The position numbers and the translations under genes are program-made. From assembly GCA_902384795.1 (NCBI GenBank), contig CABMDC010000004.1:1002-65001 (forward strand): a stretch of 64,000 nucleotides of DNA. Direction: 5' to 3'. Below the pieces are notes generated by a model, which did not search any database, had not been told where the DNA came from, and saw only the letters and a program-made list of their open reading frames with translations. Shown one piece after another: positions 1 to 64,000 of this stretch. Positions within the stretch are counted from its first letter, which is position 1. Every line of letters starts with the position of its first letter. The DNA comes from Candidatus Gugararchaeum adminiculabundum (lineage in GTDB: Archaea > Micrarchaeota > Micrarchaeia > Burarchaeales > Gugararchaeaceae).

Positions 1-2537
1 TCCTCCCGTTTCACACCCGTATTCGTGTACATTTTTGCCAAATCCGCATAGAACGCTTCCCTATCATCCTGTCTCCTTGACAGGATGTCCATGGCCATAT
101 TGAACGGAATATGATTTTCACCCGCTGCTTTCACAAGCTCAACCTGGTCTTTGCTGGACATCTTTGACAATTCCTTTCCAACATTATGCTCGCTGTTAAA
201 CGAATTAGTGTATCTTTCAACATCCTGGGCATACATATTCACGGCTTTGCTGTCATGCCTCGTTTCCGTTTCTTTTTCAGTTTTCATTTGCGCAAAGTCG
301 TCCCTTCTTTCCGTCAGTATCTTTATCTCCGCCAGCCTTCCCAGCTCATTTTTCTCCTCTTGTGTCTTGTTTATCACTGCCACGACTTTCTGTTGTACCT
401 CCGCTTGCTTATCCGCAGGCACTTTTTCCAGGGGCAAAGAACTTACGAAAGCCTTAACTCCCTCCTGGCCCAATCCGCCGTAGTCGCCAAAGCCAGCTAT
501 TGTTGCTTTCAGATTATACTCCTTGGAGATATTGACCATTTCATCATTCTGCCGCTGGTATATATCCGCTATTTTCTGTGCCTCGCTGGTCACTTTCTCG
601 TGATGGTGCAATTTGTCTTCTACAGTATCCACTTCCTTCTGGATAGTTTTTGAATACCTGTCAAAAAATCCAGACACCTCCGCCGCAACCGGCAGCTGTT
701 TCATCACTGCCCTAAATGCCACTCCCTCGCTGCCAATGCCAGCTGAAGCCGCTGCATCTGCGTATGCTTGCGCTCCTTTATTCCCAAATCCCCCTTCAAA
801 CGCTTCCTTAATGCCCTTCGGGCTTGCGAAAGCTTTTGCATAGGATGCGATCGACCCAATTACAGGAATCTTTCCGAGCATCCCGCCTAATTTCGCGCCC
901 TGCGGACCCGATCCCATCCCCGCCCCCTGTGATGCGAACATCGGCATGCCAATCATGCCCATGATAAATGCCTTGTTGACTGCTTTCATTCCCGCAGCTA
1001 TATTCGCCTGCTGGGTCGCAACTGTCGCTTCATACTTTGTTTTCTCAGCCTGCCTATCCAGGATTTTCTGGTTAGTCACCTCTCCGCCTTTTTTGGAGAT
1101 TTCTTTCTTTAACACTTCAACCTCTTTCTTCATCTCGTGCGTTTGCATCATATACTTCTTCTTCTCCAGTTCAAGCCCTTTAAGTTCGCCCTCTAATTTT
1201 TCTTTTTTCTTCGCATCCTGCTCTTTGGCAATTTTATGTTTCAGCTCCGCGGTGGCGTTCATGCCTTTCCAGCCAGTTGCCATCTCCGACATTCCAGTTT
1301 GCTGAGTGTATAAGCCCATCTGCGCCGCGTTTTGCTGCAGCGCAAGTTTCTGGGCGCCAGCTGCAGTTCCAGCAGTTGTTTTTCTTCTGATCGCGTTCAT
1401 TTGCGGTGCCAGCCTGGCCATTTCTTTTTTGTTGTTGGTCGCTACCGCTATGCCGTACTTAGCGATAACCGCTTTATCGCTACTGCTCAATTTTGAGGTA
1501 TCGATTGTTTTCTGCGCGCCGGCCAATTGACCTGCAACATTTGATTTGTTCGCCGCTGCCGTCGCCTGCTCCTTCGCCTTCAATGCCTGCCCTTTTGCAG
1601 CCGCCTTCTGCTGCGCAAAGCTCATGACGCTCATGAACAATCCACCGAGCGCGATGTTCTTGCTCTGCGTCCTCATCTGGTACTGCTGCCCGCGGTGCAA
1701 TCGCGGTGACGAGAAATCAAAGCTGGCCATGGGATTTTTCCCCTGCATGAACATCGCACCGCCAAGCAGCCCCAAAATCAGGAATACGGGAAAGCACTGG
1801 TCGGTGAGCGATATTTCCTTAATCGTAGGCGAAAGGGCTTTTTTAGAAAGGCAATAGGGCACAAATTGGTATACTCCGAGCAATGGCTTGCTCACCGCTC
1901 CTTTTTTGCACGGGCACGGATCAATGTCCAGATAATCATCAGGAACGCTAGTCGGGCATGTGGAAGGTTTCGGAGGCACGTAATTTATCCTTCCATACGC
2001 ATTCATCGGAATTGCGGGATCAAGCGTGCCGCAATCATTCACTCCGTTTGCCACCAATGTTCCGGCATCATAGCGGACATAGGGGTCAAATTTCAAGGTG
2101 AGGTAGCATTCCTCGCCCATGGTGTCAAGATAATCCAGCAGCTTGTTGCTTTTCGGAATGCTGTTGATATCCACTGAAAACGTCCCGTCCGCCTTGGTTT
2201 CAATGACATAGGCGCTTCCCCCGGTTCCCAACTCCTTCCCTCCATTGGTGGTGCCCGCCATCTCCCCGGCGTTGGTCAGCTGGTTGGCAGGCAGCATGGG
2301 CCCTATGAAAACCGTCAGTTTCGCATAGGCAACCCCTGTTCTCGCGTCCTGTGTCTTGTTATAGTAATATAGCTGCCCCTCTATTTTGTCCTTGTTCACG
2401 GCTATGCTAAGGGATGGTTGGGTGAAGCATGATTCGCAAGAACCAGTCGGCGTAATGTCCTTAACATCGGCACCTACCACGCCCGAAAAGAGCGAAGCGA
2501 GCAAAACGAACGCCAATAATAAAGGCAAACCACGCAT
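1..2537 (-). CDS. large membrane-anchored protein, C-terminal end runs off the window (at least 845 codons)
   Basis: Absent from the ORF track because it has no stop in the window. I translated the minus strand from ATG (2537-2535) and found no stop down to position 1. The N-terminus MRGLPLLLAFVLLASLFSGVVGA is signal-peptide-like. It is followed by a ~260-aa Cys-containing ectodomain and one hydrophobic helix (CFPVFLILGLLGGAMFM). After that comes a long Ala/Lys/Gln/Glu-rich coiled-coil-like region with a Gly/Met-rich hydrophobic patch (GMIGMPMFASQGAGMGSGPQGAKLGGMLGKIPVIGSIASY). Plus-strand track ORFs 151-2177 are low-complexity antisense frames of it. Confidence 0.75.
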   Translation of the reverse strand, partial: MRGLPLLLAFVLLASLFSGVVGADVKDITPTGSCESCFTQPSLSIAVNKDKIEGQLYYYNKTQDARTGVAYAKLTVFIGPMLPANQLTNAGEMAGTTNGGKELGTGGSAYVIETKADGTFSVDINSIPKSNKLLDYLDTMGEECYLTLKFDPYVRYDAGTLVANGVNDCGTLDPAIPMNAYGRINYVPPKPSTCPTSVPDDYLDIDPCPCKKGAVSKPLLGVYQFVPYCLSKKALSPTIKEISLTDQCFPVFLILGLLGGAMFMQGKNPMASFDFSSPRLHRGQQYQMRTQSKNIALGGLFMSVMSFAQQKAAAKGQALKAKEQATAAANKSNVAGQLAGAQKTIDTSKLSSSDKAVIAKYGIAVATNNKKEMARLAPQMNAIRRKTTAGTAAGAQKLALQQNAAQMGLYTQQTGMSEMATGWKGMNATAELKHKIAKEQDAKKKEKLEGELKGLELEKKKYMMQTHEMKKEVEVLKKEISKKGGEVTNQKILDRQAEKTKYEATVATQQANIAAGMKAVNKAFIMGMIGMPMFASQGAGMGSGPQGAKLGGMLGKIPVIGSIASYAKAFASPKGIKEAFEGGFGNKGAQAYADAAASAGIGSEGVAFRAVMKQLPVAAEVSGFFDRYSKTIQKEVDTVEDKLHHHEKVTSEAQKIADIYQRQNDEMVNISKEYNLKATIAGFGDYGGLGQEGVKAFVSSLPLEKVPADKQAEVQQKVVAVINKTQEEKNELGRLAEIKILTERRDDFAQMKTEKETETRHDSKAVNMYAQDVERYTNSFNSEHNVGKELSKMSSKDQVELVKAAGENHIPFNMAMDILSRRQDDREAFYADLAKMYTNTGVKRE

Positions 2538-2561
2538 GGAGTTTGTTTAGTGTTTCAGCAT

Positions 2562-2571
2562 TATTTAAATA
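2562..2571. promoter_or_regulatory. palindromic TATA box shared by two divergent genes
   Basis: Perfect palindrome TATTTAAATA lies in the 51-nt gap between ATG 2537 (minus) and TTG 2589 (plus). It matches the archaeal TATA consensus TTTAWATA on both strands at about 20-30 nt from each start. GGTGAT (2576-2581) is an SD-like element before TTG 2589. Confidence 0.5.
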
Positions 2572-2588
2572 TGATGGTGATGAATTAG

Positions 2589-3674
2589 TTGAGCGTGGAA
2601 TTAAGCCCAAAAAAGCTTTTCGTCATTTTTGCCCTGTTTTCGCTAATCTTCGCCTCGGGCTGCAGCACCGGGGTCAACGGCGAACGGACAAAACAGGATT
2701 TCTACTCATTTGATACTGGCGCGAACGCGGGCGAAGCGGCGGGCACGGGCACTACCGCGGAAACCTGCGCAGCGCCAACCGAGACGCCCCCCCCGGACGT
2801 CTGCTCATCCTATTCCTCGCTTCTCGGCCGCGCGTCCATGAATTTCCAGGGAATGGATTATGTCGACCAAACCGTTTACCACGTACAAATAGACGACCCA
2901 AGCGGTGCCAGTTCAGAGAGCATAACCCAGCAGGTGATTACCTACACCTCGATCAATGGGATGAAAAGTTTGACAACCCTTCCCAGCGGGACCTATGAAG
3001 TCTACTATGACCCACTAACTTACGCCCCCGATGCGTTGTCCTGCGACGAGACTACCGGGGCAACGGTGACCGACGGCGGAGATGTTTTCATTTGCGGGCC
3101 GGGGAACAGCTGGGTTTCAAATCCAAACATCGCCAATGATGTGGTGAACGGGGCCACGGGCTGGAAAAATAACAATTTGGTCCCTGTAGGATTCAAGGAA
3201 TACGGCCCGCAGCTCGGAGACCTGGGCAGATCCTCGGACGCGCCCACCTGCAACACCCTTGATGGAAACAACGGGAAATACTGCACGCACTGCATCGGGA
3301 CGGCCTGCGCCCCGTGCGCCAAGGATTCGCCGCCTTTCAATTCCCTGAAATGCGCAAGCGAGTGCGTTGATTTCTATGGATCAGCGCTCTATTCGGGGCA
3401 GGACGAGCAGGACCTCGGTGTCGCGAAAGAGACTGAAAAGGCGACAATCTACACCGGCGGCCCTGTGCAAGTGAAAGACTGGTACCAGGCGGAATTTTCC
3501 AAAACAACCGCCAATGGCGGGACAATAACAATGACAAGCGATTCCAATTACACGATGCAGGAAACGCCGATCCCCGAGGATTTCTTCAAACCGGAGAAAA
3601 GCAAATGCGGCGGCGTGCCCATGAAATGCACTCTTATCTGCGAATCCTCTGGAATGAAGTGCGGCTACACTTAA
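2589..3674 (+). CDS. secreted Cys-rich putative lipoprotein, function unknown
   Basis: 361-aa ORF with TTG start. The N-terminus KKLFVIFALFSLIFASGCSTG is a signal peptide with a lipobox-like SGC. There are many Cys residues, including the clusters CTHCIGTACAPCAKD and KCGGVPMKCTLICESSGMKCGY. I recognise no family motif. Confidence 0.7.
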   Translation: MSVELSPKKLFVIFALFSLIFASGCSTGVNGERTKQDFYSFDTGANAGEAAGTGTTAETCAAPTETPPPDVCSSYSSLLGRASMNFQGMDYVDQTVYHVQIDDPSGASSESITQQVITYTSINGMKSLTTLPSGTYEVYYDPLTYAPDALSCDETTGATVTDGGDVFICGPGNSWVSNPNIANDVVNGATGWKNNNLVPVGFKEYGPQLGDLGRSSDAPTCNTLDGNNGKYCTHCIGTACAPCAKDSPPFNSLKCASECVDFYGSALYSGQDEQDLGVAKETEKATIYTGGPVQVKDWYQAEFSKTTANGGTITMTSDSNYTMQETPIPEDFFKPEKSKCGGVPMKCTLICESSGMKCGYT

Positions 3675-3714
3675 GAGCGGACAGTGTTCGAACAGAACCG
3701 CTCTTATTATTTTC
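3674..3714 (+). terminator. hairpin plus T-tract downstream of CDS 2589..3674
   Basis: AGAGCGG...CCGCTCT inverted repeat enclosing the palindrome GTTCGAAC, followed by TTATTATTTT. Confidence 0.45.
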
Positions 3715-3883
3715 AGAATACAATCTAGAACTAGTACTACTTTAGATGAGAGACTCGCAGAACAAGTCTGCTCGCTCTCATCCTACCTTCTAAGAATTTT
3801 TTACATGGCTCGCGCTAGTTTAATTAAAAAACCGAAAATTATTTTTGCAGCGCTCACGCTAACTAATTTAGAAAAATAAAATT

Positions 3884-3948
3884 CGCAGGATGAAAACGAG
3901 CGAGTAATCGCGAGCCTTTCATCCGCAGTTGCCCTAGTTTAGCTATGG
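3884..3948. repeat. hairpin repeat (copy 1) plus conserved 10-mer TTAGCTATGG
   Basis: The hairpin has arms GCAGGATGAAA and TTTCATCCGC. The core AACGAGCGAGTAATCGCGAG (3895-3914) matches the reverse complement of 37282-37301 at 19 of 20 positions. TTAGCTATGG at 3939-3948 recurs (reverse complement) at 37186-37195 and 37335-37344. Confidence 0.7.
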
Positions 3949-4002
3949 ATATTGGTACAAGCGGCTCAAAGAAAATAATGTACGCTTGTATATTGTGGGA
4001 AA

Positions 4003-4042
4003 TGTGGTTGCATATTTTTAGAACACGGACAGACTTGAATTA
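4003..4042 (-). other. 23S processing stem, 3' half
   Basis: 4003-4012, 4021-4028 and 4034-4042 are complementary to 7339-7348, 7331-7338 and 7281-7289 respectively. They bracket the 23S as in archaeal pre-rRNA processing helices. Confidence 0.65.
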
Positions 4043-4046
4043 AGTT

Positions 4047-7000
4047 TTATAATGGATTTAGTAATTGCGGGCTGAATGAATCGCGTGAGCTCTTCACTTA
4101 CACCCCAATCCTATCAAACCCGTCTGCTACGGGCTCCAATATCGCCTCGTTTTGAGATTTGCTTCGACCTTAGATGCTTTCAGGTCTTATCAAATAGCGC
4201 GTAGCTGCCCAGCAGTGCCTTGTTAGACAACTGGTAAACCAGAGGCGCCGATCCCAAGTTCCTCTCGTACTCATGGGACCTTACTCTCAAGCGACAACAC
4301 TCCTAAGAGATACTACCGAACTGTCTCGCGACGTTCTGAACCCAGCTCGTGTAAGTCTTTAATGGATGAACAACCCAACCATTGGTGGCTCCTGCACCAC
4401 CAGGATGACTTAAGCCGACAGCGATGTACCAAACCGCGGGGTCGATGGGTATTTGAGTAAAACTCTCCCACGCCCAACAGCGAAAACACGAACTGCTAGA
4501 TTCCATTTAGTATCCGCACGCTAGTCCATCGACTGGCCTAGCATGCGCTAGAAATCTGCCTATGAATTCCTTATGCAGAACTTATTGAGGAAGAATTTCT
4601 AACTAAACGAAAACGATAGCAGTTCGTACGCAAATAATTTAGGGAGAGATTTATCTCTCGCCCGCGACGAGCCTGTTACCCCCGGGGTAGCTTGTCTGAC
4701 AGCTTGGACCCTCATCAAAAGGGATACCAAGGTTCGTTAAGCCCGACTTTCGTCTCTGCATTCAACGCTCTTATGAATACAGTCAGTCTAGCATTTGTCT
4801 TTTTCCCTTAACCTCGCATTTCTGACGCGAGTAAGCTAAACATTGGGCATCCTTGTTTCCTTATCGAGGATGTACCGCCCCAGCCAAACTATCCATCTGC
4901 CGCTGTCCCTAATTAGGTAAGCAGTGTATCAACCAGTGATTGGTGTTACAAAATCGCCTATTTGCACCCCGAAAGATGCAACATAGCGGCTCCCAATTAC
5001 GCTCCGCATTGATCAAGACACTACAACAACAGACTATAGTAAAGCTCCACGGGGTCTTCGTTTCCCCTTAGAAGTCCTCCGCATATTCACGGAGTAGTGA
5101 GTTCACCAGGTCCTAGACAGGGACAGTGGGAGGCTCGTTATGCCATTCATGCAAGCCGCCAATTAAGCGGCGAGGTATTACGCTACCTTAAGAGGGTCAG
5201 AGTTACCCCCGCTCTTTGCCGGCGCTTAGTTCGGTTGAAACCGAGTTTGACGTACCGGTAGTGAGCAGGCATCGACCACTATACTAAGCCTTACGACTTT
5301 GCAGTGATCTGTGTTTTTGATAAACAGTCGACCTCCCCTTGATACTGAGACCTGCAGTTCTTGTAAACCGCAGGCATAGCTTGTCCCGAAGTTACGCTAC
5401 TATTTTGCCGAGTTCCCTTGCCTAGGTCACCCTGCTACGCCTTGGCTTTCTCTGCCAGCAACACCTGTACTGGTTCTAGGTACGATCTTGTGGAATCGGA
5501 TTAGTTCTCTTTTCGTGTACCCTTTTTACATATTTTTTATTGCGCAATTTCCCGCGCGCAACCCGCGTTACGTTATCCCCGCCCAAAATAAGGCAGAGAA
5601 GTTTTTCCGTTAACGCTTTTTGCTTTAGCAAAAAGGGTTATTTCACGGGCTCCGGGAATCAATCGAAGTATTGCTACCCCTCCAGTTGTTATCCTGCTTC
5701 TCTTCATAACGAATCTCCACAGGACTGCAAAAGAAGAACAACCCTTGCGAATTGCTCGACCTATCCCCAAGCGTCAAGAACTAAACTTGTCTTGCGACGT
5801 CTATCCACAAGGTGCGGGAATTTTAACCCGCTTCCCTTTCATGCAATGGTGATTGGCCTTGCATTTAGGATCGACTTACTCTTGGCTGACAAACGTTGCC
5901 AAGAAAACCGTGTGCTTACGGCGTTCAGGATTCTCACCTGAATTAGATGTTACTAACACCAGGATCTTCATAACAAGCCAGTCCACACAACCTTACGGCT
6001 GTGCTTCTGCCCGGCCCGTTCGCCTCCCTACCAGATGACTGCCCGAAGGCAGTCCTCTAGGGTTTCGGTTTCTGACTTAGTCCCGTACATCTTCAGAGCC
6101 AGCAAACTCGACTGGTCCGCTATTACGCGTTGTTTAAAGGATGGCTGCTTCTGAGCCTACCTTCCAGCTGTTTTTGCTTGGAGACTCCTTCATATTAACA
6201 CTTAGTCAGACATTAGGGACCTTAACCCTAGCCATGGTCGTTCCCATGCAACAACACTAGCTTACCCAGCGTCGTCGACTCCCGTCTTCTACGACGTGTA
6301 TAGATTCGGAGTTTGACAACGAGGTGACACCTTTCGATGCCGCTCCCCGTGATCAGTGCTCTACCCCACACACTATCTCAGACGAGGCTATCCTAGGAGA
6401 TACTTCGGAAGGAACCCGCTATTGCCATGTTCGATTGGACTTTCACCCCTAAACGCACGTCACCCGAGCAGATATACTAGCAACGGTAGCGGTCCTCCAC
6501 CAGCTGAAAAGCCGGCTTCGACCTGCGCACGTATAGATCACAATGGCTTCGGGTCTGGCAATAGTGACTAATCGCTTTTTCAAACGACGCGCCTCGCTTA
6601 TCACTGCGCGCAATCGCTTTCGCTTCGCATTCCTGCTCGCCACTATCGCAAACTCCCTGGCCCTTGACTCAAGAAGGACGATGTAATATTGGTAGTCCCG
6701 CATCGCTTCCACCCTTGCGAATGGTCGCTTCTGCAGGCGTTCATTCCTTTCACACTACATCAACCTGTAGCCTTTCAGTTTCAGGCACTTTTAACCCCCC
6801 TGTTCGGGGTTCTTTTCAGCTTTCGCTCGCGCTACTAATACGCTATCGGTCTCAGATCTGTATTTAGAGTTGCAAGTCGATACTCGCATCTTCACGCCCC
6901 ATACTCGAGGGACCTTACTCGCATCGCTCCCTTCCATCTAACCTTCACCTACGAGGCTATCACTCTCTCTGGCACAACTTTCCAGTTGCTTCAGTTCAAT

Positions 7001-7280
7001 TAAATGGATAGTTGGAGCGCCCACATCTACGGCACATTGCTGTGCCGCATTCAGTTTGCTCTGTGCTGCTTTCAGTCACCCTTACTTACAGCATCCCTAT
7101 TGGTTTCTTTTCCTCCCGTTACTAAGATGTTTCATTTCACGGGGTATCTGCCCATTACTGGGTATTCGGGAACCTCCGGTTCAACGGCTGCATGCGCCTA
7201 GCCGGAGCTTTTCGCAGCTTGCCACGCCCTTGCTTTTATCTGAGCCAAGCCATCCTCTGAAAGGCTTCGTAACAAAACAC
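4047..7280 (-). rRNA. rrl: 23S rRNA (interrupted by a ~208-nt insertion; ends approximate to about 15 nt)
   Basis: Reverse complement contains the sarcin-ricin loop AGTACGAGAGGAAC (4258-4271). It also contains CTGAAAGCATCTAAG, ACGAGCTGGGTTCAGAACGTCGCGAGACAG, CCCCGGGGGTAACAGGCT, GAAGACCCCGTGGAGCTTTACTATAG and GGAACTCGGCAAAATAG, plus the 5' block GGATGGCTTGGCTCAG near 7255. About 3026 nt remain without the insertion. Confidence 0.95.
4447..4654 (-). other. ORF-less ~208-nt insertion in 23S helix 89 (intron or expansion segment)
   Basis: The conserved sequence runs GGGTAACAGGCTCGTCGCGGGCGAGAG, then the insertion, then ATCGACCCCGCGGTTTGGTACATCGCTGTCGGC. In E. coli (recalled from memory) only about 5 nt (UUCAU) occupy this gap. 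The insertion ends are complementary (CTCTCCC near the 5' end, GGGAGAG near the 3' end). No ORF is present. Confidence 0.7.
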
Positions 7281-7348
7281 TAATTCAAGTTATTATTTAT
7301 AGTTGACCTTTTTATGACTCAACTAATATTCCGTGTTCTGCAACCACA
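7281..7348 (-). other. 23S processing stem, 5' half
   Basis: Complementary to 4003-4042 (see that feature). Lies in the 16S-23S spacer immediately upstream of the 23S 5' end. Confidence 0.65.
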
Positions 7349-7497
7349 CTTCTGTCCACATGATTGAATGCGAAAGCATAGTCCGCACCCAACGCGAGAA
7401 AAAATCTAAAAAAATAATTCCGAAAATTTTCATTTTCGAAAAAATATTTCCGAGATATTTTTCCCGCCACGCTCGGAATAAAATTCCGAAACGTTTC

Positions 7498-7534
7498 GAG
7501 TCTTCAAGAGATTAATAGAGTTGTACGAATATTC
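7498..7534 (-). other. 16S processing stem, 3' half
   Basis: GAGTCTTCAAG (7498-7508) and GTTGTACGAAT (7520-7530) are perfectly complementary to 9777-9787 and 9755-9765. The two 11-bp helices are separated by an 11-nt internal loop on each side. Confidence 0.75.
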
Positions 7535-8050
7535 ATGCTCGCTCTATGCACATTCGCTTACTTAGTCTTTTTTTACAAGCAAACCAGACTGACTGATTTG
7601 TATAAAAAAGGAGGTGATCTATCCGCAGGTTCCCCTACGGATACCTTGTTACGACTTAGCCCCCCTCATGACATCTTAGTTCGACAACGCCATTAAAGCG
7701 CCGCCTCACTAAGAGATCACTTGGGTGACTTGACGGGCGGTGTGTGCAAGGAGCGGGGACGTATTCACCGCGCGATGCTGACACGCGATTACTAGGGATT
7801 CCAGCTTCATGGGGGCGAGTTTCAGCCCCCAATCCGAACTTAGGTTAGGTTTCAGAGATTAGCTTCCCCTTTCGGGGTTGCATCCCGTTGTCCTAATCAT
7901 TGTAGGCCACGTGTAGCCCAGGCGATTCGGAGCATACTGACCTACCGTCGCCCTCTCCTTCCTCCCATTTAACACGGGCAGTCTCCACAGAGTGCTCACC
8001 CCCCGGAGGAGATGATAGCAACAGTGGACAAGGGTCTCGCTCGTTTCCGG

Positions 8051-8648
8051 ACCTCTCAAGAAAAGTTAACATCATTCAGAACCGGTTAGATATCCTTTGA
8101 TTAGGGATATTTCTGAAATTTGCCTATAAAAAAACGGAAATCATCGCCCAGCACGAACAATTTCTTGTTGTGCTTGATTATGTGAAAATTCAAACGCGAG
8201 AGAATCATCTCGTCGTTAAGAGTTGCGTTCGCAAGATAGCATAATTTTTTCCCCTTGACAAGTTCCGTTCCTCCCATGGCATCAAAGACCCCTGCGATAT
8301 ACGCAGCAGCCTTGTCGTTTTTTTCACGGAAAATTTCCAGCGACTCGCGCTGGACTTTCTGGAAAAACTTTTCATATGCAGAATGGTAGAAAAAAATTTT
8401 GTCATCAACTCCCAGTTTGATTTTTTCCGGGGGCACGAGCTTGAGCTCGAGAATCTGCTTGAGGAAAATTTCGCACAATCGCGGATTTCCCTGGATGCCG
8501 ATTCCGTTATCGCTCCTGCGCTTGCTCCACAGGCCAATCAAATAGGCGAGTTCAGGTGTCAAATTTATTTTCATGCAAATCACAAATTTGTTTTCACATC
8601 GCTATTCCGTTGTACTATATTATTATACTTTTTTTCTTGAGGGGTTTA
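8051..8648 (-). mobile_element. 16S rRNA intron carrying a homing-endonuclease ORF
   Basis: The conserved block GTTAAGTCCGG / AACGAGCGAGACCC (around E. coli position 1090-1100) is split by about 598 AT-rich nt. The intron ends pair (CCTCAAGAAAA with TTTTCTTGAGAGG). CCGG is repeated at both junctions, so the boundaries are ambiguous by a few nt. Confidence 0.85.
8101..8583 (-). CDS. LAGLIDADG-family homing endonuclease (intron-encoded)
   Basis: 160-aa ORF inside the 16S intron, same strand as the rRNA. Two LAGLIDADG-like motifs are present: LAYLIGLWSKRRSD and AAYIAGVFDAMGG. Confidence 0.75.
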   Translation of the reverse strand: MICMKINLTPELAYLIGLWSKRRSDNGIGIQGNPRLCEIFLKQILELKLVPPEKIKLGVDDKIFFYHSAYEKFFQKVQRESLEIFREKNDKAAAYIAGVFDAMGGTELVKGKKLCYLANATLNDEMILSRLNFHIIKHNKKLFVLGDDFRFFIGKFQKYP

Positions 8649-8794
8649 CCGGACTTAACCGGACAGTTCGCACCACGAGCTGACGATGGCCATGCACTAC
8701 CTCTCGGCTCGTTAGGTAAGATCTTTAGTCTGACCTTCATCCTGCCGTCGCGCCTGGTAATGTTCCCGGCGTTGAATCCAATTGAACCGCAGCC

Positions 8795-8837
<43 letters not shown>

Positions 8838-9751
8838 ACCTTGCGGCCGTACTCCCCAGGTGGCAGACTAAACACCTACGCTACGGCACTGCATTGGCTC
8901 GAGGCCAACGCAACACCACAGTCTGCATCATTTACTGCTAGGGCTACTCGGGTATCTAATCCGATTTGTTCTCCTAGCCTTCGTCCCTCACTGTCAGACG
9001 CGTTTTGGTAGGGCGCCTACGCCACTGGTAGTCCGTATAGGATTACAGAATTTTACCTCTACCCCATACGTACTCCCTACCTCCCCCGCTCTCGAGCCAT
9101 GACAGTATTTCTTGCGCGCATTGAAGTTAAGCTCCAATATTTCACAAGAAACTTATCAGGCCAGCTACGGACTCTTTAGACCCAATATTCGTGGAGATCA
9201 CTCGGGCTGCCAGTGTTACCGCGGCGGCTGGCACTGGTCTTACCCACCCCTTATTCTACGAGCGTTCTAGGCTCGTCAAAAGATAGCCTTTAAGGCTACC
9301 ACTCAGAATTTCCTTATCACGCTTGCGCGCATTGTAAAGGTTTCGCGCCTGCTGCATCCCGTAGGACTAGGACCCTTGTCTCAGTGTCCTTCTCGGGGCT
9401 CCGACTCCCATCGCCCCCACTGATTATCGGCTTGGTGGGCCGTTACCCCACAAACTACCTAATCAGGCGCAGTCTCATCCTAGGGCGGACCGGCTCCAAT
9501 TCACCGGCCTTTTAAACGATAAAGCATTCCAGCATCTATCGCCCATATGGTATTACCCTCAATTTCTCGAGGTTATCCCCTTCCCTAGGGCAGATTGACT
9601 ACGTGCTACTGAGCCGTACGCCACCCACTGAAGTCAGTGGGTAGACTTGCATGGCTTAGGCAAATTCTGATAGCAATCCCCTCCAGCAGGATCAACTGGA
9701 GTTGCACACTAAAGTCTACTACATAAATTTCGAATTGTTCGAGGTTGCACT

Positions 9752-9787
9752 CACATTCGTACAACATTTCTATTCCCTTGAAGACTC
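9752..9787 (-). other. 16S processing stem, 5' half
   Basis: Complementary to 7498-7534 (see that feature). Lies in the rRNA leader about 50 nt upstream of the 16S 5' end. Confidence 0.75.
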
Positions 9788-9943
9788 AAGTCAGATCCGA
9801 CAAAGTCGGATATCCATAGACTACGCTGATGGTATATGCTGTAGTGGAAAGCGATCTGCTCATTGCGCCCGAATCGAAAATTCGTGTGCTCCCGTCAGCC
9901 GGAACCACAGCCGCCAGCGTGCCAATTATTATGAATAAGATAG

Positions 9944-9951
9944 TATTTAAA
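9944..9951 (-). promoter_or_regulatory. candidate rRNA operon TATA box
   Basis: The minus strand reads TTTAAATA, preceded by purine-rich CGGAAGG (BRE-like). This would give a leader of about 220 nt containing the 16S processing stem. The box is palindromic, so it could also fire rightward. Confidence 0.45.
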
Positions 9952-10130
9952 CCTTCCGACAATGAACGAATAGCGCGAAAAACCCCACACCGCTCCAAAA
10001 TCAGCAACATTTTGGGGTTTTCACCCGGTTTCGCCCAATGGGTGAAATCTACACCATTAACTCACATCCAGGTATATTAAAGTTTATTAATCTCCTGTCG
10101 CAATAAATCGTATAACATGTTTTTGAAAAG

Positions 10131-11489
10131 GTGATTGATTTGGGCAACACAGATATTTTTGTAAGACCTTTGGGCAAGCTTCCGAACAACAAGGCCAACC
10201 AGAACAAAATTTCACAAGTTCTTGATTTGGCTTTCGAAAAAATGAGGGGAACAGGAAACAACAGAATTGACAGCGCGGTTCTTGTTGACACGCTCTTCAG
10301 TTCGGACAAAAACAAAAGAATGCCCATAAGGTCCGGGAAAGACCGGGAAGAGGCCGTAGCAAAGATCGTTTCTCTCAGCGATTCCCACCGCGCAAAACAA
10401 TCATCCACGCAAATTTCCAGTTCCAGTTCTACTCAAACTACGCAAGCCACGCAAACTAAGCAAACTACTCGCGCTGAATCCGTTAGTGACTTTCTGAATG
10501 TTTTCGTTGATTCAGAGGGCACAATCATAGTTGAAAACAAATATAAAGACTCGATTGATTTGTCGAAAGTGAGCATCGGCAGAGACGGCCCAATTTGCCG
10601 TTCCATGGATTTACTCAACAAATGGCTCGAACCGGGCCAGAAATATTACTCCGATCGGAAATGCCACCAAAAACCAGCTTATGGCTCAACAAGACTGCAG
10701 GTTGGATACATCAATGGTTCCGAGCTTGTCACTCCCAAGGAAATTCCTCTTTTCAAATTCGAAAAAGAAGTTGACGGAGTTTTGAAATTCACAGTTCAGG
10801 CAGAAGGAAAACTGGTGAGGGTATTTGCAGAAAACATCAGCAACCAGGCTGAAGTGGAAGCCGATATGACTCTCCGCCTCAGGGGGCAGTTTTCCTCTCG
10901 TCCAAAGGAGATTCCGCAGTACGGTGATTTTTTCCCAAAAGGAAGAGGACAGGTTATCGCGGCACAATTTGAAAACGAACCAGGCATGGAAGAAATTTCT
11001 ATTTTCATTGAAGCGGCGGGGCCTGCCCGCAGAGACAGGACTGAGCTTATCCGGCCTTCCCTGATCAGAGACAGACTAGTTTCCATAAATTTCAACAGCG
11101 ATGAAGACCGCGTTGGCTTCCAAAAGCAGGTGCCGCAGGTTTCAGGAATCGCTGCGGAATCTTTGATACCTGTTGAGCTTGGGAATATGGCTGAAGCAGT
11201 AATCGGCTCAATAAAGGTTTTTGTTTTCAACAGCGGTCGTTTCGTTCAAGTTGAAGCTAACAACCCACATGAATTTGCAGTCGAGTTTGAAATGACTTTT
11301 GACCGGGAAAACGGCGACCGTCCGTATACCGAGCGCAAAGTGTTAACTTCCGGAGCGCGGGAAGAAGTCTACGCCATGCCAAAAGCCATCTCCCCCAACC
11401 TAGAGGTAAAATTTGGCAAGGTCGTCAAATATTATAATAACACGATCGTTGTCGATGAAGGCGGGCAAAGGCGTTTCAAGCTCCTCTAA
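10131..11489 (+). CDS. hypothetical protein (orphan)
   Basis: 452-aa ORF. GTG 10131 lies inside the SD-like GGTGAT, so TTG 10140 may be the true start. It has a Ser/Thr/Gln-rich linker (SSTQISSSSSTQTTQATQTKQTT), no TM helix and no recognisable motif. Confidence 0.6.
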   Translation: MIDLGNTDIFVRPLGKLPNNKANQNKISQVLDLAFEKMRGTGNNRIDSAVLVDTLFSSDKNKRMPIRSGKDREEAVAKIVSLSDSHRAKQSSTQISSSSSTQTTQATQTKQTTRAESVSDFLNVFVDSEGTIIVENKYKDSIDLSKVSIGRDGPICRSMDLLNKWLEPGQKYYSDRKCHQKPAYGSTRLQVGYINGSELVTPKEIPLFKFEKEVDGVLKFTVQAEGKLVRVFAENISNQAEVEADMTLRLRGQFSSRPKEIPQYGDFFPKGRGQVIAAQFENEPGMEEISIFIEAAGPARRDRTELIRPSLIRDRLVSINFNSDEDRVGFQKQVPQVSGIAAESLIPVELGNMAEAVIGSIKVFVFNSGRFVQVEANNPHEFAVEFEMTFDRENGDRPYTERKVLTSGAREEVYAMPKAISPNLEVKFGKVVKYYNNTIVVDEGGQRRFKLL

Positions 11490-11584
11490 ACTACACCTTC
11501 CCACTAACAACAACATTTAAATATTTGCTAATCCATAACAAATTAATAGTATCCGCGTAATGTTACGTTTAAGCAGGCGGCCAT

Positions 11585-12328
11585 ATGGGTTCATTTCAAA
11601 TGCCATTCGGGGACAGGTTCACTTCCAGGCGAGCACAGCCGCAGGTGAAAATATATCCCCTGGGCGATGCCGCAGGTTTGGTGATTGCAGAAATCGAAAA
11701 ACAGTCTGAGCGGCGGCTCATTCTCTGCAGGCTCAGCACCACAAACTTTTATTTTTCAGACGGGTCAGCAAAGATAAAAGCGCACGGTGTCCTGGAAGTG
11801 CTTTGCGAAATGACTTTCAGCGGAAACGTGCTCTTGGATAAACATGGGGATTCAAAACTTAAACCAGCGGACAAGAAGCGGATAGAACGGGTTATTAACT
11901 GCGCATTCGAGGAGACGCGGGGGCGCCATCCTATTTCAGACTTCTTTGACAAGCTGGTGGGTCCGAAGACCACACTCCTCCTGCCCAACCAAATGATTAC
12001 CACTGAGAAGCCAGCACTTACATTAGATTTGAATCGCGTGGACCTACGGCATAGTTGTGGCTCTGGAGATTTGTTAATCCATGGCGAGTCATTTAAGCAT
12101 GTTGGCGTCGATCTTTCGGTCCAGAAGCCATTCGTTGAAGGAATTCCTTCCACGGTCAGTGTTTTGGAAGTGAGAATCGGTTTCTGCCTCGGCATAACCG
12201 GGCCAACGGAGGCCGCACATAGGGGGGCCGCAGAAAAAAATGCAAACGAGGTTTTAAACAGGCATTTTAATTTTTCTAACGCGGACAATGCCCAATTGGA
12301 GCTTCCTTTCCATAAAGAAAAAAAGTGA
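11585..12328 (+). CDS. hypothetical protein (orphan)
   Basis: 247-aa ATG ORF, co-directional with 10131..11489. Palindromic TATA-like ATTTAAAT lies about 60 nt upstream. No recognisable motif. Confidence 0.55.
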   Translation: MGSFQMPFGDRFTSRRAQPQVKIYPLGDAAGLVIAEIEKQSERRLILCRLSTTNFYFSDGSAKIKAHGVLEVLCEMTFSGNVLLDKHGDSKLKPADKKRIERVINCAFEETRGRHPISDFFDKLVGPKTTLLLPNQMITTEKPALTLDLNRVDLRHSCGSGDLLIHGESFKHVGVDLSVQKPFVEGIPSTVSVLEVRIGFCLGITGPTEAAHRGAAEKNANEVLNRHFNFSNADNAQLELPFHKEKK

Positions 12329-12369
12329 TCCTATAATAGTTAAATAAGCCCCTTGCTCAAATCCTTTCC

Positions 12370-13239
12370 ATGCCAGAATCAGACTATTACGCCTATCAAG
12401 AATATTCGACTCCAACCCCCCAGCCCATGGCGCGGCGGCCGAGCTCGCCAAAGTATACTTACTACCTGATTGGCATCTGCATCGCGGTTTTCATTCTCCA
12501 GTCAGTCTACCCGCTAATCACCGAGTATTTCGTGCTCTCGCCTGCTTTCATTCTGGAGCGCCCCTGGGGAATTTTCACCAGCATGTTCCTGCATGCGGAC
12601 TTCCTGCATATCCTCTACAACATGATCGGCCTCTTTATTTTCGGCTCTGTGCTTGAGCAGCAGATCGGAAGCAAAAATTTCCTTTATTTATTTCTGCTGT
12701 GCGGGCTGGTCGGTTCCCTGGGCTACCTGGCTCTTGCCGATACCGCGCTCATCGGCGCGCTCGGGGCAAGCGGCGCGATTTTCGGAGTCATCGGCGCAGT
12801 CACGCTAATCCTGCCGAACATGAAAATTTACGTGCAGGGTTTCATCCCGCTTCCAATGTATGCGGCAGGCCCGCTGTATGTTTTGATTGAAATTTTCTAT
12901 TTGCGCACAGGCGGAGGAGGAGGAATTGCGCACAGCGCGCACGTTGCCGGATTTTTCGCAGGGCTTGCGCTCGCCTATTATTACAAGAAAAATTCGCCTG
13001 TGCTAAAATTGAACCAGGTGGCTTTCGCGCTCGCAGCGGTCATTTTGCTGACCATCGCAGTGGGCTATGCGAAATTCCCGAACACCTCGGGGGCGAAAAT
13101 AATCAGCACTTGCATTTCTTCCAGCGACTCGGATTTGCAATTGCAGGGCTGCGTCATGCGCGCCTATAATTCGGCTGATCCGCAAACCCAGTCCCAGATA
13201 GACGAAGAGCTTACGAACCTATTGCGGAAAACGGGCTAG
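12370..13239 (+). CDS. rhomboid-family intramembrane serine protease
   Basis: Multi-TM protein with HADFLHILYNMIGLF (H-x4-H-x3-N), GASGAIFGVIGA (GxSG catalytic Ser) and AHVAGFFAGL (catalytic His). Confidence 0.85.
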   Translation: MPESDYYAYQEYSTPTPQPMARRPSSPKYTYYLIGICIAVFILQSVYPLITEYFVLSPAFILERPWGIFTSMFLHADFLHILYNMIGLFIFGSVLEQQIGSKNFLYLFLLCGLVGSLGYLALADTALIGALGASGAIFGVIGAVTLILPNMKIYVQGFIPLPMYAAGPLYVLIEIFYLRTGGGGGIAHSAHVAGFFAGLALAYYYKKNSPVLKLNQVAFALAAVILLTIAVGYAKFPNTSGAKIISTCISSSDSDLQLQGCVMRAYNSADPQTQSQIDEELTNLLRKTG

Positions 13240-13260
13240 CCGTTGCAGCCAATGCTTCGG

Positions 13261-14295
13261 CTATCTGACAAACCTCAACCCGATGAGTGTTTTCTTTGAA
13301 AGCCCCTCGCCTTCCCCTTTTCCTCCGTAAACTTCTCCTATGATTCTTGCCCGCATAAGTGGGCTGTAATCCTGCAGTATGTCGCATATCTGGCTCTTTA
13401 GCTCACGCGCTGTTTGCGCAAGGTCCTGTTCTCCCCGTGTACCCTGGTGGAACAGTTGCTTTGCTTTCGCAATAAGTTCTCTTCGTGTTTCCCTTTCTGT
13501 AGCGTTGATTATGTCATCATACAGCCACGGATTCGTTCCTTTAAAATGATCCTCAACAAGCTCCCCGATCCGGTCATATCTCCCTCTTATCTTCAAAATC
13601 ACATTCTGCAGTTCATCCGCTTCGGCCGGAGGAAGCAGTTTATTCAGCGGAGTCCATCTCAAATTCTCCCCGAGCACTCCTCTCCCCAGGCATCCGGCAT
13701 TAATCGCCAATTCAATCTGCCCCATGCGCAGCAACCCGCCTCTTGTCATATATACCATGTCCCTTGCGGTCTTGAGTATCAGGTTTCCTATCTCACCATG
13801 CCTCTTTGCGTGCTCGGCATGTGTTTCCTCGACATTTTTCCATCTTGTCTGCTCGGACACCCCGATTAAAGACTGCCCTGGCGGGCAATAGCAGGAGATA
13901 ATGCCTGACACTATGGCCGAGACTTTGTAGCGATTTGTCGACCTGCCATCCGGCGAATTCCTGGGAACTTCTACGAATGTTAAGTTTTTGCTTGTAGCCA
14001 GAGCCCAGCGCGTGTCTTCCTCAACCGCCCTGTATCTGCGGCTGTTCTCCGCCCTGTTCCTGCTCCCCGGCCCCAAATTGAGCAACCGGCTCGTTCCAAC
14101 TTTGAAATAGAATGCGTTGGCGGCAGCGGTAATCAACCTGTTGACCTGTTGCCCGGTTGCCCCCCATTCTTCCTTGACTGTTCCGCAATTCCTTGTGTTC
14201 TGTTTCATTTTCATAGTTCCAGTCCTCCCGGTATATGTGGTACTTGACATGTGTTTGTATCCGCTCGCATATAAGCCTATATCTACGACAATCAA
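13261..14295 (-). CDS. hypothetical protein (orphan; true start may be an internal Met)
   Basis: 344-aa ORF with coding-like composition and Arg-rich soluble sequence. I recognise no motif. MSSTTY or MKMKQN are alternative starts. Confidence 0.55.
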   Translation of the reverse strand: MIVVDIGLYASGYKHMSSTTYTGRTGTMKMKQNTRNCGTVKEEWGATGQQVNRLITAAANAFYFKVGTSRLLNLGPGSRNRAENSRRYRAVEEDTRWALATSKNLTFVEVPRNSPDGRSTNRYKVSAIVSGIISCYCPPGQSLIGVSEQTRWKNVEETHAEHAKRHGEIGNLILKTARDMVYMTRGGLLRMGQIELAINAGCLGRGVLGENLRWTPLNKLLPPAEADELQNVILKIRGRYDRIGELVEDHFKGTNPWLYDDIINATERETRRELIAKAKQLFHQGTRGEQDLAQTARELKSQICDILQDYSPLMRARIIGEVYGGKGEGEGLSKKTLIGLRFVR

Positions 14296-14390
14296 CGCAA
14301 ATATTTTCCAAATTTTAGCAATCCAACGAACTGTTTTTTCAACGGCACCAAGCTGGAAAGCTTTTTTAAGCGCTGTTGTGTTTTTTATCT

Positions 14391-14528
14391 ATGGCACGCA
14401 CAACCCCCCAAAAATACAAAAAAGCAGATGAAATTTCAATCGGAATCAGATGGGCGAGGAGCATTGATGCAAAGCTTGATGCCCGGGATAAGGAAATCTC
14501 GGAAAACAAAGAAGACATATTTGTTTGA
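14391..14528 (+). CDS. candidate 45-aa small ORF
   Basis: MARTTPQKYKKADEISIGIRWARSIDAKLDARDKEISENKEDIFV, found by hand in a 315-nt gap. TTTTTTAAG lies about 25 nt upstream. The strand-then-helix pattern is vaguely ribbon-helix-helix-like. Weak. Confidence 0.25.
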   Translation: MARTTPQKYKKADEISIGIRWARSIDAKLDARDKEISENKEDIFV

Positions 14529-14610
14529 ACAAGAATAATGCAGGTTCATTTTTTCACCAGCATCACTGCTGCCAATCTTTAAAAAGAAAGCGGCTGTAAT
14601 CCATCCGAGT

Positions 14611-15474
14611 ATGCACGTAGTAAAATTTCGGCCTAGCGCATACCCCTACGCGCCTGTTTTGCAGGTGCGGGAGCAGGCTTTGTTTGGCGACCAGCTTGCA
14701 AGCGTTGAGCTTAAGGGTGAAATGCATCTGGGCTTTAGCACTGACCGGTACTGCACGGGTTACCAAATCGCCAATGAGCTCAGGCCATGCCAGTTCAATG
14801 CGCTTACCACTGGAAAACAGTGCGAATACTGCCGGCACCAGGAAATCACCTGCGCCGCCTGCGGCGGAGAACTCTGCATAAATCCCGGTTTCCGCGAGCA
14901 CTGCGCCAAGCAGGAACTTTCTGTTTATCTGGCATCCTTTGGCGACCATGTGAAAGCAGGTGTCACTCGGAAAGGAAGGGAAATGGAAAGATGGACCGAG
15001 CAGGGGGCTGATTGCGCGGCAGTGATAATGGAAGTGACAGACGGGCAACTGGCTCGGCAGTATGAAAAACGAGTGCAGCAGGTTTTTGGCTTTAGGAATT
15101 CTTTGAGAACAAGCACGAAACTAAAACTGCTAACCTCTTCAAATGCGGCTTTGCCTTCTTTGCTCAAGGCGCTCGATGATTTGTACGCTTTCCATGATGA
15201 AATGCTGGTGCACAGCCCGAAAGTTATTGAGCTGGAAAAATTCTACCCGCGGATTTATGAAAAGCCAAGGGCGGCTGAAAGGATTGATGGAAAAGTTTTG
15301 GGCTCCAAGGGAAACATCTTGCTGTTCGAGAATTCCAATTCGCTTTTGCACGCCGTGGACATGAGCTCGATTCTCGGCAGAACGCTTTTGCCCCAGGAAA
15401 CCGCGCAAAATGCGCTGACACTAACCCAGTTTATGCCGATAAAAACTTCCGAGCCAGCGCAGGCAATACTGTAG
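14611..15474 (+). CDS. zinc-ribbon protein, possibly DUF2797-like
   Basis: 287 aa. A Cys cluster CEYCRHQEITCAACGGELC is followed by VYLASFGDHVKAGVTRKG. This resembles my recollection of DUF2797. Not verified. Confidence 0.4.
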   Translation: MHVVKFRPSAYPYAPVLQVREQALFGDQLASVELKGEMHLGFSTDRYCTGYQIANELRPCQFNALTTGKQCEYCRHQEITCAACGGELCINPGFREHCAKQELSVYLASFGDHVKAGVTRKGREMERWTEQGADCAAVIMEVTDGQLARQYEKRVQQVFGFRNSLRTSTKLKLLTSSNAALPSLLKALDDLYAFHDEMLVHSPKVIELEKFYPRIYEKPRAAERIDGKVLGSKGNILLFENSNSLLHAVDMSSILGRTLLPQETAQNALTLTQFMPIKTSEPAQAIL

Positions 15475-15613
15475 CTTTATATACTTCGAAGTGCATAATA
15501 ACAGCAACAAGAAAATTTTGGAAAATCTTTTTGTGAGAAAGACTCTCGCCTGCGTATGCGGAGAGGCTTTCAATATGTCGTGAGATTTTTCGGAAAAACA
15601 CGAGGTTATGTGA

Positions 15614-16915
15614 ATGGCTAGATTTGAAGATATGGGTTTAAGTGAGCCTTTGCTCCGCGCCCTTAAGGAAATGAAATATGAAGCACCGACTCCCATCCAG
15701 GAGATGTCGCTCTCGCCGCTATTTCTGGGCGAGGACATTATCGGGCAGGCCGAGACAGGAAGCGGGAAAACAGCCGCATTCGGCATCTTTTTGCTTGAGA
15801 AAATCAAGGATGAGAAAAAAGGATTCCCAAAAGTGATAATCCTCGCTCCAACCAGGGAGCTTGCGGTGCAGGTTTCTGACGAGCTGCGCGAGCTCTCCAA
15901 ATATTTGAGGCTGCGCGTGCTTCCGGTTTACGGGGGCCAGCCAATCGACAGGCAGCTTGCCGAACTCCAGCGCGGAGTGGACGTGGTTGTCGGAACCCCG
16001 GGAAGAGTTATCGATCATATTGAGCGCGGCACTTTGCGATTGGATAAAATCAGCGTGCTCATTCTGGACGAAGCGGACAGGATGCTGGACATGGGTTTCG
16101 TTGATGATGTGGAAAAAATAATGGCAAAAACGCCCAAGGAAAGGCAGACGCTTTTATTCTCCGCAACAATGCCCGGGCCGATCATGGATCTTACTAACAA
16201 GTACATGCGCAACCCGCAGCTGATCAAGGTGCGCGATGACCCGATGACCGTGAAGAACATCGAGCACTTCTACGCAGAAGTGAACAATTACAACAAGCTC
16301 TACACATTGCTCGGATTTCTCGGCGCATTGCCCAGGCCCCATTTGGCGCTCATTTTCGTGCGCACAAAACGGGGCGTTGACCATATCCACGAAGTGCTTG
16401 AAGACCGCGGATTCAAGGCAATCTGCCTGCACGGCGATATGAGCCAGAATAAAAGAGACAAGGTAATGGAAAAATTCAAGGCAGGCGAGACCGACATCCT
16501 GGTGGCAACCGACGTTGCCGCCCGAGGGATTGATGTGCACAACATCACCCATGTGATCAATTTCGACTGCCCCGAGGACCAGTTCACCTACGTGCACCGG
16601 GTCGGAAGGACAGGAAGAATCGGAAATAACGGAGTTGCGTTCACATTGGTTTTCGGAGACCAGACCCGCACTCTCGACCTTGTGCGCCAGACAATCGGCA
16701 AGCCGATTACCAAAATCGAGGTTGACACTAACAAGATTCCGCAGCGTGTTTCAGGCAGGCGCGAATTCGGCGCAAGCCGCCAGCGCAGTGACCGGAGAGA
16801 CGAGCGAAGGGGGGAACGAAGGTTTTCAGGAAGCGAGAAACACCCGTCCCGCTACTCTCACCCCAAGCGGGGAGCTGAGGACAACCGTTTTATTTTTAAG
16901 CCGCGAAATAAATAG
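15614..16915 (+). CDS. DEAD-box ATP-dependent RNA helicase
   Basis: Q motif (TPIQ), AETGSGKT, DEAD, SAT and HRVGRTGR are present, with an Arg-rich C-terminal tail. GAGGT SD lies 7 nt upstream. Confidence 0.95.
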   Translation: MARFEDMGLSEPLLRALKEMKYEAPTPIQEMSLSPLFLGEDIIGQAETGSGKTAAFGIFLLEKIKDEKKGFPKVIILAPTRELAVQVSDELRELSKYLRLRVLPVYGGQPIDRQLAELQRGVDVVVGTPGRVIDHIERGTLRLDKISVLILDEADRMLDMGFVDDVEKIMAKTPKERQTLLFSATMPGPIMDLTNKYMRNPQLIKVRDDPMTVKNIEHFYAEVNNYNKLYTLLGFLGALPRPHLALIFVRTKRGVDHIHEVLEDRGFKAICLHGDMSQNKRDKVMEKFKAGETDILVATDVAARGIDVHNITHVINFDCPEDQFTYVHRVGRTGRIGNNGVAFTLVFGDQTRTLDLVRQTIGKPITKIEVDTNKIPQRVSGRREFGASRQRSDRRDERRGERRFSGSEKHPSRYSHPKRGAEDNRFIFKPRNK

Positions 16916-16951
16916 CGGAAAACAGCGAAAAATACGGGGAGTTGAAGGTTT

Positions 16952-17842
16952 ATGGCTGAAAAAAGGACAGGAACTGACACTTCAAAGAAAGGCCTTGCCC
17001 AGATGTTCAAGGGCGGGGTAATCATGGACGTGGTTAATGCCGAGCAGGCAAAAATCGCTGAAAAAGCAGGCGCTGTTTCGGTAATGGCCCTGGAAAGGGT
17101 TCCCTCTGATATCCGCAGGGACGGGGGAGTTGCGCGCATGGCAGACCCGGCGCAGACCAAGGCGATCATCGCTGCTGTCACAATTCCAGTCATGGGCAAG
17201 TGCCGCATAGGCCATTTTGTCGAAGCCCAGGTTCTCCAGGAGCTCGGAGTGGACTATATAGATGAAAGCGAAGTTTTGACTCCTGCTGACAATGCAAATC
17301 ACATTGACAAGAAGAAATTCACAGTCCCGTTTGTTTGCGGTGCAAGGAATTTGGGCGAAGCCCTTAGGCGAATTAACGAGGGAGCTTCCATGATCCGCAC
17401 CAAGGGCGAAGCAGGCACTGGCAACATAGTCGAAGCTGTAAAACACATTCGCGCGATTAATGAAGAAGTTGCAGCCCTCAAAAACATGAATGATTCACAG
17501 TTAGCCGAGAAGGCAAAGGAATATCGCGTTCCAATCGAATTGGTAAAAGAAACCAAGGCAGCCGGAAGGCTCACGGTTGTGAATTTCGCAGCAGGCGGAA
17601 TCGCAACACCCTGTGACGCGGCCCTGTGCATGCAGCTCGGCTGCGACGGAGTTTTCGTTGGCTCAGGAATTTTCAAGAGCACGGAGCCGGAAAAAATGGC
17701 CCGCGCGATAGTTGACGCTGTTACACACTTCAGGGATGCAAAGAAAATTGCAGAAGTTTCCACTGGTTTAGGAAAGGCAATGCCAGGTTTGGACGTGCTG
17801 AGCATGCCCGAAGACCAGAAATTATCCAAACGCGGAGTTTGA
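16952..17842 (+). CDS. pdxS: pyridoxal 5'-phosphate synthase, lyase subunit PdxS
   Basis: [35 protein letters not shown] and full-length resemblance to PdxS/SNZ. Confidence 0.95.
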
Positions 17843-17850
17843 ATCTACTT

Positions 17851-18423
17851 ATGAAAGTTGGAATTCTCGCCCTGCACGGCGATGTTGAGGAACACAGGAA
17901 AGCAACATTAGCAGCAGCCAAAAATTTAGGATTAAAGGTTGAGGTGTGCGAAGTGCGCACAGCGCGCGACCTTGAAGGAGTAACCCATCTGATTTTGCCG
18001 GGCGGAGAAAGTTCCAGCTTCTCGCTTCTGATGCGCGAAAGCGAGCTGTTGGACGCAATAAAGAAGCGCGCTCGTACTCTAAAATTCTTCGGCACCTGCG
18101 CCGGCCTGATTTTGCTTGCAAAGAAATTCAACAAAGGCACAGTTGACCAGGTTTCACTTGAACTGTTGGACGTGGAAGTTGATCGGAATGCCTATGGAAG
18201 GCAGAGAGAAAGTTTTGAGGCTGAAATTGACACCAAGCTCGGCAAAATAAACGGAGTGTTCATCCGCGCCCCGCGCATCCTGAAACTGAACAATGGAGTT
18301 GAAGTGCTTGCAGAATACAAAGGCGAGCCGGTTGCAGTAAAAGAAGGGAACATTTTAGCGTGTTCATTTCATCCTGAATTGACTACCACGAAGTTTCATG
18401 AGCTGTTTTTGAAAGGAAACTAA
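17851..18423 (+). CDS. pdxT: pyridoxal 5'-phosphate synthase, glutaminase subunit PdxT
   Basis: KVGILALHGDVEEH, GTCAGLILL (nucleophile Cys) and FHPE. I chose ATG 17851 over the track's TTG 17839, which overlaps the pdxS stop. Confidence 0.9.
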   Translation: MKVGILALHGDVEEHRKATLAAAKNLGLKVEVCEVRTARDLEGVTHLILPGGESSSFSLLMRESELLDAIKKRARTLKFFGTCAGLILLAKKFNKGTVDQVSLELLDVEVDRNAYGRQRESFEAEIDTKLGKINGVFIRAPRILKLNNGVEVLAEYKGEPVAVKEGNILACSFHPELTTTKFHELFLKGN

Positions 18424-18486
18424 AATTATCCCTAAACCTAGCTCAAACCCCCCTGTTTTATTAACTCTGAAATCGCATTTATCCCT

Positions 18487-19062
18487 ATGGCAGTAGAAGT
18501 TCGGCTCCAATCTCCCAAGCAAACGCAGAACCCCCTAATGGAATTTTACGCCGAGCAGAAGGTTACCCTCGAAACAGCGCGAAAGATTGAAGCCGCAATA
18601 CAAAAATATTCCAGGGAATTCGACCTGGATCCAAATTTAGTCAGGTCAATAATTTTTGTCGAAAGCACCTTCAAACCCCATGCCCAAGTTAAAAGTTACA
18701 ATCCCAAGACCGGAAAAACCAAGCATTTCTACGGCCTGTTTCAGCTGGACGATAGAATAGTAAAACAATACGGGGTAAAGAACTGGAACAGCATTGACGA
18801 GAATATCAAAGCCGGCTGCCACATGCTGAAGGATATTTACGATTTCATGAAAGACAAAGACCTTAAGCTCCGGCCGTTTCCGAATAGCCCGCTGGATGCA
18901 AACATGGTGGCGGCAGTCTACGGGAGAAACGTGGGGCAGTTCGGAGCAGTCAAAAAAATCCACTCCGGGCTCAACACGCTTTCAAAAATCACGGAAGCAA
19001 GGCCGCATGTGAAAAAAGTTTTGCACCAGTTCGAGCTTTTCCAGAAAATGCACGAAGTTTAA
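18487..19062 (+). CDS. SLT/GH23-like lytic transglycosylase domain protein
   Basis: DLDPNLVRSIIFVESTFKPHA (catalytic E-S), YGLFQL, DENIKAGCHMLKD and MVAAVYGRNVG follow the SLT domain motif order. No signal peptide or TM helix at the N-terminus. Confidence 0.7.
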   Translation: MAVEVRLQSPKQTQNPLMEFYAEQKVTLETARKIEAAIQKYSREFDLDPNLVRSIIFVESTFKPHAQVKSYNPKTGKTKHFYGLFQLDDRIVKQYGVKNWNSIDENIKAGCHMLKDIYDFMKDKDLKLRPFPNSPLDANMVAAVYGRNVGQFGAVKKIHSGLNTLSKITEARPHVKKVLHQFELFQKMHEV

Positions 19063-19640
19063 AGTTTCAGTTCGCTAGCTTTCTTCTTTTTCGCGTTAGC
19101 GCGCCATTCCAAGTGTATCACAATCAGGTAAATGCAACCGGTTACTACTCCATAGGAAAACAGCGTAGGCACAAACAATGCGAAAAAAACAGCGAACAAA
19201 AAGAACATGAAATAATTGTACATGGAGCGGGTTATCTGGTAGGTAATAGGGTATACTCCCAATAGTTTAACTTCAGGCGGATTTTTCAGGTAATATCTGC
19301 AAATCAAGATCCCGCTGATATGGTGGATGTTAATCACCACCCACGCAGTCAGGGCGGCACCCTGGGCAAATGGAAAAAATGGATTGAGGTAAAAATAAAC
19401 TAGCGCTACCAATCCCAGGACAAGCATGGACAGGAAAAAATGCTTCAAAGAGAGCCGCACACCCGAGTGGACCTCTTTTCTCATACCGGGATTGAGTTCG
19501 TAAACTTCCTGTTTTGCCCCGGACATCTCGTTTACTTTTTTTCCTAGAACTATTCCATATAATGTAAGCTGGTAATCCATCATCTGCAAACAAAAGACCC
19601 CTGCCAAAGTCAAAACCAGCTCCAGCGGGATGGCAGTCAT
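19059..19640 (-). CDS. multi-pass membrane protein, function unknown
   Basis: 193 aa with 5-6 hydrophobic helices. It starts 4 nt after the thrC stop. Its last 8 codons (KKASELKL) duplicate the thrC C-terminus. Confidence 0.6.
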   Translation of the reverse strand: MTAIPLELVLTLAGVFCLQMMDYQLTLYGIVLGKKVNEMSGAKQEVYELNPGMRKEVHSGVRLSLKHFFLSMLVLGLVALVYFYLNPFFPFAQGAALTAWVVINIHHISGILICRYYLKNPPEVKLLGVYPITYQITRSMYNYFMFFLFAVFFALFVPTLFSYGVVTGCIYLIVIHLEWRANAKKKKASELKL

Positions 19641-19644
19641 TTGA

Positions 19645-20829
19645 TCACAATTTCAGTTCGCTGGCTTTCTTTATTTTCCCCTTGAACTGGTCAACAACGG
19701 CATTCGGGTCCTTCAAACCATTCCCGGTGGTAACGCAAACGACTTTTTCCCCCTTGCTGATTTCGCCTGATTTCACCAGCTTCTGCAGACCGGCAATGGA
19801 AGCGGCGCTCGCTGGCTCGACAAAAATCCCTTCCCTGCTCGCAAGCAAAGACTGCGCCTCAAGAATTTCCTTGTCAGTAACCGAGAATATTTTCCCGCCG
19901 CTTTCCTTCAAAGCGCGCACGGTTTTCTTCCAATTGACCGGGTTTCCGATCCTGATGGCGCTGGCAATCGTCTCCGGGTGTTCCTCGGGAACGAACTTTC
20001 CGGTTTGCCAGAATTTCGCAACCGGGCTCGCGCCCTCGGCCTGCACCCCGATCATCTGCGGCAATTTCTTTACCATGTGATAGCGCTTGAACTCGACAAA
20101 TCCCTTCCAGATGGCCGCAATGTTCGCCGCATTCCCGACCGGCACAATGACCTTGTCAACCGCGCCAATCTGCTCTGCGATTTCAAAGCCAATGGTTTTC
20201 TGCCCCTCCAATCTGAACGGGTTCATGGAATTGAGCAAATACATTTTGCTGCTGTCCTTGCACATGTCCTCCACGGTTCTCATGGCATCGTCGAAGCTTC
20301 CGTCAACCTCGTAAACGCTTGCCCCGTAAACCAGCGCCTGGGCCAGCTTTCCAAATGCGATTTTCCCAGAGGGAATGAAAACAGTGGCTTCAATTCCCGC
20401 TTTTGCGCAGTAGGCAGCCATGCTCGCGCTCGTATTTCCGGTGGACGCACAGCCGACTTTTTTCGCGCCATACTCCAACGCCTTGGTGACTCCCAGCGTC
20501 ATTCCCCTGTCCTTGAAGGAGCCGGTCGGGTTCGCGCCCTCGTTCTTCACATAAACGTGCGAATCGGCAATGTGTAATTCCTTTGCCAGGTTCTTGCATT
20601 CGTAGCTCGGTGTGTTGCCTTCCTGGAGCGAAACGATTTTCGATTCGTCGTCAATGGGCAGGAGCCCGCGGTATTTCCAAATGCCGGGAAGCGCGATTTT
20701 GCTAAAGCTCTTCGCGTAGTTTATGTTCACATCAAGCAGGTCGTGGCATTTGTCGCAAACATAGCGGATTTCTTCCTTGTGGTAGGTGGCCCCGCAACTG
20801 ATGCACTGCAAGTGGTAATCCATAGGCAT
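19645..20829 (-). CDS. thrC: threonine synthase
   Basis: N-terminal zinc ribbon CISCG...CDKC, PLP-lysine motif NPTGSFKDRG, GNTSASMAAY, 394 aa. Confidence 0.9.
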   Translation of the reverse strand: MPMDYHLQCISCGATYHKEEIRYVCDKCHDLLDVNINYAKSFSKIALPGIWKYRGLLPIDDESKIVSLQEGNTPSYECKNLAKELHIADSHVYVKNEGANPTGSFKDRGMTLGVTKALEYGAKKVGCASTGNTSASMAAYCAKAGIEATVFIPSGKIAFGKLAQALVYGASVYEVDGSFDDAMRTVEDMCKDSSKMYLLNSMNPFRLEGQKTIGFEIAEQIGAVDKVIVPVGNAANIAAIWKGFVEFKRYHMVKKLPQMIGVQAEGASPVAKFWQTGKFVPEEHPETIASAIRIGNPVNWKKTVRALKESGGKIFSVTDKEILEAQSLLASREGIFVEPASAASIAGLQKLVKSGEISKGEKVVCVTTGNGLKDPNAVVDQFKGKIKKASELKL

Positions 20830-20908
20830 CCTTTTGGGAGAAACGGTTTTTTAAGCTGTCTATAACTTTAAATAGCGGAATTGCGCAATAAGAACGGGAG
20901 GTTGTTTT

Positions 20909-21757
20909 TTGGCAAAATCCAGAAAAGACGACGATCTAAAAAAAGACGATGACAAAGGCGACGAGCGCGGAACGAGTGTCGAAGACGCTGTCTCCAGGGG
21001 AAAGGATGCCACTGACAATTTGCGCCAAGCTTTAACCGATCAGATACTAACCGGGCTTAGGAGCGCGATTGCAAGCAGTGCGATTTCCATCTCAGTATTT
21101 GCTCAAATTGACAAGCTGATCGACGACCCAAATGCCAACCTAAAGCCAATCATCCCTCTGCTAGTCGAGAACCTTGCAAGCAAGAACCAGACCATTGCGC
21201 TCGAATCCCAAAAGCGAATCTCAAAAATAATCGAATTCAGGACCGACCGGGACAAATACCTCCCGGAACTCACGAAAGCCATTCCACAGACAGTTTTGAA
21301 CCTGGCGAATGGCGGTCCGGCCCTTTCTTTGAACTCACTTCACACTATCAGTGCGTTTGCACGGAAAACATCCGTTGATATCGGCGGAGCAATCCCGATC
21401 ATCGTACAGCGCGCCAAAAACAAGTTTGCGGCAAATGCTTCGGACTACCTTGGCGTTTTGACCGATGTGGCGTGTTTCAGGGGAAAACTCACCGATGCCG
21501 ATGCAGACAAGCTAGCCCGCGATGCATTGGACCCAAACACAGCCGTTTCTGGAAAAGCAATAAAGTGGATCACCAACTTGGCCAGCGGCAAAGGCGAAAT
21601 CGCCATGGTCCGCGGCATGAAAAACATGGAGGGCCTGGCAATAACCAAGGCCAAGCAGCCAGCTCCAAAGAAGGCGGAACCCAAGGCCGCCAAGCCGCCA
21701 GTCCAGCCCATTGCCGAAGCGAAGCACAGGAAAGAGAAAGAAGTCGTCCTGCACTGA
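20909..21757 (+). CDS. hypothetical protein (helical repeat-like)
   Basis: 282 aa, TTG start. Acidic/basic N-terminus, Lys/Pro/Ala-rich C-terminus, no specific motif. Confidence 0.5.
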   Translation: MAKSRKDDDLKKDDDKGDERGTSVEDAVSRGKDATDNLRQALTDQILTGLRSAIASSAISISVFAQIDKLIDDPNANLKPIIPLLVENLASKNQTIALESQKRISKIIEFRTDRDKYLPELTKAIPQTVLNLANGGPALSLNSLHTISAFARKTSVDIGGAIPIIVQRAKNKFAANASDYLGVLTDVACFRGKLTDADADKLARDALDPNTAVSGKAIKWITNLASGKGEIAMVRGMKNMEGLAITKAKQPAPKKAEPKAAKPPVQPIAEAKHRKEKEVVLH

Positions 21758-21803
21758 TTTTTCACACTGCTTTTTTAATTCTTTCAAGCCTAATTCTGCC
21801 TGT

Positions 21804-24230
21804 ATGTCATTGGAAAAGAATTACGGCAAGGAAGTCGAGCAATTCTGGCAGAAGAAATGGGAAGAGCAGGGAGTTTACAGTTTTGACGAGCAAGACGATA
21901 AACGGCCCGTTTATTCCATTGACACCCCTCCGCCTTTTACTAGCGGAGACCTGCACATGGGACACGTTCTTTCCTACGCCTATTTCGATTTCGCGGCGCG
22001 CTACAAGCGCATGCGCGGCTTCAATGTCTATTACCCTCAGGGCTGGGACTGCCAGGGATTCCCGACAGAAGTGAAAGTGGAGCAGAAATTCGGCAGGCTT
22101 CCTCCGGACCAGTTCAGGGCAAAGTGCGTTGAATGGACAACCCAGTTCATTGCGCGCATGCGCTCGCAAATGGTTTCCATGGGTTTCTCGCCTGACTGGA
22201 AGTATGAGTACCGGACAATGAATCCGGACTATCACCGCAGGGTGCAATTCTCGCTTCTGAAAATGTTCGAGAAGAATCTGGTTTACAAAAAAGAGCACCC
22301 GGTTTTCTGGTGCACCAAATGCGTGAGCGCAATCGCAAAAACCGACACCGAGGAAACAGAGCGCGACAGCGCATTGAATGATCTGAAATTTGAAATTGTT
22401 GAAACAGGCGAGCCGTTGGTGATAGCGACTACGCGCCCCGAACTGCTTCACGCCTGCGTTGCCGTGCTAGTGGCGCCGGATGATGCGCGCTACACAAAAC
22501 TATTGGCAAAAAAAGTCCATGTGCGCACCCCGTTCGGAAAAGAAGTTCCGCTTCTTGCTGACAAGGAAGTGGACAAGGAATTCGGCACAGGCGCGGTCAT
22601 GGTGTGCACTTTCGGCGACAAGCAGGATGTCATCTGGATGTACCGGCACAACCTTCCAATAATAAAGGCAATGAGCGAGCGCGGGAAACTGATGAATGCA
22701 GGCGAATTTGACGGGTTGAGCGTTGAAGATGCAAAAGTGAAAGTTCTTGAGAAACTGGAAAAGGAGGGAAAGCTCCTGAAAAAGAAGCCGCTCAAGCAAG
22801 TGATTAAGCTCCATGACAGGTGCAAAAAGCCGATTGAATTGATTTTGTCAAACCAATGGTTCGCAAAATTGGTGGGCGAGCAGCAAGCGAAAATCGTTGA
22901 GAACGCCAAGAAAATGCGCTGGATTCCTGAATTCGCGATTTCCTATTTGGAAGACTGGGCACAGTACGTTGAATGGGACTGGGTGATTTCACGCCAGCGT
23001 GTTTTTGGAACTCCGTTGCCTTTCTGGTACTGCAAAAAATGTGAGAAAGATTTTGCTGCGCGCGAAGACGAATTGCCATTTAACCCGCTCACCGCTAAAA
23101 AAAGAAATTGCGAAAAATGCGGAGACGAAATGGTGGCCGAAACATCCACCTGCGACTGCTGGATCGATTCATCCATCACCCCGCTGATTATTGGAAAATG
23201 GCCTGATGACGAGAAATTCCTAAAAAAAGTCTATCCCGCAACACTCCGGCCACAGGGGGTGGAAATCATCCGCACCTGGGCGTTCTACACCATATATAGA
23301 TGCGGCATTCTTACTGGAAAGCCCTGCTTCAAGGAGTTGCTGCTGAACGGAAATGTGCTTGCGCCAGACGGCAAAAAGATGAGTAAATCATTGGGGAACA
23401 TCATTGCACCCGACGAACTAATCACTAAGTACGGCGCCGATTCAGTGCGCCAATGGGCAGCGCTTTCAGGAGCAATGGCAAAGGACAGGCCGTTTTCATT
23501 CCAGGACATTCAGTATGCAAAGAGCTTCATTAACAAAGTCTGGAATGCCGCGAAGTTCATTGAGTTCGCGTGCAAAGTTGAAATTGTAGATGGAAAAGAA
23601 ACTGGCGGATACAAAGATGAGCCAATTGATGAAAAGAAATTACGTTTGGTTGACAAATGGATTCTGTCGCGCCTGAATGAAACAATCAAGCTTTCAACCG
23701 AGCATTTCGAAGATTACGATTACCGCCCAATCATGAGCGCAATCCAGACATTTTTCTGGCAGGAATTCTGCGACTACTATTTGGAGTACGTGAAATATCG
23801 CGTGTACGGCGATGTTGGCGAGGAGGAGAAAAAGCGCTCGCTCTACGTGATCAGGAAAGTTGTGCTTGAAACAATCAAGCTGCTTGCGCCATTCACTCCG
23901 CACATGAGCGAGGAAATTTACTCCAAAGTTTTTGGCGCAAAGGAATCGATTCACCGTGCAGCGTGGCCAACCTGCGATGCGAAAGCGATTGACCCGAAGG
24001 TGACTGAAAAAGCAATTGTGTGCAATACGCTCATCGCGCAAATCCGGCAATTCAAGGCCGATTCGAAACTGCCCCTGAATGCGGAGATCAACAGCGCAAT
24101 AATCCGGAGCAATGTCGACCTAAAGGATTTCGAGCAGGACATCAAGGCAACGGGCAGGATAAAGGAAATCGAGTTCAAGAAAGAGGACGGTCGGTCAACG
24201 GAGACCGGCCCGTCGGTAGAAGTTTTGTGA
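21804..24230 (+). CDS. valS: valine--tRNA ligase (class I aaRS)
   Basis: IDTPPPFTSGDLHMGH (HIGH), PQGWDCQGFPTEVKVE, IIRTWAFYTI and KMSKS are present. The start was trimmed to ATG 21804 because the track start overlaps the upstream gene. Confidence 0.8.
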   Translation: MSLEKNYGKEVEQFWQKKWEEQGVYSFDEQDDKRPVYSIDTPPPFTSGDLHMGHVLSYAYFDFAARYKRMRGFNVYYPQGWDCQGFPTEVKVEQKFGRLPPDQFRAKCVEWTTQFIARMRSQMVSMGFSPDWKYEYRTMNPDYHRRVQFSLLKMFEKNLVYKKEHPVFWCTKCVSAIAKTDTEETERDSALNDLKFEIVETGEPLVIATTRPELLHACVAVLVAPDDARYTKLLAKKVHVRTPFGKEVPLLADKEVDKEFGTGAVMVCTFGDKQDVIWMYRHNLPIIKAMSERGKLMNAGEFDGLSVEDAKVKVLEKLEKEGKLLKKKPLKQVIKLHDRCKKPIELILSNQWFAKLVGEQQAKIVENAKKMRWIPEFAISYLEDWAQYVEWDWVISRQRVFGTPLPFWYCKKCEKDFAAREDELPFNPLTAKKRNCEKCGDEMVAETSTCDCWIDSSITPLIIGKWPDDEKFLKKVYPATLRPQGVEIIRTWAFYTIYRCGILTGKPCFKELLLNGNVLAPDGKKMSKSLGNIIAPDELITKYGADSVRQWAALSGAMAKDRPFSFQDIQYAKSFINKVWNAAKFIEFACKVEIVDGKETGGYKDEPIDEKKLRLVDKWILSRLNETIKLSTEHFEDYDYRPIMSAIQTFFWQEFCDYYLEYVKYRVYGDVGEEEKKRSLYVIRKVVLETIKLLAPFTPHMSEEIYSKVFGAKESIHRAAWPTCDAKAIDPKVTEKAIVCNTLIAQIRQFKADSKLPLNAEINSAIIRSNVDLKDFEQDIKATGRIKEIEFKKEDGRSTETGPSVEVL

Positions 24231-24239
24231 GGTCCTGGT

Positions 24240-24794
24240 TTGCGGTCAATTATCTTCGTAACATCCAATAAACACAAAGTGACCGAAGCGCAAAGTATTT
24301 TAAAGCGCTTCTCTATAAATATTGTCCACAATCCGCTTTCTGTTAACGAGATTCGTTCAGAGAGTTGTGAAGATATCTCTTCGCGTTCTGCGGCAGAAGC
24401 TTACTCGAAGATTAGGCAGCCGCTTATCGTTGAGGACTCAGGGCTCTTCATCGAATGCTTGAACGGTTTCCCAGGAACCTACTCAGCGTGGGTCCTAAAG
24501 AAGCTGGAGCTGGACGGAATCCTCCGCCTTATGAAAGGCGAAGGGAAACGCTCGGCAAAATACATTTCAAGCGTCGCATTTGCCGACGAGAAAGGGGTCC
24601 GCGCGTTCACGGAAGAATGCGCAGGGGAATTAGCTGAAAAGGCCCGGGGAAACAAGGGGTTCGGCTATGATCCGCTGTTCGTCCCAAAAGGTTCGGAAAA
24701 AACCTTTGGCGAGGACGATGCACAGAAGAATGATGTTTCGCACCGCGCAAAGGCGCTGGTGAAATTCGGAGAATGGTTCCAGAAAAATAGGTGA
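24240..24794 (+). CDS. non-canonical purine NTP pyrophosphatase (RdgB/HAM1, ITPase)
   Basis: IIFVTSNKHKVTEA, EDSGL, GFPGTYSAW, GFGYDPLF and SHRAKA. Confidence 0.9.
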   Translation: MRSIIFVTSNKHKVTEAQSILKRFSINIVHNPLSVNEIRSESCEDISSRSAAEAYSKIRQPLIVEDSGLFIECLNGFPGTYSAWVLKKLELDGILRLMKGEGKRSAKYISSVAFADEKGVRAFTEECAGELAEKARGNKGFGYDPLFVPKGSEKTFGEDDAQKNDVSHRAKALVKFGEWFQKNR

Positions 24795-24805
24795 ATGGTG
24801 AATAA

Positions 24806-25261
24806 ATGGCAAGAATGCACTCAAAAAAGAGAGGAAAATCAGGCTCAAAAAAGCCAACCACACGGGAAGTTCCTGACTGGGTAGAATTCGCACCAGCGGA
24901 CGTGGAGAAAATGGTCGTTGACCTGGGGAATAAGGGCATGTCTTCGGCAACAATCGGCATGATTCTCAGGGACGAGCACGGAATCCCGAGCGTGAAGAAC
25001 ATCTGCAAAAAAGGCGTGACCAAGGTGCTCACAACCGGCGGGGTAAAAATCGAGTACCCCGAGGACCTGATGAGCCTCATCAAGAAAGCCGTTGGCATGA
25101 GAAAACACATCACCAAGAACAACAAGGATGCCAGCAACAAGACCAAACTAGTTCATGTTGAATCGAAAATCAGGCGGCTTGTGCTCTATTACACAAGAGT
25201 CGGAAGGCTTCCGGCAGACTGGAAGTACAACCCCGAGCAGGCCGCATTGATTGTGAAGTAA
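24806..25261 (+). CDS. rps15: 30S ribosomal protein S15 (uS15)
   Basis: MARMHSKKRGKSGSKKP N-terminus, 151 aa, archaeal S15P/S13e pattern. Confidence 0.93.
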   Translation: MARMHSKKRGKSGSKKPTTREVPDWVEFAPADVEKMVVDLGNKGMSSATIGMILRDEHGIPSVKNICKKGVTKVLTTGGVKIEYPEDLMSLIKKAVGMRKHITKNNKDASNKTKLVHVESKIRRLVLYYTRVGRLPADWKYNPEQAALIVK

Positions 25262-25309
25262 GTGAATAAGTGAATTGAAAAATTGAATTTGATTGATGGG
25301 TGAATTTAC

Positions 25310-25891
25310 ATGGCTGCACCAAGACGAGCGGTTGACAAATGGAAAATGAAGAAATGGTACAATGTAGTAGCGCCGGAGCTTTTCGAAAAGAAAACCATCG
25401 GCGAAATAATCTCCATTGAAGACGAGAACCTCCTTAACCGCAAGGTCAAGGCCTCCATGGCGGACCTAACCGGCGACATGGGCCAGGTCTACACCATGAT
25501 CACTTTCCGCGTAACCGATGTGAAGGGCGAGTCCGCGAACACGAAAATCGTGGGCCACGAGCTCTCGCGCAGCTATCTCCGCACGCTTGTGCGCAGAAGG
25601 AAGAACATCATCCGCCAGGTGCAGGATGTCAAGACAAAGGATAACGCTACCGTAAGGCTGAAAATCAGCGCGCTGACGCAAACCCGCGTAAGCGATGTGG
25701 TGAAACAGGCCCTAAGAAGGGCTTTGGTTGATGAAATCGCCGTTGCCACAAAAGACATGAATTACGAGGAAATCGAGCGCGACGTGATTTACGGAAAGCT
25801 TTCAGCCAAACTGTTCAACAAGCTCAAGAAAATCGCCCCAGTGAAAAGGGTCGAGGTTCACAAGAGCGAGCTGCTTGAGCAGTTCAACTAA
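25310..25891 (+). CDS. rps3ae: 30S ribosomal protein S3Ae (eS1)
   Basis: VDKWKMKKWYNVVAPELF N-terminus, 193 aa. Confidence 0.93.
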   Translation: MAAPRRAVDKWKMKKWYNVVAPELFEKKTIGEIISIEDENLLNRKVKASMADLTGDMGQVYTMITFRVTDVKGESANTKIVGHELSRSYLRTLVRRRKNIIRQVQDVKTKDNATVRLKISALTQTRVSDVVKQALRRALVDEIAVATKDMNYEEIERDVIYGKLSAKLFNKLKKIAPVKRVEVHKSELLEQFN

Positions 25892-25931
25892 ACTCAACTG
25901 AACCCAACTGCTTTTAGCTTTTTTCTCCGAA

Positions 25932-26468
25932 ATGATTACTGGAGGCATTTTCATCACACTGCAAATCGGAGTAATCGGTTCGGGCGCGACAACTGACAAG
26001 AAAGTGCTAGCGCTCGCAAAAAGCGTGGGCGAGGAAATCGCCAAGAACAACGCAATTCTAATCACAGGTGGAATCGCAGGGGTCATGGAAGCGGCGAGCT
26101 TCGGGTGCGCGACCGCGAAAGGGCTTTCCATTGGCGTCATTCCAACCAGCAACAAGCAGCACGCGAACAAATACTGCCATGCGGTCATCTGCACCGCCAT
26201 GGGCCTCGCGCGCAACGCGCTCATTGCCTCGTCCAGCGATGGTTTAATAGTGATAGGCGGCGAGGCCGGAACACTCAGCGAAATGTGCCTTGCCTGGCAA
26301 ATGGACCGCCCCATAGTAGCAATCAAGGGAAGCGGCGGATTCGCGGACCAGTTCGCAGGAAAGAAAATGGATTCGCTCAGGGACAATGGGATTATAATTG
26401 AATCCGCTCCAACTCCTCAGGAAGCAGTAAATTTATTGATAAGATTGATTCGCGAGAAAGGCGATTAA
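25932..26468 (+). CDS. TIGR00725/LOG-like (SLOG) family protein
   Basis: IGVIGSG, ITGGIAGVMEAA and GGEAGTLSE motif series, 178 aa. Confidence 0.75.
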   Translation: MITGGIFITLQIGVIGSGATTDKKVLALAKSVGEEIAKNNAILITGGIAGVMEAASFGCATAKGLSIGVIPTSNKQHANKYCHAVICTAMGLARNALIASSSDGLIVIGGEAGTLSEMCLAWQMDRPIVAIKGSGGFADQFAGKKMDSLRDNGIIIESAPTPQEAVNLLIRLIREKGD

Positions 26469-26503
26469 TTTAATTTTGAAACTAAAGTTAAACAGGTGAT
26501 TGA

Positions 26504-26842
26504 ATGATTCCAGGAATGGGTGGAATGGATCCAAGGCAAATGGCGCGCATGATGAAGCAGATGGGCATCAACTCGCGCGAAATCAAGGCCAAGCGCGTGG
26601 TGATCGAAGGTGAGGATGGCACTAATTTGATAGTTTCCCAGCCAAGCGTGACTGAAATTGACATGCAGGGGCAAAAATCGTTCCAGGTTGCCGGGAACAT
26701 CAGCGAGGAAACAGCCATAAGCAAGGAAGACATCGAATTGGTCTGCGAGCAGACGGGCTGCGGTAAAGCTGACGCTGAAAACGCAATTAAGGACGCGAAC
26801 GGCGACATCGCCGAAGCGATTCTCAAGCTGAAGAAGGAATAA
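26504..26842 (+). CDS. nac: nascent polypeptide-associated complex protein (NAC)
   Basis: GMDPRQMARMMKQMGI, a NAC beta-barrel segment, and a C-terminal UBA-like ENAIKDANGDIAEAILKL. Confidence 0.9.
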   Translation: MIPGMGGMDPRQMARMMKQMGINSREIKAKRVVIEGEDGTNLIVSQPSVTEIDMQGQKSFQVAGNISEETAISKEDIELVCEQTGCGKADAENAIKDANGDIAEAILKLKKE

Positions 26843-26944
26843 CGGAAAAGCGGGCGCAGACAGCAAAGGAAAGCGAACACCGGGCGTAGTTAGTAATTAA
26901 TGTCTACCTATGGTATTTTAAATTTGGGACAGCAATAATCAGAC

Positions 26945-27844
26945 ATGGCGATCTCCGCAAGACAGACTCCAAAAGATTTCGTTTCTTCGCAGAAAAAAAC
27001 TTTTCCGCAGGATTCACTGCAACCCTCCAGCGGCATTGCCGGAGCGTCTTTTTATGGTGCTTCCAAGGTTTCCATCTCCCTAAGCGCAGTGCCCTATCTG
27101 GCCGCCCAGTGGGGCTTAGACCAATCCGAAATCAAGAGAATGATAGACAATAAGGAACTGGAACTCTGCATGGACTTTAACGGCTCTTATGCCCGGCTTT
27201 ATTCCACCCAGGCATCGCCCCCTCCGCCAGTCTGGCTTGTTTCCTTAACCTGCCTAAGGTCAAAGGTGGCCTTTACAGACGAAAGTTCATTGCTGGCGAA
27301 AAAAGCCGAGCCTTTCCTGCCGATTATTTCCTGCAATCCATACGAAAATGGAAAACTGTTCTATTTCATTCCTGTGGACAGGTTGGCCATAAGCATGCTG
27401 GAGTTTTTTGATTCCAGCGCTCACGTAGTATCAGTCTCAGATCCCGGGCAGATCAAGGAACTGCTGGGATTGCCCAAGAAATTTGACCTGGAAAAAGCGA
27501 TTAGGCGAGGGTTGCTGCGGGTCAATCTCAACCTGCTTGAAATCTATGGCAAAGAAACGGAAGTGGGGGTTATCCTGCCCAGGGAAGCCGCCAAGCTAGT
27601 CGGTTTCAACCTGTGCACCTTTGCCAGAAGGGTTGAAGAGGAAAGCGGAGTGTTGCTGATAAAAGTGGACAAGCCCTACGGAAAAAACACTGCGCAGCGT
27701 TACGTCGCTGCAAATATAACCGCACTTAAAGCCGAATTACAAAAACCAAGAGAGCCAAAAAAAAGGAGAATGGCGCGGCTGTTCAAGCGGTGCCAAAGGA
27801 CGAAACACCCGAATCCAGGCTGTTTCGCATTAGGGGCGATTTAA
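26945..27844 (+). CDS. hypothetical protein; possibly the 5' part of a frameshifted gene
   Basis: 299-aa orphan ORF. It contains the slippery tract cc-A-AAA-AAA-agg at 27757-27764, in the X-XXY-YYZ register. After the tract it reads an Arg/Lys-rich junk-like tail. Confidence 0.55.
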   Translation: MAISARQTPKDFVSSQKKTFPQDSLQPSSGIAGASFYGASKVSISLSAVPYLAAQWGLDQSEIKRMIDNKELELCMDFNGSYARLYSTQASPPPPVWLVSLTCLRSKVAFTDESSLLAKKAEPFLPIISCNPYENGKLFYFIPVDRLAISMLEFFDSSAHVVSVSDPGQIKELLGLPKKFDLEKAIRRGLLRVNLNLLEIYGKETEVGVILPREAAKLVGFNLCTFARRVEEESGVLLIKVDKPYGKNTAQRYVAANITALKAELQKPREPKKRRMARLFKRCQRTKHPNPGCFALGAI

Positions 27845-28368
27845 ACGCTAAATTAAGCGAAGAAACCCCACCGACATCAACTTTCAGAAATGAAATCAAT
27901 CCTAACGTGGTTCTCATCTGCATGCTGGCAAAGGACCCGGAAGCCAGCCTCGGTTTCCTTCTTTCCGATGATGCGCGGAAGAACTATAACCGTCCGCTCA
28001 CCCTGTTCGAGGATGTTGCCTGGCAGACCAGGGTTTTTTCCGAGCAAGGCGAGATTATCCGCAAGCTTCCGGCCGAAGGCGATCTGGACGGCAAGGTTGC
28101 CGCGTACGCGGTCGTGGGTTCTGCGCAAGATTTTTTTGCTAAGTTGTCCCGGCTAGAAATGCCGGAAGCAATCCCGGAAACCGAGTTCTTCCGCTGGTTC
28201 AACCCGGAAAAAAACAGGTTCGAGCTGCTGACTCTTGTTCCAAGAAGCAAGGATGGCGGCATCAATATCGAGAAACTCGTTCCCCTGTTTGTTGAGGCAA
28301 GGAACAACGAATTCGCAAAATCAGTCAGGAAGTTTCTCGTCCTGCCCCCTGCCAAGGAAAAAAGCTAA
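27790..28368 (+). CDS. hypothetical protein; possibly the 3' part of the same gene (-1 frame)
   Basis: This frame is open from 27730, upstream of the A8 tract. The only start is GTG 27790, with no SD or TATA. It overlaps the upstream ORF by 55 nt. Confidence 0.5.
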   Translation: MPKDETPESRLFRIRGDLNAKLSEETPPTSTFRNEINPNVVLICMLAKDPEASLGFLLSDDARKNYNRPLTLFEDVAWQTRVFSEQGEIIRKLPAEGDLDGKVAAYAVVGSAQDFFAKLSRLEMPEAIPETEFFRWFNPEKNRFELLTLVPRSKDGGINIEKLVPLFVEARNNEFAKSVRKFLVLPPAKEKS

Positions 28369-28385
28369 AGAAAGAGCGGGTTTAG

Positions 28386-29267
28386 CTATCTTTTTCCCTT
28401 TTCATTTCTAGCGTCTTCTTTCGCATCTCTTGCATCTTCTTTTTTCTTTTCAGCGGTCGCGTCCGAATCTCTTTTCGCCTTTTTAATCGCTTCAAATTCC
28501 TTTTTCGAGTCCTTTTTCACGCCGAATTTCTTGAAGCAGAAGCAGATATTTTTCACATCCCTCTCTACGAATTCCATGAATTTGTGGTGCGAATCCACAA
28601 CTCCTTGCCCGCAGTCAATCAAAACAGGAACAGCCGGCTCGCCAGGCTTTGGCGAATGCATGAGAATATTGAATTCGCTCAAATCAGCGTGCACGAATCC
28701 GCGCACATACATTTTCTTTATGTAATCCAGAATTATTTCGCAGTCTTTCTCAGGGTTTTCGGTCCCATTCTGCCTAAGGGTGGAATCAGGCACGCCATTT
28801 TCTCCAATGAATTCCATCACCAGCACGTTTCTTTTCACAGCAATCGGCTTTGGGCACCGCACTCCGCACTCCTGAATAATTTTCAGATTCTTGAATTCCT
28901 TGCTCGCCCATTCCTCAACAATGCTTCTTTTGTTCCCGTGAATCCCGTCAAATCTCCTGTCCCCTTGCATGTAATCCATCATGTTCAGGAAACCGCTGGT
29001 GTCAATCCTGAAAATTTTCACTGCAGCAAATTCCCCGCCTTCCAGAGTTGCACGAAAAACATCCGCTTCCTTTCCGGTTGAAACAGGGTAGTCAACGCTC
29101 AGCATTACCTCGTCCTTGATCATTTTGGACAGCACGTGCATTGTCTGGCTGTCAAAAACAGAGGACTCGGTCTTATTTTCTATCTTTCGCCTTCTCTTCT
29201 GTTTCAGTTCCTTGGGGTTGAATTTTTCCTGAGAATATTCTTCTTCCAAAACTAGCCACCCAAACAA
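28386..29267 (-). CDS. rio1: RIO-type serine/threonine protein kinase (Rio1-like)
   Basis: STGKEADVF, VHADLSEFNIL and IDCGQGV. Lys/Glu/Asp-rich C-terminal tail. Confidence 0.85.
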   Translation of the reverse strand: MFGWLVLEEEYSQEKFNPKELKQKRRRKIENKTESSVFDSQTMHVLSKMIKDEVMLSVDYPVSTGKEADVFRATLEGGEFAAVKIFRIDTSGFLNMMDYMQGDRRFDGIHGNKRSIVEEWASKEFKNLKIIQECGVRCPKPIAVKRNVLVMEFIGENGVPDSTLRQNGTENPEKDCEIILDYIKKMYVRGFVHADLSEFNILMHSPKPGEPAVPVLIDCGQGVVDSHHKFMEFVERDVKNICFCFKKFGVKKDSKKEFEAIKKAKRDSDATAEKKKEDARDAKEDARNEKGKR

Positions 29268-29280
29268 CTGCCATCCATCC

Positions 29281-29607
29281 CTAATTGATGATTCCCTTCC
29301 TTCTCAGGACTTCTGCCTGGATTTTCGTGTAACGCCAGATGACATCCCCTTTTGTGTCCTTTTCGATTTCCCAGGGGACTATGATCACCACATCGCCTTC
29401 CTTTACCCAAATTTTCTTCTTGATTTTCCCGGGCACGCGGCACATCCTGTCCTTGCCATCCTTGCATGCGACCATCATGCGCGAGCCGCCCATTAATCCG
29501 GTCACCAATCCGAGAATCTCCCCGTCTTTCGGAAGCCTTACCCTGAACCCGATATCCTCGGTTCCAGGCGGATTGTCCGGCCTAAGTGTCTGTTCAACCA
29601 TAAACAT
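29281..29607 (-). CDS. eif1a: translation initiation factor aIF-1A
   Basis: RMCRVPGKIKKKIWVKEGDVVIIVPWE and KGDVIWRYT, 108 aa. Confidence 0.9.
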   Translation of the reverse strand: MFMVEQTLRPDNPPGTEDIGFRVRLPKDGEILGLVTGLMGGSRMMVACKDGKDRMCRVPGKIKKKIWVKEGDVVIIVPWEIEKDTKGDVIWRYTKIQAEVLRRKGIIN

Positions 29608-29617
29608 TACCCCCTAA

Positions 29618-30028
29618 CTATACTCCCCTGGCAGGCGCACGCGCGCCGCAGGCCTCGCAAACCAGCGTATGTATCCTGTTTCCTTCCTCGATCAGGTTTG
29701 TGTCAGGCTTGCCGCACTCCTTGCACAGCACATAGGTTTTTGCGTAGTTTTCGAGCTTTTCATTAAGCATTTTATCCCCGAACTTCCCCTGAAGCATGAG
29801 CCTCTGCCCCTGTACCGAGCCCGGAGCCGCCAGCTCCTTGTACAGGTATTTGGCGACCTGGTTCGGGTCCCTGCGCAGCTTCTGGCACACAAAATCGAAA
29901 TTCTTCACTATGGTCTTGGTTCCCTGGATAAACGAGTCCACTGCCGGCATCTCGAACCTTTCCTGGGTCAGCACCTTTTTCGGCAGGTTCGCATATGCCT
30001 TATCCAGTAATTTTTCGTAATCATCCAA
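29618..30028 (-). CDS. eif2b: translation initiation factor aIF-2 beta subunit
   Basis: YEKLLDKAY, FEMP, and a C-terminal zinc ribbon CKECGKPDT...CEACGA, 136 aa. Confidence 0.9.
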   Translation of the reverse strand: MDDYEKLLDKAYANLPKKVLTQERFEMPAVDSFIQGTKTIVKNFDFVCQKLRRDPNQVAKYLYKELAAPGSVQGQRLMLQGKFGDKMLNEKLENYAKTYVLCKECGKPDTNLIEEGNRIHTLVCEACGARAPARGV

Positions 30029-30169
30029 ATAATCACTCTCTAAAGTTACTAAGTTTGATGCGACAAATCTTATAAGGCGTTCTAAAGACGCGTTTGCGCT
30101 GGAACGGCGAATGCATCCTGGCTCAAAGCGTTAAGTTTATATATGCGAAGTTGTAGAATATAATAGTTT

Positions 30170-31450
30170 GTGGATTATTGCAGTGTGGTGTTCGCTACGT
30201 CAAAATGGCTTCTGTCTTGCAGGAATTGCGGGGAAAAATACCCGGAAAAGTCAATTGAAAATTTCCACGGCAAATGCGGGCGCGCTGGATTCGTGGACGT
30301 AGTTTTGGAAGAAATGGAAAGAAAAGTGCATCGGAATCTGCCTTCCATCTTCAAATTCAAGGATTACATGCCTATTCTTGACGAGCATGTCCCGCTCCTT
30401 CAGGGCGCTGAAACAATCCCGGACGTGCCGATTTTCTACTCCCAACAACTGTCGGACGAGCTAGGCATCCACGTTTATTTCGCAGATATGATCCAAAATC
30501 CCACTGGCTCATGGAAAGATTTTGACGGATTCATAACCATGTATCGGGTGTACCAAAACAATGTGCCTGAAATCGCCGCATCTTCTTCCGGAAACGCCGG
30601 GACTGCTATGGCGCGTGCCGCAACCTTGTTCGGAGCCACCATAAGAAAAACGGATCCCAGCTTCAAGGGACCAGTGCTCCACCTGTTTCTGCCCGAATCC
30701 GGCAGAACCGCGGTGGGGTATCAAAAAGGGTTTTTTCATCCTGACCACACTCGGGTAACTTTCGTCCATGGGGATAACGATGAAGCCCTGCAAGCCGCCC
30801 AGAAGTTTTCCGGAGAGTCCGGTGTTCCGCTGATCGGAGGTTTTTTCAATTATGTAAAGCGGGAGGGCACAGCCAAGTTCCTCGGTTTGTGCTACCGTTT
30901 CAATTTCATGCCCAAAAATGACCCAGTGCAGTGGTACGCGCAAGCGGTATCCAGCGGAAACGGGATATACGCGTTCCAAAAAGCCAGTCTAGACGGTGAA
31001 TTTGAGTGCCCGAAGATTCTTGGCGTGCAGGCGGATGCGTGCTCGCCCATGGCCAATGCTTGGAAAGAAAAACATCTGGGCCCGTTGGAAGACAGGCACT
31101 CTCCGAAAGAAATACCCCCCACCCCGTTTCTCAGAATATTGAAGACAAAAAAACCGGCCTCTTATCCATACCTCGCAGAAATAGTTCGTGAAACAAACGG
31201 AGCTTTTGAGAGTGTTACCAGCATTGATTTCGGTTGTGAAATACACAGCGCTCTCAAAAAATTGCACAGCGAACCTTATTACACCGAACTCAGGGAAGCC
31301 GGCGGGCCCATGCCCGGGCTTGAGTCTGCAACCGCCCTTGCCGGAGTAATAAAATCCGTGCATAACGGAACAATAAGGCCGCAGGAGCGCGTTTTAGTAG
31401 TTTCAAGCGGCGCAGCAAAAGCAGGGGACCTAAGGGCGGAATGGTTCTAG
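30170..31450 (+). CDS. PLP-dependent enzyme, threonine-synthase-like paralogue
   Basis: N-terminal CRNCGEKYPE...HGKC, NPTGSWKD (PLP Lys) and SSGNAGTAMA. GTG start about 25 nt after TTTATATA (leaderless). Confidence 0.7.
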   Translation: MDYCSVVFATSKWLLSCRNCGEKYPEKSIENFHGKCGRAGFVDVVLEEMERKVHRNLPSIFKFKDYMPILDEHVPLLQGAETIPDVPIFYSQQLSDELGIHVYFADMIQNPTGSWKDFDGFITMYRVYQNNVPEIAASSSGNAGTAMARAATLFGATIRKTDPSFKGPVLHLFLPESGRTAVGYQKGFFHPDHTRVTFVHGDNDEALQAAQKFSGESGVPLIGGFFNYVKREGTAKFLGLCYRFNFMPKNDPVQWYAQAVSSGNGIYAFQKASLDGEFECPKILGVQADACSPMANAWKEKHLGPLEDRHSPKEIPPTPFLRILKTKKPASYPYLAEIVRETNGAFESVTSIDFGCEIHSALKKLHSEPYYTELREAGGPMPGLESATALAGVIKSVHNGTIRPQERVLVVSSGAAKAGDLRAEWF

Positions 31451-31527
31451 AGCCCAACTAATTTCGCAATAAGCAGCGAAAGCATCCCGAAAAAGCACAA
31501 TGGCGGAAGCGCAGGCAGGAATAATCT
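31447..31527 (-). pseudogene. relic copy of the presenilin-like gene 3' end (27 codons including stop)
   Basis: Encodes HRLFLPALPPLCFFGMLSLLIAKLVGL-stop, versus NRLFLPALPPLCFFGMLSLLIAKLAGF-stop at 33041-33121. Nine codons differ, all synonymously, across the 23 shared residues. There is no start codon, and an in-frame TAG lies upstream (31600-31602). Confidence 0.75.
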
Positions 31528-31622
31528 GTGTCCAACAAACGGGAGCTGCGGATAGGATACAAATAAATAGGTCCAGAGGCAAATACATATATCCTCGAAC
31601 TAAGCGAATAGAAAACGGACGA

Positions 31623-33038
31623 ATGGAAAGGAATGTGATGATTATGGCTGAAACCCAGAAGAAGGCTGAAAAAACTAATTTTGAAGAGATGATCGCAAAA
31701 AAGGCGTTCGTAGAATTCCAGCCCATGAGCGGAGGCCCGAAGATGATCGGCTATGTTGTCGGAAGGGATGCTGACAAAAAGCTTATTGTGAAAATCAAGG
31801 AACATAACAAGCTGCTGAGACTGTTCAAGAAAACCAAGCACGAATACCGGGTCGAGGATAAACTGGTACGGCCATTGGGGGCGCCGGTTGAAGAAAAACC
31901 AAAGCAGGAAACGCCCAAAGCGCCAGAAGAAAAGCCAAAGCAGCCCGTAGCCGGAAAGCAATGGACAAATCCTGAAAAACTGATTTTGGGCGCCTATGCG
32001 CTCGCGGTAAAGAATCTGAGCGATGGTGAAAAATCCGCTTTCTGCAGGTTCGTTGCAAAAACACAGGAGACCGGCGATAATCGCGGAGCGCTTGAAAAGC
32101 TGTATGTCGGATGGCAGGCAGCGGTGTCCGCAAAAGTTCAGGGCGGAGGCAAAAAATTCCCGGATTTCTCAAACGCCTGGATCGCTTTCACCAAGACCAG
32201 CGAATACGCCACAATGAAGAAGAAAATCAGCGCAAAGTGGTTTGGGCAGGGAATGGTCTATGCGAAAAAAGGCGATTACGACCATGCAATCAGGGAATTC
32301 GACAAAGTTCTTTCACTATACCCTAACCACGCCATTACGATTTACAGCAAGGCCGTTGCATTGTACAAAAAAGGCGACTACAAGAAAGCCAATGAGCTGC
32401 TTGCAAAAGCCAAAAAGCTGGACCCGGCAAAGTTCGGGGACAAAGCGTTCACAAATTCAGGGCTCCAAAAGGCGCCTCCTATGGATTCAACGGAGATGGA
32501 GCGGCCAGAGACCAAGGGAGAGCGGTTTTACAACTACGGCCGCTATCTTGAAAGCCAGGGCCGCTATAAGGATGCCGTTAAAAACTACCAGAAGGCTGCA
32601 AAATCCGGGGAACCGGAAATTGCCAAAAAAGCCACCAAGGCCGCAAGCGACCTTGAAAAGAAATTGAATGCGCCAGTTACGCCCAGGCAGCTTCTTGAAC
32701 AGGGCCATAAGTATGAAAACGAAGGCGCCTATGGGGTCGCAATGGACAAATACAGACTGGCTGCAAAATCCGGGGATCCGGAAATTGCCAAAAAAGCCAC
32801 CAAGGCCGCAAGCGACCTTGACAAGCTAATGCATGCGAATGTTAAGCCCAGGGGAGCGCCTATGCGGATGGATGCAACTGCCTGGTACTCCCGGGCAAGA
32901 CTGGAGTATAAAGCCGGGCATTATCAAAAGGCAAAAGAAGCCTATGACCAAGTCATAAAACTGGACAAAAACAACGAGTTTTCCAACGCGCGCAGTGAAC
33001 GGGCCGCCATTATCCGTGAAATGAGCAAACAAAAATAA
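31623..33038 (+). CDS. TPR/Sel1-like repeat protein
   Basis: TPR-like segments are present (GMVYAKKGDYDHAIREFDKVLSLYPNH, KAVALYKKGDYKKANELLAKAKKLDP). There is an internal near-identical 55-codon duplication. The start was set to ATG 31623 (TATA-like CATATAT about 30 nt upstream). The track ORF begins at 31500, inside the duplicated segment. Confidence 0.7.
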   Translation: MERNVMIMAETQKKAEKTNFEEMIAKKAFVEFQPMSGGPKMIGYVVGRDADKKLIVKIKEHNKLLRLFKKTKHEYRVEDKLVRPLGAPVEEKPKQETPKAPEEKPKQPVAGKQWTNPEKLILGAYALAVKNLSDGEKSAFCRFVAKTQETGDNRGALEKLYVGWQAAVSAKVQGGGKKFPDFSNAWIAFTKTSEYATMKKKISAKWFGQGMVYAKKGDYDHAIREFDKVLSLYPNHAITIYSKAVALYKKGDYKKANELLAKAKKLDPAKFGDKAFTNSGLQKAPPMDSTEMERPETKGERFYNYGRYLESQGRYKDAVKNYQKAAKSGEPEIAKKATKAASDLEKKLNAPVTPRQLLEQGHKYENEGAYGVAMDKYRLAAKSGDPEIAKKATKAASDLDKLMHANVKPRGAPMRMDATAWYSRARLEYKAGHYQKAKEAYDQVIKLDKNNEFSNARSERAAIIREMSKQK

Positions 33039-33040
33039 AA

Positions 33041-34027
33041 CTAAAAGCCTGCGAGTTTTGCAATAAGCAGCGAAAGCATTCCAAAGAAGCACAATGGCGG
33101 AAGCGCTGGCAAAAATAAGCGATTTTTCAGTACCACATAGAGCACGACCCCCAGCCCGAAAGTTGTGCCAATAATCACTGCAATGGAATCCACCCACCCG
33201 CCCCATTTTAGCACCGCAACCGCAAGCATCAATGGGATTGCCATATCACCTGTTCCGAGTTCAAGCGCAGTTCTCCTGTGTTCCGGAGGAAGCGACTGCA
33301 AATGCTCATGGACTTGCTGTTGCTGGTCCTCGGTCAGGTTCTTCAGTTTCTTGGGCTCGATTTCTTCTTCAGCGCTCACCGAGAAAGACAGGTTCCTTTT
33401 TCCCAATTCCTTGGCCATGGTGATCATGTGCCTTGTGTAATAGACCGCAAGCACGTCATAGACCGAAAGGGCCGAGATGAAAACAATCGCCGGCACGACA
33501 TCCAGCGAGAATCCGAAAATAGCGCCAACCCCGGCGCTCGCAATTATCGCAACAAGATTCTTCGCCTTCTTGAAAAAGAATTTCGTGATTGCGAGCAACG
33601 CGGCGACTGCGAACGCGAGTTCGCTCGAGTTCGGCACATTGAAGCTGCGCAAAAGCGCGAACCCGATCACATACCCCGAGATCATCACAATCATGACTTC
33701 CATCAGTTTGAATGCCATGACCCCTTTGTAGAATTTTATTACTATGAGCATGATTGCCGCGCCTACCAGCACGTAGGCGATGAAAAATATGACATTTGCC
33801 AAATCCCCGGCATTTCCGGTTGGCGCAACGCTCAGTTCCTTGAACTCCTGGATCTCCGGTGCCTTGTTCGTGAGCTGGGCGCCTGCGTACAGGCCGAGGG
33901 CCTGGGTCAGCAGGAACATGATTAGAATTGTTGCCATTATGCGCTCGTGCGGAATTTCGACATGGTGCTCCTGGTGAAGATGGTCGTGCACATCGCGCCT
34001 TTGCTCGTATTCGTCAGCCATTGGCAA
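33041..34027 (-). CDS. presenilin/signal-peptide-peptidase-like intramembrane aspartyl protease (A22 family)
   Basis: Multi-TM protein with YD (LSVYDVLAVYY), GxGD (LGTGDMAIP) and PAL (LPALPPL) in the canonical order. Confidence 0.7.
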   Translation of the reverse strand: MPMADEYEQRRDVHDHLHQEHHVEIPHERIMATILIMFLLTQALGLYAGAQLTNKAPEIQEFKELSVAPTGNAGDLANVIFFIAYVLVGAAIMLIVIKFYKGVMAFKLMEVMIVMISGYVIGFALLRSFNVPNSSELAFAVAALLAITKFFFKKAKNLVAIIASAGVGAIFGFSLDVVPAIVFISALSVYDVLAVYYTRHMITMAKELGKRNLSFSVSAEEEIEPKKLKNLTEDQQQQVHEHLQSLPPEHRRTALELGTGDMAIPLMLAVAVLKWGGWVDSIAVIIGTTFGLGVVLYVVLKNRLFLPALPPLCFFGMLSLLIAKLAGF

Positions 34028-34050
34028 TATATGACTGGCTGGGGTTTAAA

Positions 34051-34890
34051 TCAGTTTTCGTCCTGCTGACCTAATCTCGCTTTCATCTCTTTGATGAATT
34101 TATCCTCGTTGTTACCCGTATTTGGCAAGTTTTCGCTTAGATTGAAATTTCCAGACCCTATCAAGTAAAAAGTTTTGTCTACAGTATACGCATCTTTTTC
34201 AACTGCTTCACTCATTTCTATTATTGATTTGTAAACTTCATAATCTTCCTCTGAATCAGATAATCCTAATTGATAAAATATTTTCTTTAGATGTCTGTCT
34301 GGTTTTGGATAATTTTTGTAACCAGAATCCTTAAGAAAATCACAAGCCAAGGCAAAGCCAAAACCATTGATTTCCTTACTCAGCAGCATAGGTAAAGCTG
34401 CTTTAGTATATTTATTGAATGAAAAATTATTTACAAAACTGTCAAATTCATTAATGTCCACAAAACTTGATATGAATCTGCTCCCCGAAATGATACCCTT
34501 AGAAAACTGCTTCCATGTATTTAACGGACTATCCGCGTTGTTTATTTCAAAAGTGCTCCCGAATCTCTCGAATAATTGTTCTGAACTTGGATAGTGTTCA
34601 AGAATCTTTTTCGGCTCAAAACCATAAAGTATCTCAGTCAACTCTTTTTCTCTCTCGTCAAATTTTATAATGTTGCGCGCTCCGCCTTTATTTAACAACG
34701 ATTCCATCAACCGTTTATTAAGCTCAAATAAGTGATTAAACTTTTGACGGACCGTAAGGTGTTCTTCTAGGATCTTCTCATTTAATTCCGGGTGTTCTGC
34801 CACAATCTTTCTCAGAAACTGTTCGGCATATCCGTAAACCAATCGGTATCTCTCGTTTCTATTCATTGTTTTACCCTCCAAATCTTGCAC
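34051..34890 (-). CDS. hypothetical protein in AT-rich island (weak helix-hairpin-helix-like motif)
   Basis: 279 aa, visibly AT-richer than both flanks. INGFGFALACDFLKDSGYKNYPKPDRHLKKIF loosely resembles HhH-GPD glycosylase motifs. Not verified. Confidence 0.55.
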   Translation of the reverse strand: MQDLEGKTMNRNERYRLVYGYAEQFLRKIVAEHPELNEKILEEHLTVRQKFNHLFELNKRLMESLLNKGGARNIIKFDEREKELTEILYGFEPKKILEHYPSSEQLFERFGSTFEINNADSPLNTWKQFSKGIISGSRFISSFVDINEFDSFVNNFSFNKYTKAALPMLLSKEINGFGFALACDFLKDSGYKNYPKPDRHLKKIFYQLGLSDSEEDYEVYKSIIEMSEAVEKDAYTVDKTFYLIGSGNFNLSENLPNTGNNEDKFIKEMKARLGQQDEN

Positions 34891-34918
34891 TTTTTCAATC
34901 TGTTTAATCCTGATTTAG

Positions 34919-35080
34919 TTACCTTTTGATCTGAACGTTATCCGTTCGGTTAGAACCATGGCAGTTCCAACAACCTCCATTCAAATTGCGCCAACATGCT
35001 TCACACGCCACTAATGCACACTTCCTGCATACTCTAAAATATTCTGCGCTACTGTTACATCTCTGGCATATTTCGCTCAT
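34919..35080 (-). CDS. 53-aa Cys-rich zinc-ribbon/RING-like small protein
   Basis: Hand-found, below the track's length cut-off. Sequence: MSEICQRCNSSAEYFRVCRKCALVACEACWRNLNGGCWNCHGSNRTDNVQIKR, with four CxxC pairs plus a His. GGTGAT SD lies 5 nt upstream of the ATG. The ORF lies 18 nt downstream of the MCM stop. Confidence 0.55.
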   Translation of the reverse strand: MSEICQRCNSSAEYFRVCRKCALVACEACWRNLNGGCWNCHGSNRTDNVQIKR

Positions 35081-35098
35081 TCAAATCACCTCGATTAT

Positions 35099-37189
35099 TT
35101 ACTCTCCGTATCCGCGCACCAGTTTCACAAAATTAGGCTTGGGCTTGTACAGCTCCCCCTTGTGGATCAGGTCATCCACAATCCTGTTCGCCTTTACCGA
35201 GTCAATTCCGTAATCCCCGCACTTTTCAATCACCTGGGCGATGGAAACCTCGTCAAACTCCTTTGCAAGCTCGCGGATAATTCCGAGAATCGTGTTGATT
35301 TTGTCCACCTGCGATTTCGGCGTGCCCGTGGCAACAATATCCCCGTCAATCCTGTTTGTTTCCTTGTCCACCATGATGGTGTGCAGCATGAAATTGAGCA
35401 GGCCGATTGAGCGCTCGGCATCAACCGATTCCACTCTTTCAGACAATCTCATCTTCGCGCTCGCTTCCGCCAGCCTGATCAACCCTTCAATCGCCCTCGG
35501 AGTAATCGGAACCGCTCCCTGCTGCGCGCCGATTTTTCTCAAGTCAACATAATAATCGCGAATCCTGGTTTTCGCCTCCTGGGTGAGCACAGGCCTGATG
35601 TGCTTGCGCGCATAGGCAATATACTGTCTCAGGAATGCCGGGTTCATTTCACCCACGTCCCCCTGCCAGTCGCTTTTTGAAAGCGTCCTTCCCTCTGCCG
35701 CGCGCTTGGATGCGCTTTCGTGTGATGCGAGTATGTGCTCGGCCATCATGGTGTCCCTTTCGGCATCCAGCACGTCGCGGATTACGAAAATCAAATCAAA
35801 CCTTGAAAGCAATGTTGGCGGAATATTGAACTGCTCGGATGGCAATTTGTACGGGTCGAATCTTCCGTATTCAGGGTTTGCTGCCGCAAGAATGCTCGTC
35901 CTTGCCCTGAAGGTTGCCACAATTCCTGCCTTGGCAACCGAAACGGTTTGCGATTCCATAACTTCGTGCATTGAGGCAGTGTCCTCTTCGCCGATTTTGT
36001 CAAACTCGTCAACGCATGCCAGGCCTCCGCTTGCAAGCACCAGCGCGCCTGCCTTCAATGTCCAGCCCCCGTCGCTCAACGGATCCTTTTCGGCTGATGC
36101 GGTCAAACCTGCTGCGCTCACTGATTTTCCTGAAACATAAACACTTTTTGGTGAAATGTCCCGGGTATACTGCAAAATCCTGGTTTTAGCGGCACCCGGA
36201 TCGCCGACCAATAGAACGTGAATATCATGCCTGATTCTTGACCCGTCTGGCAAAACCTTGTCATGGGTTCCTCCGAAAAGCTGGAGCGCGATTGCCTGCT
36301 TCACTTCCTCATGCCCATAGATTCCAGGGGCAACTGATTTGGAAATAATGTCAAACAGGCGCGGGCTTTTGGACAATTCAATGATTTTCCTTTCCTCTTC
36401 TGCCGAAAGCTCCAAATCCTCAAAATCATTCTGCTCTTTCTGTAAATAGTTCACTTCCAGGTATTTCGAATAGACATTGGGATTCTTTCCTTTTTCAGGG
36501 GGTTTCAGCCTCAGGATGCCGGAGAGAATCACCCTGTCCCCAGGTACATAGGTGTTCACCAGATCATCTTCGATCCATAATTCAAGATGGCCGGTTGGCG
36601 CTCCGCTCTTCGCCCTTTCCAAAAGCTCCTGCACCTCGGCCCGCTGAAGGTCAACAAAATAGGATTCCTCCTCGACCATTTTGAGCGAGCGGCGCTTGCA
36701 GTCATCGCAGATGACCGGCGCGATCGCGTTCTTGGTCATTGCAATTTTGTGCTTTGCATCGCACAATTGGCAGACATAAACGGCAATCCTTACTTTTGGC
36801 TTTACCTCGGCGCGCTTGGTCACGATCCCCTCAACGCGGATTAGTTTCTCGATGTGGTGCGAGCCGACGCTTTCAATCAGCAGGCCGGAATAGGGGAGGT
36901 TCATGAAGCGCACATGCGGCTCGAATTCCTCCTTCTCCTTCCGGTCCAGCAGGTTGACCGTAATGTTCAGTTTCTTTATCGCTTCCTTTGCGGCATCGAT
37001 GATTTTGTCAGGGCTTTTCAGGAGCTCGTCCGCAAGCTCCATGTTGAATTTTTCCAAATCCAGGTAGTCGACGATAAGGCCCTTTTTCCTCGGGTAATTG
37101 AGCGCCAGCTCGTCAAGCCCTTTTTTGCAATATTTCTCCAGGAATTCCTCGAAGACCGATTCTACCTGTGAAACTTCTTCCATTGCCAT
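35099..37189 (-). CDS. mcm: MCM replicative helicase
   Basis: Zinc motif CQLCDAKHK...CDDCKRR, Walker A GDPGAAKT, Walker B CVDEFDK, arginine finger SRFDLIF, 696 aa, no intein. Confidence 0.97.
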   Translation of the reverse strand: MAMEEVSQVESVFEEFLEKYCKKGLDELALNYPRKKGLIVDYLDLEKFNMELADELLKSPDKIIDAAKEAIKKLNITVNLLDRKEKEEFEPHVRFMNLPYSGLLIESVGSHHIEKLIRVEGIVTKRAEVKPKVRIAVYVCQLCDAKHKIAMTKNAIAPVICDDCKRRSLKMVEEESYFVDLQRAEVQELLERAKSGAPTGHLELWIEDDLVNTYVPGDRVILSGILRLKPPEKGKNPNVYSKYLEVNYLQKEQNDFEDLELSAEEERKIIELSKSPRLFDIISKSVAPGIYGHEEVKQAIALQLFGGTHDKVLPDGSRIRHDIHVLLVGDPGAAKTRILQYTRDISPKSVYVSGKSVSAAGLTASAEKDPLSDGGWTLKAGALVLASGGLACVDEFDKIGEEDTASMHEVMESQTVSVAKAGIVATFRARTSILAAANPEYGRFDPYKLPSEQFNIPPTLLSRFDLIFVIRDVLDAERDTMMAEHILASHESASKRAAEGRTLSKSDWQGDVGEMNPAFLRQYIAYARKHIRPVLTQEAKTRIRDYYVDLRKIGAQQGAVPITPRAIEGLIRLAEASAKMRLSERVESVDAERSIGLLNFMLHTIMVDKETNRIDGDIVATGTPKSQVDKINTILGIIRELAKEFDEVSIAQVIEKCGDYGIDSVKANRIVDDLIHKGELYKPKPNFVKLVRGYGE

Positions 37190-37349
37190 AGCTAATCCCC
37201 TGTAGAGCGCACTTTGTCCGAACAGAGCCGCTCTACGCGTTCAACATCCACACCAGAACCATAACTGCTGCGGGCGAGGAACTCGCGATGACTCGCTCGT
37301 TCTCGTCCTCCGCACGCTTTTGGTTCTTTCATCGCCATAGCTAACTCCC
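37190..37349. repeat. hairpin-rich ~149-nt segment flanked by an imperfect duplication of the MCM start region (hairpin repeat copy 2)
   Basis: 37173-37200 and 37322-37349 match at 21 of 28 positions (both contain CCATAGCTAA, which is TTAGCTATGG on the gene strand). Between them lie hairpins GTAGAGCG...CGCTCTAC (37202-37238) and 37267-37313. The latter is homologous to 3884-3928. Confidence 0.65.
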
Positions 37350-37438
37350 ACACATTGTTATATTGGCCCAAAGAAGCTGTTCGCACTTACAACCAGATTG
37401 GGAGTGATAATAGCTGTTTAATGATTAAATACTTTTTC

Positions 37439-38365
37439 TTAGCTCCTCGATGCCGGTGTTTGCAGCTGCCTGTTCCCACTCTGGAACAACGGTTTCAGAT
37501 AAGGATAGTCAGCGTTTCCCAATTTTTTCTTGCCTTCAATCAGGTACTGTTCGATAACAAAGTCTACTATCGTTTGTTCCCCTATCCAAATTTTAACGGT
37601 GGGGCGCTCCGTCAAATCCTCAAGGAATTTCTGTCTTTCACTCTCTCCCTGCAATTTATTGTATTCGGTATTCACGCCAATGGCAATTTTCAAGTCAGAG
37701 AGGAAATATCCTATTTTGTTCTCTGCAGGAGACATTTTTGGGATATTGACATGAGCGGCACGTACAAGCTCTTTCGCCCTTCCAAAGTTGATCTCCTTCA
37801 AACCAACGAGCTTTTTGATCGCAGGCATGTTGTGCGCTGCGTTTTCTTCAGTGCCCAAACAGGAAAGCCTCCACATGACATCTACTTTTTCCTCTGGAAG
37901 AAACTTTAGCACTCTGCCATCTTTTTTCTGCATAATTTCAAGAATTCCGAGCATTTCAGGCAAATGCAGGAGAATCTGGTCGCAGTCCCTGTTTGTTTCC
38001 TCAATGAGCGGAATACCAGACGCAAACGAAACAAAATATGCTTTCGTGAAAAGCAGGGAAAATACTGGGGCAGTAAGATCTGGGTCATTAATTCTGCGTT
38101 CTATCTCCATCAATTTCTGCTCGATTTGGCAATCTCCTTCAATTCCATTTTCAGAGCGCAGTTTTGCGAACGCATGGCTGATAAATTTGAGCATCTCGCT
38201 TGTTTTCATTTTCCGTAACTCATTTGTGAGCACAATGGGAACTATCTGCCAGTTTCTGAATTCAGTGCTCAGGGTTTTTTTATCCAAAAGAACCGCTGCA
38301 TCTGCAAATGCGAGCCTAAGTTTCTCCGGTTTAATCGTCAAAGGTTGTTTTGTTTCAAAAACCAT
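37439..38365 (-). CDS. hypothetical protein (orphan)
   Basis: 308 aa, somewhat AT-richer than the MCM gene, no recognisable motif. Confidence 0.55.
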   Translation of the reverse strand: MVFETKQPLTIKPEKLRLAFADAAVLLDKKTLSTEFRNWQIVPIVLTNELRKMKTSEMLKFISHAFAKLRSENGIEGDCQIEQKLMEIERRINDPDLTAPVFSLLFTKAYFVSFASGIPLIEETNRDCDQILLHLPEMLGILEIMQKKDGRVLKFLPEEKVDVMWRLSCLGTEENAAHNMPAIKKLVGLKEINFGRAKELVRAAHVNIPKMSPAENKIGYFLSDLKIAIGVNTEYNKLQGESERQKFLEDLTERPTVKIWIGEQTIVDFVIEQYLIEGKKKLGNADYPYLKPLFQSGNRQLQTPASRS

Positions 38366-38480
38366 GTCTACACCTCTTCGTTTTACTGCTCTAGACGTGG
38401 TAAATATATCAAAGTCGTGTTATATAAAGCTTGCCTAAATCCGCGCATGCTTTATATTTTCCAGAAGCGCAACCTAATCC

Positions 38481-39179
38481 ATGGCGAACCCATCCCCAAT
38501 TATAAGAGCGGTAGTCTTTGACCTGGACAACACGCTAATGGATTTCCTGGAGATGAAGCGGCAGGGGTGCAAAATCGCCGCCAGGGAGCTGGTTTCAAGC
38601 GGAGTTGACCTGGAAAACAAGGATGCTGAAAAGCTATTGATGCAAACCCATTTGGATGTGGGCGACGAGGGCGAGGATGTTTTTGAGGAGTTCCTGAAAA
38701 AGCTGAACAAGAAAGTGGACAAGGAACTGGTGAAAAAGAGCTTCAAAACCTACAACCGGGCGAAAAAGGAGTTCATGAAGCCCTACCCGAATGTGATTGA
38801 AGTTCTTACTTTTCTCAAGGGCAAAGGCATCAAGCTTGCGGTGATCACTGATGCCGAAGAGCCCCAGGCAATGGAGCGCATCCTTGGAATCGGGGTGGAA
38901 AAATTCTTTGACGCGGTTATAACCCAGTCGCACACCAAATCGCAGAAGCCTGATGAAAAGCCCTTCCGCGAAGCGCTGAAGAAATTAGGCACAAAACCAG
39001 AGGAAACGTTGATGGTTGGGGATTCTTTGGAGCGCGATGTGTGGGGCGCAAAAAGGGTAGGCATGCTGGCCGCCTATGCAAAATACGGGGAAGACTGGGA
39101 ATGGAAATGGCCGCACAAAGAGGTTACGCCTGACTATGTTTTGCATGACATTTGTGAACTGATGAAAATAATCGGATGA
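38481..39179 (+). CDS. HAD-superfamily hydrolase
   Basis: VVFDLDNTLMDF (DxD motif I), VITDA and MVGDSLERDVWGA (motif IV). Confidence 0.85.
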   Translation: MANPSPIIRAVVFDLDNTLMDFLEMKRQGCKIAARELVSSGVDLENKDAEKLLMQTHLDVGDEGEDVFEEFLKKLNKKVDKELVKKSFKTYNRAKKEFMKPYPNVIEVLTFLKGKGIKLAVITDAEEPQAMERILGIGVEKFFDAVITQSHTKSQKPDEKPFREALKKLGTKPEETLMVGDSLERDVWGAKRVGMLAAYAKYGEDWEWKWPHKEVTPDYVLHDICELMKIIG

Positions 39180-39195
39180 AAATATTAGGTTGAGT

Positions 39196-39636
39196 TCACT
39201 CACTAAAACTAGCTGCGCCATACTCTGTTTCCCAGATTTTCACTTCCAATTTCTTAAACTTCGGAAGTTTCTTTTCAAGTTTCCGATAAACTCTCTGCGC
39301 CAGGAGTTCGCACATGGCATAATCCTCATCAAGCAGAACCGCATCCTTTTTTGGAACAGAGTAATTGGAATGGCAAACGACTGTTTCTCCCTTGATTTCT
39401 TTCACATCCTTTTTTCCAAGCAGCACCTTGTGGTCAAATTCAGCAGTAATCTCATTCAACAGTTTTTTGACAATCCTGAAATCAATTACCATTCCATCTG
39501 TCAGCTTATCATGCTCAATCAGGACTATGGGGCGGTAATTGTGCCCATGGAGCGGCTCGCCTTTTATGAGCGAATCGCTGTGGCTTGCTGCAAAAGTTTT
39601 TCCATGAATTTCAAGCTTGTACATAGGTTTCTTCAC
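39196..39636 (-). CDS. 6-pyruvoyl-tetrahydropterin synthase family protein (QueD/PTPS-like)
   Basis: FAASHS, LHGHNY and GMVIDF, 146 aa. Adjacent to the GTP cyclohydrolase gene. Confidence 0.75.
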   Translation of the reverse strand: MKKPMYKLEIHGKTFAASHSDSLIKGEPLHGHNYRPIVLIEHDKLTDGMVIDFRIVKKLLNEITAEFDHKVLLGKKDVKEIKGETVVCHSNYSVPKKDAVLLDEDYAMCELLAQRVYRKLEKKLPKFKKLEVKIWETEYGAASFSE

Positions 39637-39682
39637 CTAATTTCAATTCCATTTATCTGCTTCCAGTTTCCTCCATTCTCTG

Positions 39683-40561
39683 CTAATTCCTGCTTCCGTT
39701 TCCCTTTAATTCTTTTTTCAAATCCGCAAATTTAACGGTTCTTTCGGCATAGGCATTGTGCTCATGGATGCTCTCGTAATTCTTCTGCTTCGCAATCACA
39801 ACCGCGTCATCGCTCAGGTTCAGCTTTGCAACGCGCGCCAGCATTCCACGAACGCAATCCTCAACGAATTTCGGGTTTGCATGCGCCTGAATTATCAAAT
39901 CGCGCTCATCGGGCCTTTTCAATAATCCACTCACCGGGGCGCTCATGGAATCCCGGACAATTTTCGCCAGCTCAGCAGCATCCACCCGTTCATTCTCATC
40001 GGTTTCAACAATCAGGGTGCCAACGCTTCTTTGATTATGTGAAGCAATGGGCAGTTCATCAAGAATTTTTGGGTCAATCCCTTTTTTCTGCAAAATTCCG
40101 CGCGAATATTCCTTCACCAGTTCCTGGGCGCAGGGGCAAACAGTAATCCCAACAACCTCGGCGCCAATCGCCTTTTTGATGAGCGGGCTTTCTCCCTTCT
40201 TCCTGTATGCAACCGCGCTGCCAATCAAATCGAATTCAAAATCAACTTTCACGCGCGCCTTCAAATTGGCCTCAACCCTTTCGGCTTCCTCGTGCTTTTC
40301 CAATAATTTGCGCGCAATCCCGGCGCAAAGCAGCTCGGCATCGGATTTGCTCGGAACCGATTCCACCAGCTCGTTCACTGCCTCCAAATTACGGGACAAG
40401 TTGATTCCTTTTCTGTCAGCGCGCAAATCCGCAAACAGGTCAATGGTGGCAGTAAAGCTGGTCTTGCCGGTATTGATGACTTTCTTAAGGTCGGTTATCC
40501 CAACCCGGTTAAGGGAAACAGGGACATCCGGCAAATTAGCGTGAATATCGGGTAAAACCAT
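39683..40561 (-). CDS. GTP cyclohydrolase FolE2/MptA family
   Basis: LNRVGITDL, ITVCPCAQE and SHNQRS. The start was trimmed to the internal ATG 40561 because the track start overlaps the divergent gene. Confidence 0.8.
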   Translation of the reverse strand: MVLPDIHANLPDVPVSLNRVGITDLKKVINTGKTSFTATIDLFADLRADRKGINLSRNLEAVNELVESVPSKSDAELLCAGIARKLLEKHEEAERVEANLKARVKVDFEFDLIGSAVAYRKKGESPLIKKAIGAEVVGITVCPCAQELVKEYSRGILQKKGIDPKILDELPIASHNQRSVGTLIVETDENERVDAAELAKIVRDSMSAPVSGLLKRPDERDLIIQAHANPKFVEDCVRGMLARVAKLNLSDDAVVIAKQKNYESIHEHNAYAERTVKFADLKKELKGNGSRN

Positions 40562-40627
40562 GGAAACCGCAGAAAAACTTTGCCGAGCAACAAATAATAA
40601 ATAGGTTGCCAACACAAAGGTAGCCCG

Positions 40628-41548
40628 ATGGCTTTTGTTGAATTCGCCGCAGTTCATCTGCAGTATGAAACAGTCAGGATTGCTATTGCGGTCCTTGCGG
40701 TTGCGATCGGCTCCTACTTCGACATCTTCAACAATCGAAACATCCCCAACTGGCTCACTTACTCAATGCTCGCGCTCGCAATTCTCATAAACATCCCGGG
40801 ATTTGAGATGAATGCCGCGATTTACACTTTTGGCATTGCGGCGATAGTTTTCGTGCTAGGTTATGCGTTTTACGTAAACGGCCAGATTGGCGGGGCGGAT
40901 GTGCTGGTTTTGACCTCCATCGCGCTTCTGCTGCCGGTCCAGCCGACTTTGCTCCTGCTCAAGGGCGCTCCAGCGCCCATAATCCAGTTTCCGTTCATTC
41001 TCACAGTTTTCATCACTGCGGGAATTCTTTTCATTTTGATAATGTTCCTGCTGTCCGCGCCCAAGGCGCTGAAGGCCCTGGGAACCGGAAAAATCAAATT
41101 CAGCCTGATGCAGAAACTCAGTGCAGCCCTGCTGCTGGTTTTCTTTTGCGTGTTCGCCTACCTGGCGAACCAGGTCGATATTTTTCCAAAATCATTTATT
41201 CTGATATTGGCCGCAGTGCTCATCCCCTCAATTTTCTTCACGCTTTTCAAGGATTTCATCGAGGACGAGATGACCGAGCTGATTTCAGTTGACAAAATCG
41301 AGGAGGAGGATGTGCTCTTAATCCGGAAGCTGGACCCACAGCTGGTAAAGGAGCACAACCTGAAAAAATTGCTGGATGCCAAGGAAATTGAAAGGCTGAA
41401 ATCATTGCCCATCAAAAAGTTCCCGATTTTCACCAGGATGCCCGCCTTCCTGCCCTATGTCCTGATGGCGCTGCTAATCAACCTGCTGGTCGGGGATCTG
41501 ATGCTTTTGCTGGCAGCGAGTTCCATGGGAGTAAGGGCAGTAGCCTAA
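40628..41548 (+). CDS. A24-family prepilin/preflagellin peptidase-like membrane protein with C-terminal extension
   Basis: First Asp in SYFDIFNNRNIPNWL near TM1. Second Asp in QIGGADVLVL (a GxGD variant). Multi-TM. Confidence 0.6.
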   Translation: MAFVEFAAVHLQYETVRIAIAVLAVAIGSYFDIFNNRNIPNWLTYSMLALAILINIPGFEMNAAIYTFGIAAIVFVLGYAFYVNGQIGGADVLVLTSIALLLPVQPTLLLLKGAPAPIIQFPFILTVFITAGILFILIMFLLSAPKALKALGTGKIKFSLMQKLSAALLLVFFCVFAYLANQVDIFPKSFILILAAVLIPSIFFTLFKDFIEDEMTELISVDKIEEEDVLLIRKLDPQLVKEHNLKKLLDAKEIERLKSLPIKKFPIFTRMPAFLPYVLMALLINLLVGDLMLLLAASSMGVRAVA

Positions 41549-41579
41549 GTTTGCAGTTTGCCCAAGCCGAGTTCTAGTT

Positions 41580-42239
41580 TCAAACCGTAACAATCGGCAA
41601 CAGATAATAACCAAGCACAGCGCCGGCTATCGCGCAAATAATATTAGTAGTGGACTTGTTCCCAATCCCCTTTTCTTCCAAAATCCCAAACAGGGTGTCA
41701 ACAAACGAGCCGGCAAATCCAATCAGCCCAATGGCCAGCACATTCAGGAGCGAGAGCTGCGGGAAAAGGAAACGCGCCGCAAATCCGATCAGCAATGCGC
41801 CGTCAAAGGACATAAAAGTCCCGAGCGCGCTCATGGAGCCCGAAGTTCCGGGCCTTGTGAGTTTCAGGGTCATCAGGTTCAGCGGGTTTCCTCCAAGCAC
41901 CCCCAACTCGCTTGCGAACTTGTCGCTGGTGATTGCCGCAACCGCTCCGATGTACGCGGCTCCCCACTTCAAATCTATTGTTGCCAGGACCGCGCACAGA
42001 ACAGGAACCAGTCCGTTTGCAACTACGTTTTCCCAGCTTCGCTCATGCTCGTAAATTCCCATTTCCTTTTTGACCGGTTTTTCGTATTTGGTCACAATGA
42101 CCCCTGCTGCCAGGAAAACAATTAGAAGAATTAGGAAATTCGGGCCGAATGGGCCTGAAAAGAACAGTATTATCGCACCTATCACCAGTGCGATAAGCAC
42201 TCCGACCATGTCCAAGAGCAGGAATTTCATAGGCGCCAC
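41580..42239 (-). CDS. integral membrane protein, DUF92/TMEM19-like
   Basis: 219 aa, about 6 TM helices. The GTSGSMSALGT and GFAGSFVDTLFG segments resemble my recollection of DUF92. Confidence 0.45.
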   Translation of the reverse strand: MAPMKFLLLDMVGVLIALVIGAIILFFSGPFGPNFLILLIVFLAAGVIVTKYEKPVKKEMGIYEHERSWENVVANGLVPVLCAVLATIDLKWGAAYIGAVAAITSDKFASELGVLGGNPLNLMTLKLTRPGTSGSMSALGTFMSFDGALLIGFAARFLFPQLSLLNVLAIGLIGFAGSFVDTLFGILEEKGIGNKSTTNIICAIAGAVLGYYLLPIVTV

Positions 42240-42250
42240 TCATCTGTCTT

Positions 42251-43276
42251 TCATTTCTTGCTAAAATCAATTCCCCGGAGCATAATAACCTTTTCGTTTT
42301 CATCAAGGGAAATCCCGGCATTGCAGAACTGCCCTATCACCGATGCATTGGTTTTCGCATGGCTGGAAATTTCGCTTGTCCTGATTTTGCTTTCTCCGTG
42401 CGCCAGGGCGGCGAAAATCATAAGTTGGTCCGCGAGGTGAACATCAACGCACGCTCCTGCATCAATTTCTTGCTTGAGCGCAGTTGCCGCTTCCTCTCCG
42501 ACTTTTTCAGCGCTCTTGCCGATTTTCCCGAGCGAGCTCGCGCCAAGGAATCCTTTCCACAGAGTGATTGCGGTTCCAGGGCAGGAAGTTTTCACGGAAA
42601 TCGCAGGCACATCACAGCTTCCCAGGATTTCGCCTGCGGAATTCGCCTGCCTGTCCGCGATTGTTTGCGGAAGGTTTGATGCGATTGACACGCCGCGAAT
42701 CGGCGCGTTAGCCATGTTCGTTCCTGTTCCGTCAAATCTCGCGGCTTTCAGTTTCCCTCCAGCAATTGGTTCAATTTTCAAAACAACTTTCCCGCCGCCT
42801 TTGGGGTAAAATCCGTAATTTCCGATTTCCAGCGAAGTGCGCGCGCCAAACTCGGCAAGCGCGGGCAGGAGGACTTTTTGGGTATAATCAATGGTGGGCG
42901 AATGATCCACATGCGTTCCGCCGGTGATTGCTATATGCGAAGGCTTGCTGGCAAACAACAGGACTGGGACAATGGACTGCAGGACCAGGGAAATCGCCCC
43001 GGCTGTGCCCACGTCGAAAGCGAATTCTCCCCCGGAAATCGCGCCCGGCTCAAAGGAAACTTCGGTCGAGCCGATTGCAGCCCCGTTAACCCTGGCATTG
43101 CAGATTTTCTGGAGCGCGAGGATTCCTGCCAAATGCTGGGCTTTCAAGCCCGGTTTCTCCCTTCCAGCCCGGATATTGGCAATATGCGCCGGTTTTCCGA
43201 GGATACAGCTAAGGGCGAGCGAAGTTCTAAGGATTTGCCCGCCCCCTTCAAGCGACGAGCCGTCAATTTCAAGCAT
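42251..43276 (-). CDS. rtcA: RNA 3'-terminal phosphate cyclase
   Basis: LEGGGQILRTSLALS, REKPGLKAQHL and HLADQL, 341 aa. Confidence 0.9.
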   Translation of the reverse strand: MLEIDGSSLEGGGQILRTSLALSCILGKPAHIANIRAGREKPGLKAQHLAGILALQKICNARVNGAAIGSTEVSFEPGAISGGEFAFDVGTAGAISLVLQSIVPVLLFASKPSHIAITGGTHVDHSPTIDYTQKVLLPALAEFGARTSLEIGNYGFYPKGGGKVVLKIEPIAGGKLKAARFDGTGTNMANAPIRGVSIASNLPQTIADRQANSAGEILGSCDVPAISVKTSCPGTAITLWKGFLGASSLGKIGKSAEKVGEEAATALKQEIDAGACVDVHLADQLMIFAALAHGESKIRTSEISSHAKTNASVIGQFCNAGISLDENEKVIMLRGIDFSKK

Positions 43277-43313
43277 GGAATTGATTTAAAGAAGAATCGG
43301 CTTAAACCTAACC

Positions 43314-43508
43314 ATGGTAAACATCATCAATTTCCAGAAAGCAAGCTTTACCCGGATGCTATTGGCCCTTCCGCTCGCGGGATGCATCTATTTCGCCATC
43401 TTTTCCAATGACATGATGACCCGGGCGGTCGCCCTGGCTATCGCAGTGGCCGTGGAGGGGGTGCGGGACGCCTTCCTTATCGCCGAGCTTACTGTGCACA
43501 AAAAATAG
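43314..43508 (+). CDS. candidate small membrane protein
   Basis: 64 aa with two hydrophobic segments. ATTTAAA lies about 25 nt upstream of the ATG (leaderless geometry). Confidence 0.4.
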   Translation: MVNIINFQKASFTRMLLALPLAGCIYFAIFSNDMMTRAVALAIAVAVEGVRDAFLIAELTVHKK

Positions 43509-43529
43509 GTTCGAGGGAGCCAAAAAGGG

Positions 43530-43550
43530 CTATTTAAAGGGTTTAAATAG
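43530..43550. promoter_or_regulatory. 9-bp perfect inverted repeat made of two TATA-like boxes
   Basis: CTATTTAAA-GGG-TTTAAATAG, immediately after the 43314..43508 stop. Confidence 0.35.
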
Positions 43551-43619
43551 GGGCGAAAAAAGCACCTTCGACGCCCGACGAAACCCGGATACCTTTATAT
43601 TCGTATTGGTAATATAAGT

Positions 43620-43750
43620 ATAGTTTCTGCGTCTTCTCTACCTCTGCCTTCGGGCAGAAAACTGGTCGCCTTGCCAGCGCCGTAGTGCGCTGGCCTAATT
43701 TTCTCAACCTCCAGCTTTAGCGCCAGGGCTCCGGGATTTGCCCTATACCC
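43620..43750 (+). ncRNA. candidate structured small RNA (unclassified)
   Basis: GC-rich island in a 300-nt gap, preceded by CTTTATAT (43593-43600). It contains hairpins CTGCC-TTCG-GGCAG (43643-43656), GCCAGCGC-CGTAGT-GCGCTGGC (43673-43694) and AGGGC-TCCGGGATT-GCCCT (43724-43743). The downstream gene has its own TATA (43775-43782). Confidence 0.3.
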
Positions 43751-43806
43751 TTTAAACCACTAATTATAACAACGTTTATATACCCTGAAAACCAAATATA
43801 CTCACC

Positions 43807-44856
43807 ATGGCAGACATCATACCTTTCCGCCCAAAAGAGGCCGGCGCAGAGAAATCCCGCCTAGACCTGCAAAAAATAGCAAAACCCCTAAATCTGTCCC
43901 AGCTGAGTTTTTCAGACAATCCGCTGGTGCAGATGTTTACCCGGAGGGTTGAGCGGAAAACGAGCGAACGGGCCATTCAATTCAGGTTTCTTAGTGAAAA
44001 ACGGATTCCAAAGATAGAAGGAATCTATGGCATTGCCGCGGCCGCAGAAGCCGTGGAAAAAATAGGGGAGGCAGTGGAACACGTGCACCGGCTTCCGATT
44101 TCCCATGAAATAAAAGAAAGTTTTATCTCAAAGTTTGATTTTGAAAATGAAACTAAATGGGAACTCGGCAGGATAATCCAAAAAGCAAGTGAAATGCACG
44201 GGATTATCAGCAGAATTCCCGCAGAAGAGCACATGCGGCACAAGCTGATGGTTCTGGCTTCCATACGCTCATGCCTTGAGCACGCGGTTCTGCTTGCTGA
44301 AAACGGCGAAGATGAAATATATATGCGCCTAGAGCTTGCCACAAGGATTGGCGGCTTCAATGGCGTGCTTCTTAACTACAATCCGAAACTCCCGCCGGTT
44401 TTTGTAACCGGTTTGGAGAGAAGGGGCAATTACCTGACCATCGGGGGGACCCCGCTTGAACTGCTGCTTTCAATTGTTGAAAAAGTGCCGAGTTTCCTGA
44501 TTCCTGCAATGCTGTTCAACTCAATCATATACAAGGAATGGCAACATCTCATTAACGCGCTTGGCGATTACCGGCCGGTGAGTGAAAGGGTCGCAAGCGT
44601 TGAATTCAGCGAAGTGTTTGAGCGGGCACGCAAAGAGGTGGCGCGCTCATTTATGAAACAAGGAGTCCTGACTGCCGATGTTTTGAAGGCAATAAACCAA
44701 ATCTGGGTAATGGAAATGGCGCTGGAAACCATGCTCAAAAAAAAGCGCTCTCAAATAAGCGCGGATGAAGTTATAACCACCTACAAATCGGATTATTCCG
44801 GCTTCGGCCAGGGGCTGAAAAAAGAGCTTGAGAAAATTGTCGGCCCGATTAATTAG
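43807..44856 (+). CDS. hypothetical protein (orphan), convergent with the giant ORF
   Basis: 349 aa, ATG 25 nt after TTTATATA, no TM helix and no recognisable motif. Confidence 0.6.
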   Translation: MADIIPFRPKEAGAEKSRLDLQKIAKPLNLSQLSFSDNPLVQMFTRRVERKTSERAIQFRFLSEKRIPKIEGIYGIAAAAEAVEKIGEAVEHVHRLPISHEIKESFISKFDFENETKWELGRIIQKASEMHGIISRIPAEEHMRHKLMVLASIRSCLEHAVLLAENGEDEIYMRLELATRIGGFNGVLLNYNPKLPPVFVTGLERRGNYLTIGGTPLELLLSIVEKVPSFLIPAMLFNSIIYKEWQHLINALGDYRPVSERVASVEFSEVFERARKEVARSFMKQGVLTADVLKAINQIWVMEMALETMLKKKRSQISADEVITTYKSDYSGFGQGLKKELEKIVGPIN

Positions 44857-44861
44857 TCTTC

Positions 44862-47800
44862 TTATTTGCTGGTTATAGCAAGCGCTTCAAATGATCTGCC
44901 TTGTATAAGGTCGCTCCCGTAACTGCCAACGGCATTCGCGAATATCGCTCGAGCAGGTTTTGGTGCTGCGCTAATCCTGACTTTCTTTTGTGGATTTTCG
45001 GTTATTCCCGTTTCTTTTCTGAAGTTTTCAAGCCCTTCTGCCAAATTTTTACCCTCATAATAGTATACCCTGGGTTTTTCATGGCCGGCTGCCTCGAGAT
45101 CTGAGAACGTTTTTTCATACTGCGCTTTCTTTGATTTGGGCATCAATACCACGCCCAAGTCCAGATCAACTTCGTGGGACTTATGGAGGGGGTCATCAGA
45201 TAGCCCCATAAGCGGAGAATCGGCTTTTGTTTTGCTGTTCATTAATGGATCGTAAGCAAAACCATGCCCATTTTCCATCGCAGCCTCCAGCGGAAGCACT
45301 ATGGCTATATCGGATATATCCACCGCAGCTCCGTTCACCACAGTGTGCACATAAGGAGTAGAGATTCTATTAGTCTTGATACCGTTGTTTGTTCTTTCTT
45401 CGTATATCCCTCTCCCAATGAGGTGCCCGCTTTCAAATATCTTAGTCTGCAGATTTTCATCCGGAGTCATGGCATGCACTAGCAGATTGCCCGACCCCTT
45501 ATCTTTTACCAAGTGGGTGTATTCTTCCAGAGTCATGTCCTTGATTGTGCTTTCGTTCCATGTTTTCCTGGCGCTGGGGTCAATTTCATAATTTTTCTTA
45601 AAACTCGCTATCTGTTCCTTAGTAAACAGTTTCATCTCAACAAACTGCATATGCCCGTTGTATTCGAATCTCCCGTCATTTTTCAACATGTCCGCGAAGT
45701 CGTTTAGGTGGATGTTTTTCCCTTCGAATTCTACTCCCGTTGTGGTCAACTCAGGCAGATATTTAACAACCTGCAAAATCGCTTCCCTGTTAATGCCATC
45801 CGTGCGGGACAGAGTGTCCACCAGGCTGCGGGCATCAATTTTTCCAGCATCAAGGTCAGGAGCTTGGACGAACTCCCCGCGCGAATCCTTTACTGGATCA
45901 AGGGAGTTGATAATGGATGCGATTACTTTTGCATCAGGGTTTTTTTCCAGATAAGGCAGGCTGGCTTCGACAAGATTATTTTCAGTTTGGGAATATCTGC
46001 TATCCCGCTCTAATTTACGGTTTATTTTTCGAAGTAAATCGCTTACGCTTTTATCGCTTGCCAGGTCGCCATTTTTGTGTATGGCATCGAATATGTCTGG
46101 CAGTAAATCCTCCGTCCGAACCCCCTCGCTTCCTATCCTGTCCGCCAGTTCGTTTGCAGCGTTAGTTCTATGCTCTGGTTTAGAAAGAAGATTTGCCAGC
46201 TCTTTTGGTGTGCTGTTTTTTAAATCGCCAATTTGAACTGGCGCTGTTTCTTCGCTGGATGGTTTCTCAACCGTAGCTGTTTCTTTATTGACTTTTTTCT
46301 GCGCTGGTGCATGCTCACCACCGCTTTTTTTTGGTGCATTAAACGCCTTGAGAATCTGGTCCTTGGTCAGCCCTTCCTTCTGCAGTGTATCAAACGCGCT
46401 TTCAACGCTTTTCCTGTATTTTCCTTCGGCCGCGTCTATGCGATTTTCAGCCTCCGCTTTCTTTGCCTGAACATCATCTGGATGGAGGAATTTTGTGCTG
46501 CCATCGGCATTTTTAACGCGGTACATTCCGGTTTTACTGTCCAGCCCTCTTGCAACCGCATCGTCGATTCTCCGCAGATCGCTGGTTTCAGTTTCCATCA
46601 CGTTCTGCCAATTTATGTACCTGTCTTGGGCTTCGCCGAATTTGGGTGCGACCGTATCGTAGAATTCATTCCTAGGCACCTCTGTTAAATCGGAAAGCGT
46701 CCTCAGCCCTTTTGCAACATCGGTTGGCAGCTGGTATCTTCGGTCTGAGCCATAAACTTCGGATTGCCGGGCCCAGGCGTTTGTATTTTCCGGAGCTTTC
46801 GCGCCTTCAACCGAACCCTGGAACATCTTGTCAAATGTTTCAGGCCCGATGCGCGTAGCAATTTCCGCCGAGGTTGCGGCTGGCGTCTGCACCTGTGCTC
46901 CGCCTTTCCCGGCTGCCTCGTTTGGAGAAATTTCTGTTTCCGGCCTTGCAACAGGAACTGATTTTTCTTTTGGAATTGCGGCAGCCGCATTTTTATTATC
47001 CGCCACTTCCGTGAGAAATTCGCTGAGTTTGATCGGAGGATCTCCGCGCGCCCTCCTCATCGTATTCATCGCGTCCCACGCCGTAAGCATCGGGTCCGTT
47101 TCTTCGGTTTGTGTTTTGGCTTTCAGCCCGGCCGCTTCTCCCTGCTTGATTTCCGTGTATGGCTTTGGCGCAGTAACCGCGTTCCCGCTCTCCAATTCTT
47201 TGGCTTTCCCCTCGCAATAGTTTGCTTCACGGGTTCCGGGGACGAGCGCCCTTTCCCTAAATGTTTCGTAATCAACATTTGGCATCATGCTTGCAATGCC
47301 CTGGCTGTGGAGCGATGCATTGTGAATTTTGAGCTCGTCCCAAAAGCCCTTAATCATCTGATCGGTCAAAACAGGCGCCTTTGCCACCGGTTCTGGTTCT
47401 ACCCTTGCAGTTCCTGGCTCGTTTTCATCATGCGGGGGCCCGCCCTCCTTACTGGCCGCGCCCAGTGCGTTTCCCTGGGTCTGCTCAAAAACTTTCAGCT
47501 TATTCGTTACGGCTAATTCCGAGTTCAAGCCTTTTCCATTGTAATATTTCTCAAGCCCTTTGATTATCGGAGTATAGTCTCCGCTTGTCAGCGCCTTGAA
47601 TAGGATTTCGTCTCCGTTCTTGCCAAGGAACTTTGAGAATTCTTCAATGCGGGCCACTTCATTGGTATAGCCGGTGCTCTTCCGGCCTGTTGCTTTGCCT
47701 GTGAAGTACTCGGTAAGGCCTTCGTGCATTCCCTGGAAGACTTTATTCAGGTTCGGGTATTTTTGTGCAAGAGCGGCCTGCTCCTTATAGTTTTGCAAAA

Positions 47801-50800
47801 TTGTCGGATCGCTTGCTTTTTCGAGCCTTAGTTTGTTTCTCAATTCGCCAAGCGCGGTTTTTACCTGCTTGCTTTCCTCGTAAATGTCCAGCACCTTGTT
47901 GTCACTTGCATATTTTTTGGAGGGATCCGGGTGAACTGTCATTTCCTTCAAATCGAGCTTATTCCTGACTTCGCCCAGGGCGGCTTTTAGTTCATTCTTA
48001 TCAACAGGCTCTTTGTTGACCGCCTTGTCAAGAACAGCTTTTGATTGCGGGGAGATTTCAGTGTCAATTCCAATAACTTTTCCTCCTGTTGCCCTGGTCC
48101 TAACCGCGCCATCCAGGACAAAGCGCGAGGCAAATGACAGTTCTTCGCGGGAATAGGGGGTGGCTTCGTGCATGAACTCATGGACCAGCAGGCCGGATAT
48201 GCGGGGTATGTCTAGGCCTTTGCTAGGTTCATAGCGTATCATAATAACCGGAGGATCCTTGCCCGTAGCGTCAACGATATGCAAACCAGCGGTTCTTCCG
48301 CCCTTGCCGGGCGGCAAAATCCGATCCATTGTCACGCCGTCCACAAACAGGAATTTGACGCCTGTGTATTTCCGTGCAAAATCCGGGGAATAGGACTTCT
48401 CAAGATTCCCCAGCGCTTTTCTTGCAATAACTGTCAGGTCGCGCATTTCATTAAGTGTTTCTCCTTTGGGCACTTCCAGGCCAGAGCCAATGTAGATTTT
48501 TGCCCCTTCTCCCTTCGGGACATTTGCTTCGTTCAAGCACTTCCGGGCAAAGGCGCTCTGCTGTTCGGAAGTGTGCAGCTGCATCGCCTGCCATGTCCCT
48601 TTCGCGTCGCGCACATAGCCAAGTTTTGTCAGAGCGTCCGCGCTCTTGAATTCCCATCCGTTTTTATCTATGTTCCAGAGCAGGCCTCCTTTTCCTTCTG
48701 AATTCTTGATGCGGCCGACTTCCCAAATTATCGTATCCCCGCTGGGCGTAGTCACCTGAAGTTTTCCCTCGCCTACTGTCTTCACTTGCGTGGGCCCGAG
48801 CACCGTGGCCGCTTCCTCAAAAAATCGTCCGTTGTAATCGATGTAAGTCATTGGGCCGGAGGTGGAGAGCGTGGTGGAACGTTCCCCTTTCGGGGCTTGT
48901 GGAAGCATCTCTCCTGACATCACTCCGTCATAAATAATCCGTGCAGCCTGCATTCTGCGCAGCTCGGTAAACTTCTGCTGTGGGGTCAACTTCCTCCACT
49001 CGGGCGATTTCACCATGTCTTCGTAGGGTTTTCTCATTTCAGGGGAAGTTTTGAGCTTGCCTGCAAGATCGATGATTTTCTGCTCAATCGGAATTTCAGT
49101 TTCAGTAACCGGCGCGCGCGGCCGTGTTCCTGTTCTGTTTCTGTCAGTAGTTTCAGATTCCGGAATGTCGGTTCCGATCCGCTTGGTTTTGGGCGCGGCT
49201 TTTTCAACCGGTGTTTGCGCTTCATGCGGATTCTCCCTTGAGGCGGCAATCCTTACCTTTGATTCCGCAACCGGCGTTTTTGTTTCAGTTTCAACTTTTG
49301 CAGTTATTTTTGTTTCAGTTTTCACCGCAGGTTCCGGAGCCGTTGTTTTCTTGGCAATTTCGGTTTTCGGAGCCGTTGCCTTGGTTTCCGTTCCTTTCTC
49401 TATGGGAGTTATTTTCGCTTTGCCATCTGTTTTTTTCGCCCCGCCAATTTGGTTCAGAAGGTCTGCGCGGCGATCAAACTCCTTGCCAAGGACTACTCCC
49501 TCCGCTGGTGCCGTTTCTGGAACTATCGCGGATTTTGAAGTTGCTGTTTCAACTGGGCGCGCTGATGCTGGAACTAATCCGCCGGCGCCCACTTCCGCCT
49601 TTGCCCTTCCGACTGCAAAATAATTCATCACATCCTGTGGAATTTTATTCACTTCGCGGCTAAGAGTCGGCATGTCCAGCTGTTTTCCGGTTGCGCCCTT
49701 GTACATATGCCCAAGAAAAACAAGGTTGACCGCGATGCTGGACACATCATTCATTATTCGCTCGGAATCTCCCCGGTTTTGTACAATATCATAAATCAAA
49801 GTTCCGCTGTTCTTGACCATATCTGTTCCCATCATGATTGACCCGGCTTTGGAAGCAATCCTGGCTGCAGTGCTTCCCTCCTGCGCGACTTTGCCCAGGC
49901 TTCCTCCGAATACCATGGTCGCATCAACGCCCAGCCTCCAGGCGTCTTCACCGCTGAACTTGCCTGTCGTATAGGTGTTATACCCGGTTCTGCCCATGTC
50001 ATAAAGCGCCTGCGCCTGGAAATACAGTATCGCTTTCTCTCCTGCAAATCTCAAGCCAGCGCTCCACGCGCTTGCCGCAGCAACTCCTTCAGGCTGCAAA
50101 GTGAGCAGGCTCAGCAGCGTCAGAATCGGCGGGCCAGCCTGCATTGCAGTGTCCACTCCAGCCTGCACAAAAGTATTCGTGTTCTCATAGTTCATCTTGG
50201 ATTCAAAACCAGCGAATGCACCCGACACAAATTGGTGCTTGTATTTAGTATACGAAGCCTTGTCGGTTACTGATGCAAGCATGTTTGCGCCTGCAGTGAG
50301 CCCGCTGATTGAATCCCCAAGAACAGTCGCCTTCTGGCTTTTGGACAAGCCGGTTTCGCCTGCCACGTAATCAAACGCAGTTCCCATGTACAGCATAAGC
50401 TGATCGAAATGTTTGCCATTGAGTTCTGCATCTACCGCTGCCCCGTCTTTTCGAAGCAATCTTGAGTAAAGTGTATTCGCCGCAATGCTGAACCCGTTTG
50501 CATTGCTTTCAAGACTAACCCACTCTTTTCCTTCCACTGACCTTGCAAGATTTCTGACCCAGAGTACGGTGGTGTCTTTCGTGCCAAGCTTGGAGATATC
50601 GTCGTGCAATTTGTCCGCAACCATTTTGAGGCTCTGGGAGAGGAACACAGCGTAATCAACCGTGCCGTTCTTATTCACCCAGTCATAGTGCGCGTTCTTG
50701 CCTTCGTTCCAAGTTCTTGCAAGCCCCTGGATGCGGCCCCTCATCACCAAACTAACGTCCGGGCAATTGCTGAAGTTTTTCGCATACTGATCAGTGAGAA

Positions 50801-52373
50801 AACTAAATGTCTTCATTGCATTCGGCTCGCTCACTATTTTTGCAAGCGCCACATCCCCTTTCCGGATTTTCTGATTGATCAGCGTAAGCTGCTCCAGAGT
50901 TGCTCGATTGCTCTTGTCCCCGCTATTTATCAGAGCCTGCGCGCAGCCATTGAGCATTGAAAGTGACGGGACCGCATATTGAAGGTCAATACTGAGATTT
51001 TCATGTCTTTTCAGTGCTGCTTCACGCTGTTCCGGAGTTGTTGCGTTTTTGAGGTCCGCGTTTACGCTGGTTATTCTGTCCTCCCACACAGAACCCCGCA
51101 GAAACTGTAGCGAACCTCTTGGAGAGGTAATCCCCGCTAGCTGATTTCTGGTGCTTGCTTCTGCGCTAGCCACCTGAAAGTTAGTGAACATGTCGCTGAA
51201 TTCTTTCAGAAGCCCGGGCAGGTCTTCAGGCTTTGCCCCCTGGAGCCTTGAACGCATGTCCGTGAGTTCTGATTTCCAGTTTTTGCGCATTTCAAGCAAA
51301 GTCGGATCCCCTGCGCCTTTGTTCGTGCGCAGGTTTGCTTCGAAAGCTTCCAGGGTTTTGTCGCACATATCAATTGCCATGCCCTGCTTCTGGGCAGTGT
51401 CCCTGGCGACTGCCTCTTTTATGATCGGAGCCATTTTTGTTTCAAAAGCCTGCATTTCGGTTCCAAGTTTTTTCTCCAGGGCAGTTGCTTTTGCCTCAAG
51501 CTTTGAAAAATTGTCGAAATGGTTCAACGAATCGGCGTATAATTTTTGGGATGTTTTCTCGTCGCCGTTAGCCAGCGCATCCACTGCCTTACGGTAATCG
51601 GAATTCATTGCGTCGTGCTCTTTTTTCATCTGCTTCTGCATATCACTGAGCTCTTTTGTGGCGCTCTCGATACCACTGGCATAACCTTTTGTCTTTGGAT
51701 TGGCTTGCAGCATGGGCTTGAAGTTTTCCAGTTCTTGTTTTCCCGCATCAATGTTCTGCGCAATAACTGCAAACCTGGCTTCGTTTGTGGTGGATTTTTC
51801 AGAGCAGGAGTATATGCTGGTTAAAACAAATACCTGTGTTTGGTAAATACTTTTAAGGCGCGTCTGGACTTTTTGCGAGTTCAGCTCTAATTCAGGCAGC
51901 GTTGACAGGGTCTGCATCTCGGTCTTCAAATCATTGAGCTTTCCTAGGACGAAATTCTTTGTTTCCAGTGGAAGAACGACTTGTTCAGTTAATGTAGTTA
52001 GGTGGTCTATAGCCGCTATTCCATTCTGCACATATTCCTTGTTGGTCAGTATTTGCCCGGTTTGCTGCCGTGGGGCAGTCGGGGCGATTATAGCTGCCGG
52101 CGCCTGGACAGCCTTGGGTTCCACTGGCTTTTCCGGTTGAGTCGCGTTCTTTAGGTTGTCAAAAGTCTTATCCGCAGGAGGAGTAGTTAGGATATTGTCA
52201 GTATTTAGGAGACCTGTTTTTTTATGCTCGAGGCCGCCCAGAAATTGGGTTACAAATGCTCCCTGGGCCTGTTTTTGCAGTTGCGCTGCTTTTTGCGCTT
52301 CCGCTGGCGATTGTATTGGAGCGACTGCCTGTTTCAGCCCCCCCTCCTCAGGCTCTTTTTTATACCCGGTCAT
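44862..52373 (-). CDS. giant 2503-aa protein with one HExxH zincin-like motif
   Basis: Uninterrupted 7.5-kb ORF with no N-terminal signal peptide. The N-terminal ~650 aa are coiled-coil-like. A Gly/Ala-rich hydrophobic patch spans about aa 690-890. A Lys/Thr/Glu/Pro low-complexity linker spans about aa 980-1100. LLVHEFMHEATPY places HEFMH at nt 48168-48182. There is an internal repeat ALGEVRNKL / ALGELRNKL. The C-terminal ~300 aa are unassigned. Confidence 0.85.
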   Translation of the reverse strand: MTGYKKEPEEGGLKQAVAPIQSPAEAQKAAQLQKQAQGAFVTQFLGGLEHKKTGLLNTDNILTTPPADKTFDNLKNATQPEKPVEPKAVQAPAAIIAPTAPRQQTGQILTNKEYVQNGIAAIDHLTTLTEQVVLPLETKNFVLGKLNDLKTEMQTLSTLPELELNSQKVQTRLKSIYQTQVFVLTSIYSCSEKSTTNEARFAVIAQNIDAGKQELENFKPMLQANPKTKGYASGIESATKELSDMQKQMKKEHDAMNSDYRKAVDALANGDEKTSQKLYADSLNHFDNFSKLEAKATALEKKLGTEMQAFETKMAPIIKEAVARDTAQKQGMAIDMCDKTLEAFEANLRTNKGAGDPTLLEMRKNWKSELTDMRSRLQGAKPEDLPGLLKEFSDMFTNFQVASAEASTRNQLAGITSPRGSLQFLRGSVWEDRITSVNADLKNATTPEQREAALKRHENLSIDLQYAVPSLSMLNGCAQALINSGDKSNRATLEQLTLINQKIRKGDVALAKIVSEPNAMKTFSFLTDQYAKNFSNCPDVSLVMRGRIQGLARTWNEGKNAHYDWVNKNGTVDYAVFLSQSLKMVADKLHDDISKLGTKDTTVLWVRNLARSVEGKEWVSLESNANGFSIAANTLYSRLLRKDGAAVDAELNGKHFDQLMLYMGTAFDYVAGETGLSKSQKATVLGDSISGLTAGANMLASVTDKASYTKYKHQFVSGAFAGFESKMNYENTNTFVQAGVDTAMQAGPPILTLLSLLTLQPEGVAAASAWSAGLRFAGEKAILYFQAQALYDMGRTGYNTYTTGKFSGEDAWRLGVDATMVFGGSLGKVAQEGSTAARIASKAGSIMMGTDMVKNSGTLIYDIVQNRGDSERIMNDVSSIAVNLVFLGHMYKGATGKQLDMPTLSREVNKIPQDVMNYFAVGRAKAEVGAGGLVPASARPVETATSKSAIVPETAPAEGVVLGKEFDRRADLLNQIGGAKKTDGKAKITPIEKGTETKATAPKTEIAKKTTAPEPAVKTETKITAKVETETKTPVAESKVRIAASRENPHEAQTPVEKAAPKTKRIGTDIPESETTDRNRTGTRPRAPVTETEIPIEQKIIDLAGKLKTSPEMRKPYEDMVKSPEWRKLTPQQKFTELRRMQAARIIYDGVMSGEMLPQAPKGERSTTLSTSGPMTYIDYNGRFFEEAATVLGPTQVKTVGEGKLQVTTPSGDTIIWEVGRIKNSEGKGGLLWNIDKNGWEFKSADALTKLGYVRDAKGTWQAMQLHTSEQQSAFARKCLNEANVPKGEGAKIYIGSGLEVPKGETLNEMRDLTVIARKALGNLEKSYSPDFARKYTGVKFLFVDGVTMDRILPPGKGGRTAGLHIVDATGKDPPVIMIRYEPSKGLDIPRISGLLVHEFMHEATPYSREELSFASRFVLDGAVRTRATGGKVIGIDTEISPQSKAVLDKAVNKEPVDKNELKAALGEVRNKLDLKEMTVHPDPSKKYASDNKVLDIYEESKQVKTALGELRNKLRLEKASDPTILQNYKEQAALAQKYPNLNKVFQGMHEGLTEYFTGKATGRKSTGYTNEVARIEEFSKFLGKNGDEILFKALTSGDYTPIIKGLEKYYNGKGLNSELAVTNKLKVFEQTQGNALGAASKEGGPPHDENEPGTARVEPEPVAKAPVLTDQMIKGFWDELKIHNASLHSQGIASMMPNVDYETFRERALVPGTREANYCEGKAKELESGNAVTAPKPYTEIKQGEAAGLKAKTQTEETDPMLTAWDAMNTMRRARGDPPIKLSEFLTEVADNKNAAAAIPKEKSVPVARPETEISPNEAAGKGGAQVQTPAATSAEIATRIGPETFDKMFQGSVEGAKAPENTNAWARQSEVYGSDRRYQLPTDVAKGLRTLSDLTEVPRNEFYDTVAPKFGEAQDRYINWQNVMETETSDLRRIDDAVARGLDSKTGMYRVKNADGSTKFLHPDDVQAKKAEAENRIDAAEGKYRKSVESAFDTLQKEGLTKDQILKAFNAPKKSGGEHAPAQKKVNKETATVEKPSSEETAPVQIGDLKNSTPKELANLLSKPEHRTNAANELADRIGSEGVRTEDLLPDIFDAIHKNGDLASDKSVSDLLRKINRKLERDSRYSQTENNLVEASLPYLEKNPDAKVIASIINSLDPVKDSRGEFVQAPDLDAGKIDARSLVDTLSRTDGINREAILQVVKYLPELTTTGVEFEGKNIHLNDFADMLKNDGRFEYNGHMQFVEMKLFTKEQIASFKKNYEIDPSARKTWNESTIKDMTLEEYTHLVKDKGSGNLLVHAMTPDENLQTKIFESGHLIGRGIYEERTNNGIKTNRISTPYVHTVVNGAAVDISDIAIVLPLEAAMENGHGFAYDPLMNSKTKADSPLMGLSDDPLHKSHEVDLDLGVVLMPKSKKAQYEKTFSDLEAAGHEKPRVYYYEGKNLAEGLENFRKETGITENPQKKVRISAAPKPARAIFANAVGSYGSDLIQGRSFEALAITSK

Positions 52374-52433
52374 CCGAATATATCTTGCAACTTAGGGGAT
52401 TAATATATATTCCTTATACCCCAAGTAAACCCG

Positions 52434-53288
52434 ATGATTGACAACGCTGACCTGTACGAGGGCGTAAAATTCATGGAAGAAAAGCAGTACGCGAAAGCGA
52501 TAGTGAGCTTGGACGATATTGCGCATAAAAAAGGCGAATGCTTCGAGATTTACGAGCTCCAGGGAATGTGCTATTATCACATGGAAGACTGGCGGAACGC
52601 GGTAAGAACCCTCGCAACAGCCATTTCCTATCTGGAATCCCCGCAACCTAATCTCTATCAGTTCAAGGGGCTCGCGAACCTATACCTGGGCGAGTTTTCA
52701 TTCTCGGTCCATGATTTGTTCCTGGCGCTCCGCTACACCCCGGTTGAAACGCTTTCCGGCGAAGCGGACCTGCTTTCAAACATCTTTTTCGCGTGCGTGC
52801 TCGCAGGCGATGAGAGGGCGCATAAGATTTTCGATTTGGGTTACAGCCATTGCCCTGAAAGGATGATGGATAACATACAGCAGCTGTTTGACTCGTTTTT
52901 CGTCAAAATGAACGTTCCCCAAGATGAAAAAATCGCAATGCAGGAGCAAATCAACCAATTGAAGGAGCAGGCAGAAGCGGACCAGAAAGTAATTGAGAAG
53001 ATGACCGCTGCACGGGGAGAAAAGCTTACTGCGCTCATTGACAATCTGAAGAATTTGAAAATCGCGAAAAAACCTGAAAATCCCCTTAACTACGAGGCAC
53101 GGGACAAAATCAAGGAATTGGTAGGGGCGGAAGAGGAAAAGCCCGAAGAGCAGGGTGAAGAGACAACAGCCGAAATTCCTGTTCCCAGAGAGGAAAAGAA
53201 AGAAGCTCCTAAGCCAAAGGAGAGGAAAACAGGGAAAGAAGCTGCTGACGATTTCATCAAAAAAATCAAGAATAGGGGCAAGAAATAG
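52434..53288 (+). CDS. TPR-like protein with Lys/Glu-rich tail
   Basis: 284 aa. TPR-like helices (KQYAKAIVSLDDI, WRNAVRTLATAISY) and an EEKPEEQGEE...KERKTGKE tail. TAATATATAT lies about 25 nt upstream, in the 60-nt gap shared with the giant ORF. Confidence 0.65.
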   Translation: MIDNADLYEGVKFMEEKQYAKAIVSLDDIAHKKGECFEIYELQGMCYYHMEDWRNAVRTLATAISYLESPQPNLYQFKGLANLYLGEFSFSVHDLFLALRYTPVETLSGEADLLSNIFFACVLAGDERAHKIFDLGYSHCPERMMDNIQQLFDSFFVKMNVPQDEKIAMQEQINQLKEQAEADQKVIEKMTAARGEKLTALIDNLKNLKIAKKPENPLNYEARDKIKELVGAEEEKPEEQGEETTAEIPVPREEKKEAPKPKERKTGKEAADDFIKKIKNRGKK

Positions 53289-53347
53289 GGAAACCCTATC
53301 TAACCCGCCCTAAAGCCTTTTATGTTTCAGAATCCATAACTTATTCT

Positions 53348-54232
53348 ATGACAAGGGAGGATTTGCTGAACAAGACCGCACATGAACTGGTTAGCAAGGG
53401 CTATGAATCCTATTCCTGCGCTGGCACGCATTCCTGCTTTGACATTGCTGCCAAGAAAGGGCAGACCATGCTCGTAAAAGTATTGGAGAACATTGACGCA
53501 TTAACTGAAGAGCAGGCCCAGGCGATCAAAAGCACTGCGTCCATGCTGAAAGGCGAAAGCTTCCTGGTTGGTGAAAGGGCGCGCGACATTAAACTCGAAG
53601 ATGGTGTGATCTATGAGAGATACTCTGTTCCGGCCGGGAATGTTGCAACTTTCAAAATGGTGATTGAAAACGAGTATCCCATTTTCAAGAAAATCCACAA
53701 GGGGGTTGCGAAAATCGACGGGAAAATGATGGAAAAGGCGCGCGAAAAAGCAAAATTAAGCATTGCCGACCTTGCGAAGAAAACAAACATTTCACGCGAA
53801 ACGCTTTACAGGTATGAAAAGAATGAGATTTGTGCGAGCAGGGAAAATGTCGAGGCGATTGAGAAAATTGTGCATGAGAAGATTGCAACCAAATTCGACC
53901 CGTTTGAAGCAAGCTCGCATTCTACTCCGCGCACTTTCAAGTTCATTGGCATTGATGCGATTCATGTGAAAAATCCGTTTGACCTTTTTGCAGCTGACAA
54001 GGAAAGGAAAAACAAATTCATTGCAGAAACCAAGCATGATGTGAGAACTCTCACGAAGAGGGCGGGCATGCTGGACAAGCTGGGCGAGATGTTCGATTCG
54101 CGCTATTTCATCTTCTCGCGCAAGGAAAAGAAGGACAATATCGCGGGAATACCGGTTGTGAAGCAGGAGGAGATTGGCGAGCTGAAAAACGTGAAGCAGC
54201 TGATCAAACTGGTGGAAGAGCGAGCTAACTAA
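53348..54232 (+). CDS. HTH (XRE-type) transcriptional regulator, COG1395-like
   Basis: 294 aa with a central LSIADLAKKTNISRETLYRYEKNE helix-turn-helix. Confidence 0.6.
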   Translation: MTREDLLNKTAHELVSKGYESYSCAGTHSCFDIAAKKGQTMLVKVLENIDALTEEQAQAIKSTASMLKGESFLVGERARDIKLEDGVIYERYSVPAGNVATFKMVIENEYPIFKKIHKGVAKIDGKMMEKAREKAKLSIADLAKKTNISRETLYRYEKNEICASRENVEAIEKIVHEKIATKFDPFEASSHSTPRTFKFIGIDAIHVKNPFDLFAADKERKNKFIAETKHDVRTLTKRAGMLDKLGEMFDSRYFIFSRKEKKDNIAGIPVVKQEEIGELKNVKQLIKLVEERAN

Positions 54233-54245
54233 ATTCAAACTAATT

Positions 54246-54255
54246 CTTTTTAAGT
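54246..54255 (+). promoter_or_regulatory. candidate tRNA promoter TATA box
   Basis: CTTTTTAAGT lies 28-37 nt upstream of tRNA position 1. Confidence 0.35.
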
Positions 54256-54282
54256 ACAGGCGGCATATTCTAGCTAATTCAC

Positions 54283-54391
54283 GGGCCCGTGTGGCAACCT
54301 GGATAACCGGCGGGGCTTCGAATAGCCCTTTTGCGCAAGGCGCATGGTTGGAGGCAACCCCGAGATATGGGTTCAAATCCCGTCGGGCCCG
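54283..54391 (+). tRNA. tRNA-Arg (anticodon UCG) with 35-nt intron after position 37
   Basis: Folded by hand. Acceptor stem GGGCCCG/CGGGCCC. Anticodon stem CGGGG/CCCCG, with loop CT-TCG-AA once 54322-54356 is removed. T arm ATGGG-TTCAAAT-CCCGT. Discriminator G, no encoded CCA, T-tract follows. Mature length 74 nt. The D stem is only 3 bp (UGG/CCG). Confidence 0.8.
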
Positions 54392-54453
54392 TTTTTCTTT
54401 TTTCGCTCTCTTTTTATCACAACTTTATATACTTTTTCACACATAAGCAAATC

Positions 54454-54930
54454 ATGAAAGCTTCCGCCGTAATCAGATTGGATTCTGATATAATCGCACT
54501 TGACCTGACGCAGATAGAGAGCCTGCATCCAGCCGCATATAACTGTGGAACCAAAGGGGGCAAAGCTCTCCCGCAAAATCTTGTTTTCACTATGACTTTC
54601 CAGCGGGCTTTGCTGGAGAGCGTAACCAATGGAGAGGCAACCCGCTATCCAGAAGCCCCGATTCCGGTAGTTAATGACGAAATGACAGAGGTCGGTTTGA
54701 CGAAAATACTCGGGAAGGTTGCGATAGTGGTAACTACTTCCATAGACAACCCGAAAAAATCGGAAAGCCAAATAACCGTTATCGGGCGCAGGGAAGACAA
54801 AGAGAAAGTGAATATCCTGATGGGCATCGTCACGCAGCAGATAGAACAGTTGCAGACTACGCGGAAATTCAGAGAACTGGATGCCCCCACTAGACAAAAA
54901 CTCGGGGAAATGGCGAAACTCAGCCACTAA
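54454..54930 (+). CDS. hypothetical protein
   Basis: 158 aa from ATG 54454, with CTTTATATAC about 25 nt upstream. The track's longer ORF (54331) overlaps the tRNA and was trimmed. Confidence 0.55.
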   Translation: MKASAVIRLDSDIIALDLTQIESLHPAAYNCGTKGGKALPQNLVFTMTFQRALLESVTNGEATRYPEAPIPVVNDEMTEVGLTKILGKVAIVVTTSIDNPKKSESQITVIGRREDKEKVNILMGIVTQQIEQLQTTRKFRELDAPTRQKLGEMAKLSH

Positions 54931-55003
54931 CTAGGGACGAAGAAAAATAAAACTAGAAAAAGAACTTTAAAAGAAATTAAAAAAATTAAAGATTAAAAGA
55001 AAC

Positions 55004-55369
55004 CTATCCCTTTCTGCTTTTTACGATTTTTACCTTGGTAGGTGTCAGAAGGATCTTGTCATTGTCAATCCTTGCCATGTCGCCGTTCATCTTGCCCACA
55101 TGGTCCTTCAGCTTCGCGAGAATGCTCTTCAGCGCAGCCGCGTTCCTTGCCATGGGCGCGATGTTAAGCAGGATTATGTTCTTCTGTGCGAGCTCCTGGG
55201 TTATGACCTTGACATCATCCTCGTTCTCGAGCGCAACGGGCTTGATGTAGAAATCAGCCGCCTCGTGCAACACGTCGACATTCTCGAGCTCCACTGCATC
55301 CATATACTCCTCGATATCAGTGTCCTTGTTGACGCCAAGGGCGCCTGTCAATTTCTTGATTATGCTCAC
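55004..55369 (-). CDS. sepF: SepF-like cell-division protein (DUF552)
   Basis: 121 aa. It follows the pattern FYIKPVALENEDDVKVITQELAQKNIILLNI ... GDMARIDNDKILLTPTKVKI typical of SepF. Confidence 0.65.
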   Translation of the reverse strand: MSIIKKLTGALGVNKDTDIEEYMDAVELENVDVLHEAADFYIKPVALENEDDVKVITQELAQKNIILLNIAPMARNAAALKSILAKLKDHVGKMNGDMARIDNDKILLTPTKVKIVKSRKG

Positions 55370-55468
55370 TGCATCACCTCAATAATTTAACATAAACTGT
55401 CTATTTTCTGAGATATAATGCAGAAAGGGTTAATAAACATTCCCGCACCAACCCAGAAAACGAACCAC

Positions 55469-55705
55469 ATGAAAGCCACAATCGTACTTGCACTGGCACT
55501 TATTTTGCTTGCAGGGACAGCATTTGCAGCGGAGATCGCCGCAGAAAATTCGAGCGCAAGCATCGGAGCCGGGAATAGCGGCCAGGCGGGCGAAGGAAGC
55601 GGAGTAGAGGCCGCAAAAGGCGAATTCGACCCATTAATAGTCGCGCTCGGCATTTTCGTGGCGGTTCTAATCGCAATCATCTACCTGGTCATCCGGGGCA
55701 GGTAA
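55469..55705 (+). CDS. small secreted, C-terminally anchored protein
   Basis: MKATIVLALALILLAGTAFA signal peptide, Gly/Ser/Ala-rich middle, C-terminal TM helix ending RGR. Confidence 0.5.
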   Translation: MKATIVLALALILLAGTAFAAEIAAENSSASIGAGNSGQAGEGSGVEAAKGEFDPLIVALGIFVAVLIAIIYLVIRGR

Positions 55706-55764
55706 GCGGGCGATAAATCCACGAGAGTAAGGAAAAAGGTTATTAAAACTAATAATGTAATCAA

Positions 55765-57171
55765 ATGGCGCGCTTTGGGGAAATATTCATCCCCGGGTGT
55801 TCTCTTATGGTTGGTTCGTTTAAAGAAATCTTAGCAGAGTCCAGCATTTTCCTGGATAGGAACGTTTTGCTACCACACTACATACCGGCCCATCTGCCCC
55901 ACAGGGAAAAATACATCGAAAAAGTGATGCGCAGCGTATCCCCGGCCCTGCAGGGCGCAAAGCCAAGGAACCTGTTCATCTATGGAAAAGTCGGCACTGG
56001 CAAAACCTGCTGCGTAAAGCACGTGATGCAGAAATTCGAGCAAATGGAATCCAGCTCCAAAATGACTTACATCAACTGCCGGGTTTACAATTCGCGCTAC
56101 AAAATTTTCCAGAAAATTGTCAAGGACTATATTCCGGAGCAGGACAAGCCCGGGTTCGGGCTGCAGTATTTCTACGAGAATATTGTGAAATGGGTGGAAC
56201 AGGAGAAACGCCACCTGATCGTGGTGCTGGATGAAATTGACGTTGTCCATGATTTGAATGAATTGGTTTACAATTTCACAAGAGCCAATGATGATCTCAA
56301 GGCCGGTGGAATTTCGATTCTTGGAATTTCCAACAAGCTTTCGTTCAAAGAGCGGCTCGACAACAGAAGCAAAAGCGCGCTCTATGAGACCGAGCTGGTA
56401 TTCCCGCCCTATAACGCGAACCAGCTCCAGGAAATTCTAATTGAAAGGGTGAAAATGGGCTATGCCAACAGCAGCGTTGATGAGGCCGCACTGAACCTGG
56501 CGTCAGCGGTTGCTGCGCAGGAAACAGGGGATGCAAGGTACGCACTCAAGCTGATTCTGCGCGCAGGCGAATTGGTTCTTGATTCTGGGAGACGAATTGT
56601 GACTGAAAGCGATGTGGAACAGGCGCGCAAGAGCGTTGACGAGGATGTCATCACTGATGCGATCTCCACATTGCCAGAGCACCAGCAGATGGTGCTTTAC
56701 TCAGTGGCGAATCTGGCAATCACCGGCGGCAGGTATTCCAAGCTAGCGGCAATCGAGGATGACGGGAATTATTTGATGTCAGGGGAAGTTTACGAAGGGT
56801 ATCTTTCTTCCTGCTCAAAATATAGGAAGCGCGCCCGCTCCATGCGCTGGTTCCAGGAATATCTGGGCGAGCTGGAAGTTTTCGGATTGATTTCAATGCT
56901 TGAAAGCGGCCAGGGAGTGCGCGGAAGAAGCAGGCTCATTAAAATTGGCTATTCTCCTGAAAGGGTGAAGGGGATTATTGAAAAGAATTTCAATGGCGGC
57001 TACCGCAATGAGGACAGCAAGGATGCCGGGAATAATGGCGGCAATGCTGTCCTGGCGGCCAATGAACACAATGGCGGTTCGGCAGAAATGGCCAAAGGAA
57101 ACAATGGCGGGAACGGCGGTTCAATAAACGCGGCTAGCCTGGAAAACAGAAACAACGGCGGCGCGGTTTGA
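55765..57171 (+). CDS. orc1: Orc1/Cdc6 replication initiator with Asn/Gly-rich C-terminal extension
   Basis: Walker A GKVGTGKT, Walker B VVLDEID, sensor/winged-helix region GDARYALKLI. The last ~60 aa are N/G low complexity (NNGGNAVLAANEHNGGSAEMAKGNNGGNGGS). Confidence 0.93.
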   Translation: MARFGEIFIPGCSLMVGSFKEILAESSIFLDRNVLLPHYIPAHLPHREKYIEKVMRSVSPALQGAKPRNLFIYGKVGTGKTCCVKHVMQKFEQMESSSKMTYINCRVYNSRYKIFQKIVKDYIPEQDKPGFGLQYFYENIVKWVEQEKRHLIVVLDEIDVVHDLNELVYNFTRANDDLKAGGISILGISNKLSFKERLDNRSKSALYETELVFPPYNANQLQEILIERVKMGYANSSVDEAALNLASAVAAQETGDARYALKLILRAGELVLDSGRRIVTESDVEQARKSVDEDVITDAISTLPEHQQMVLYSVANLAITGGRYSKLAAIEDDGNYLMSGEVYEGYLSSCSKYRKRARSMRWFQEYLGELEVFGLISMLESGQGVRGRSRLIKIGYSPERVKGIIEKNFNGGYRNEDSKDAGNNGGNAVLAANEHNGGSAEMAKGNNGGNGGSINAASLENRNNGGAV

Positions 57172-57767
57172 TGGCTAAACCAAAGGAAAAGGAAATGGCC
57201 GCACTCGCAAACCTATTTTTTGAAGCAGGCCAGCTCAAGCGGCTTCCAAGAAGCGGCTGGCTCACGATTGGCATAAAGGATTGTGAAACAATTGCAGAGC
57301 ACAGCTTTAGATCGGCGCTCATTTCCTATGTGCTCGCGAAAATGGAAGGGGTCGACTATTCGCGAATTTTGCTCGCAAGCCTTGTTCATGATTTGCACGA
57401 GGCGCGCATCAGCGACCTTAATACCACCAATAAAAAATACGTGAAAGCGGATGAGCGAAAAGCCTGGGAAGATGCGCTCGCGGGCCTGCCAGGCGAAATG
57501 AGAATGGAGATTGAAAGCGCGCTGGATGAAAAAAGCAAAAACAGCATTGAGGCGAAAATCTGCAATGACGCGGACAAACTCGAAATGCTGGTCCAGGCAA
57601 AGGAATATCTGGACCTGGGGCACAGGAATGCGACCGACTGGATCGCCAGCGCGCAGAAGAATTTGAGGACAAACAGCGCAAAACGCCTGGCAAAAATTAT
57701 TTTAAGGATGGATTCCAACAATTGGCTGCTTGCGAACAGAAACGAAAGCAAGGGGAAGAAACGATGA
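57171..57767 (+). CDS. HD-domain phosphohydrolase (YfbR-like 5'-nucleotidase family)
   Basis: RSGW, AEHSF and LVHDLHEARISD. The ATG overlaps the orc1 TGA (TGATG). Confidence 0.8.
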   Translation: MAKPKEKEMAALANLFFEAGQLKRLPRSGWLTIGIKDCETIAEHSFRSALISYVLAKMEGVDYSRILLASLVHDLHEARISDLNTTNKKYVKADERKAWEDALAGLPGEMRMEIESALDEKSKNSIEAKICNDADKLEMLVQAKEYLDLGHRNATDWIASAQKNLRTNSAKRLAKIILRMDSNNWLLANRNESKGKKR

Positions 57768-58426
57768 AGGCGAAATACCTGGTTATCTGCGCAATCGCCA
57801 TTGCTGGGCTCGTTTTCCTCTCAGGGTGCGTCCAGGAAATCAATTTCGCCGCCTCCTGCGAGACTAATTGCCAGGACATGTTTTCACAGAAAAAATCCGC
57901 ATGCATGGCTTCCTGCGGCATGAGCGGCAAATCCGATGTAACCTGCCAGACCGAGTGCGACAGTGCGATGGTGGCAACGATCGAGGGGTGCAAGGAGGAC
58001 TGCAGAAAAAGGAAAGCGTTCGAGTCTGGCGATGTCAGTTACTGCACCACACTCACCGAACTGAACGAATATAACGAGTGCTTCTTCAACATCGCGGTAA
58101 AGGAGGAACGGCCTAACCTGTGCAAGGAGATGGTTGATGGGAAAGGGGACCTGGAGAGAAACCTTGCGCGCGAATGCCTGGCAAGGATAGCGAAAAAGGA
58201 CCCGAAGAGGTTCGGGCCGGGCGGCATTGAAACCAACCTGTGCACGGATGACCTGTTCTTCTACGAGCTGAATAACGTGGACGGGCTGCCGGGCGGCAAG
58301 GCAAGGGCGGAAAAATTCACCTGCGAAACCGAAGCCAATGGCGCCAAGCAGAGCGGCATAAATTGCACGTCCATAATCGCCATTATGCTGGTGGCAGTTT
58401 CAGCCTATGCCTGCAGAAGAAATTAG
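57764..58426 (+). CDS. Cys-rich putative lipoprotein with C-terminal TM anchor
   Basis: MKAKYLVICAIAIAGLVFLSGC lipobox, many Cys, C-terminal IIAIMLVAVSAYACRRN. ATGA start/stop overlap with the HD gene. Confidence 0.65.
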   Translation: MKAKYLVICAIAIAGLVFLSGCVQEINFAASCETNCQDMFSQKKSACMASCGMSGKSDVTCQTECDSAMVATIEGCKEDCRKRKAFESGDVSYCTTLTELNEYNECFFNIAVKEERPNLCKEMVDGKGDLERNLARECLARIAKKDPKRFGPGGIETNLCTDDLFFYELNNVDGLPGGKARAEKFTCETEANGAKQSGINCTSIIAIMLVAVSAYACRRN

Positions 58427-58467
58427 GCAAACTAAATCTGTTCTGGAATTCGGGCTAAGCTACTAAG

Positions 58468-58710
58468 CTAATTGTGGGTTAACCAATAGGTTCCGTAGAT
58501 GGTCACAATAAAAACCGAGAGGATAAAAAAGAGCATTGATGCCTGCGGAGATACAAGAAAGTTCCCTGCGGCATAAACGAGCGAATTCTGGGTTTGTATT
58601 TCATCTCCAACTTGCCCCGGCCTGCCCCCATTGAATCCAAAAATAAAAAGCATGAAAACTCCGGCAAAGGCAAAGAACAGGAATGTCTGCTCGTAAAAGT
58701 GCATGCGCAA
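58468..58710 (-). CDS. small membrane protein
   Basis: 80 aa, two hydrophobic helices. Confidence 0.45.
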   Translation of the reverse strand: MRMHFYEQTFLFFAFAGVFMLFIFGFNGGRPGQVGDEIQTQNSLVYAAGNFLVSPQASMLFFILSVFIVTIYGTYWLTHN

Positions 58711-58733
58711 TCCTCTCCCAACTCTTCTCTCTT

Positions 58734-59315
58734 CTAGTTATGATTTTTCTCTTCTGAACCGGTTATATCATTTTTGGCAAATACCAGCAGCACCACTGTG
58801 GCCGCGGGTATGAAAACTCCGAAAAATAAATTGGAAGTCTGCGGCCCCGCCGCATTGTCGATTATCAGCGAAACATAGTAATAGAGCGAATAAAGCGCGA
58901 TTAGCATGCCTGTCCAGAAGCTGATTTCCTTGTTCAGCAGAAGCAATCCCGCCTGGATTGCCAGAATCAGGGCGATTCCCATGGAAACCATGGCAGCCAC
59001 TGCGGCCGATTTTTGATAGCTCAGGAAAGCGCCGGCCGTTCCGGTTGAAATGGCCCTCAAAAGCGGAGCCATGGTCGGGTAGCTCAGGATGGAATGATAA
59101 ACTGCGATGAGAAGGAATAGTATGGCGATTGCGCCGATTTTCAAAGTGAGCGATTTGTGTGTGTGCCTGTCAATGCTTGCCGTTGCCACTTCCTTCAGGC
59201 AGTCAAAGCAGACATACCCCCGGCCAACACGTTCAATGCAGTTTGCGCAGTAGGATTTTTCGCATTTGACGCACAAGCCAATCGCTGGCGTATCGGGATG
59301 ATTTTCGCAATTCAT
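58734..59315 (-). CDS. B-box-type zinc-finger membrane protein
   Basis: The N-terminus CENHPDTPAIGLCVKCEKSYCANCIERVGRGYVCFDC is followed by about 4 TM helices. Confidence 0.6.
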   Translation of the reverse strand: MNCENHPDTPAIGLCVKCEKSYCANCIERVGRGYVCFDCLKEVATASIDRHTHKSLTLKIGAIAILFLLIAVYHSILSYPTMAPLLRAISTGTAGAFLSYQKSAAVAAMVSMGIALILAIQAGLLLLNKEISFWTGMLIALYSLYYYVSLIIDNAAGPQTSNLFFGVFIPAATVVLLVFAKNDITGSEEKNHN

Positions 59316-59371
59316 GAGAAGGAGTTGGGGATACGGGATATTTTAACCTATTGCTGAACCGCCCGCCGCAG

Positions 59372-60394
59372 CTAGAACCGCCTGTTGATTATGTCCACTA
59401 AATCGCTGACTATGGCGCTTGCCGTTTCAATCTGCCCTGCCCCGCGGCCCACAACGAAAACCTCTTTTGCCAAATCAGTGTCAATCTGCAGGGCGTTCAG
59501 CGAGCCTTTTACATTAAGCGGGTGCACTTTCGGAATCAGCCTTGGGCTCACTTCCAGCGAACCGCTTTCGGAAATCTCTCCGATCAGCTTGATCACAAAC
59601 CCCTGGGAATTCGCGAGCTCCATTGCCTCTGCCGTCACCTTGGTGATTCCGGTCACTTTCACATCCTTGAAAGAAGCATTAATGCCCAGAAGCGCGTTTG
59701 CAAGTATGACAACTTTCGCTGCCGCATCAATCCCCTCGATATCATAGGTCGGGTCGGCTTCGGCATAACCCAGCTCCTGCGCCTCCTTGAGCGCGGATTC
59801 AAATGAAACCTTGTCCTCAAGCATTTTAGTAAGTATGAAATTGGTTGTTCCGTTCAGGATTCCCCTGACTGATTTTATTTTGTTCAGCTGGAGTCCGTTG
59901 CGCACCAGAGAGAAAACAGGCATTCCTCCGCAGACCGTTGCCTCAAACCGCATTTCCAGATTTTTCCTTTTTGCCTCGCCCATTAATTTTTGGAAGTTCA
60001 CTGCCAGCGGCCCTTTGTTGCTAGTGATAACGTGCTTTCCTGATTTGAATGCTGCCAGGAAATTCGCCGTGCCCGGCTCCCCGGTCTTGATGTCCGTGGG
60101 GGTCGCCTCAATCAGGATGTCCGCCTTCACGGACTCGATGGCATCCGCGCCTTTCATTTTCTGGAATTTTTTGTGCGACTCGAATTTCTTCTTGTCAGCG
60201 AGCTCCACCAGCTCCTCCAGGTCAAGCCCTGCCCCGCTCTCGTCAATCACACAGCCCTTGCTGTTGCACACTGCGACCACAGAAACTTTCGCGTTGTAAT
60301 CGTGCTCCAGCTCCTTGCGCTTGGTTTGCAGGACTTTCGCAACCCCTTTGCCAACAACTCCGAAACCGACAATGATTGCCTTGACGTTTTTCAT
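59372..60394 (-). CDS. hom: homoserine dehydrogenase
   Basis: Rossmann IIVGFGVVGKGV, GILNGTTNFIL and EADPTYDIEGIDAA. Confidence 0.9.
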   Translation of the reverse strand: MKNVKAIIVGFGVVGKGVAKVLQTKRKELEHDYNAKVSVVAVCNSKGCVIDESGAGLDLEELVELADKKKFESHKKFQKMKGADAIESVKADILIEATPTDIKTGEPGTANFLAAFKSGKHVITSNKGPLAVNFQKLMGEAKRKNLEMRFEATVCGGMPVFSLVRNGLQLNKIKSVRGILNGTTNFILTKMLEDKVSFESALKEAQELGYAEADPTYDIEGIDAAAKVVILANALLGINASFKDVKVTGITKVTAEAMELANSQGFVIKLIGEISESGSLEVSPRLIPKVHPLNVKGSLNALQIDTDLAKEVFVVGRGAGQIETASAIVSDLVDIINRRF

Positions 60395-60891
60395 TCGCGA
60401 ATCACCAATAGCCCCTTTTCCTTTGAGAGCTTGTCAAGCGCAGAAAGGATCGGGTCGAAATTCTTCTCGTCCATGTCCAGGGTAATCAGGGCGCAGGACG
60501 GCTTCTTTGAATCGCTGATTGAAAGGGTGAAATTCCTTGCATCGGCGCCTGCGTCCATCAATCTGTCCAGCGTGTTCTTGGCATCCGTGTCCATCACGTG
60601 CCCTAGCAGAAGGATGGAAACCGATTTCTTCTTAAGAAGCTTTTTGCCGTCAGCTGAAAGCTCGCGGATTTGCGCGACTTTTGACAAATCGGCCTTCAGC
60701 GCCTCCAGCGCGCTCAGGTCGCTTATCTCGAAATTGATTATGGTCGGAACGAACCCGCCCTCCCCCTCGCTGTTCTCGCGCAGGTGGGTGATATTCTGTA
60801 TGTTCCCGCCATGGCCGGAGATAGGCTTGAGCGATTCAACTAGCGCGCCGGGCGCATCTTTTAGCCTTAGCAATACCCTGCATTTCAGCAA
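60391..60891 (-). CDS. ACT-domain protein (upstream partner of hom)
   Basis: RLKDAPGALVESLKPISGHGGNI, 166 aa, 4-nt overlap with hom. Confidence 0.7.
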   Translation of the reverse strand: MLKCRVLLRLKDAPGALVESLKPISGHGGNIQNITHLRENSEGEGGFVPTIINFEISDLSALEALKADLSKVAQIRELSADGKKLLKKKSVSILLLGHVMDTDAKNTLDRLMDAGADARNFTLSISDSKKPSCALITLDMDEKNFDPILSALDKLSKEKGLLVIRE

Positions 60892-60912
60892 ATTAATCCC
60901 CGTAGACCCGGT

Positions 60913-61161
60913 TTACTGCCTGTTGTACTTTTCCATTTTTGCGTGGAATTTTCTCTTCTTCTTTTCGAAGATTCTCTTGTGCTTTCCACAGCTTATGCAG
61001 TAGTATTTCTTGCTGTCAACGAAAACCGTGACATCGTCAGCTGTTTTCAGGTCAGTGGTATACTTGGTGCGGCCGAAATCGGTCACGCTTTTGTCGCGCG
61101 GGCACCTCCGTCCACAAGAACTGCAGTTTACAAGAATTTCCCTTCCTCTTCCCATAGTCAT
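60913..61161 (-). CDS. rps26e: 30S ribosomal protein S26e-like
   Basis: VNCSSCGRRCPRDKSV and YYCISCGKHKRI match the eS26 zinc-binding pattern, with a basic tail. Confidence 0.6.
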   Translation of the reverse strand: MTMGRGREILVNCSSCGRRCPRDKSVTDFGRTKYTTDLKTADDVTVFVDSKKYYCISCGKHKRIFEKKKRKFHAKMEKYNRQ

Positions 61162-61186
61162 CCCTCTTTTAGATTTTTTTATTTTT

Positions 61187-62137
61187 TTAGTTAGTTTTTA
61201 GATAATTTTTAGCGGAACCCAGATTTATCCCGTTCAGCAAATAGATTTTCGCCTCAGCAGCTTTAAATAGCTTGTTTTTGAGGAGGGGGCCGGCTCGGTA
61301 GAAATCATTGGCAGCAGCGCCGCCACTATGGGCGCTGCGCCTGCGGTGCCTGGAGGCAGTCGCGCTCCAGCGCGACCGACCGCCCGAGCGGTCGCCGCAT
61401 CGTTTGGCGGCCCGATTTTTCGGCGAACCGAAAAATGGGCGCATTTGTCCTCGCGGGACAAATCGCGCAGCGCCCGGCGCGCTGCTGCCTTCGCGCGTAG
61501 AATTGATAGCTGAACCGGTAATTAATGGATTGAACGCAGGCACGAAAATCACCTTGATTTTCAGGTTCGCGTTCGGATACTTTTTGGCAAGCATTTCACT
61601 TTCCCCCTCCAATCCTCCCATCAGCCAGATTTTCTGCACTGATTTTGACTCCAATTTGTCAACAAACTCGATTGCCGGGTGGGAGTGGCCCACAAACAGG
61701 TAATCCTGCTGCATCATTTCTTCTGTTGGCCACGTGTGCCCATGGGCAAATGCCGCATTATTGTAAATCATGCCAGGCTGTTCAGCGAATTTCACATTTG
61801 TGTGAAACATGGCGTATTTCTTGAGCGAGCCATCGTGATTGCCTGGAACTATGGTAACTTCAAAATCCTGCAAGCCCTTGAAAAAATCAAAAACAAAATC
61901 ATCCTCGGCCGTAATCTTGTGCTTCACATCGCCCAGCAAAATTATTTTTTTGCAATTGTTCTCGTTTGCAAGTGCCACAATCTGCTCCACATTCTTCTTC
62001 AAAAAAACAGGCGCAGAGCCTTTTCCCAGAATTTCCGTTTCAAGCCCGATGTGCGCATCCGCAATCACCAGGGAATCGGAATAGACGCATGCTGGAACAT
62101 CGTGCAGAAAAATAGGCTCGAAAGATTTGGATGGCAT
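61187..62137 (-). CDS. calcineurin-like metallophosphoesterase carrying a 60-codon in-frame insertion
   Basis: IADAHIG, LLGDVKH, VPGNHDG, HGHTW and GHSHP. The C-terminal GPLLKNKLF...IYLLNGINLG looks native. The segment between is an Arg-rich translation of the GC-rich element. Confidence 0.8.
   Translation of the reverse strand: MPSKSFEPIFLHDVPACVYSDSLVIADAHIGLETEILGKGSAPVFLKKNVEQIVALANENNCKKIILLGDVKHKITAEDDFVFDFFKGLQDFEVTIVPGNHDGSLKKYAMFHTNVKFAEQPGMIYNNAAFAHGHTWPTEEMMQQDYLFVGHSHPAIEFVDKLESKSVQKIWLMGGLEGESEMLAKKYPNANLKIKVIFVPAFNPLITGSAINSTREGSSAPGAARFVPRGQMRPFFGSPKNRAAKRCGDRSGGRSRWSATASRHRRRSAHSGGAAANDFYRAGPLLKNKLFKAAEAKIYLLNGINLGSAKNYLKTN
61310..61489. repeat. 180-bp GC-rich hairpin-dense element with 11-bp terminal inverted repeats
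   Basis: GGCAGCAGCGC (61310-61320) pairs with GCGCTGCTGCC (61479-61489). Inside are these stems: 61359-65/61370-76, 61377-83/61388-94, 61415-23/61428-36 (9 bp), 61443-50/61456-63, and 61437-42/61470-75. On the gene (minus) strand three loops read UUCG, UCGG and UGGA. Confidence 0.8.
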
Positions 62138-62171
62138 AAACAGCTGCCTGCAAATGGCTTGCCCGCTTATT

Positions 62172-62360
62172 TTACTTTATCTTAACCGCGTACTTGCCCG
62201 GGATTTTTGCGCCAATCTTTTTGGCAAGCTCGCTTTTCTCAGGGTCAAAGACCACGATATAACCGGAGTATTTCTCGGACAGGTTCTCGCCCTGGCAGGA
62301 GGGGCATTTTACGCCTTCCTTGATTATCAGGTGGCAGGTTTTGCATGCTTTTTCAGCCAT
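62172..62360 (-). CDS. spt4: transcription elongation factor Spt4 (RpoE'')
   Basis: CKTCHLI...CPSC zinc ribbon, SGYIVVFDPEKSELAKKIG, 62 aa. Confidence 0.88.
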   Translation of the reverse strand: MAEKACKTCHLIIKEGVKCPSCQGENLSEKYSGYIVVFDPEKSELAKKIGAKIPGKYAVKIK

Positions 62361-62371
62361 TCAAATCACAT

Positions 62372-62998
62372 CTATTTCTTTTCCTTTTTCTCCTTCTTTT
62401 CCGCTTTTTCAGCCTTTTCCTTCTTCGGCTTTTCCTTCTTGTCGCCCTCTTTCTCTTCCTTCTTCGCGCCTGGCGCCCATTCGGGCTTTCCAAGGCCGGA
62501 TGGCCTCATGGTAAGGCCGATTTTTGACTCGGGAATGCTGTTCTTGAGCGAAACTGTCGAGATTTTCGCAAGCACATGGTCGCCCTTTTTCAGGGTTTTC
62601 TTGCTCTCGCGGCCCACAAAGCTCTGCGAATTCTTGTCATAGGAAAGGAAGTCGTTGGTTATCTGCGAAAGGTGCACGAGCCCCTCGAGCGGGCCGAGCG
62701 AAATGAACGCCCCGAATTCCACGATTTCGCCTGCCTCGCCCTCGAACACTTCGTTCACCTCGGGTTTGTAGCAAAGCGCGTCAAACGTGACTGTGTGATG
62801 GGTTGCCCCGTCCCCGGGAATCACTCTTCCGTCGGAGATTTCCCTCGGGTTCCTTATGGAGATTATGATTCCGAGATCCTTGTCAACCAGCCTTTCGTAG
62901 TGCTCCCTCAGTATTTGCAGTACCGATTCCTCCAAGGACATGGAGAACAATTTCGGAGGTATGCTGACAACGTCTCTTATGGTATAAAGTGTATACAT
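62372..62998 (-). CDS. rpoE: DNA-directed RNA polymerase subunit E' (Rpo7) with Lys/Glu-rich tail
   Basis: N-terminal Rpo7 fold sequence, S1 domain GEIVEFGAFISLGPLEGLVHLSQI, tail KKEEKEGDKKEKPKKEKAEKAEKKEKKEKK. Confidence 0.9.
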   Translation of the reverse strand: MYTLYTIRDVVSIPPKLFSMSLEESVLQILREHYERLVDKDLGIIISIRNPREISDGRVIPGDGATHHTVTFDALCYKPEVNEVFEGEAGEIVEFGAFISLGPLEGLVHLSQITNDFLSYDKNSQSFVGRESKKTLKKGDHVLAKISTVSLKNSIPESKIGLTMRPSGLGKPEWAPGAKKEEKEGDKKEKPKKEKAEKAEKKEKKEKK

Positions 62999-63067
62999 TC
63001 AGACCCACCCTTAAGATTAGAGTTTGATTATTCTAGATTTTGCGAGGAGAAACTTTATATAGGGTTC

Positions 63068-63940
63068 CTAGGGGCTCGGTTGAGGAAGGAAACCATGCCT
63101 TATTGCGATCGGATTGAACTGCCGGTCAAACTCAAGCGTTGCGAGCAAATTTTTCGGCGTTACGTTATAATCGGAAGCCAGCATCGCGAGCGCCTCTTCC
63201 GGGGTTAGCCATCCGTCTTCGATTCCGGTCCCTATGGCAGGCATTGCTTCCATGATGCAATCCCGGACCAAAGGGAGAAATCGCAAAACCTTCCCCCCAT
63301 TGCTCCCTTTCATCGGAAGCGCAGGCGGTTGCGGCTGCGCGCGGGGCTTTGCTTCGGGGGCAGGGGCTTCGGGCTCTGGGGATTTTGCTTTGCGTTTGCA
63401 CCAATTATTCGGAGAGCGGAATATGACTGAAGTGTCAAATTCGTCTTTTTTTGGGCGGTTTTTTCTCACCATCTCCCGCTTGGCCGCAAAAACAGCTTTC
63501 TGGTAATTCCTGAAATAGTTTTTCGAATGCTTGTACAGCGAACTGTCCCGCTTGTTCATGGCAGTGGGGCAAAGCTCGGTTACGCCATGCTCTTCGAATA
63601 TTTTTATGATTTCGTTCACAATAAACTTCCTGGAAAACGTTCGCTGTTCTTTTTGGCCGGCTGGATCGAATTTTTTTGCCTGTTTGGGTTTCCCCTCCTG
63701 CCGAAGATATTCAGTGGTTGCAAGAAGGGCCCCGTTCAGCCCGCCCGGGAAGAGGCGGCATGCGGCACCGTAAAGCGGCTGGTCGTTTTCCCTCAGGGCT
63801 GTTTTTGAAATTTCTCCCTTGTGCTTTTTCCCAAATTCTAACAGCCCGTCAATCACTTTTTGCCGGCTCCATTTCGCCCCTTCCTTTTGCAACGCCCCGT
63901 ATTTGTCAGGCGGCGGCTTTTGCGCGAGCCACTTGTCCAA
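63068..63940 (-). CDS. hypothetical protein with Pro/Ala-rich linker
   Basis: 290 aa, TTG start. Two loosely similar N-terminal segments, then the KSPEPEAPAPEAKPRAQPQPPALP linker. No recognisable motif. Confidence 0.5.
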   Translation of the reverse strand: MDKWLAQKPPPDKYGALQKEGAKWSRQKVIDGLLEFGKKHKGEISKTALRENDQPLYGAACRLFPGGLNGALLATTEYLRQEGKPKQAKKFDPAGQKEQRTFSRKFIVNEIIKIFEEHGVTELCPTAMNKRDSSLYKHSKNYFRNYQKAVFAAKREMVRKNRPKKDEFDTSVIFRSPNNWCKRKAKSPEPEAPAPEAKPRAQPQPPALPMKGSNGGKVLRFLPLVRDCIMEAMPAIGTGIEDGWLTPEEALAMLASDYNVTPKNLLATLEFDRQFNPIAIRHGFLPQPSP

Positions 63941-64000
63941 TCCGGTTTCCTGGATTTCGGAGATCAGAAACTTATTGAAGAAGAAAAATTTCTTGTTGCT

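Follow-up and report, generated by a model that had tools for sequence, protein, structure and literature searches.

The sole 23S rRNA gene in the assembly of Candidatus Gugararchaeum adminiculabundum, a tiny groundwater archaeon of the Micrarchaeota, is interrupted in the loop that caps helix 89, next to the peptidyl-transferase centre, and the question raised by this locus is whether the interruption is kept in the mature ribosome or removed from the transcript, and if removed, by which route. The gene belongs to an rRNA operon on the minus strand of the window (the whole stretch of 64,000 nucleotides of contig CABMDC010000004.1 that was analysed, to which all positions refer), and all features given below lie on that strand. 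It spans 4039-7283 and matches the full length of the archaeal LSU model (Rfam RF02540, model positions 1-2987, 2395 bits); outside the insert it scores as an intact, full-length LSU with this model, and a blastn search of the whole genome with a 23S exon yields a single locus. Very probably, the 203 nt at 4452-4654 constitute a protein-spliced archaeal intron with a relaxed bulge-helix-bulge (BHB) motif, of the type termed HBh' or bulge-helix-loop.

The Rfam alignment sets 207 nt of the gene against four model positions in the apical loop of helix 89, which confirms the location at the tip of this helix proposed in the initial annotation. The hairpin that bears the insert comes after the GGGGUAACAG ring segment and is helix 89 (2455-2496 in the E. 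coli numbering). In 11 relatives the loop is uninterrupted and reads GAGAG-UACCCA-UCGAC, or the same with UACAUA or UACACA at its centre, from which it follows that the insert is exactly 203 nt long and that no native nucleotide has been replaced. The flanking bases, at 4655 and 4451 of the window, correspond to E. coli G2472 and U2473, respectively. Helix 89 has its 5' strand at 4655-4672 (E. coli 2455-2472, ending GGGCGAGAG), and the rest of the loop (UACCCA) together with the 3' strand (E. coli 2473-2496) occupies 4428-4451, both assigned from the Rfam consensus structure line. Around the insert the native loop of 7 nt is preserved in full, its remainder within 4428-4451 being identical to the loop of the uninterrupted relatives, and joining of the exons gives GAGAG↓UACCCA-UCGAC (the arrow marks a junction or cut), that is, the loop of the 11 uninterrupted relatives. 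Such an intact loop is expected if the loop re-forms. The insert had earlier been drawn at 4447-4654, about 208 nt, in exchange for about 5 nt; its end at 4654 stands, whereas its start was 5 nt off, as 4447-4451 are the native loop nucleotides UACCC, and the comparison with the 11 relatives shows that nothing was exchanged. The absence of an open reading frame is borne out, stop-to-stop frames reaching at most 36 aa. The insert is present as a single copy in the genome according to blastn, and its comparison by blastn with the whole genome, with the two further rRNA inserts and with the members of the family described below revealed no paralogues and no significant primary-sequence similarity. 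Its minimum free energy (MFE) is -98.8 kcal/mol, compared to -68.7 +/- 4.4 kcal/mol for shuffled sequences (z = -6.8), which indicates a structure beyond chance.

The boundaries coincide with a recognizable splice-junction architecture. Exon nucleotides C2467 G2468 A2469 G2470 (4657-4660) pair with intron nucleotides -3 to -6 (A C U C, 3' to 5'; CUCA at 4454-4457) in a central helix H, CGAG/CUCA, made of three Watson-Crick pairs and one C.A. In one relative (L012) a G at -3 gives four Watson-Crick pairs, and this perfect 4-bp helix confirms the register. Between H and an inner helix, h', lies a 3-nt bulge formed by A2471, G2472 and intron nucleotide 1 (A2471 G2472↓A, 4654-4656), and a cut after the second nucleotide of this bulge yields the exon end GAGAG. 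The 3' splice site (A A↓U2473, 4451-4453) is found, in the constrained fold, two nucleotides 3' of H, at a position symmetric to the 5' site, in a single-stranded stretch of about 14 nt which lacks a closing outer helix. The inner helix pairs intron nucleotides 2-13 (UAAAUCUCUCCC, 4642-4653) with GGGAGAGUUUUA (4458-4469); it is present in the MFE fold, and its 12 positions comprise 11 pairs and one U.U mismatch. The complementarity between the insert ends reported in the initial annotation (CUCUCCC/GGGAGAG) is real and falls within this helix. The junction does not form the canonical BHB motif (a 4-bp helix with two opposed 3-nt bulges, each closed by a helix); its geometry is that of the relaxed forms (HBh' or bulge-helix-loop), with one 3-nt bulge and the second cut placed symmetrically in a loop. 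A candidate outer helix, GGG(2464-66)/CCC(2475-77), was rejected, as it needs a 4-nt bulge, is not picked by the constrained fold and is lost in a relative with the loop UACACA (L006). In the nearest-neighbour model the splicing-competent, constrained fold lies 5.9 kcal/mol above the MFE fold, which favours pairing of GAG(2470-72) with CUC and a 1-nt bulge.

This architecture recurs throughout a family of introns. Among the 401 genomes sampled from the phylum, 19 have an insert at this point, which is also used in independent public assemblies, and a 17-mer scan of a genome collection gave 24 hits, eight of them in Micrarchaeota and the others chance bacterial matches. Fourteen distinct inserts of 43-275 nt occur at the same phosphodiester bond; all of them start with A, all end with CUC(A/G)AA, and all have a helix running from intron nucleotide 2 to nucleotide -7. 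Across the 14 introns, 87% of the cells of the inner helix are paired in register, compared to 35-53% at shifts of 1-4, and each position shows two to five pair types, so that the helix covaries. While the CUCAAA end and the bulge geometry are conserved, the intron interior diverges (mean column identity 42%), and the 5' intron ends differ among members, with no conserved sequence that could guide exon pairing. Certain elements are nevertheless shared, namely the 12-bp terminal helix, a U-rich internal loop, a long helix and a branched tip carrying a hairpin with the motif UCGAUGG (4523-4534 here, assigned from the predicted folds; the motif is found in eight of the 13 long introns), and motifs are collinear in the order CGUUUUC, CGAUGG, GAUACUA or GUGUAR, and UUCGUGU.

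A second site in the same loop is used in five Micrarchaeia relatives (L007, L017, L027, L028 and L029), which carry mini introns of 45-59 nt after C2477. Read by hand, these are textbook BHB elements with a GUAC/GUAC centre, two 3-nt bulges and the product GAGAGUACCC↓AUCGAC. They share with the 2472/2473 family the loop, the lineage and the spliced product GAGAGUACCCAUCGAC, and differ from it in lying five nucleotides downstream, in being fully canonical and in having no sequence in common with it. In some relatives both introns are present, leaving a 5-nt micro-exon between them. With textbook BHB inserts only five nucleotides away, these sequences clearly indicate that the endonuclease splicing system works on the helix 89 loop in this lineage, and the loop, with two insertion points 5 nt from each other, is a hotspot for introns.

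The genome encodes the enzymes that a relaxed motif asks of its host, a broad-specificity endonuclease and an RtcB ligase (575 bits). There is one splicing endonuclease, a protein of 395 aa with PF01974 and PF02778 domains encoded on contig 18 of the assembly (880-2064 of locus L031), and it matches over its full length (E 3.8e-128) the structure 4FZ2, which is the epsilon2 endonuclease of ARMAN-2 (PMC3488258). Relaxed motifs are cut by enzymes of the epsilon2 and (alpha-beta)2 types (PMC5829648, PMC12397907). In the precursor, the 3' end CUCA of the intron would pair with exon C2467-G2470, which would set the 3-nt bulge (A2471 G2472↓A) against the 12-bp intron helix and bring the 3' cut (A A↓U2473) to a point two nucleotides past the short helix on the opposite strand. 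The epsilon2-type endonuclease would then cut both sites and RtcB would ligate the exons, restoring the universal loop G-UACCCA, and would probably circularise the intron; the order of these events is inferred.

RNA data are suggestive of such splicing. Each of four groundwater metatranscriptomes contains contigs in which 4655 is directly followed by 4451, with exactly 203 nt skipped. The shorter side of these joints measures only 25-29 nt, and they equal the product that intron-less relatives would give, so that they are not organism-specific and do not prove splicing in this archaeon. The insert bin 4475-4583 is covered by no contig in any of the four runs, which is a weak hint only. For other parts of the 23S rRNA, two of the runs (X1 and X6) contain contigs that differ from this gene by 0-1 nt over 150-276 nt, at a depth of 11-127, and the best runs share at most 0.44 of the 23S words, which means that the exact strain may be missing from them. 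Where the loop at a joint reads differently (AGGAG, ATGAA and others), the contig stems from another organism. The 23S gene has a second insert devoid of an open reading frame, 130 nt in domain III (5512-5641; 139 nt against 11 model positions in the Rfam alignment), whose helix H is a perfect one of 4 bp (CGUG/CACG), with AA↓A on each strand, and this one is skipped in RNA contigs that have one mismatch in 254-276 nt and join 5641 to 5510 at the predicted cut sites. The 16S gene is likewise interrupted, by an insert of about 600 nt, and an Rfam scan of the 16S-23S spacer returned no family, tRNA included. A tRNA-Arg(UCG)-like gene at 54283-54391, read by eye, has an apparent insert after position 37; in the window ARAGORN calls no tRNAs and Rfam at the gathering threshold reports the two rRNAs only. 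The early impression of an interruption in every stable-RNA gene of the window holds with these inserts in the 16S, the 23S and the tRNA-like gene.

The insert could alternatively be a retained expansion segment, the 203 nt being kept in the mature 23S rRNA as a long rod projecting from the tip of helix 89. Indeed, it folds as a stable rod coaxial with helix 89, its length varies among relatives as in expansion segments, and the spliced joints at hand are those that are not organism-specific, the RNA runs being compatible with a retained as well as with an excised form. This reading is nonetheless quite unlikely: a native 7-nt loop kept intact on both sides would be needless if it no longer were a loop, the intron end and bulge geometry are maintained while the interior diverges, and relatives carry a textbook BHB insert 5 nt away. 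Moreover, orthosomycin-ribosome structures place the helix 89 tip at the corridor through which A-site tRNA is accommodated and at the factor-binding face of the ribosome, and a 200-nt rod at this point should consequently block function. The initial annotation had likewise held an excised intron to be likelier than a retained expansion, a view now supported by the junction anatomy, the covariation, the enzymes of the genome and, suggestively, the RNA. Excision may also take place without re-ligation, leaving the 23S rRNA in two pieces held together by helix 89 in the manner of bacterial intervening sequences. The cleavage signals are present and fragmented rRNAs are known elsewhere in nature. 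It is however very unlikely here, given that RtcB is encoded, that the domain III insert is seen ligated in near-identical RNA contigs and that joined helix 89 contigs occur in all four runs, even if these are not organism-specific.

A self-splicing ribozyme, either a minimal group I intron or one of an unknown class, is highly improbable, in spite of a size near the lower limit of group I, the conserved collinear motifs of the family and the fact that Micrarchaeota 23S genes do carry group I introns (PMC6125680). The 5' exon ends with G rather than U and the intron with A rather than G (G↓A...A↓U), and the differing 5' intron ends provide no conserved exon-pairing guide. [quoted passage not shown] Four homologous inserts are without an Intron_gpI match at E<=5 in a run that finds the known group I intron of locus L051 with 84 bits. 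A group I intron is therefore rejected by the boundaries together with the lack of a covariance-model match despite a positive control; of the two intron types first proposed, the BHB type is upheld by the junctions, the covariation and the enzymes, while the minimal group I is not. Apparent group I remnants in two relatives (L002 and L004), a group-I-like word (GAGACUA) and a UAGUCC word, were also rejected, being in the wrong order and receiving no support for a group I core from the covariance model. That the interrupted 23S is a dead gene or an assembly artefact rather than the functional copy is barely credible, for although the genome is in 26 contigs with a completeness of 93% and assembly can merge rRNA copies, the remainder of the gene has the score of an intact LSU of full length, the insertion point recurs in the phylum and in independent assemblies, and blastn of the whole genome finds no second 23S copy.

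The probable protein-spliced intron in helix 89 may be compared to the BHB introns known from the 23S genes of Crenarchaeota (the I-DmoI intron of Desulfurococcus mobilis, and those of Pyrobaculum, Aeropyrum and Staphylothermus). Like these, it sits in a highly conserved and functionally central part of the 23S rRNA, and in those introns, as on the reading preferred here also in this one, the tRNA splicing endonuclease cuts at an inter-junction helix flanked by bulges and ligation restores a universal sequence. The crenarchaeal introns occupy different positions, within domains IV and V. Lengths of 500-700 nt and a LAGLIDADG gene are common among them and their motif is usually canonical, whereas the helix 89 intron is located in the 2472/2473 loop, has no open reading frame and a relaxed motif that no outer helix closes, and is a member of a family with a shared structured core. 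With the non-canonical tRNA introns of ARMAN-2 and other Micrarchaeota (HBh', hBH and bulge-helix-loop; PMC3488258, PMC5829648, PMC12397907) it has in common the lineage, the epsilon2 enzyme type and a layout in which one site is set in a proper 3-nt bulge while a loop beside a short helix holds the other; those introns are hosted by pre-tRNAs and measure tens of nucleotides, as against 203 nt in a 23S rRNA. Two public contigs, MNVE01000016 and MNVF01000017 (loci L036 and L051), carry a helix 89 intron of the 2472/2473 family beside group I introns. The text and the consulted supplement of the paper covering these contigs (PMC6125680) give group I LSU sites 1923, 1931, 2500 and 2593 and contain no positions or descriptions of BHB introns. 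The helix 89 intron is very probably of the ordinary archaeal protein-spliced kind, at a site for which a literature search found no description.

With this finding, the loop at the tip of helix 89, next to the peptidyl-transferase centre, newly joins the positions at which introns are known in archaeal rRNA genes. Inserts of this kind account for 23S genes of excessive length in DPANN genomes and should be stripped during annotation, before rRNA phylogeny or structure modelling. A family that lacks open reading frames and has a conserved core is also well suited as a substrate on which the recognition of relaxed motifs can be tested. It is unlikely, though conceivable, that these introns are more than selfish passengers and form a conserved family of structured RNAs with a role of their own. 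One possible role is that pairing of exon GAG with intron CUC holds the tip of helix 89 in a non-native state, blocking maturation of the peptidyl-transferase region until the endonuclease acts; if true, this pairing would build a late checkpoint into the assembly of the 50S subunit. Alternatively, the introns might function as stable circular RNAs once excised. For the biology of the Micrarchaeota, the intron suggests that their broad-specificity epsilon2 endonuclease processes rRNA as well as tRNA.

The insert lies in an rRNA operon on the minus strand of the window, in which Rfam places the 16S gene (SSU) at 7609-9702 and the 23S gene (LSU) at 4039-7283, the latter with 2395 bits against the archaeal model. 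In the 16S-23S spacer (7284-7608, 325 nt) Rfam detects neither a tRNA nor any other family at E<=1. In the LSU alignment 207 nt of the gene stand against 4 model positions, and this gap forms the loop of the hairpin immediately 3' of the conserved GGGGUAACAG segment, which from a comparison with the E. coli sequence we take to be helix 89 (H89, E. coli 2455-2496). The location in helix 89 proposed in the initial annotation is therefore right. Forty relatives with genomes of 0.7-1.8 Mb, Micrarchaeota according to the names of their public matches, were searched with the 3' third of the 23S gene, and the H89 tip was excised from every locus. In 11 of these the loop is uninterrupted and reads GAGAG, then UACCCA, UACAUA, UACACA or UUCAUA, and then UCGAC, while the window gene has GAGAG, 203 nt and UACCCA-UCGAC. 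The insert thus occupies window 4452-4654 (minus strand), with G2472 (window 4655) on its 5' side and U2473 (window 4451; E. coli numbering) on its 3' side, and the junction is unambiguous because the two insert ends have no letters in common. Where about 208 nt had been described as replacing about 5 nt, the insertion in the H89 tip stands, but its exact length is 203 nt and nothing has been replaced, the native 7-nt loop being kept whole around it. The insert is ORF-less, as first noted, with frames of at most 36 aa, and its folding far exceeds that of shuffled controls (z = -6.8).

Fourteen different inserts, ranging in length from 43 to 275 nt, were collected at the same G2472|U2473 bond from the relatives' loci and public Micrarchaeota assemblies. 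All 14 begin with A and end in CUC(A/G)AA, and all form a helix from intron nt 2, the partner of which is nt -7 and upstream. In this register 87% of the cells over 8 positions of the inner helix are paired; shifting the partner by 1-4 lowers this to 35-53%. At each of the 12 positions between 2 and 5 kinds of pair (Watson-Crick or G.U) are seen. Exon G2468-A2469-G2470 pairs with the intron CUC. In 13 introns the nucleotide opposite C2467, nt -3, is A (C.A); in the remaining one it is G, which makes the central helix a perfect CGAG/CUCG. A 3-nt bulge (A2471 G2472 | A) separates the short central helix from the intron helix; on the opposite strand A A | U2473 comes directly after the central helix. 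Cleavage by the splicing endonuclease falls, on both strands, two nucleotides beyond the 3' end of the central helix, and this rule predicts the product GAGAG|UACCCA, identical to the uninterrupted loop. An outer helix closing the 3' bulge was not found at the G2472|U2473 insert, and since that bulge is left without one, the modelled window motif is not canonical but belongs to the relaxed class (HBh' or bulge-helix-loop). A fold constrained to the splicing motif places the 3' site within about 14 single-stranded nt and costs 5.9 kcal/mol over the minimum free energy fold, in which the other GAG of GAGAG is paired and a bulge of 1 nt is left. Bulge-helix-loop forms are competent substrates (PMC12397907).

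The source genome encodes one splicing endonuclease (395 aa, PF01974 and PF02778 domains; contig 18, locus L031:880-2064) of the three-unit epsilon2 type, which matches PDB 4FZ2, the ARMAN-2 epsilon2 enzyme (PMC3488258), over its full length (E 3.8e-128). According to a 2018 paper this type was known only from ARMAN-1, ARMAN-2 and Mia14 (PMC5829648); it is found here in a 1.47-Mb groundwater Micrarchaeota genome.

A second intron site follows C2477, where five relatives carry inserts of 45-59 nt (read by hand). Their junctions constitute a textbook motif: the centre is GUAC/GUAC, the bulges are CC|N and NU|A, and the inner helix covaries. Removal of these inserts, again read by hand, gives GAGAGUACCC|AUCGAC, once more the uninterrupted product. 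Four relatives (L005, L009, L012 and L026) hold both introns, and a micro-exon of 5 nt, UACCC, remains between them. Read from their sequences, the canonical C2477 introns and the double-intron loci show that endonuclease-type splicing operates on the H89 loop in this lineage. The central helix of the C2477 intron uses G2472 (a G.U pair) when the first intron is gone, and can use the last A of that intron (an A-U pair) when it is present. Because the helix can form both before and after removal of the first intron, either splicing order seems possible at these loci. The word GUUUUCGUUU is common to the C2477 mini-intron of two relatives (L007 and L028) and the window intron (about 4608-4618), a match that may be either coincidental or a relic of shared ancestry.

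Groundwater metatranscriptomes gave the best match to words of the 23S gene, and the contigs of four runs were mapped on it. The insert-internal bin 4475-4583 has zero contig depth in all four, and in all four contigs join 4451 to 4655, skipping the 203 nt, with a shorter side of only 25-29 nt; such joints are also the sequence of intron-less relatives, so they are not proof for the window organism. Elsewhere in the 23S gene, contigs of two runs (X1 and X6) have 0-1 mismatch in 150-276 nt and show that both runs contain a near-identical organism. The Rfam alignment also reveals a second ORF-less insert, of 130 nt, in 23S domain III (window 5512-5641, minus strand), where 139 nt stand against 11 model positions. 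Its central helix is a perfect 4 bp (CGUG/CACG), both strands show AA|A, and the inner helix measures 11-12 bp. Here the near-identical RNA contigs (1 mismatch in 254-276 nt) yield a result at the level of the organism: they join 5641 to 5510, skipping the 130 nt, and this joint matches the predicted product CCCGUGAA|AAGAGAAC to within its 4-nt ambiguity. This insert is either spliced and ligated or precisely absent from a strain, and both are intron behaviours.

An expansion retained in the mature 23S rRNA fits poorly with the native loop letters being kept, with the conservation of CUCAAA and the bulge geometry while the interior diverges (mean column identity 42%), and with the canonical intron at the neighbouring site. 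A rod at the H89 tip would moreover be expected to interfere with function, as this tip lies on the tRNA accommodation path. The junction anatomy, its covariation, the encoded enzymes and, suggestively, the RNA data support an intron of bulge-helix-bulge (BHB) type as the most probable reading; the initial annotation had preferred an excised intron, of BHB or minimal group I type, to a retained expansion. Excision of this intron without ligation is unlikely, as an RtcB ligase is encoded (575 bits) and the domain III insert is joined in RNA contigs, unless a strain lacks it. Nor is the 23S gene likely to be dead, as it is full-length with an intact LSU score, is the single copy in the assembly and is interrupted at a site that recurs in many genomes. 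A minimal group I intron, which had been offered as an option, fails, as both boundary rules are broken (G|A ... A|U) and the covariance model gives no match at E<=10 on the window insert and none at E<=5 in four homologues, while the run on these homologues detects, with 84 bits, the group I intron already known in MNVF01000017.

The long introns at G2472|U2473 show no similarity to each other by blastn. Their folds have a common architecture, consisting of a terminal helix, a U-rich internal loop, a long helix and a branched tip, and they carry collinear short motifs (in this order CGUUUUC, UCGAUGG, GAUACUA or GUGUAR, and UUCGUGU). UCGAUGG is present in 8 of 13 long introns, and some members also have UUUAUGG. 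Of 401 genomes sampled across the phylum, 19 contain the 5' junction word TCGCGGGCGAGAGAY, in a patchy distribution (reversed-pattern control, 0); this is a lower bound, since many of the sampled genomes are without an assembled 23S gene. The word occurs in 8/30, 2/2 and 2/2 genomes of families f11, f8 and f16 and in none of the three largest families, and varies even inside a genus (3/15 in g35).

Other RNA genes of the window are also interrupted. About 600 nt interrupt the 16S gene (8051-8648, minus strand), splitting GGUAAAC|GAGCGAGACCC near E. coli 1093; the insert's ends pair (CCUCAAGAAAA / UUUUCUUGAGAGG) and its 3' end echoes part of the exon (GUCCGGAAAC). The site near 1093 is reported in Crenarchaeota, Aigarchaeota and a cultivated DPANN archaeon (PMC8784108). 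A tRNA-Arg(UCG)-like gene (54283-54391, plus strand), not called by ARAGORN or by Rfam at the gathering threshold, reads by eye only as interrupted after position 37 by about 35 nt.

Archaeal rRNA introns cut at BHB motifs have a literature reaching back to the 1980s. Nawrocki et al. mention BHB introns beside group I introns in contigs that carry two members of the H89 family, with no positions found for them in text or supplement (PMC6125680), and our full-text literature searches found no description of an H89-loop intron. The kind, an archaeal BHB intron, is already known; the H89-loop site is new as far as the literature was searched. The window intron is an ORF-less member, with a relaxed motif, of a small structured family.

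Follow-up and report, generated by a model that had tools for sequence, protein, structure and literature searches.

Two copies of a presenilin-like gene tail flank a TPR gene at a variable site of a Micrarchaeota chromosome

In a 64,000-nt stretch of the Candidatus Gugararchaeum adminiculabundum genome (hereafter the window, 64 kb; positions are counted from its first letter), the gene of a presenilin/SPP-family intramembrane aspartyl protease (PSH; 33041..34027, minus strand) is followed by a TPR gene (31638..33038, plus strand), on the far side of which the last codons of the protease gene occur a second time. How did a gene end come to stand twice at one locus, and which of the genes around it are newcomers? 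The protease itself (P0001, 326 aa) matches Pfam PF06550 above its cutoff (E 4e-21) and the NCBIfam PSH profile NF041679 at an E value of 1.5e-29, under the curated cutoff, and the presenilin/SPP (A22) motifs Y188-D189, G256-x-G258-D259 and P305-A306-L307 are invariant in 42 homologs. All 180 PSH homologs found come from Micrarchaeota, and the closest relative among 5.8 billion proteins is 53% identical.

The two repeats flank the insert in direct orientation, and the one next to the protease body, copy B (33041..33121, minus strand), completes the live PSH ORF with its last 26 codons and stop, the PAL motif included. Copy A (31447..31527, minus strand) also holds 26 codons and a stop, and appears to be the orphaned, displaced and non-functional end of a PSH gene of a second lineage. 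Their minus-strand translations are RLFLPALPPLCFFGMLSLLIAKLAGF for copy B and RLFLPALPPLCFFGMLSLLIAKLVGL for copy A, each read up to its stop; that is, the common peptide RLFLPALPPLCFFGMLSLLIAKL is followed in both by three residues and TAG. The copies are identical at 65 of 81 nt in an ungapped alignment at an offset of 1594 (16 differences over 78 nt, or 79.5% nt identity), far beyond chance (blastn self-match E 6e-16; tblastn E 5e-13), and they form the sole repeat of such kind in the window. Their similarity stops sharply at both edges, and the longest identical runs measure 20 and 20 nt, which is compatible with a strand-exchange core.

Nine of the first 23 codons differ, all nine synonymously; among the last three residues the G codon differs synonymously and V/A and L/F are replacements, so that the totals are 10 synonymous and two non-synonymous codon differences. 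By the Nei-Gojobori method dS is ~0.85-1.16 and dN ~0.04-0.07 (dN/dS ~0.06), and the synonymous excess is highly significant (Fisher p 3e-6; neutral-decay simulation P ~5e-6). An earlier note, made from the sequence alone, had described the two matching tails with their TAG stops and the nine all-synonymous differences, and both descriptions were confirmed; its claim that the tails diverged under protein-level selection, and not through decay in place, is borne out by the dN/dS test. Duplication in place, as a long target-site or tandem duplication with subsequent neutral decay of the unused copy, would also leave a direct repeat around the insert. However, about nine of the 16 changes should then be replacements, against the two observed (simulation P = 5e-6), and decay would not leave the frame intact and free of indels at 20% divergence. 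Moreover, the insert lacks terminal inverted repeats at its ends and a transposase, and its 81-nt repeat, 80% identical and with a signature of selection, is unlike the short identical target duplication of a transposon or casposon. Simulation and dN/dS together effectively refute this explanation, whose probability we put at virtually nil.

Copy A is cut off, as the earlier note had also seen: an in-frame stop lies 24 codons upstream, with no ATG, GTG or TTG between. Its C-terminus, KLVGL, is a legitimate ending within the PSH family. Upstream of copy A, local alignments to PSH at both the DNA and the protein level score no higher than shuffled controls, so that a longer degraded PSH remnant was rejected, and a third remnant adjoining the aIF2beta gene was looked for and not found. 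As a calibration, true orthologous PSH tails were compared between species: where the tails differ by 0-2 aa and are 76-88% identical at the nt level, the proteins they end show 82-91% identity. Copies A and B (79.5% nt identity, two aa changes) fall within this range, so the source PSH protein would be ~82-91% identical. Copy A thus has the features expected of an orthologous PSH tail of a related species. Furthermore, as 23 codons (~51 non-synonymous sites) have gone without a replacement, the decay since pseudogenisation must be below ~0.06 per site, whereas dS between the copies is near 1, which suggests that copy A lost its function recently.

A paralog could have diverged under selection in the same way. 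If a second PSH gene had once stood between the TPR gene and its convergent neighbour and had been deleted except for its last 81 nt, the all-synonymous pattern would follow equally, and one metagenome-assembled genome does carry PSH on two contigs (L021/L022). These two copies are 100% identical and hence point to assembly redundancy, and a search of ~97 related loci found neither a further PSH gene nor another PAL motif within 6-10 kb. The scenario requires that the gene was duplicated, that both copies persisted for long in a reduced genome and that the later deletion stopped precisely at the TPR promoter, and it leaves the short orphan tails that recur elsewhere (see below) unexplained. 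We accordingly give it a small probability.

The surroundings of the repeat show which part of the locus is variable. The gene order MCM>PSH>aIF2beta>eIF1A>RIO is kept across ~100 Micrarchaeota loci, and MCM (35099..37189, minus strand) and, by tblastn synteny, aIF2-beta (29618..30028, minus strand) are the family-wide upstream and downstream neighbours of PSH. The aIF2beta gene starts 30-71 nt past PSH in at least 20 loci, whereas other loci hold 0.3-4.4 kb of diverse cargo at this point, making the gap between PSH and aIF2beta a variable hot spot. In the window it contains, besides the TPR gene, a gene for a thrC-like PLP-dependent enzyme (30170..31450, plus strand; PF00291, E 5.5e-22), which by sequence is a divergent member of the threonine/cysteate-synthase family; its NCBIfam matches fall far under their cutoffs, and its best homolog, 39% identical, is located in an unrelated sugar-biosynthesis cluster. 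The stop of copy A (CTA, 31447-31449) overlaps the TAG of this convergent gene (31448-31450). The overlap had been taken for an ancestral junction, and for the family this does not hold: PSH is normally followed by the same-strand aIF2beta gene in Micrarchaeota, and the thrC-like gene, missing from every other PSH locus compared, must itself be an accessory insertion in the gap. With a conserved backbone around a variable gap, both the thrC-like and the TPR gene are accessory.

The TPR gene (Pfam TPR_2, E 6e-25; P0121, 466 aa) starts at 31638 according to the database gene call, with an alternative start at 31623. To two Gugararchaeum proteins it shows 59% identity over the N-terminal ~200 aa and ~90% over the first ~80 aa, and by this comparison the N-terminus is a conserved module. 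Judging by their accession numbers, the genes of these two homologs are adjacent. The spacer between copy A and the TPR start (31528..31637, plus strand) lacks PSH homology and contains A/T-rich TATA-like boxes at ~31560-31569 and ~31583-31594, which could be the gene's own promoter. Membership of the cargo in a defence system is not supported, PADLOC having returned no significant match for the window genes. The codon use of the TPR gene is native (z +0.9), which fits the expectation for a closely related donor. As the thrC-like gene, too, is native in GC content and codon use, composition cannot tell which of the two genes is foreign. The incoming piece may have been the TPR gene with the live tail or, equally, the thrC-like gene with the orphan tail. 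The note had proposed a 1.6-kb TPR insertion into the protease gene that brought or regenerated a surrogate end; the gene-end architecture stands, whereas the data do not establish that the TPR segment was the incoming side.

The order of live tail, cargo, orphan tail and convergent neighbour was encountered again in four to five other loci. A Fic/DOC toxin gene and a 40-aa ORF directly follow the PSH stop in L032, L070/L072 and L049, and past this cargo an orphan PSH tail (33-47 nt) abuts a convergent DUF1858 gene. The Fic/DOC cassette thus occurs in three lineages, and a different cargo, a 241-aa ORF with an orphan PSH tail of 33 nt, in one (L088). In sister species of L032 (L024, L012 and L018) the site is empty, and the DUF1858 stop lies 14 nt inside the PSH tail. 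A generic self-search of 1.05 Mb of related loci returned PSH tails as the only gene-tail duplications. Other short direct repeats (L006, L014, L015, L027 and L033) proved to be internal protein repeats or repeated promoter-like boxes. The cargoes seen so far at PSH tails are the TPR protein, the Fic/DOC toxin pair and an uncharacterised ORF.

This recurrence bears on two further explanations. The window could be an assembly chimera of two co-occurring populations, given that the 142-kb contig very probably comes from a metagenome-assembled genome and that its exact proteins occur on one contig only. Nevertheless, a graph switch at a common k-mer would produce a hybrid gene and no duplication, sequences without similarity meet at the 31527/8 junction, and the same architecture turns up in five assemblies made independently in different projects (L032, L049, L070, L072 and L088); a chimera is very unlikely. 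Alternatively, copy A could itself be functional, for instance as a site of recombination or a terminator, or through translation as a mini-ORF. In its favour, the orphan tails of the DUF1858 clade are 78-94% identical among four lineages over the 18 nt that do not overlap the neighbour, compared with 48-65% at PSH third positions. However, copy A in the window has no start codon before its codon 10, and constraint at the nucleotide level would not yield a synonymous-only pattern. We consider a function of copy A highly improbable.

What could have carried out such an exchange? No integrase, transposase or mobile-element gene was found in the 1.6-kb unit, in 8 kb on each side or among 59 window ORFs, and integrase-type Pfam or PHROG matches were absent from the neighbours and from 44 further window ORFs; the absence of an integrase, already remarked on in the note, extends across the 64-kb window. 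Searches for a second copy of the cassette, a circular form, or a virus or plasmid carrier returned nothing, and a virus or plasmid origin of the cassettes gained no match. Likewise, a degenerate DNA pattern of the tail peptide had no match in metagenome or viral contigs.

The closest comparator is the integration of the cryptic prophage e14 (and of phage 21) into the 3′-terminal part of icd of E. coli K-12, where the inserted DNA supplies the live end of the gene and the old end is orphaned on the far side as the pseudogene icdC (PMC13626634). Here we measured 12 differences over 165 nt between the icd tail and icdC, falling in nine synonymous and two non-synonymous codons; that is, both tail pairs differ almost only synonymously (9+2 against 10+2 codons), and the gene-end-targeting architecture suggested in the note finds support in this alike signature. 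The resemblance has limits: e14 is 15 kb long and carries its own intE and xisE, whereas the insert in the window, of 1.6 kb, holds a single TPR gene and lacks a recombinase, its tails are 80% and not 93% identical, and its host is a DPANN archaeon. Integrated elements of archaea offer a second parallel. In Thaumarchaeota, 14 of 68 such elements target the 3′-distal region of protein-coding genes (PMC6563490). As here, direct repeats span the 3′ end of a protein gene, and empty and occupied sites occur in sister species (L032 against L024, L012 and L018). The orphan repeats of 33, ~47 and 81 nt are in or near the 29-69 bp range of crenarchaeal att sites and similar in order of length to the att sites of the thaumarchaeal elements, whereas the latter are integrase-defined and 2.6-98 kb in size, against 0.55-1.6 kb without an integrase for the present cassettes (PMC6563490). 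IMEX elements at dif, which rely on host recombinases, and integron cassettes also place small recombinase-less cargo at a defined chromosomal site, a resemblance only, as the window has no visible dif-like or attC-like structure and no IntI.

Our preferred reading, which we hold tentatively and at a little under an even chance, is that an integrase-less cassette joined the chromosome by a crossover in its mimic of the PSH tail, as e14 did in icd. Copy A would then be the displaced, dead original end of the PSH gene, and copy B its replacement, brought in together with the TPR gene by DNA of a related Micrarchaeota lineage whose TPR gene would have stood tail-to-tail with PSH. The incoming unit of ~1.6 kb would have comprised the TPR promoter, the TPR gene and ~80 nt of PSH tail, and a single crossover of the Campbell type within the ~80 nt in common with the chromosomal tail would yield the order PSH body, live tail, TPR gene, orphan tail and former convergent thrC-like neighbour, so that neither the frame of PSH nor the 3′ terminus of the neighbour is disrupted. 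The direction of this event and a circular or otherwise recombining intermediate are what we infer, and, with no integrase in the unit itself, we invoke a trans-acting recombinase or host homologous recombination as the presumed catalyst. A broader proposal, which we regard as unlikely, is that the PSH 3′ end is a dedicated Micrarchaeota attachment site for tiny promoter-bearing, integrase-less cassettes of 0.5-1.6 kb, moved in trans or by host recombination, each with a PSH-tail mimic conserved as recombination site. Because repeat length and cargo orientation vary between cases, a single fixed att site is a candidate only.

The main rival, homology-facilitated illegitimate recombination, explains the window equally well. 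Two diverged lineages would have shared the MCM-PSH-aIF2beta backbone with different cargo in the gap, the thrC-like gene in lineage X and the TPR gene in lineage Y. Homology in PSH/MCM or in aIF2beta/eIF1A/RIO would have anchored one side of a linear fragment, whose other side would have been joined illegitimately at 31527/31528, the last 26 codons of the PSH gene of X being the scar. We consider this quite possible, though clearly short of an even chance. The conserved backbone around a variable gap would supply the anchors, and the native composition of both accessory genes, the lack of a recombinase gene, the orphaned old end downstream of a newly gained segment and the single sharp homology boundary at 31527/8, joining dissimilar sequences, all agree with it. 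Even the position of the joint could be accounted for by selection: as the PSH stop is abutted or overlapped by the convergent neighbour (the overlap is 4 nt in the window, 14 nt in the DUF1858 clade), only joints in the PSH tail would be viable. Against it, three or four independent orphan tails all measure 33-81 nt of a ~900-nt gene, which should be rare for random joints, the DOC cassette and the L088 ORF, two different cargoes, have almost identical orphan boundaries, and the orphan tails of the DUF1858 clade are conserved beyond the neutral expectation. Furthermore, no donor tract is visible in the PSH genes of the DOC-bearing lineages (L032, L070 and L049), in what is a weak test. We know of no archaeal demonstration of this mechanism. 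In bacteria, illegitimate recombination with displaced orphan 3′ ends is known (PMC5361080, PMC3240628), and C-terminal displacement in Rhs, CDI and T6SS genes, with its orphan 3′ ends, has been attributed to the homology-facilitated form (PMC5361080). There, too, an upstream anchor is kept while a new 3′ end and an adjacent gene displace the old end downstream without an integrase; those displaced ends, however, are different toxin domains under diversifying selection, whereas both tails in the window encode one conserved transmembrane segment with the PAL motif.

The genomes of DPANN archaea are tiny, and little is known of the routes by which they gain genes. The PSH locus offers direct sequence evidence that DNA of a related but distinct lineage, with a synonymous divergence near 1, has recently recombined into a Micrarchaeota chromosome, at a hot spot between conserved replication and translation genes, and that the scar recurs elsewhere with different cargo. 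Should illegitimate recombination be the cause, this would be among the first documented archaeal cases of the mechanism. If, instead, the PSH tail is a true attachment site, it would be a new way for these episymbionts to exchange genes, a DPANN cassette-exchange system with a logic like that of integrons or IMEX elements, and an orphan PSH tail would serve as a simple marker for recent acquisitions.

The TPR gene of the window (31638..33038, plus strand) lies, as the earlier note had described, between two near-synonymous copies of the 3′ end of PSH, the presenilin/SPP-family intramembrane aspartyl protease gene (33041..34027, minus strand). Copy B (33041-33121, minus strand; RLFLPALPPLCFFGMLSLLIAKLAGF*) is the end of the live 328-aa gene, the identity of which is given by matches to PF06550 and to the NCBIfam PSH family, whereas copy A (31447-31527, minus strand; RLFLPALPPLCFFGMLSLLIAKLVGL*) is an orphan tail, that is, a displaced non-functional 3′ end. 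The two copies are identical at 65 of 81 nt, without gaps and at an offset of 1594, and end alike in TAG. This similarity far exceeds what chance would give (blastn E 6e-16, tblastn E 5e-13) and ends abruptly at either side; upstream of copy A, sensitive DNA and protein alignments revealed nothing more that resembles PSH. An in-frame stop lies 24 codons upstream of copy A with no start codon within that interval, in agreement with what had been noted before. The YD, GxGD and PAL motifs of the protease are invariant across 42 homologs, and all 180 homologs with a source name come from Micrarchaeota; together with the archaeal MCM, aIF2beta, eIF1A and RIO genes present in the window, this places the window in a genome of the Micrarchaeota (DPANN archaea).

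Over the first 23 codons the copies differ at nine, in every case synonymously. Among the last three residues, the G codon differs synonymously, and the V/A and L/F differences are replacements. The dN/dS test that the earlier note had proposed counted, by the Nei-Gojobori method, ~12 differences at 20 synonymous sites and, averaged over paths, 4 at 58 non-synonymous sites (dS ~1.16 and dN ~0.07 for the full tail, Fisher p 3e-6; dS 0.85 and dN 0.04 for the first 23 codons alone). When 16 random substitutions were placed in copy B in a neutral simulation of 200,000 replicates, two or fewer replaced codons were obtained at a frequency of 5e-6, and duplication in place followed by decay of copy A is therefore rejected. 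For calibration, the last 26 codons were compared among orthologous PSH genes of different species in the fetched loci: tail pairs with 0-2 amino acid changes and 76-88% nt identity belong to whole proteins that are 82-91% identical. The window pair, with 79.5% nt identity and 2 changes, falls inside this range, and KLVGL, the end of copy A, is a normal C-terminus for the PSH family, which points to a functional PSH gene in another, though related, lineage as the origin of copy A. The dN/dS values, the simulation and the calibration together bear out the claim that the copies diverged under protein-level selection in different lineages. A PSH paralog that was later deleted could also have been the source of copy A, but a second nearby PSH gene was found in 0 of ~97 loci, making this origin very improbable. 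Since the first 23 codons show no replacement over ~51 non-synonymous sites, the decay of copy A since its loss of function would amount to at most ~0.06 substitutions/site, compared with an inter-copy dS near 1, and the joining event would be young compared with the divergence of the two lineages.

The genomic setting was compared with loci encoding PSH relatives, 38 from GTDB species representatives and 68 from JGI metagenomes. Among these, the order MCM>PSH>aIF2beta>eIF1A>RIO on a single strand is conserved phylum-wide, and in at least 20 loci the PSH stop is 30-71 nt away from the aIF2beta start. One large clade carries a small convergent DUF1858 gene between PSH and aIF2beta, and other loci hold 0.75-4.4 kb of unrelated cargo in this gap (sugar-nucleotide enzymes, an aquaporin, unknown ORFs). 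In the window the gap measures 3.0 kb (30029-33040) and contains the thrC-like PLP enzyme gene (30170..31450, plus strand) and the TPR gene, both on the opposite strand, with copy A between the two. Neither gene is present at any other PSH locus among the fetched GTDB and JGI loci, and the thrC-like protein has its best homolog, at 39% identity, in an unrelated sugar cluster. Given that aIF2beta normally follows PSH and that the thrC-like gene occurs at no other PSH locus, the thrC-like/PSH junction, which the earlier note took to be ancestral, is not so for the family, and can at most have existed in one recent lineage. Both accessory genes are typical of the window in GC content and codon usage (z -0.4 for the thrC-like gene, z +0.9 for the TPR gene), which makes any donor a close relative. 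The newcomer may be either gene; that the TPR segment came in, as had been assumed, does not hold as stated, the thrC-like gene being equally a candidate.

Several features of these genes and their neighbours may be mentioned here. The thrC-like protein, Cys-rich at its N-terminus, falls far short of the cutoff in every threonine/cysteate synthase model; because another gene of the window codes for a strong PALP enzyme (E 6e-84), and the window also has a homoserine dehydrogenase, the thrC-like gene is predicted to be an extra, divergent PLP enzyme. On the opposite side of PSH, an HhH/Ogg-like gene (weak Pfam match; GC 0.355 vs a window mean of 0.49) and a 53-aa Cys-rich zinc-ribbon ORF (34051-35080, minus strand) separate PSH from MCM, genes that are direct neighbours in many related loci. 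This interval has the look of a second insertion, foreign in composition. The MCM gene of the window is uninterrupted, and in six relatives (L008, L014, L020, L022, L033 and L037) the MCM match is in two blocks ~1.5 kb apart, as would be expected for an intein. Two contigs of one MAG (MFD04408.bin.1.57; L021 and L022, 9.8 kb and 213 kb) have PSH genes whose proteins and last 78 nt are 100% identical, set in a common MCM-PSH-aIF2beta-eIF1A-RIO order, which is probably assembly or binning redundancy and not a real duplication.

When each locus was searched with its own PSH tail, a second case came to light in a Micrarchaeia MAG (L032), where a repeat of the terminal 34 nt of PSH, stop included, lies at 11427-11460 with 33/34 matches, or extends over 45-48 nt when an indel is allowed. 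The 553-nt cassette between its PSH tails carries a toxin gene of the Fic/DOC family (PF02661, E 3e-8) and a 40-aa ORF that overlaps with it, together with a TATA-like box, and the distal tail adjoins the convergent DUF1858 gene. In L024, L012, L018 and at least 10 more sister species the site is empty, with the DUF1858 stop 14 nt inside the PSH tail. The same cassette with its orphan tail, directly after the PSH stop, is found at L032 10829-11460, L070 about 2680-3300, L072 about 2290-2910 and L049 about 6890-7500 (DOC 77% identical in L070/L072 and 67% in L049), and in the PSH tree the lineages that carry it are interspersed among empty-site lineages. A further locus, L088, has another cargo in the same position (577-1449), a 241-aa ORF without a family match followed by a 33-nt orphan tail. 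The orphan tails of all these loci measure 33-47 nt. In four lineages, the 18 nt of the orphan tail lying outside DUF1858 are 78-94% identical, compared with just 48-65% for PSH third codon positions and 66-81% (nt) for the DOC genes. An assembly chimera is most unlikely, even less probable than a deleted paralog, because the architecture of live tail, cargo and orphan tail is repeated in five independent assemblies from different projects, and the 31527/8 junction joins dissimilar sequences.

Copies A and B are the sole repeat of their kind within the 64 kb window. A generic self-comparison of 1.05 Mb of loci gave 13 short direct repeats, among which gene ends duplicated around an inserted gene were confined to the PSH tail, in the window and in L032. 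A/T-rich TATA-like boxes are repeated ahead of neighbouring genes at 10278-10309 and 10724-10755 in L027 and at 18597-18625 and 19324-19352 in L033; rather than gene-end duplications, they are probably promoter elements that these genes have in common.

The 1.6 kb between copies A and B contains the TPR gene alone. No integrase, transposase or virus-type families were detected in the ORFs ~8 kb either side or in 44 further window ORFs, consistent with the earlier description of a gene-end integration architecture lacking an integrase. PADLOC detected nothing among the window genes, no viral contig matched the TPR cassette, the DOC cassette or the tail sequences, no phage record matched the N-terminal module of the TPR protein, and no plasmid record matched segment 31447-33121. 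The first ~80 residues of the TPR protein (31638-31880) are ~90% identical to two adjacent Ca. Gugararchaeum adminiculabundum proteins, the TPR-bearing VVB66046.1 and VVB66045.1, which has an L,D-transpeptidase-domain match; backbone proteins of the window reach only 50-60% identity with any relative. The N-terminus, which matches no Pfam family, is a strongly conserved module on variable C-terminal domains. The TPR gene also has an internal tandem duplication (32549-32852, plus strand) of two 139-nt copies, 165 nt apart and 78% identical, with a 94-nt core that is 89% identical.

That DNA of two related lineages was recently joined by recombination at the PSH tail is well supported under either of two readings. 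The one that we favour, tentatively and at somewhat short of even probability, is a cassette crossover inside the PSH tail. An incoming unit, made of the TPR gene with its putative promoter and a mimic of the PSH tail, would join the chromosomal tail through one crossover within the common ~80 nt, giving the order live tail, cargo, orphan tail and old neighbour. Because this very small unit encodes no integrase, strand exchange would depend on a trans-acting recombinase or on the homologous recombination of the host. Three points argue for this reading, none of them decisive: the independent orphan tails are all short and att-sized (33, ~47 and 81 nt, from a gene of ~900 nt), the orphan boundary nearly coincides in two different cargoes, and the orphan tails are conserved above neutral expectation. 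Homology-facilitated illegitimate recombination between two lineages with a common backbone and different cargo, with one end anchored in conserved genes and the other joined illegitimately at 31527/8, is a doubtful but quite possible alternative. Selection would tolerate joints only within the PSH tail, since the convergent neighbour abuts it, and displaced orphan 3′ ends are produced by this mechanism at bacterial Rhs/T6SS loci (PMC5361080, PMC3240628).

The cassette crossover has its closest likeness in e14/icd of E. coli, with the same layout of live tail, cargo, orphan tail and old neighbour and the same selection signature: the icd tail and icdC, as measured here, differ at 12 positions over 165 nt, with 9 synonymous and 2 non-synonymous codons (PMC13626634). 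In Thaumarchaeota, 14 of 68 iMGE are integrated in 3′-distal parts of protein genes, and crenarchaeal att sites measure 29-69 bp (PMC6563490); unlike such archaeal gene-end elements, the window cassette is very small and without integrase. The pattern of a surrogate gene end with an orphan tail is thus already known, and what is new are the integrase-less mini-cassettes, the hot spot in DPANN archaea and its recurrence with different cargo. The finding would gain weight if the PSH tail were a real attachment site of a cassette-exchange system.

What the first reader, a model, noticed from the sequence alone, without database searches (positions are those of the whole stretch)
44862..52373. Giant 2503-aa ORF with a lone HExxH motif and no export signal
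Seen directly: an uninterrupted 7.5-kb ORF in a window whose other genes average about 0.8 kb. It has no signal peptide. It has a long coiled-coil-like N-terminal third and a Gly/Ala-rich hydrophobic patch (about aa 690-890, nt about 49700-50300). A Lys/Thr/Glu/Pro linker lies at nt about 49070-49440. A single zincin-type HEFMH sits at 48168-48182, embedded in a region predicted by eye to be globular. A short internal repeat (ALGEVRNKL / ALGELRNKL) and an unassigned C-terminal ~300 aa complete it. The gene is bracketed by two orphans: a convergent 349-aa gene and a divergent TPR-like gene sharing a 60-nt promoter gap. Established knowledge: giant multidomain proteins are typical of episymbiotic small-genome archaea and of polymorphic toxin/effector systems. 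Inference only: it may be a host-interaction or effector protein with a metallopeptidase module. I recognise no described family.
Basis: partly seen in the sequence, partly recalled or inferred. Interest (0 to 1): 0.7.

Follow-up and report, generated by a model that had tools for sequence, protein, structure and literature searches.

The report
Orphan giant archaeal protein, one conserved domain
A real 2503-residue gene on an archaeal chromosome is almost entirely without relatives; its HExxH "protease" motif cannot be confirmed, and only its last ~310 residues belong to a rare, undescribed enzyme-like domain, otherwise found mostly inside giant (where the context is readable, bacterial) proteins.

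Summary
ORF 44862-52373 (-) encodes 2503 aa. Codon usage is native and the coding signal stays in one frame throughout.

No Pfam, NCBIfam, PHROG, PADLOC or PDB sequence match exists for any part. A full HMMER scan of 1.84 billion proteins with aa 1304-2503 found nothing for the HExxH region. Its single-sequence AlphaFold model failed (pLDDT 38). A lone HExxH arises by chance in 3.4% of shuffles.

The "unassigned" C-terminus is the informative part. Residues ~2200-2500 match 16 proteins (E down to 1e-19), most of them giant proteins carrying FHA, Metallophos, methyltransferase or DnaJ modules. Two have readable contexts, both bacterial and chromosomal. The domain folds confidently (pLDDT 86) and has invariant Ser, His, His and Glu. 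Its best structural neighbours are ADP-ribosyltransferase-fold effectors (OspC3, SopF/DUF3626, SdeA), but these matches are weak and not significant.

My best reading (confidence 0.35) is a cytoplasmic scaffold protein carrying an ART-like enzyme. Nearby biosynthetic genes argue against a reduced episymbiont. Interest is moderate to low.

The parts
44862..52373 (-). Giant ORF: 2503 aa, 274 kDa, pI 7.0.
   Evidence: Native codon usage and a continuous frame-0 coding signal.
52059..52373 (-). aa 1-105: A/Q/K/P-rich low-complexity N-terminus with no hydrophobic signal-like segment.
   Evidence: Residues 63-103 are poor in hydrophobic residues. The maximum KD19 in the first 70 aa is 0.31.
50454..52058 (-). 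aa 106-640: helical region with coiled-coil-like stretches.
   Evidence: Heptad score is above the 99th percentile of shuffles at aa 221-350, 451-523 and 569-599. Only weak sub-threshold hits to helical families such as MIT, Spectrin and apolipoprotein.
49476..50453 (-). aa 641-966: G/A/S/T-rich, low-charge, moderately hydrophobic segment. It is not a clear TM helix.
   Evidence: The maximum KD19 is 1.31, at aa 750.
49074..49475 (-). aa 967-1100: disordered-looking K/T/E/P/A linker.
47574..48461 (-). aa 1305-1600: orphan globular region holding the candidate zincin elements.
   Evidence: No homologue, no family hit. The AF2 single-sequence model has pLDDT 37.7.
48168..48182 (-). HEFMH, aa 1398-1402: the only HExxH in the protein.
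   Evidence: Chance occurrence is 3.4%.
47703..47729 (-). MHEGLTEYF, aa 1549-1557: a possible third-ligand Glu helix of gluzincin type. This is a by-eye lead only.
   Evidence: Position. The resemblance to M1/Peptidase_MA 'EGxxxY/F' motifs is from memory and was not tested.
47829..47981 (-). Two copies of a 17-aa unit, ELKAALGEVRNKLDLKE and QVKTALGELRNKLRLEK, 42 aa apart.
   Evidence: The phmmer match to the DC-SIGNR neck repeats (E 3e-4) looks like a coiled-coil repeat resemblance.
46191..47513 (-). aa 1621-2061: small modules separated by four low-hydrophobicity linkers.
   Evidence: linkers at aa 1621-1673, 1721-1762, 1788-1850 and 1954-2061.
45807..46190 (-). aa 2062-2189: helical segment before the conserved domain.
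   Evidence: Sequence only. No homologue found.
44865..45806 (-). aa 2190-2503: conserved C-terminal domain, the only part with relatives. Invariant residues are S2294, H2300, H2343, E2367, P2376, G2390 and P2434. Near-invariant residues are G2295, G2316, E2363, N2368, Y2439, G2441 and S2468.
   Evidence: The AF2 model has pLDDT 85.8 and pTM 0.84.
52374..52433 (.). 60-nt divergent intergenic region. An AT-rich, TATA-like element TTAATATATATT lies at 52400-52411, 27-38 nt from the giant's ATG and 23-34 nt from the neighbour's ATG.
   Evidence: Sequence. The promoter role is an inference.
43807..44856 (+). Convergent 349-aa orphan gene.
   Evidence: No family hit in Pfam, NCBIfam or PADLOC; in PHROGs only a sub-threshold hit to phrog_11755 (unknown function, E 0.052). 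No viral relatives.
52434..53288 (+). Divergent 284-aa gene with weak TPR-like signals.
   Evidence: TPR_9, TPR_2 and TPR_6 at E 0.004-0.03, all below cut-off. No viral relatives.
53348..54232 (+). 294-aa HTH_3 (XRE-type) DNA-binding protein downstream of the TPR-like gene.
   Evidence: PF01381, E 2.5e-10.

Best explanation
The ORF encodes a genuine, chromosomally native, probably cytoplasmic 274-kDa 'beads-on-a-string' protein. A helical, partly coiled-coil N-terminal part and several disordered linkers act as scaffold and tethers. These tethers hold at least one enzyme, the C-terminal domain (aa 2190-2503).

This domain belongs to a rare, undescribed family that is otherwise embedded mostly in giant proteins next to FHA, Metallophos, methyltransferase and DnaJ modules. 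The two relatives with a readable context are bacterial.

I propose that it is a highly divergent ADP-ribosyltransferase-fold enzyme. On this reading it uses NAD+ through an H...H...E triad (H2300, H2343, E2367) to modify a protein or nucleic-acid target inside the cell. The purpose would be regulation or conflict/defence. The HExxH region may add a zincin-type peptidase activity, but that is unproven.

Shown: the gene is real; it has no relatives outside the C-terminus; the domain family and its invariant residues exist; the domain model is confident.

Inferred: the ART-like chemistry, the cytoplasmic location and the biological role.
For: Gene reality and location:
- Native codon usage and an unbroken frame signal.
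- No signal-like or TM-like segment.

The conserved domain:
- Only aa ~2200-2500 has homologues: 16 of 1.84e9 representatives, E 1e-19 to 3e-4. This was confirmed locally.
- The 15-sequence alignment has invariant S, H, H, E, P, G and P. The giant keeps all of them.
- The AF2 model has pLDDT 85.8 and pTM 0.84.

ART-like signals:
- The top Foldseek PDB hits are ART-fold effectors: OspC3 at ranks 1-3, SopF with NAD at ranks 11 and 14 (the highest TM-scores among the hits listed, 0.26-0.30), and SdeA (5yim) at rank 45.
- BFVD matches include a DUF3626 protein. DUF3626 is the SopF domain (PMC6682159).
- SopF is an ART with an I-Y-E triad (PMC10333799).
- hhalign against E. coli KptA aligns the family's SGhlAxHxT..IL..GYL motif to KptA's LYHGT..IKKQGL ART motif. 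With relaxed settings it also aligns fVHFSxD to YVHLSxD, colinearly.

Domain partners and context in relatives:
- FHA, Metallophos, methyltransferase and DnaJ.
- Where the context is readable, it is bacterial and chromosomal.
Against: - All structural matches are statistically weak. The best PDB E-value is 0.13, TM is at most 0.30, and no hit reaches E<=0.001.
- hhalign probabilities are 3.4% and 0.8%.
- No Pfam ART-clan model matches any family member, even at E<=10.
- No Tpt1 structure appears among the top 50 Foldseek hits, although the PDB holds many.
- The KptA comparison was chosen after I had seen the motif by eye, so its P-value is optimistic.
- Cytoplasmic location rests on a hydropathy scan only.
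- Residues 1-1303 were searched only with the word-index tool, which also missed known homologues.
Confidence: 0.35

Rival explanations
1. One reading: a host- or competitor-directed effector whose active module is a zincin metallopeptidase centred on HEFMH. It would be exported by a non-classical route.
For: - A single HExxH in a hydrophobic, helix-like context (LLVHEFMHE), with only 3.4% chance occurrence.
- The low-confidence AF2 secondary structure places strands before the motif and a helix over it.
- A downstream HEGLTEYF could supply a Glu ligand (by eye).
- Three of the ten other giant (>1,400 aa) proteins sharing the C-terminal domain also carry an HExxH, against 0.44 expected (P about 0.01).
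Against: - No zincin family hit, even at E<=10.
- No homologue of this region, so conservation is untestable.
- The model is unusable (pLDDT 37.7) and no zincin appears among its Foldseek hits.
- The HExxH-to-HEGLTEY spacing of about 150 aa is far longer than in gluzincins I know of.
- No secretion or trafficking domain was found, and no co-directional immunity-like gene.
- The genomic context is housekeeping and biosynthetic.
Confidence: 0.15
2. A non-catalytic structural or scaffolding protein (cytoskeletal, envelope-associated or chromatin-associated). On this reading HExxH is a chance occurrence and the C-terminal domain is a binding module rather than an enzyme.
For: - Long helical and coiled-coil stretches, many disordered linkers, very few Cys, and neutral pI.
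- No catalytic family was detected anywhere.
- The gene lies near SepF, Orc1/Cdc6 and MCM.
Against: The invariant polar residues (S, H, H, E, N) across 23-32% identical relatives are typical of an active site rather than a binding surface.
Confidence: 0.2
3. Cargo of an integrated mobile element or virus: a polyvalent protein, a tape-measure-like protein, or an aloposon-like giant gene.
For: - It sits in an ~11-kb block of orphan genes plus an XRE-type HTH, with slightly lower GC at the flanks.
- Giant genes on Asgard mobile elements are documented (PMC8813620).
- There are weak tblastn hits to Bacillus phage tape-measure genes, E 0.1.
Against: - Codon usage is native.
- No integrase, tRNA or flanking direct repeats were found.
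- There are no relatives in IMG/VR, INPHARED phages or PLSDB plasmids.
- The aloposon hallmarks (tandem giant genes, a tRNA site, ParA) are absent.
Confidence: 0.1
4. An artefact: an assembly chimera, or a spurious long ORF.
For: The protein cluster has one member sequence on one contig.
Against: - The frame-0 codon signal is positive in all 12 blocks.
- Composition is uniform, and no repeats occur at which a mis-join could happen.
- A 7.5-kb stop-free frame at about 49% GC is not a chance event.
Confidence: 0.03

Closest known systems
ADP-ribosyltransferase-fold effectors: SopF/DUF3626 (PDB 7DN8/7DN9), OspC3 (7WR4) and the SdeA mART domain (5YIM)
   Same: They are the best, though weak, structural neighbours of the confident C-terminal model. 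The ordered triad on strand-strand-Glu elements resembles H-Y-E and I-Y-E ARTs.
   Different: - There is no significant E-value, TM is at most 0.30, and no ART-clan Pfam model matches.
- Those proteins are small secreted effectors of pathogens. This domain sits in giant, apparently cytoplasmic proteins.
Tpt1/KptA RNA 2'-phosphotransferase (H-H-h clade of ARTs)
   Same: The motif resemblance is colinear: LRHxPE..G..LD..GW, hYHGT..I...GL and YVHLSxD against the family's h(R/H)xxPEL..G....G, SGhlAxHxT..IL..GYL and fVHFSxD.
   Different: - hhalign probability is only 0.8-3.4%.
- The catalytic R-H-R-R tetrad is not kept: the giant has K-Y and T/S at those positions.
- No Tpt1 structure is among the Foldseek hits.
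Zincin (clan MA) metallopeptidases
   Same: The HExxH motif sits in a hydrophobic, helix-like context, and a candidate downstream Glu motif is present.
   Different: There is no profile match, no usable model and no homologues. The ligand spacing would be atypical.
Giant genes of uncultivated prokaryotes: Omnitrophota giant genes (bioRxiv 10.1101/2023.11.21.568195) and Asgard aloposon giants Otus/Ephialtes (PMC8813620)
   Same: It is a very long, largely unannotatable multidomain ORF from a metagenome-derived genome. The relatives of its C-terminal domain are themselves proteins of 2,000 to over 5,000 aa.
   Different: - At 2503 aa it is modest by those standards.
- It has no tandem giant partner, tRNA integration site or ParA.
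- No cell-wall-degrading or adhesion domains were detected.
Polymorphic toxin and polyvalent proteins
   Same: It has a long modular architecture with an enzyme-like domain at the extreme C-terminus.
   Different: - No trafficking or pre-toxin domains were found.
- The downstream gene is convergent rather than a co-directional immunity gene.
- The domain is internal in its relatives, and there are no plasmid or phage relatives.

Membership tests
Zincin metallopeptidase (clan MA) | An HExxH zinc-binding and catalytic motif | tested here: met
   HEFMH at aa 1398-1402. Chance occurrence is 3.4%.
Zincin metallopeptidase (clan MA) | A third zinc ligand (Glu, His or Asp) at family-typical spacing | tested here: inconclusive
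   There is no HExxHxxGxxH. The candidates are E1410/E1411, D1421 or the HEGLTEYF motif about 150 aa downstream. None can be validated without homologues or a structure.
Zincin metallopeptidase (clan MA) | The zincin fold: a mixed beta-sheet, the active-site helix and a lower helical subdomain | tested here: inconclusive
   The single-sequence AF2 model has pLDDT 37.7. Its Foldseek matches are noise and include no zincin.
Zincin metallopeptidase (clan MA) | A profile match to any peptidase family, or conservation of the motif in homologues | tested here: not met
   No Pfam or NCBIfam hit, even at E<=10 on tiles. No homologue of aa 1304-2190 among 1.84e9 representatives.
ADP-ribosyltransferase superfamily | The ART split beta-sheet NAD-binding fold | tested here: inconclusive
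   The model is confident. ART-fold proteins top the PDB list, but only at E 0.13-2.5 and TM 0.15-0.30. A DUF3626 phage protein matches in BFVD with probability 0.33.
ADP-ribosyltransferase superfamily | A catalytic triad (H-Y-E, R-S-E or H-H-h) on strands 1, 2 and 5 | tested here: inconclusive
   Invariant H2300 (strand), H2343 (strand) and E2367 (before a strand) occur in that order. I had no coordinates to check their spatial proximity.
ADP-ribosyltransferase superfamily | A sequence-profile match to an ART-clan family | tested here: not met
   hmmscan of all 15 members at E<=10 gave no ART family. PDB profile searches gave none either.
ADP-ribosyltransferase superfamily | NAD+ binding or consumption | not testable with these tools
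   This needs biochemistry or ligand-aware structure prediction.
Tpt1/KptA RNA 2'-phosphotransferase | The conserved R-H-R-R catalytic tetrad and a significant profile match | tested here: not met
   hhalign probability is 3.4% against KptA and 0.8% against a 4-sequence Tpt1 alignment. The tetrad positions are not conserved. No Tpt1 is in the Foldseek top 50.
Polymorphic toxin system | An N-terminal trafficking or secretion domain, a variable C-terminal toxin and a co-directional downstream immunity gene | tested here: not met
   No such domains were found. The downstream gene is convergent. The domain is internal in relatives.
Asgard 'aloposon' giant genes | Tandem giant genes, tRNA-site integration and an upstream ParA/MinD cassette (PMC8813620) | tested here: not met
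   There is a single giant ORF and no tRNA in 64 kb. No ParA lies nearby.
TPR protein (the divergent neighbour) | TPR repeats above family thresholds | tested here: not met
   The best hit is TPR_9, E 0.0038, 17.6 bits against a cut-off of 35.

The most novel reading that the evidence does not exclude
The C-terminal domain founds a new, very rare NAD+-utilising ART/Tpt1-like enzyme family. This family marks a cross-domain class of giant cytoplasmic multi-enzyme proteins, present in archaea and bacteria and partnered with FHA, phosphatase, methyltransferase and possibly zincin modules. These proteins would act in intracellular conflict or signalling. The archaeal protein would be a first archaeal example that couples the domain to a novel metallopeptidase.
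Probability: 0.2. Interest if true: 0.6.

Novelty: new variant of a known kind. Interest (0 to 1): 0.35.

Why it matters
If the C-terminal domain is a new ART-like enzyme, it would add a family to the NAD+-dependent modification toolkit. It would also give a functional handle on a set of otherwise opaque giant prokaryotic proteins.

As it stands, the finding is one more largely unannotatable giant ORF from an uncultivated archaeon. The concrete gains are three:
- The overlooked C-terminus is the conserved, testable part.
- Specific residues (H2300, H2343, E2367; E1399) are nominated for mutagenesis.

Tried and rejected
Family and sequence searches that found nothing:
- Whole-protein and 10-tile scans against Pfam, and whole-protein scans against NCBIfam, PHROGs and PADLOC, gave nothing above noise.
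- phmmer and profile searches against PDB sequences gave only a coiled-coil repeat resemblance to DC-SIGNR and spurious hits.
- The search for homologous proteins returned only the protein itself for the whole query.
- The same tool returned nothing for aa 400-960 and nothing for alignment A1. The last two runs missed sequences known to match, so this tool's negatives carry little weight.

Collection scans that found nothing:
- Scans of genome, metagenome and viral contigs with the whole protein found no relatives.
- An RtcA scan intended to find syntenic relatives returned only bacterial loci at 36-40% identity.
- Exact look-ups of the giant and of RtcA are not on record, so the organism could not be named.
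- tblastn against phages and plasmids found nothing.
- Viral scans with the two flanking orphans and with short-form domain relatives found nothing.

Other dead ends:
- The 2H-phosphoesterase idea (two HxT/S motifs) was considered and dropped. The first motif is not conserved and no 2H fold appears in the Foldseek results.
- Tpt1 membership was tested and rejected.
- A search for att-like or internal DNA repeats found none.
- The intergenic region 43277-43806 has no Rfam match and no unusual fold, z = -1.3.
- Foldseek on the failed HExxH model was run for completeness and is meaningless.
Full report
**Observation**

The window is archaeal. It holds a complete 16S-23S rRNA operon and chromosomal housekeeping genes.

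- The ORF at 44862-52373 (minus strand) is real: ATG start, 2503 codons, one terminal stop. It is three times longer than any other ORF in the window.
- Its codon usage is as close to a 15-gene housekeeping reference as those genes are to each other (KL 0.086). The reference codon model prefers frame 0 over frames 1 and 2 in all twelve 200-codon blocks.
- There are no internal DNA repeats or tandem arrays at which an assembly could have mis-joined.
  - the single HEFMH (aa 1398; nt 48168-48182);
  - the two 9-mers at aa 1465 and 1507;
  - the K/T/E/P linker;
  - the G/A-rich low-charge segment;
  - the 5-nt convergent junction with a 349-aa ORF;
  - the 60-nt divergent gap to a 284-aa ORF.
- Two descriptions are only partly borne out. 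Coiled-coil-like heptad signal is confined to patches between aa 221 and 709. The neighbour's TPR hits are all below threshold.
- A hydropathy scan finds no signal-peptide-like or TM-like segment.
- A lone HExxH arises in 3.4% of shuffles of this protein. It is suggestive but not compelling on its own.

**What the protein matches**

Almost nothing.

- Pfam (whole protein and ten overlapping 400-aa tiles, down to E = 10) and whole-protein scans of NCBIfam, PHROGs and PADLOC give no credible hit. Neither do PDB sequences.
- Scans of GTDB genomes, JGI metagenomes, IMG/VR, INPHARED phages and PLSDB plasmids find no relative of the whole protein.
- The decisive search was a full HMMER scan of 1.84 billion cluster representatives with aa 1304-2503. 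Nothing matches aa 1304-2190, which includes the HExxH region.
- In the same scan, 16 proteins match aa ~2200-2500, with E-values from 1e-19 to 3e-4.
- Local phmmer and tblastn confirm that this is the only shared region.

**The C-terminal domain**

- The relatives are mostly giant proteins themselves (2175, 2367, 2503, 2646, 2828, 3085, 4421 and 4666 aa). One metagenomic ORF reaches at least 5050 aa.
- The domain is internal in these proteins rather than terminal. The two long-form 'short' relatives (P0004, 690 aa; P0007, 601 aa) look truncated: P0004's gene fills its whole 2-kb contig and P0007's match ends at its last residues. The other short forms include complete genes of 285 and 609 aa.
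- The only recognisable partner domains are FHA (three proteins), Metallophos, two methyltransferases and DnaJ.
- The two readable genomic contexts are ordinary bacterial chromosome: RecG plus fatty-acid synthesis genes, and DnaA-DnaN-GyrB-GyrA.
- None of the relatives is on a viral contig.
- A 15-sequence alignment at 23-32% identity has invariant S2294, H2300, H2343, E2367, P2376, G2390 and P2434. Near-invariant are G2295, G2316, E2363, N2368, Y2439, G2441 and S2468. The archaeal protein keeps every one.
- This pattern of conserved polar residues reads as an active site.
- No Pfam model matches any member, even at E = 10, so the family is undescribed in that library.

**Fold of the C-terminal domain**

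- With the 15-sequence alignment, AlphaFold2 gives a confident model: mean pLDDT 85.8, pTM 0.84.
- Foldseek finds no significant neighbour in the PDB. The best E-value is 0.13.
- The top of the list is nevertheless dominated by ADP-ribosyltransferase-fold bacterial effectors:
  - OspC3 at ranks 1-3;
  - SopF with and without NAD at ranks 11 and 14, with the highest TM-scores among the hits listed (0.26-0.30);
  - SdeA at rank 45 (5YIM identified through PMC8548325).
- Against BFVD the best matches are uncharacterised giant-virus proteins (E 3e-3, probability about 1.0, TM 0.41-0.52 on the target). A phage DUF3626 protein also appears.
- DUF3626 is the SopF domain (PMC6682159). SopF is an ART with an I-Y-E triad (PMC10333799).
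- By eye, the family motifs SGhlAxHxT..IL..GYLIP, fVHFSxD and LENxAF follow the order and strand context of the H-Y-E and H-H-h ART triads.
- I tested this against a real Tpt1/KptA sequence from E. coli K-12. hhalign does pick exactly the ART histidine motif. With relaxed settings it extends colinearly through the N-lobe and the VHLS motif.
- The statistics are poor, however. The probabilities are 3.4% and, against a four-sequence Tpt1 alignment, 0.8%.
- The Tpt1 catalytic tetrad is not conserved, and no Tpt1 structure appears in the Foldseek list.
- I therefore reject Tpt1 membership. 'Divergent ART-like enzyme' remains the leading but unproven reading of the domain.

**The HExxH region**

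- A single-sequence AlphaFold model of aa 1285-1645 failed (pLDDT 37.7). Its Foldseek matches are noise and include no zincin.
- Some circumstantial points favour a peptidase:
  - the hydrophobic context LLVHEFMHE;
  - low-confidence strands predicted before the motif and a helix over it;
  - a downstream HEGLTEYF that recalls gluzincin Glu-helix motifs (from memory, untested);
  - three HExxH motifs among the ten other giant (>1,400 aa) proteins of the domain family, against 0.44 expected (P about 0.01).
- Those three motifs sit in unrelated sequence and have no Pfam support.
- Against a peptidase: there is no profile match of any kind, and the spacing between the putative ligands would be unusually long.
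- Verdict: cannot tell.

**Context and lifestyle**

- The gene order is MCM, HAD, FolE2, prepilin peptidase, DUF92, RtcA, the 349-aa orphan, the giant gene, the TPR-like gene, an XRE-type HTH, unannotatable ORFs, SepF, Orc1/Cdc6, HD, and homoserine dehydrogenase.
- Elsewhere the window encodes PdxS, PLP-dependent enzymes, a class I tRNA synthetase and a DEAD-box helicase.
- This is not the gene content expected of a reduced episymbiont.
- There is no integrase, tRNA or att-like repeat to mark a mobile element.
- The 60-nt divergent gap contains an AT-rich, TATA-like element (52400-52411). It is placed for short-leader or leaderless transcription in both directions (inference).

**Conclusion**

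- The finding is a real, native, largely orphan giant gene.
- The useful result is that the C-terminal ~310 residues define a rare, undescribed, enzyme-like domain shared mostly with giant (where readable, bacterial) proteins, and that this domain is plausibly ART-like.
- My preferred mechanism is a cytoplasmic scaffold that tethers an NAD+-using modifying enzyme, and perhaps a peptidase. I hold this at about 0.35 confidence.

**Limitations**

- Residues 1-1303 and the two flanking orphans were not searched with the sensitive method.
- The word-index homology tool demonstrably missed known relatives.
- The organism could not be named.

Noticed in passing
window 7609-9702 (SSU rRNA, -), ORF 8101-8583 (-): The 16S rRNA gene spans 2094 nt against a 1478-position model, which implies an insertion of about 600 nt. 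Inside it lies a 160-aa ORF with two LAGLIDADG-like motifs seen by eye (LAYLIGLW..., AAYIAGVFDAMGG). This is probably an rRNA intron with a homing endonuclease. It has no Pfam hit at E<=0.01. The 23S gene is also about 260 nt longer than its model.
   Followed up: partly
window 1-64000; 16S-23S spacer 7284-7608: ARAGORN finds no tRNA gene anywhere in the 64 kb, including the rRNA spacer. The absence of a spacer tRNA-Ala may be taxonomically informative.
   Followed up: no
window 55004-55369 (-), 55765-57171 (+), 35099-37189 (-): A SepF homologue (PF04472, E 9e-12) lies divergent from an Orc1/Cdc6 gene across an AT-rich gap containing short A-rich tandem repeats (54957-55002). An MCM gene lies 20 kb away. 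This could be a replication-origin neighbourhood. The organism uses FtsZ/SepF-type division.
   Followed up: no
window 52400-52411: A near-palindromic AT-rich element, TTAATATATATT, is centred about 32 nt from the giant gene's ATG and about 28 nt from the divergent gene's ATG. A single TATA-like box may serve both directions with leaderless or short-leader transcripts.
   Followed up: no
window 54331-54930 (+) and 54373-54927 (-): Two nearly coextensive ORFs of 199 and 184 aa lie on opposite strands. Neither has a Pfam hit, so the coding strand is undetermined.
   Followed up: partly
L013 8-15160 (metagenome contig ORMF011947287.1): An ORF of at least 5050 aa carries the same C-terminal-type domain internally, plus an FHA domain (E 1.8e-12). 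It is otherwise unannotatable and may extend beyond the fetched locus.
   Followed up: partly
P0002 aa 430, P0010 aa 2163, P0009 aa 1361: Three other giant proteins with the shared domain carry zincin-looking HExxH motifs (for example VFLHEFGHAV and IMAHELVHAL). They sit in regions unrelated to each other and to the window's protein, with no Pfam support. The mild enrichment (3 observed against 0.44 expected) is unexplained.
   Followed up: partly
window 42251-43276 (-): An RtcA RNA 3'-phosphate cyclase gene lies 1.6 kb beyond the giant gene's 3' end on the same strand. This is curious given the weak Tpt1/ART-like (RNA-end chemistry) resemblance of the C-terminal domain, but a convergent gene intervenes and no link was shown.
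   Followed up: no
tool behaviour: the search for homologous proteins returned nothing for a sub-fragment of the window's own protein. It also returned nothing for an alignment whose members exist in the related 1.84-billion library. Negative results from that tool should not be read as absence.
   Followed up: yes
P0013, P0015, P0016 (285-609 aa): A short-form subgroup of the domain family has an extra insert (NWNEEE.PT.S). It comes from very short contigs, including one from an assembly with more than 125,000 contigs (WNFI01...). Together with the structural matches to Tupanvirus and Klosneuvirus proteins, this raises the possibility of eukaryote- or giant-virus-associated members.
   Followed up: partly
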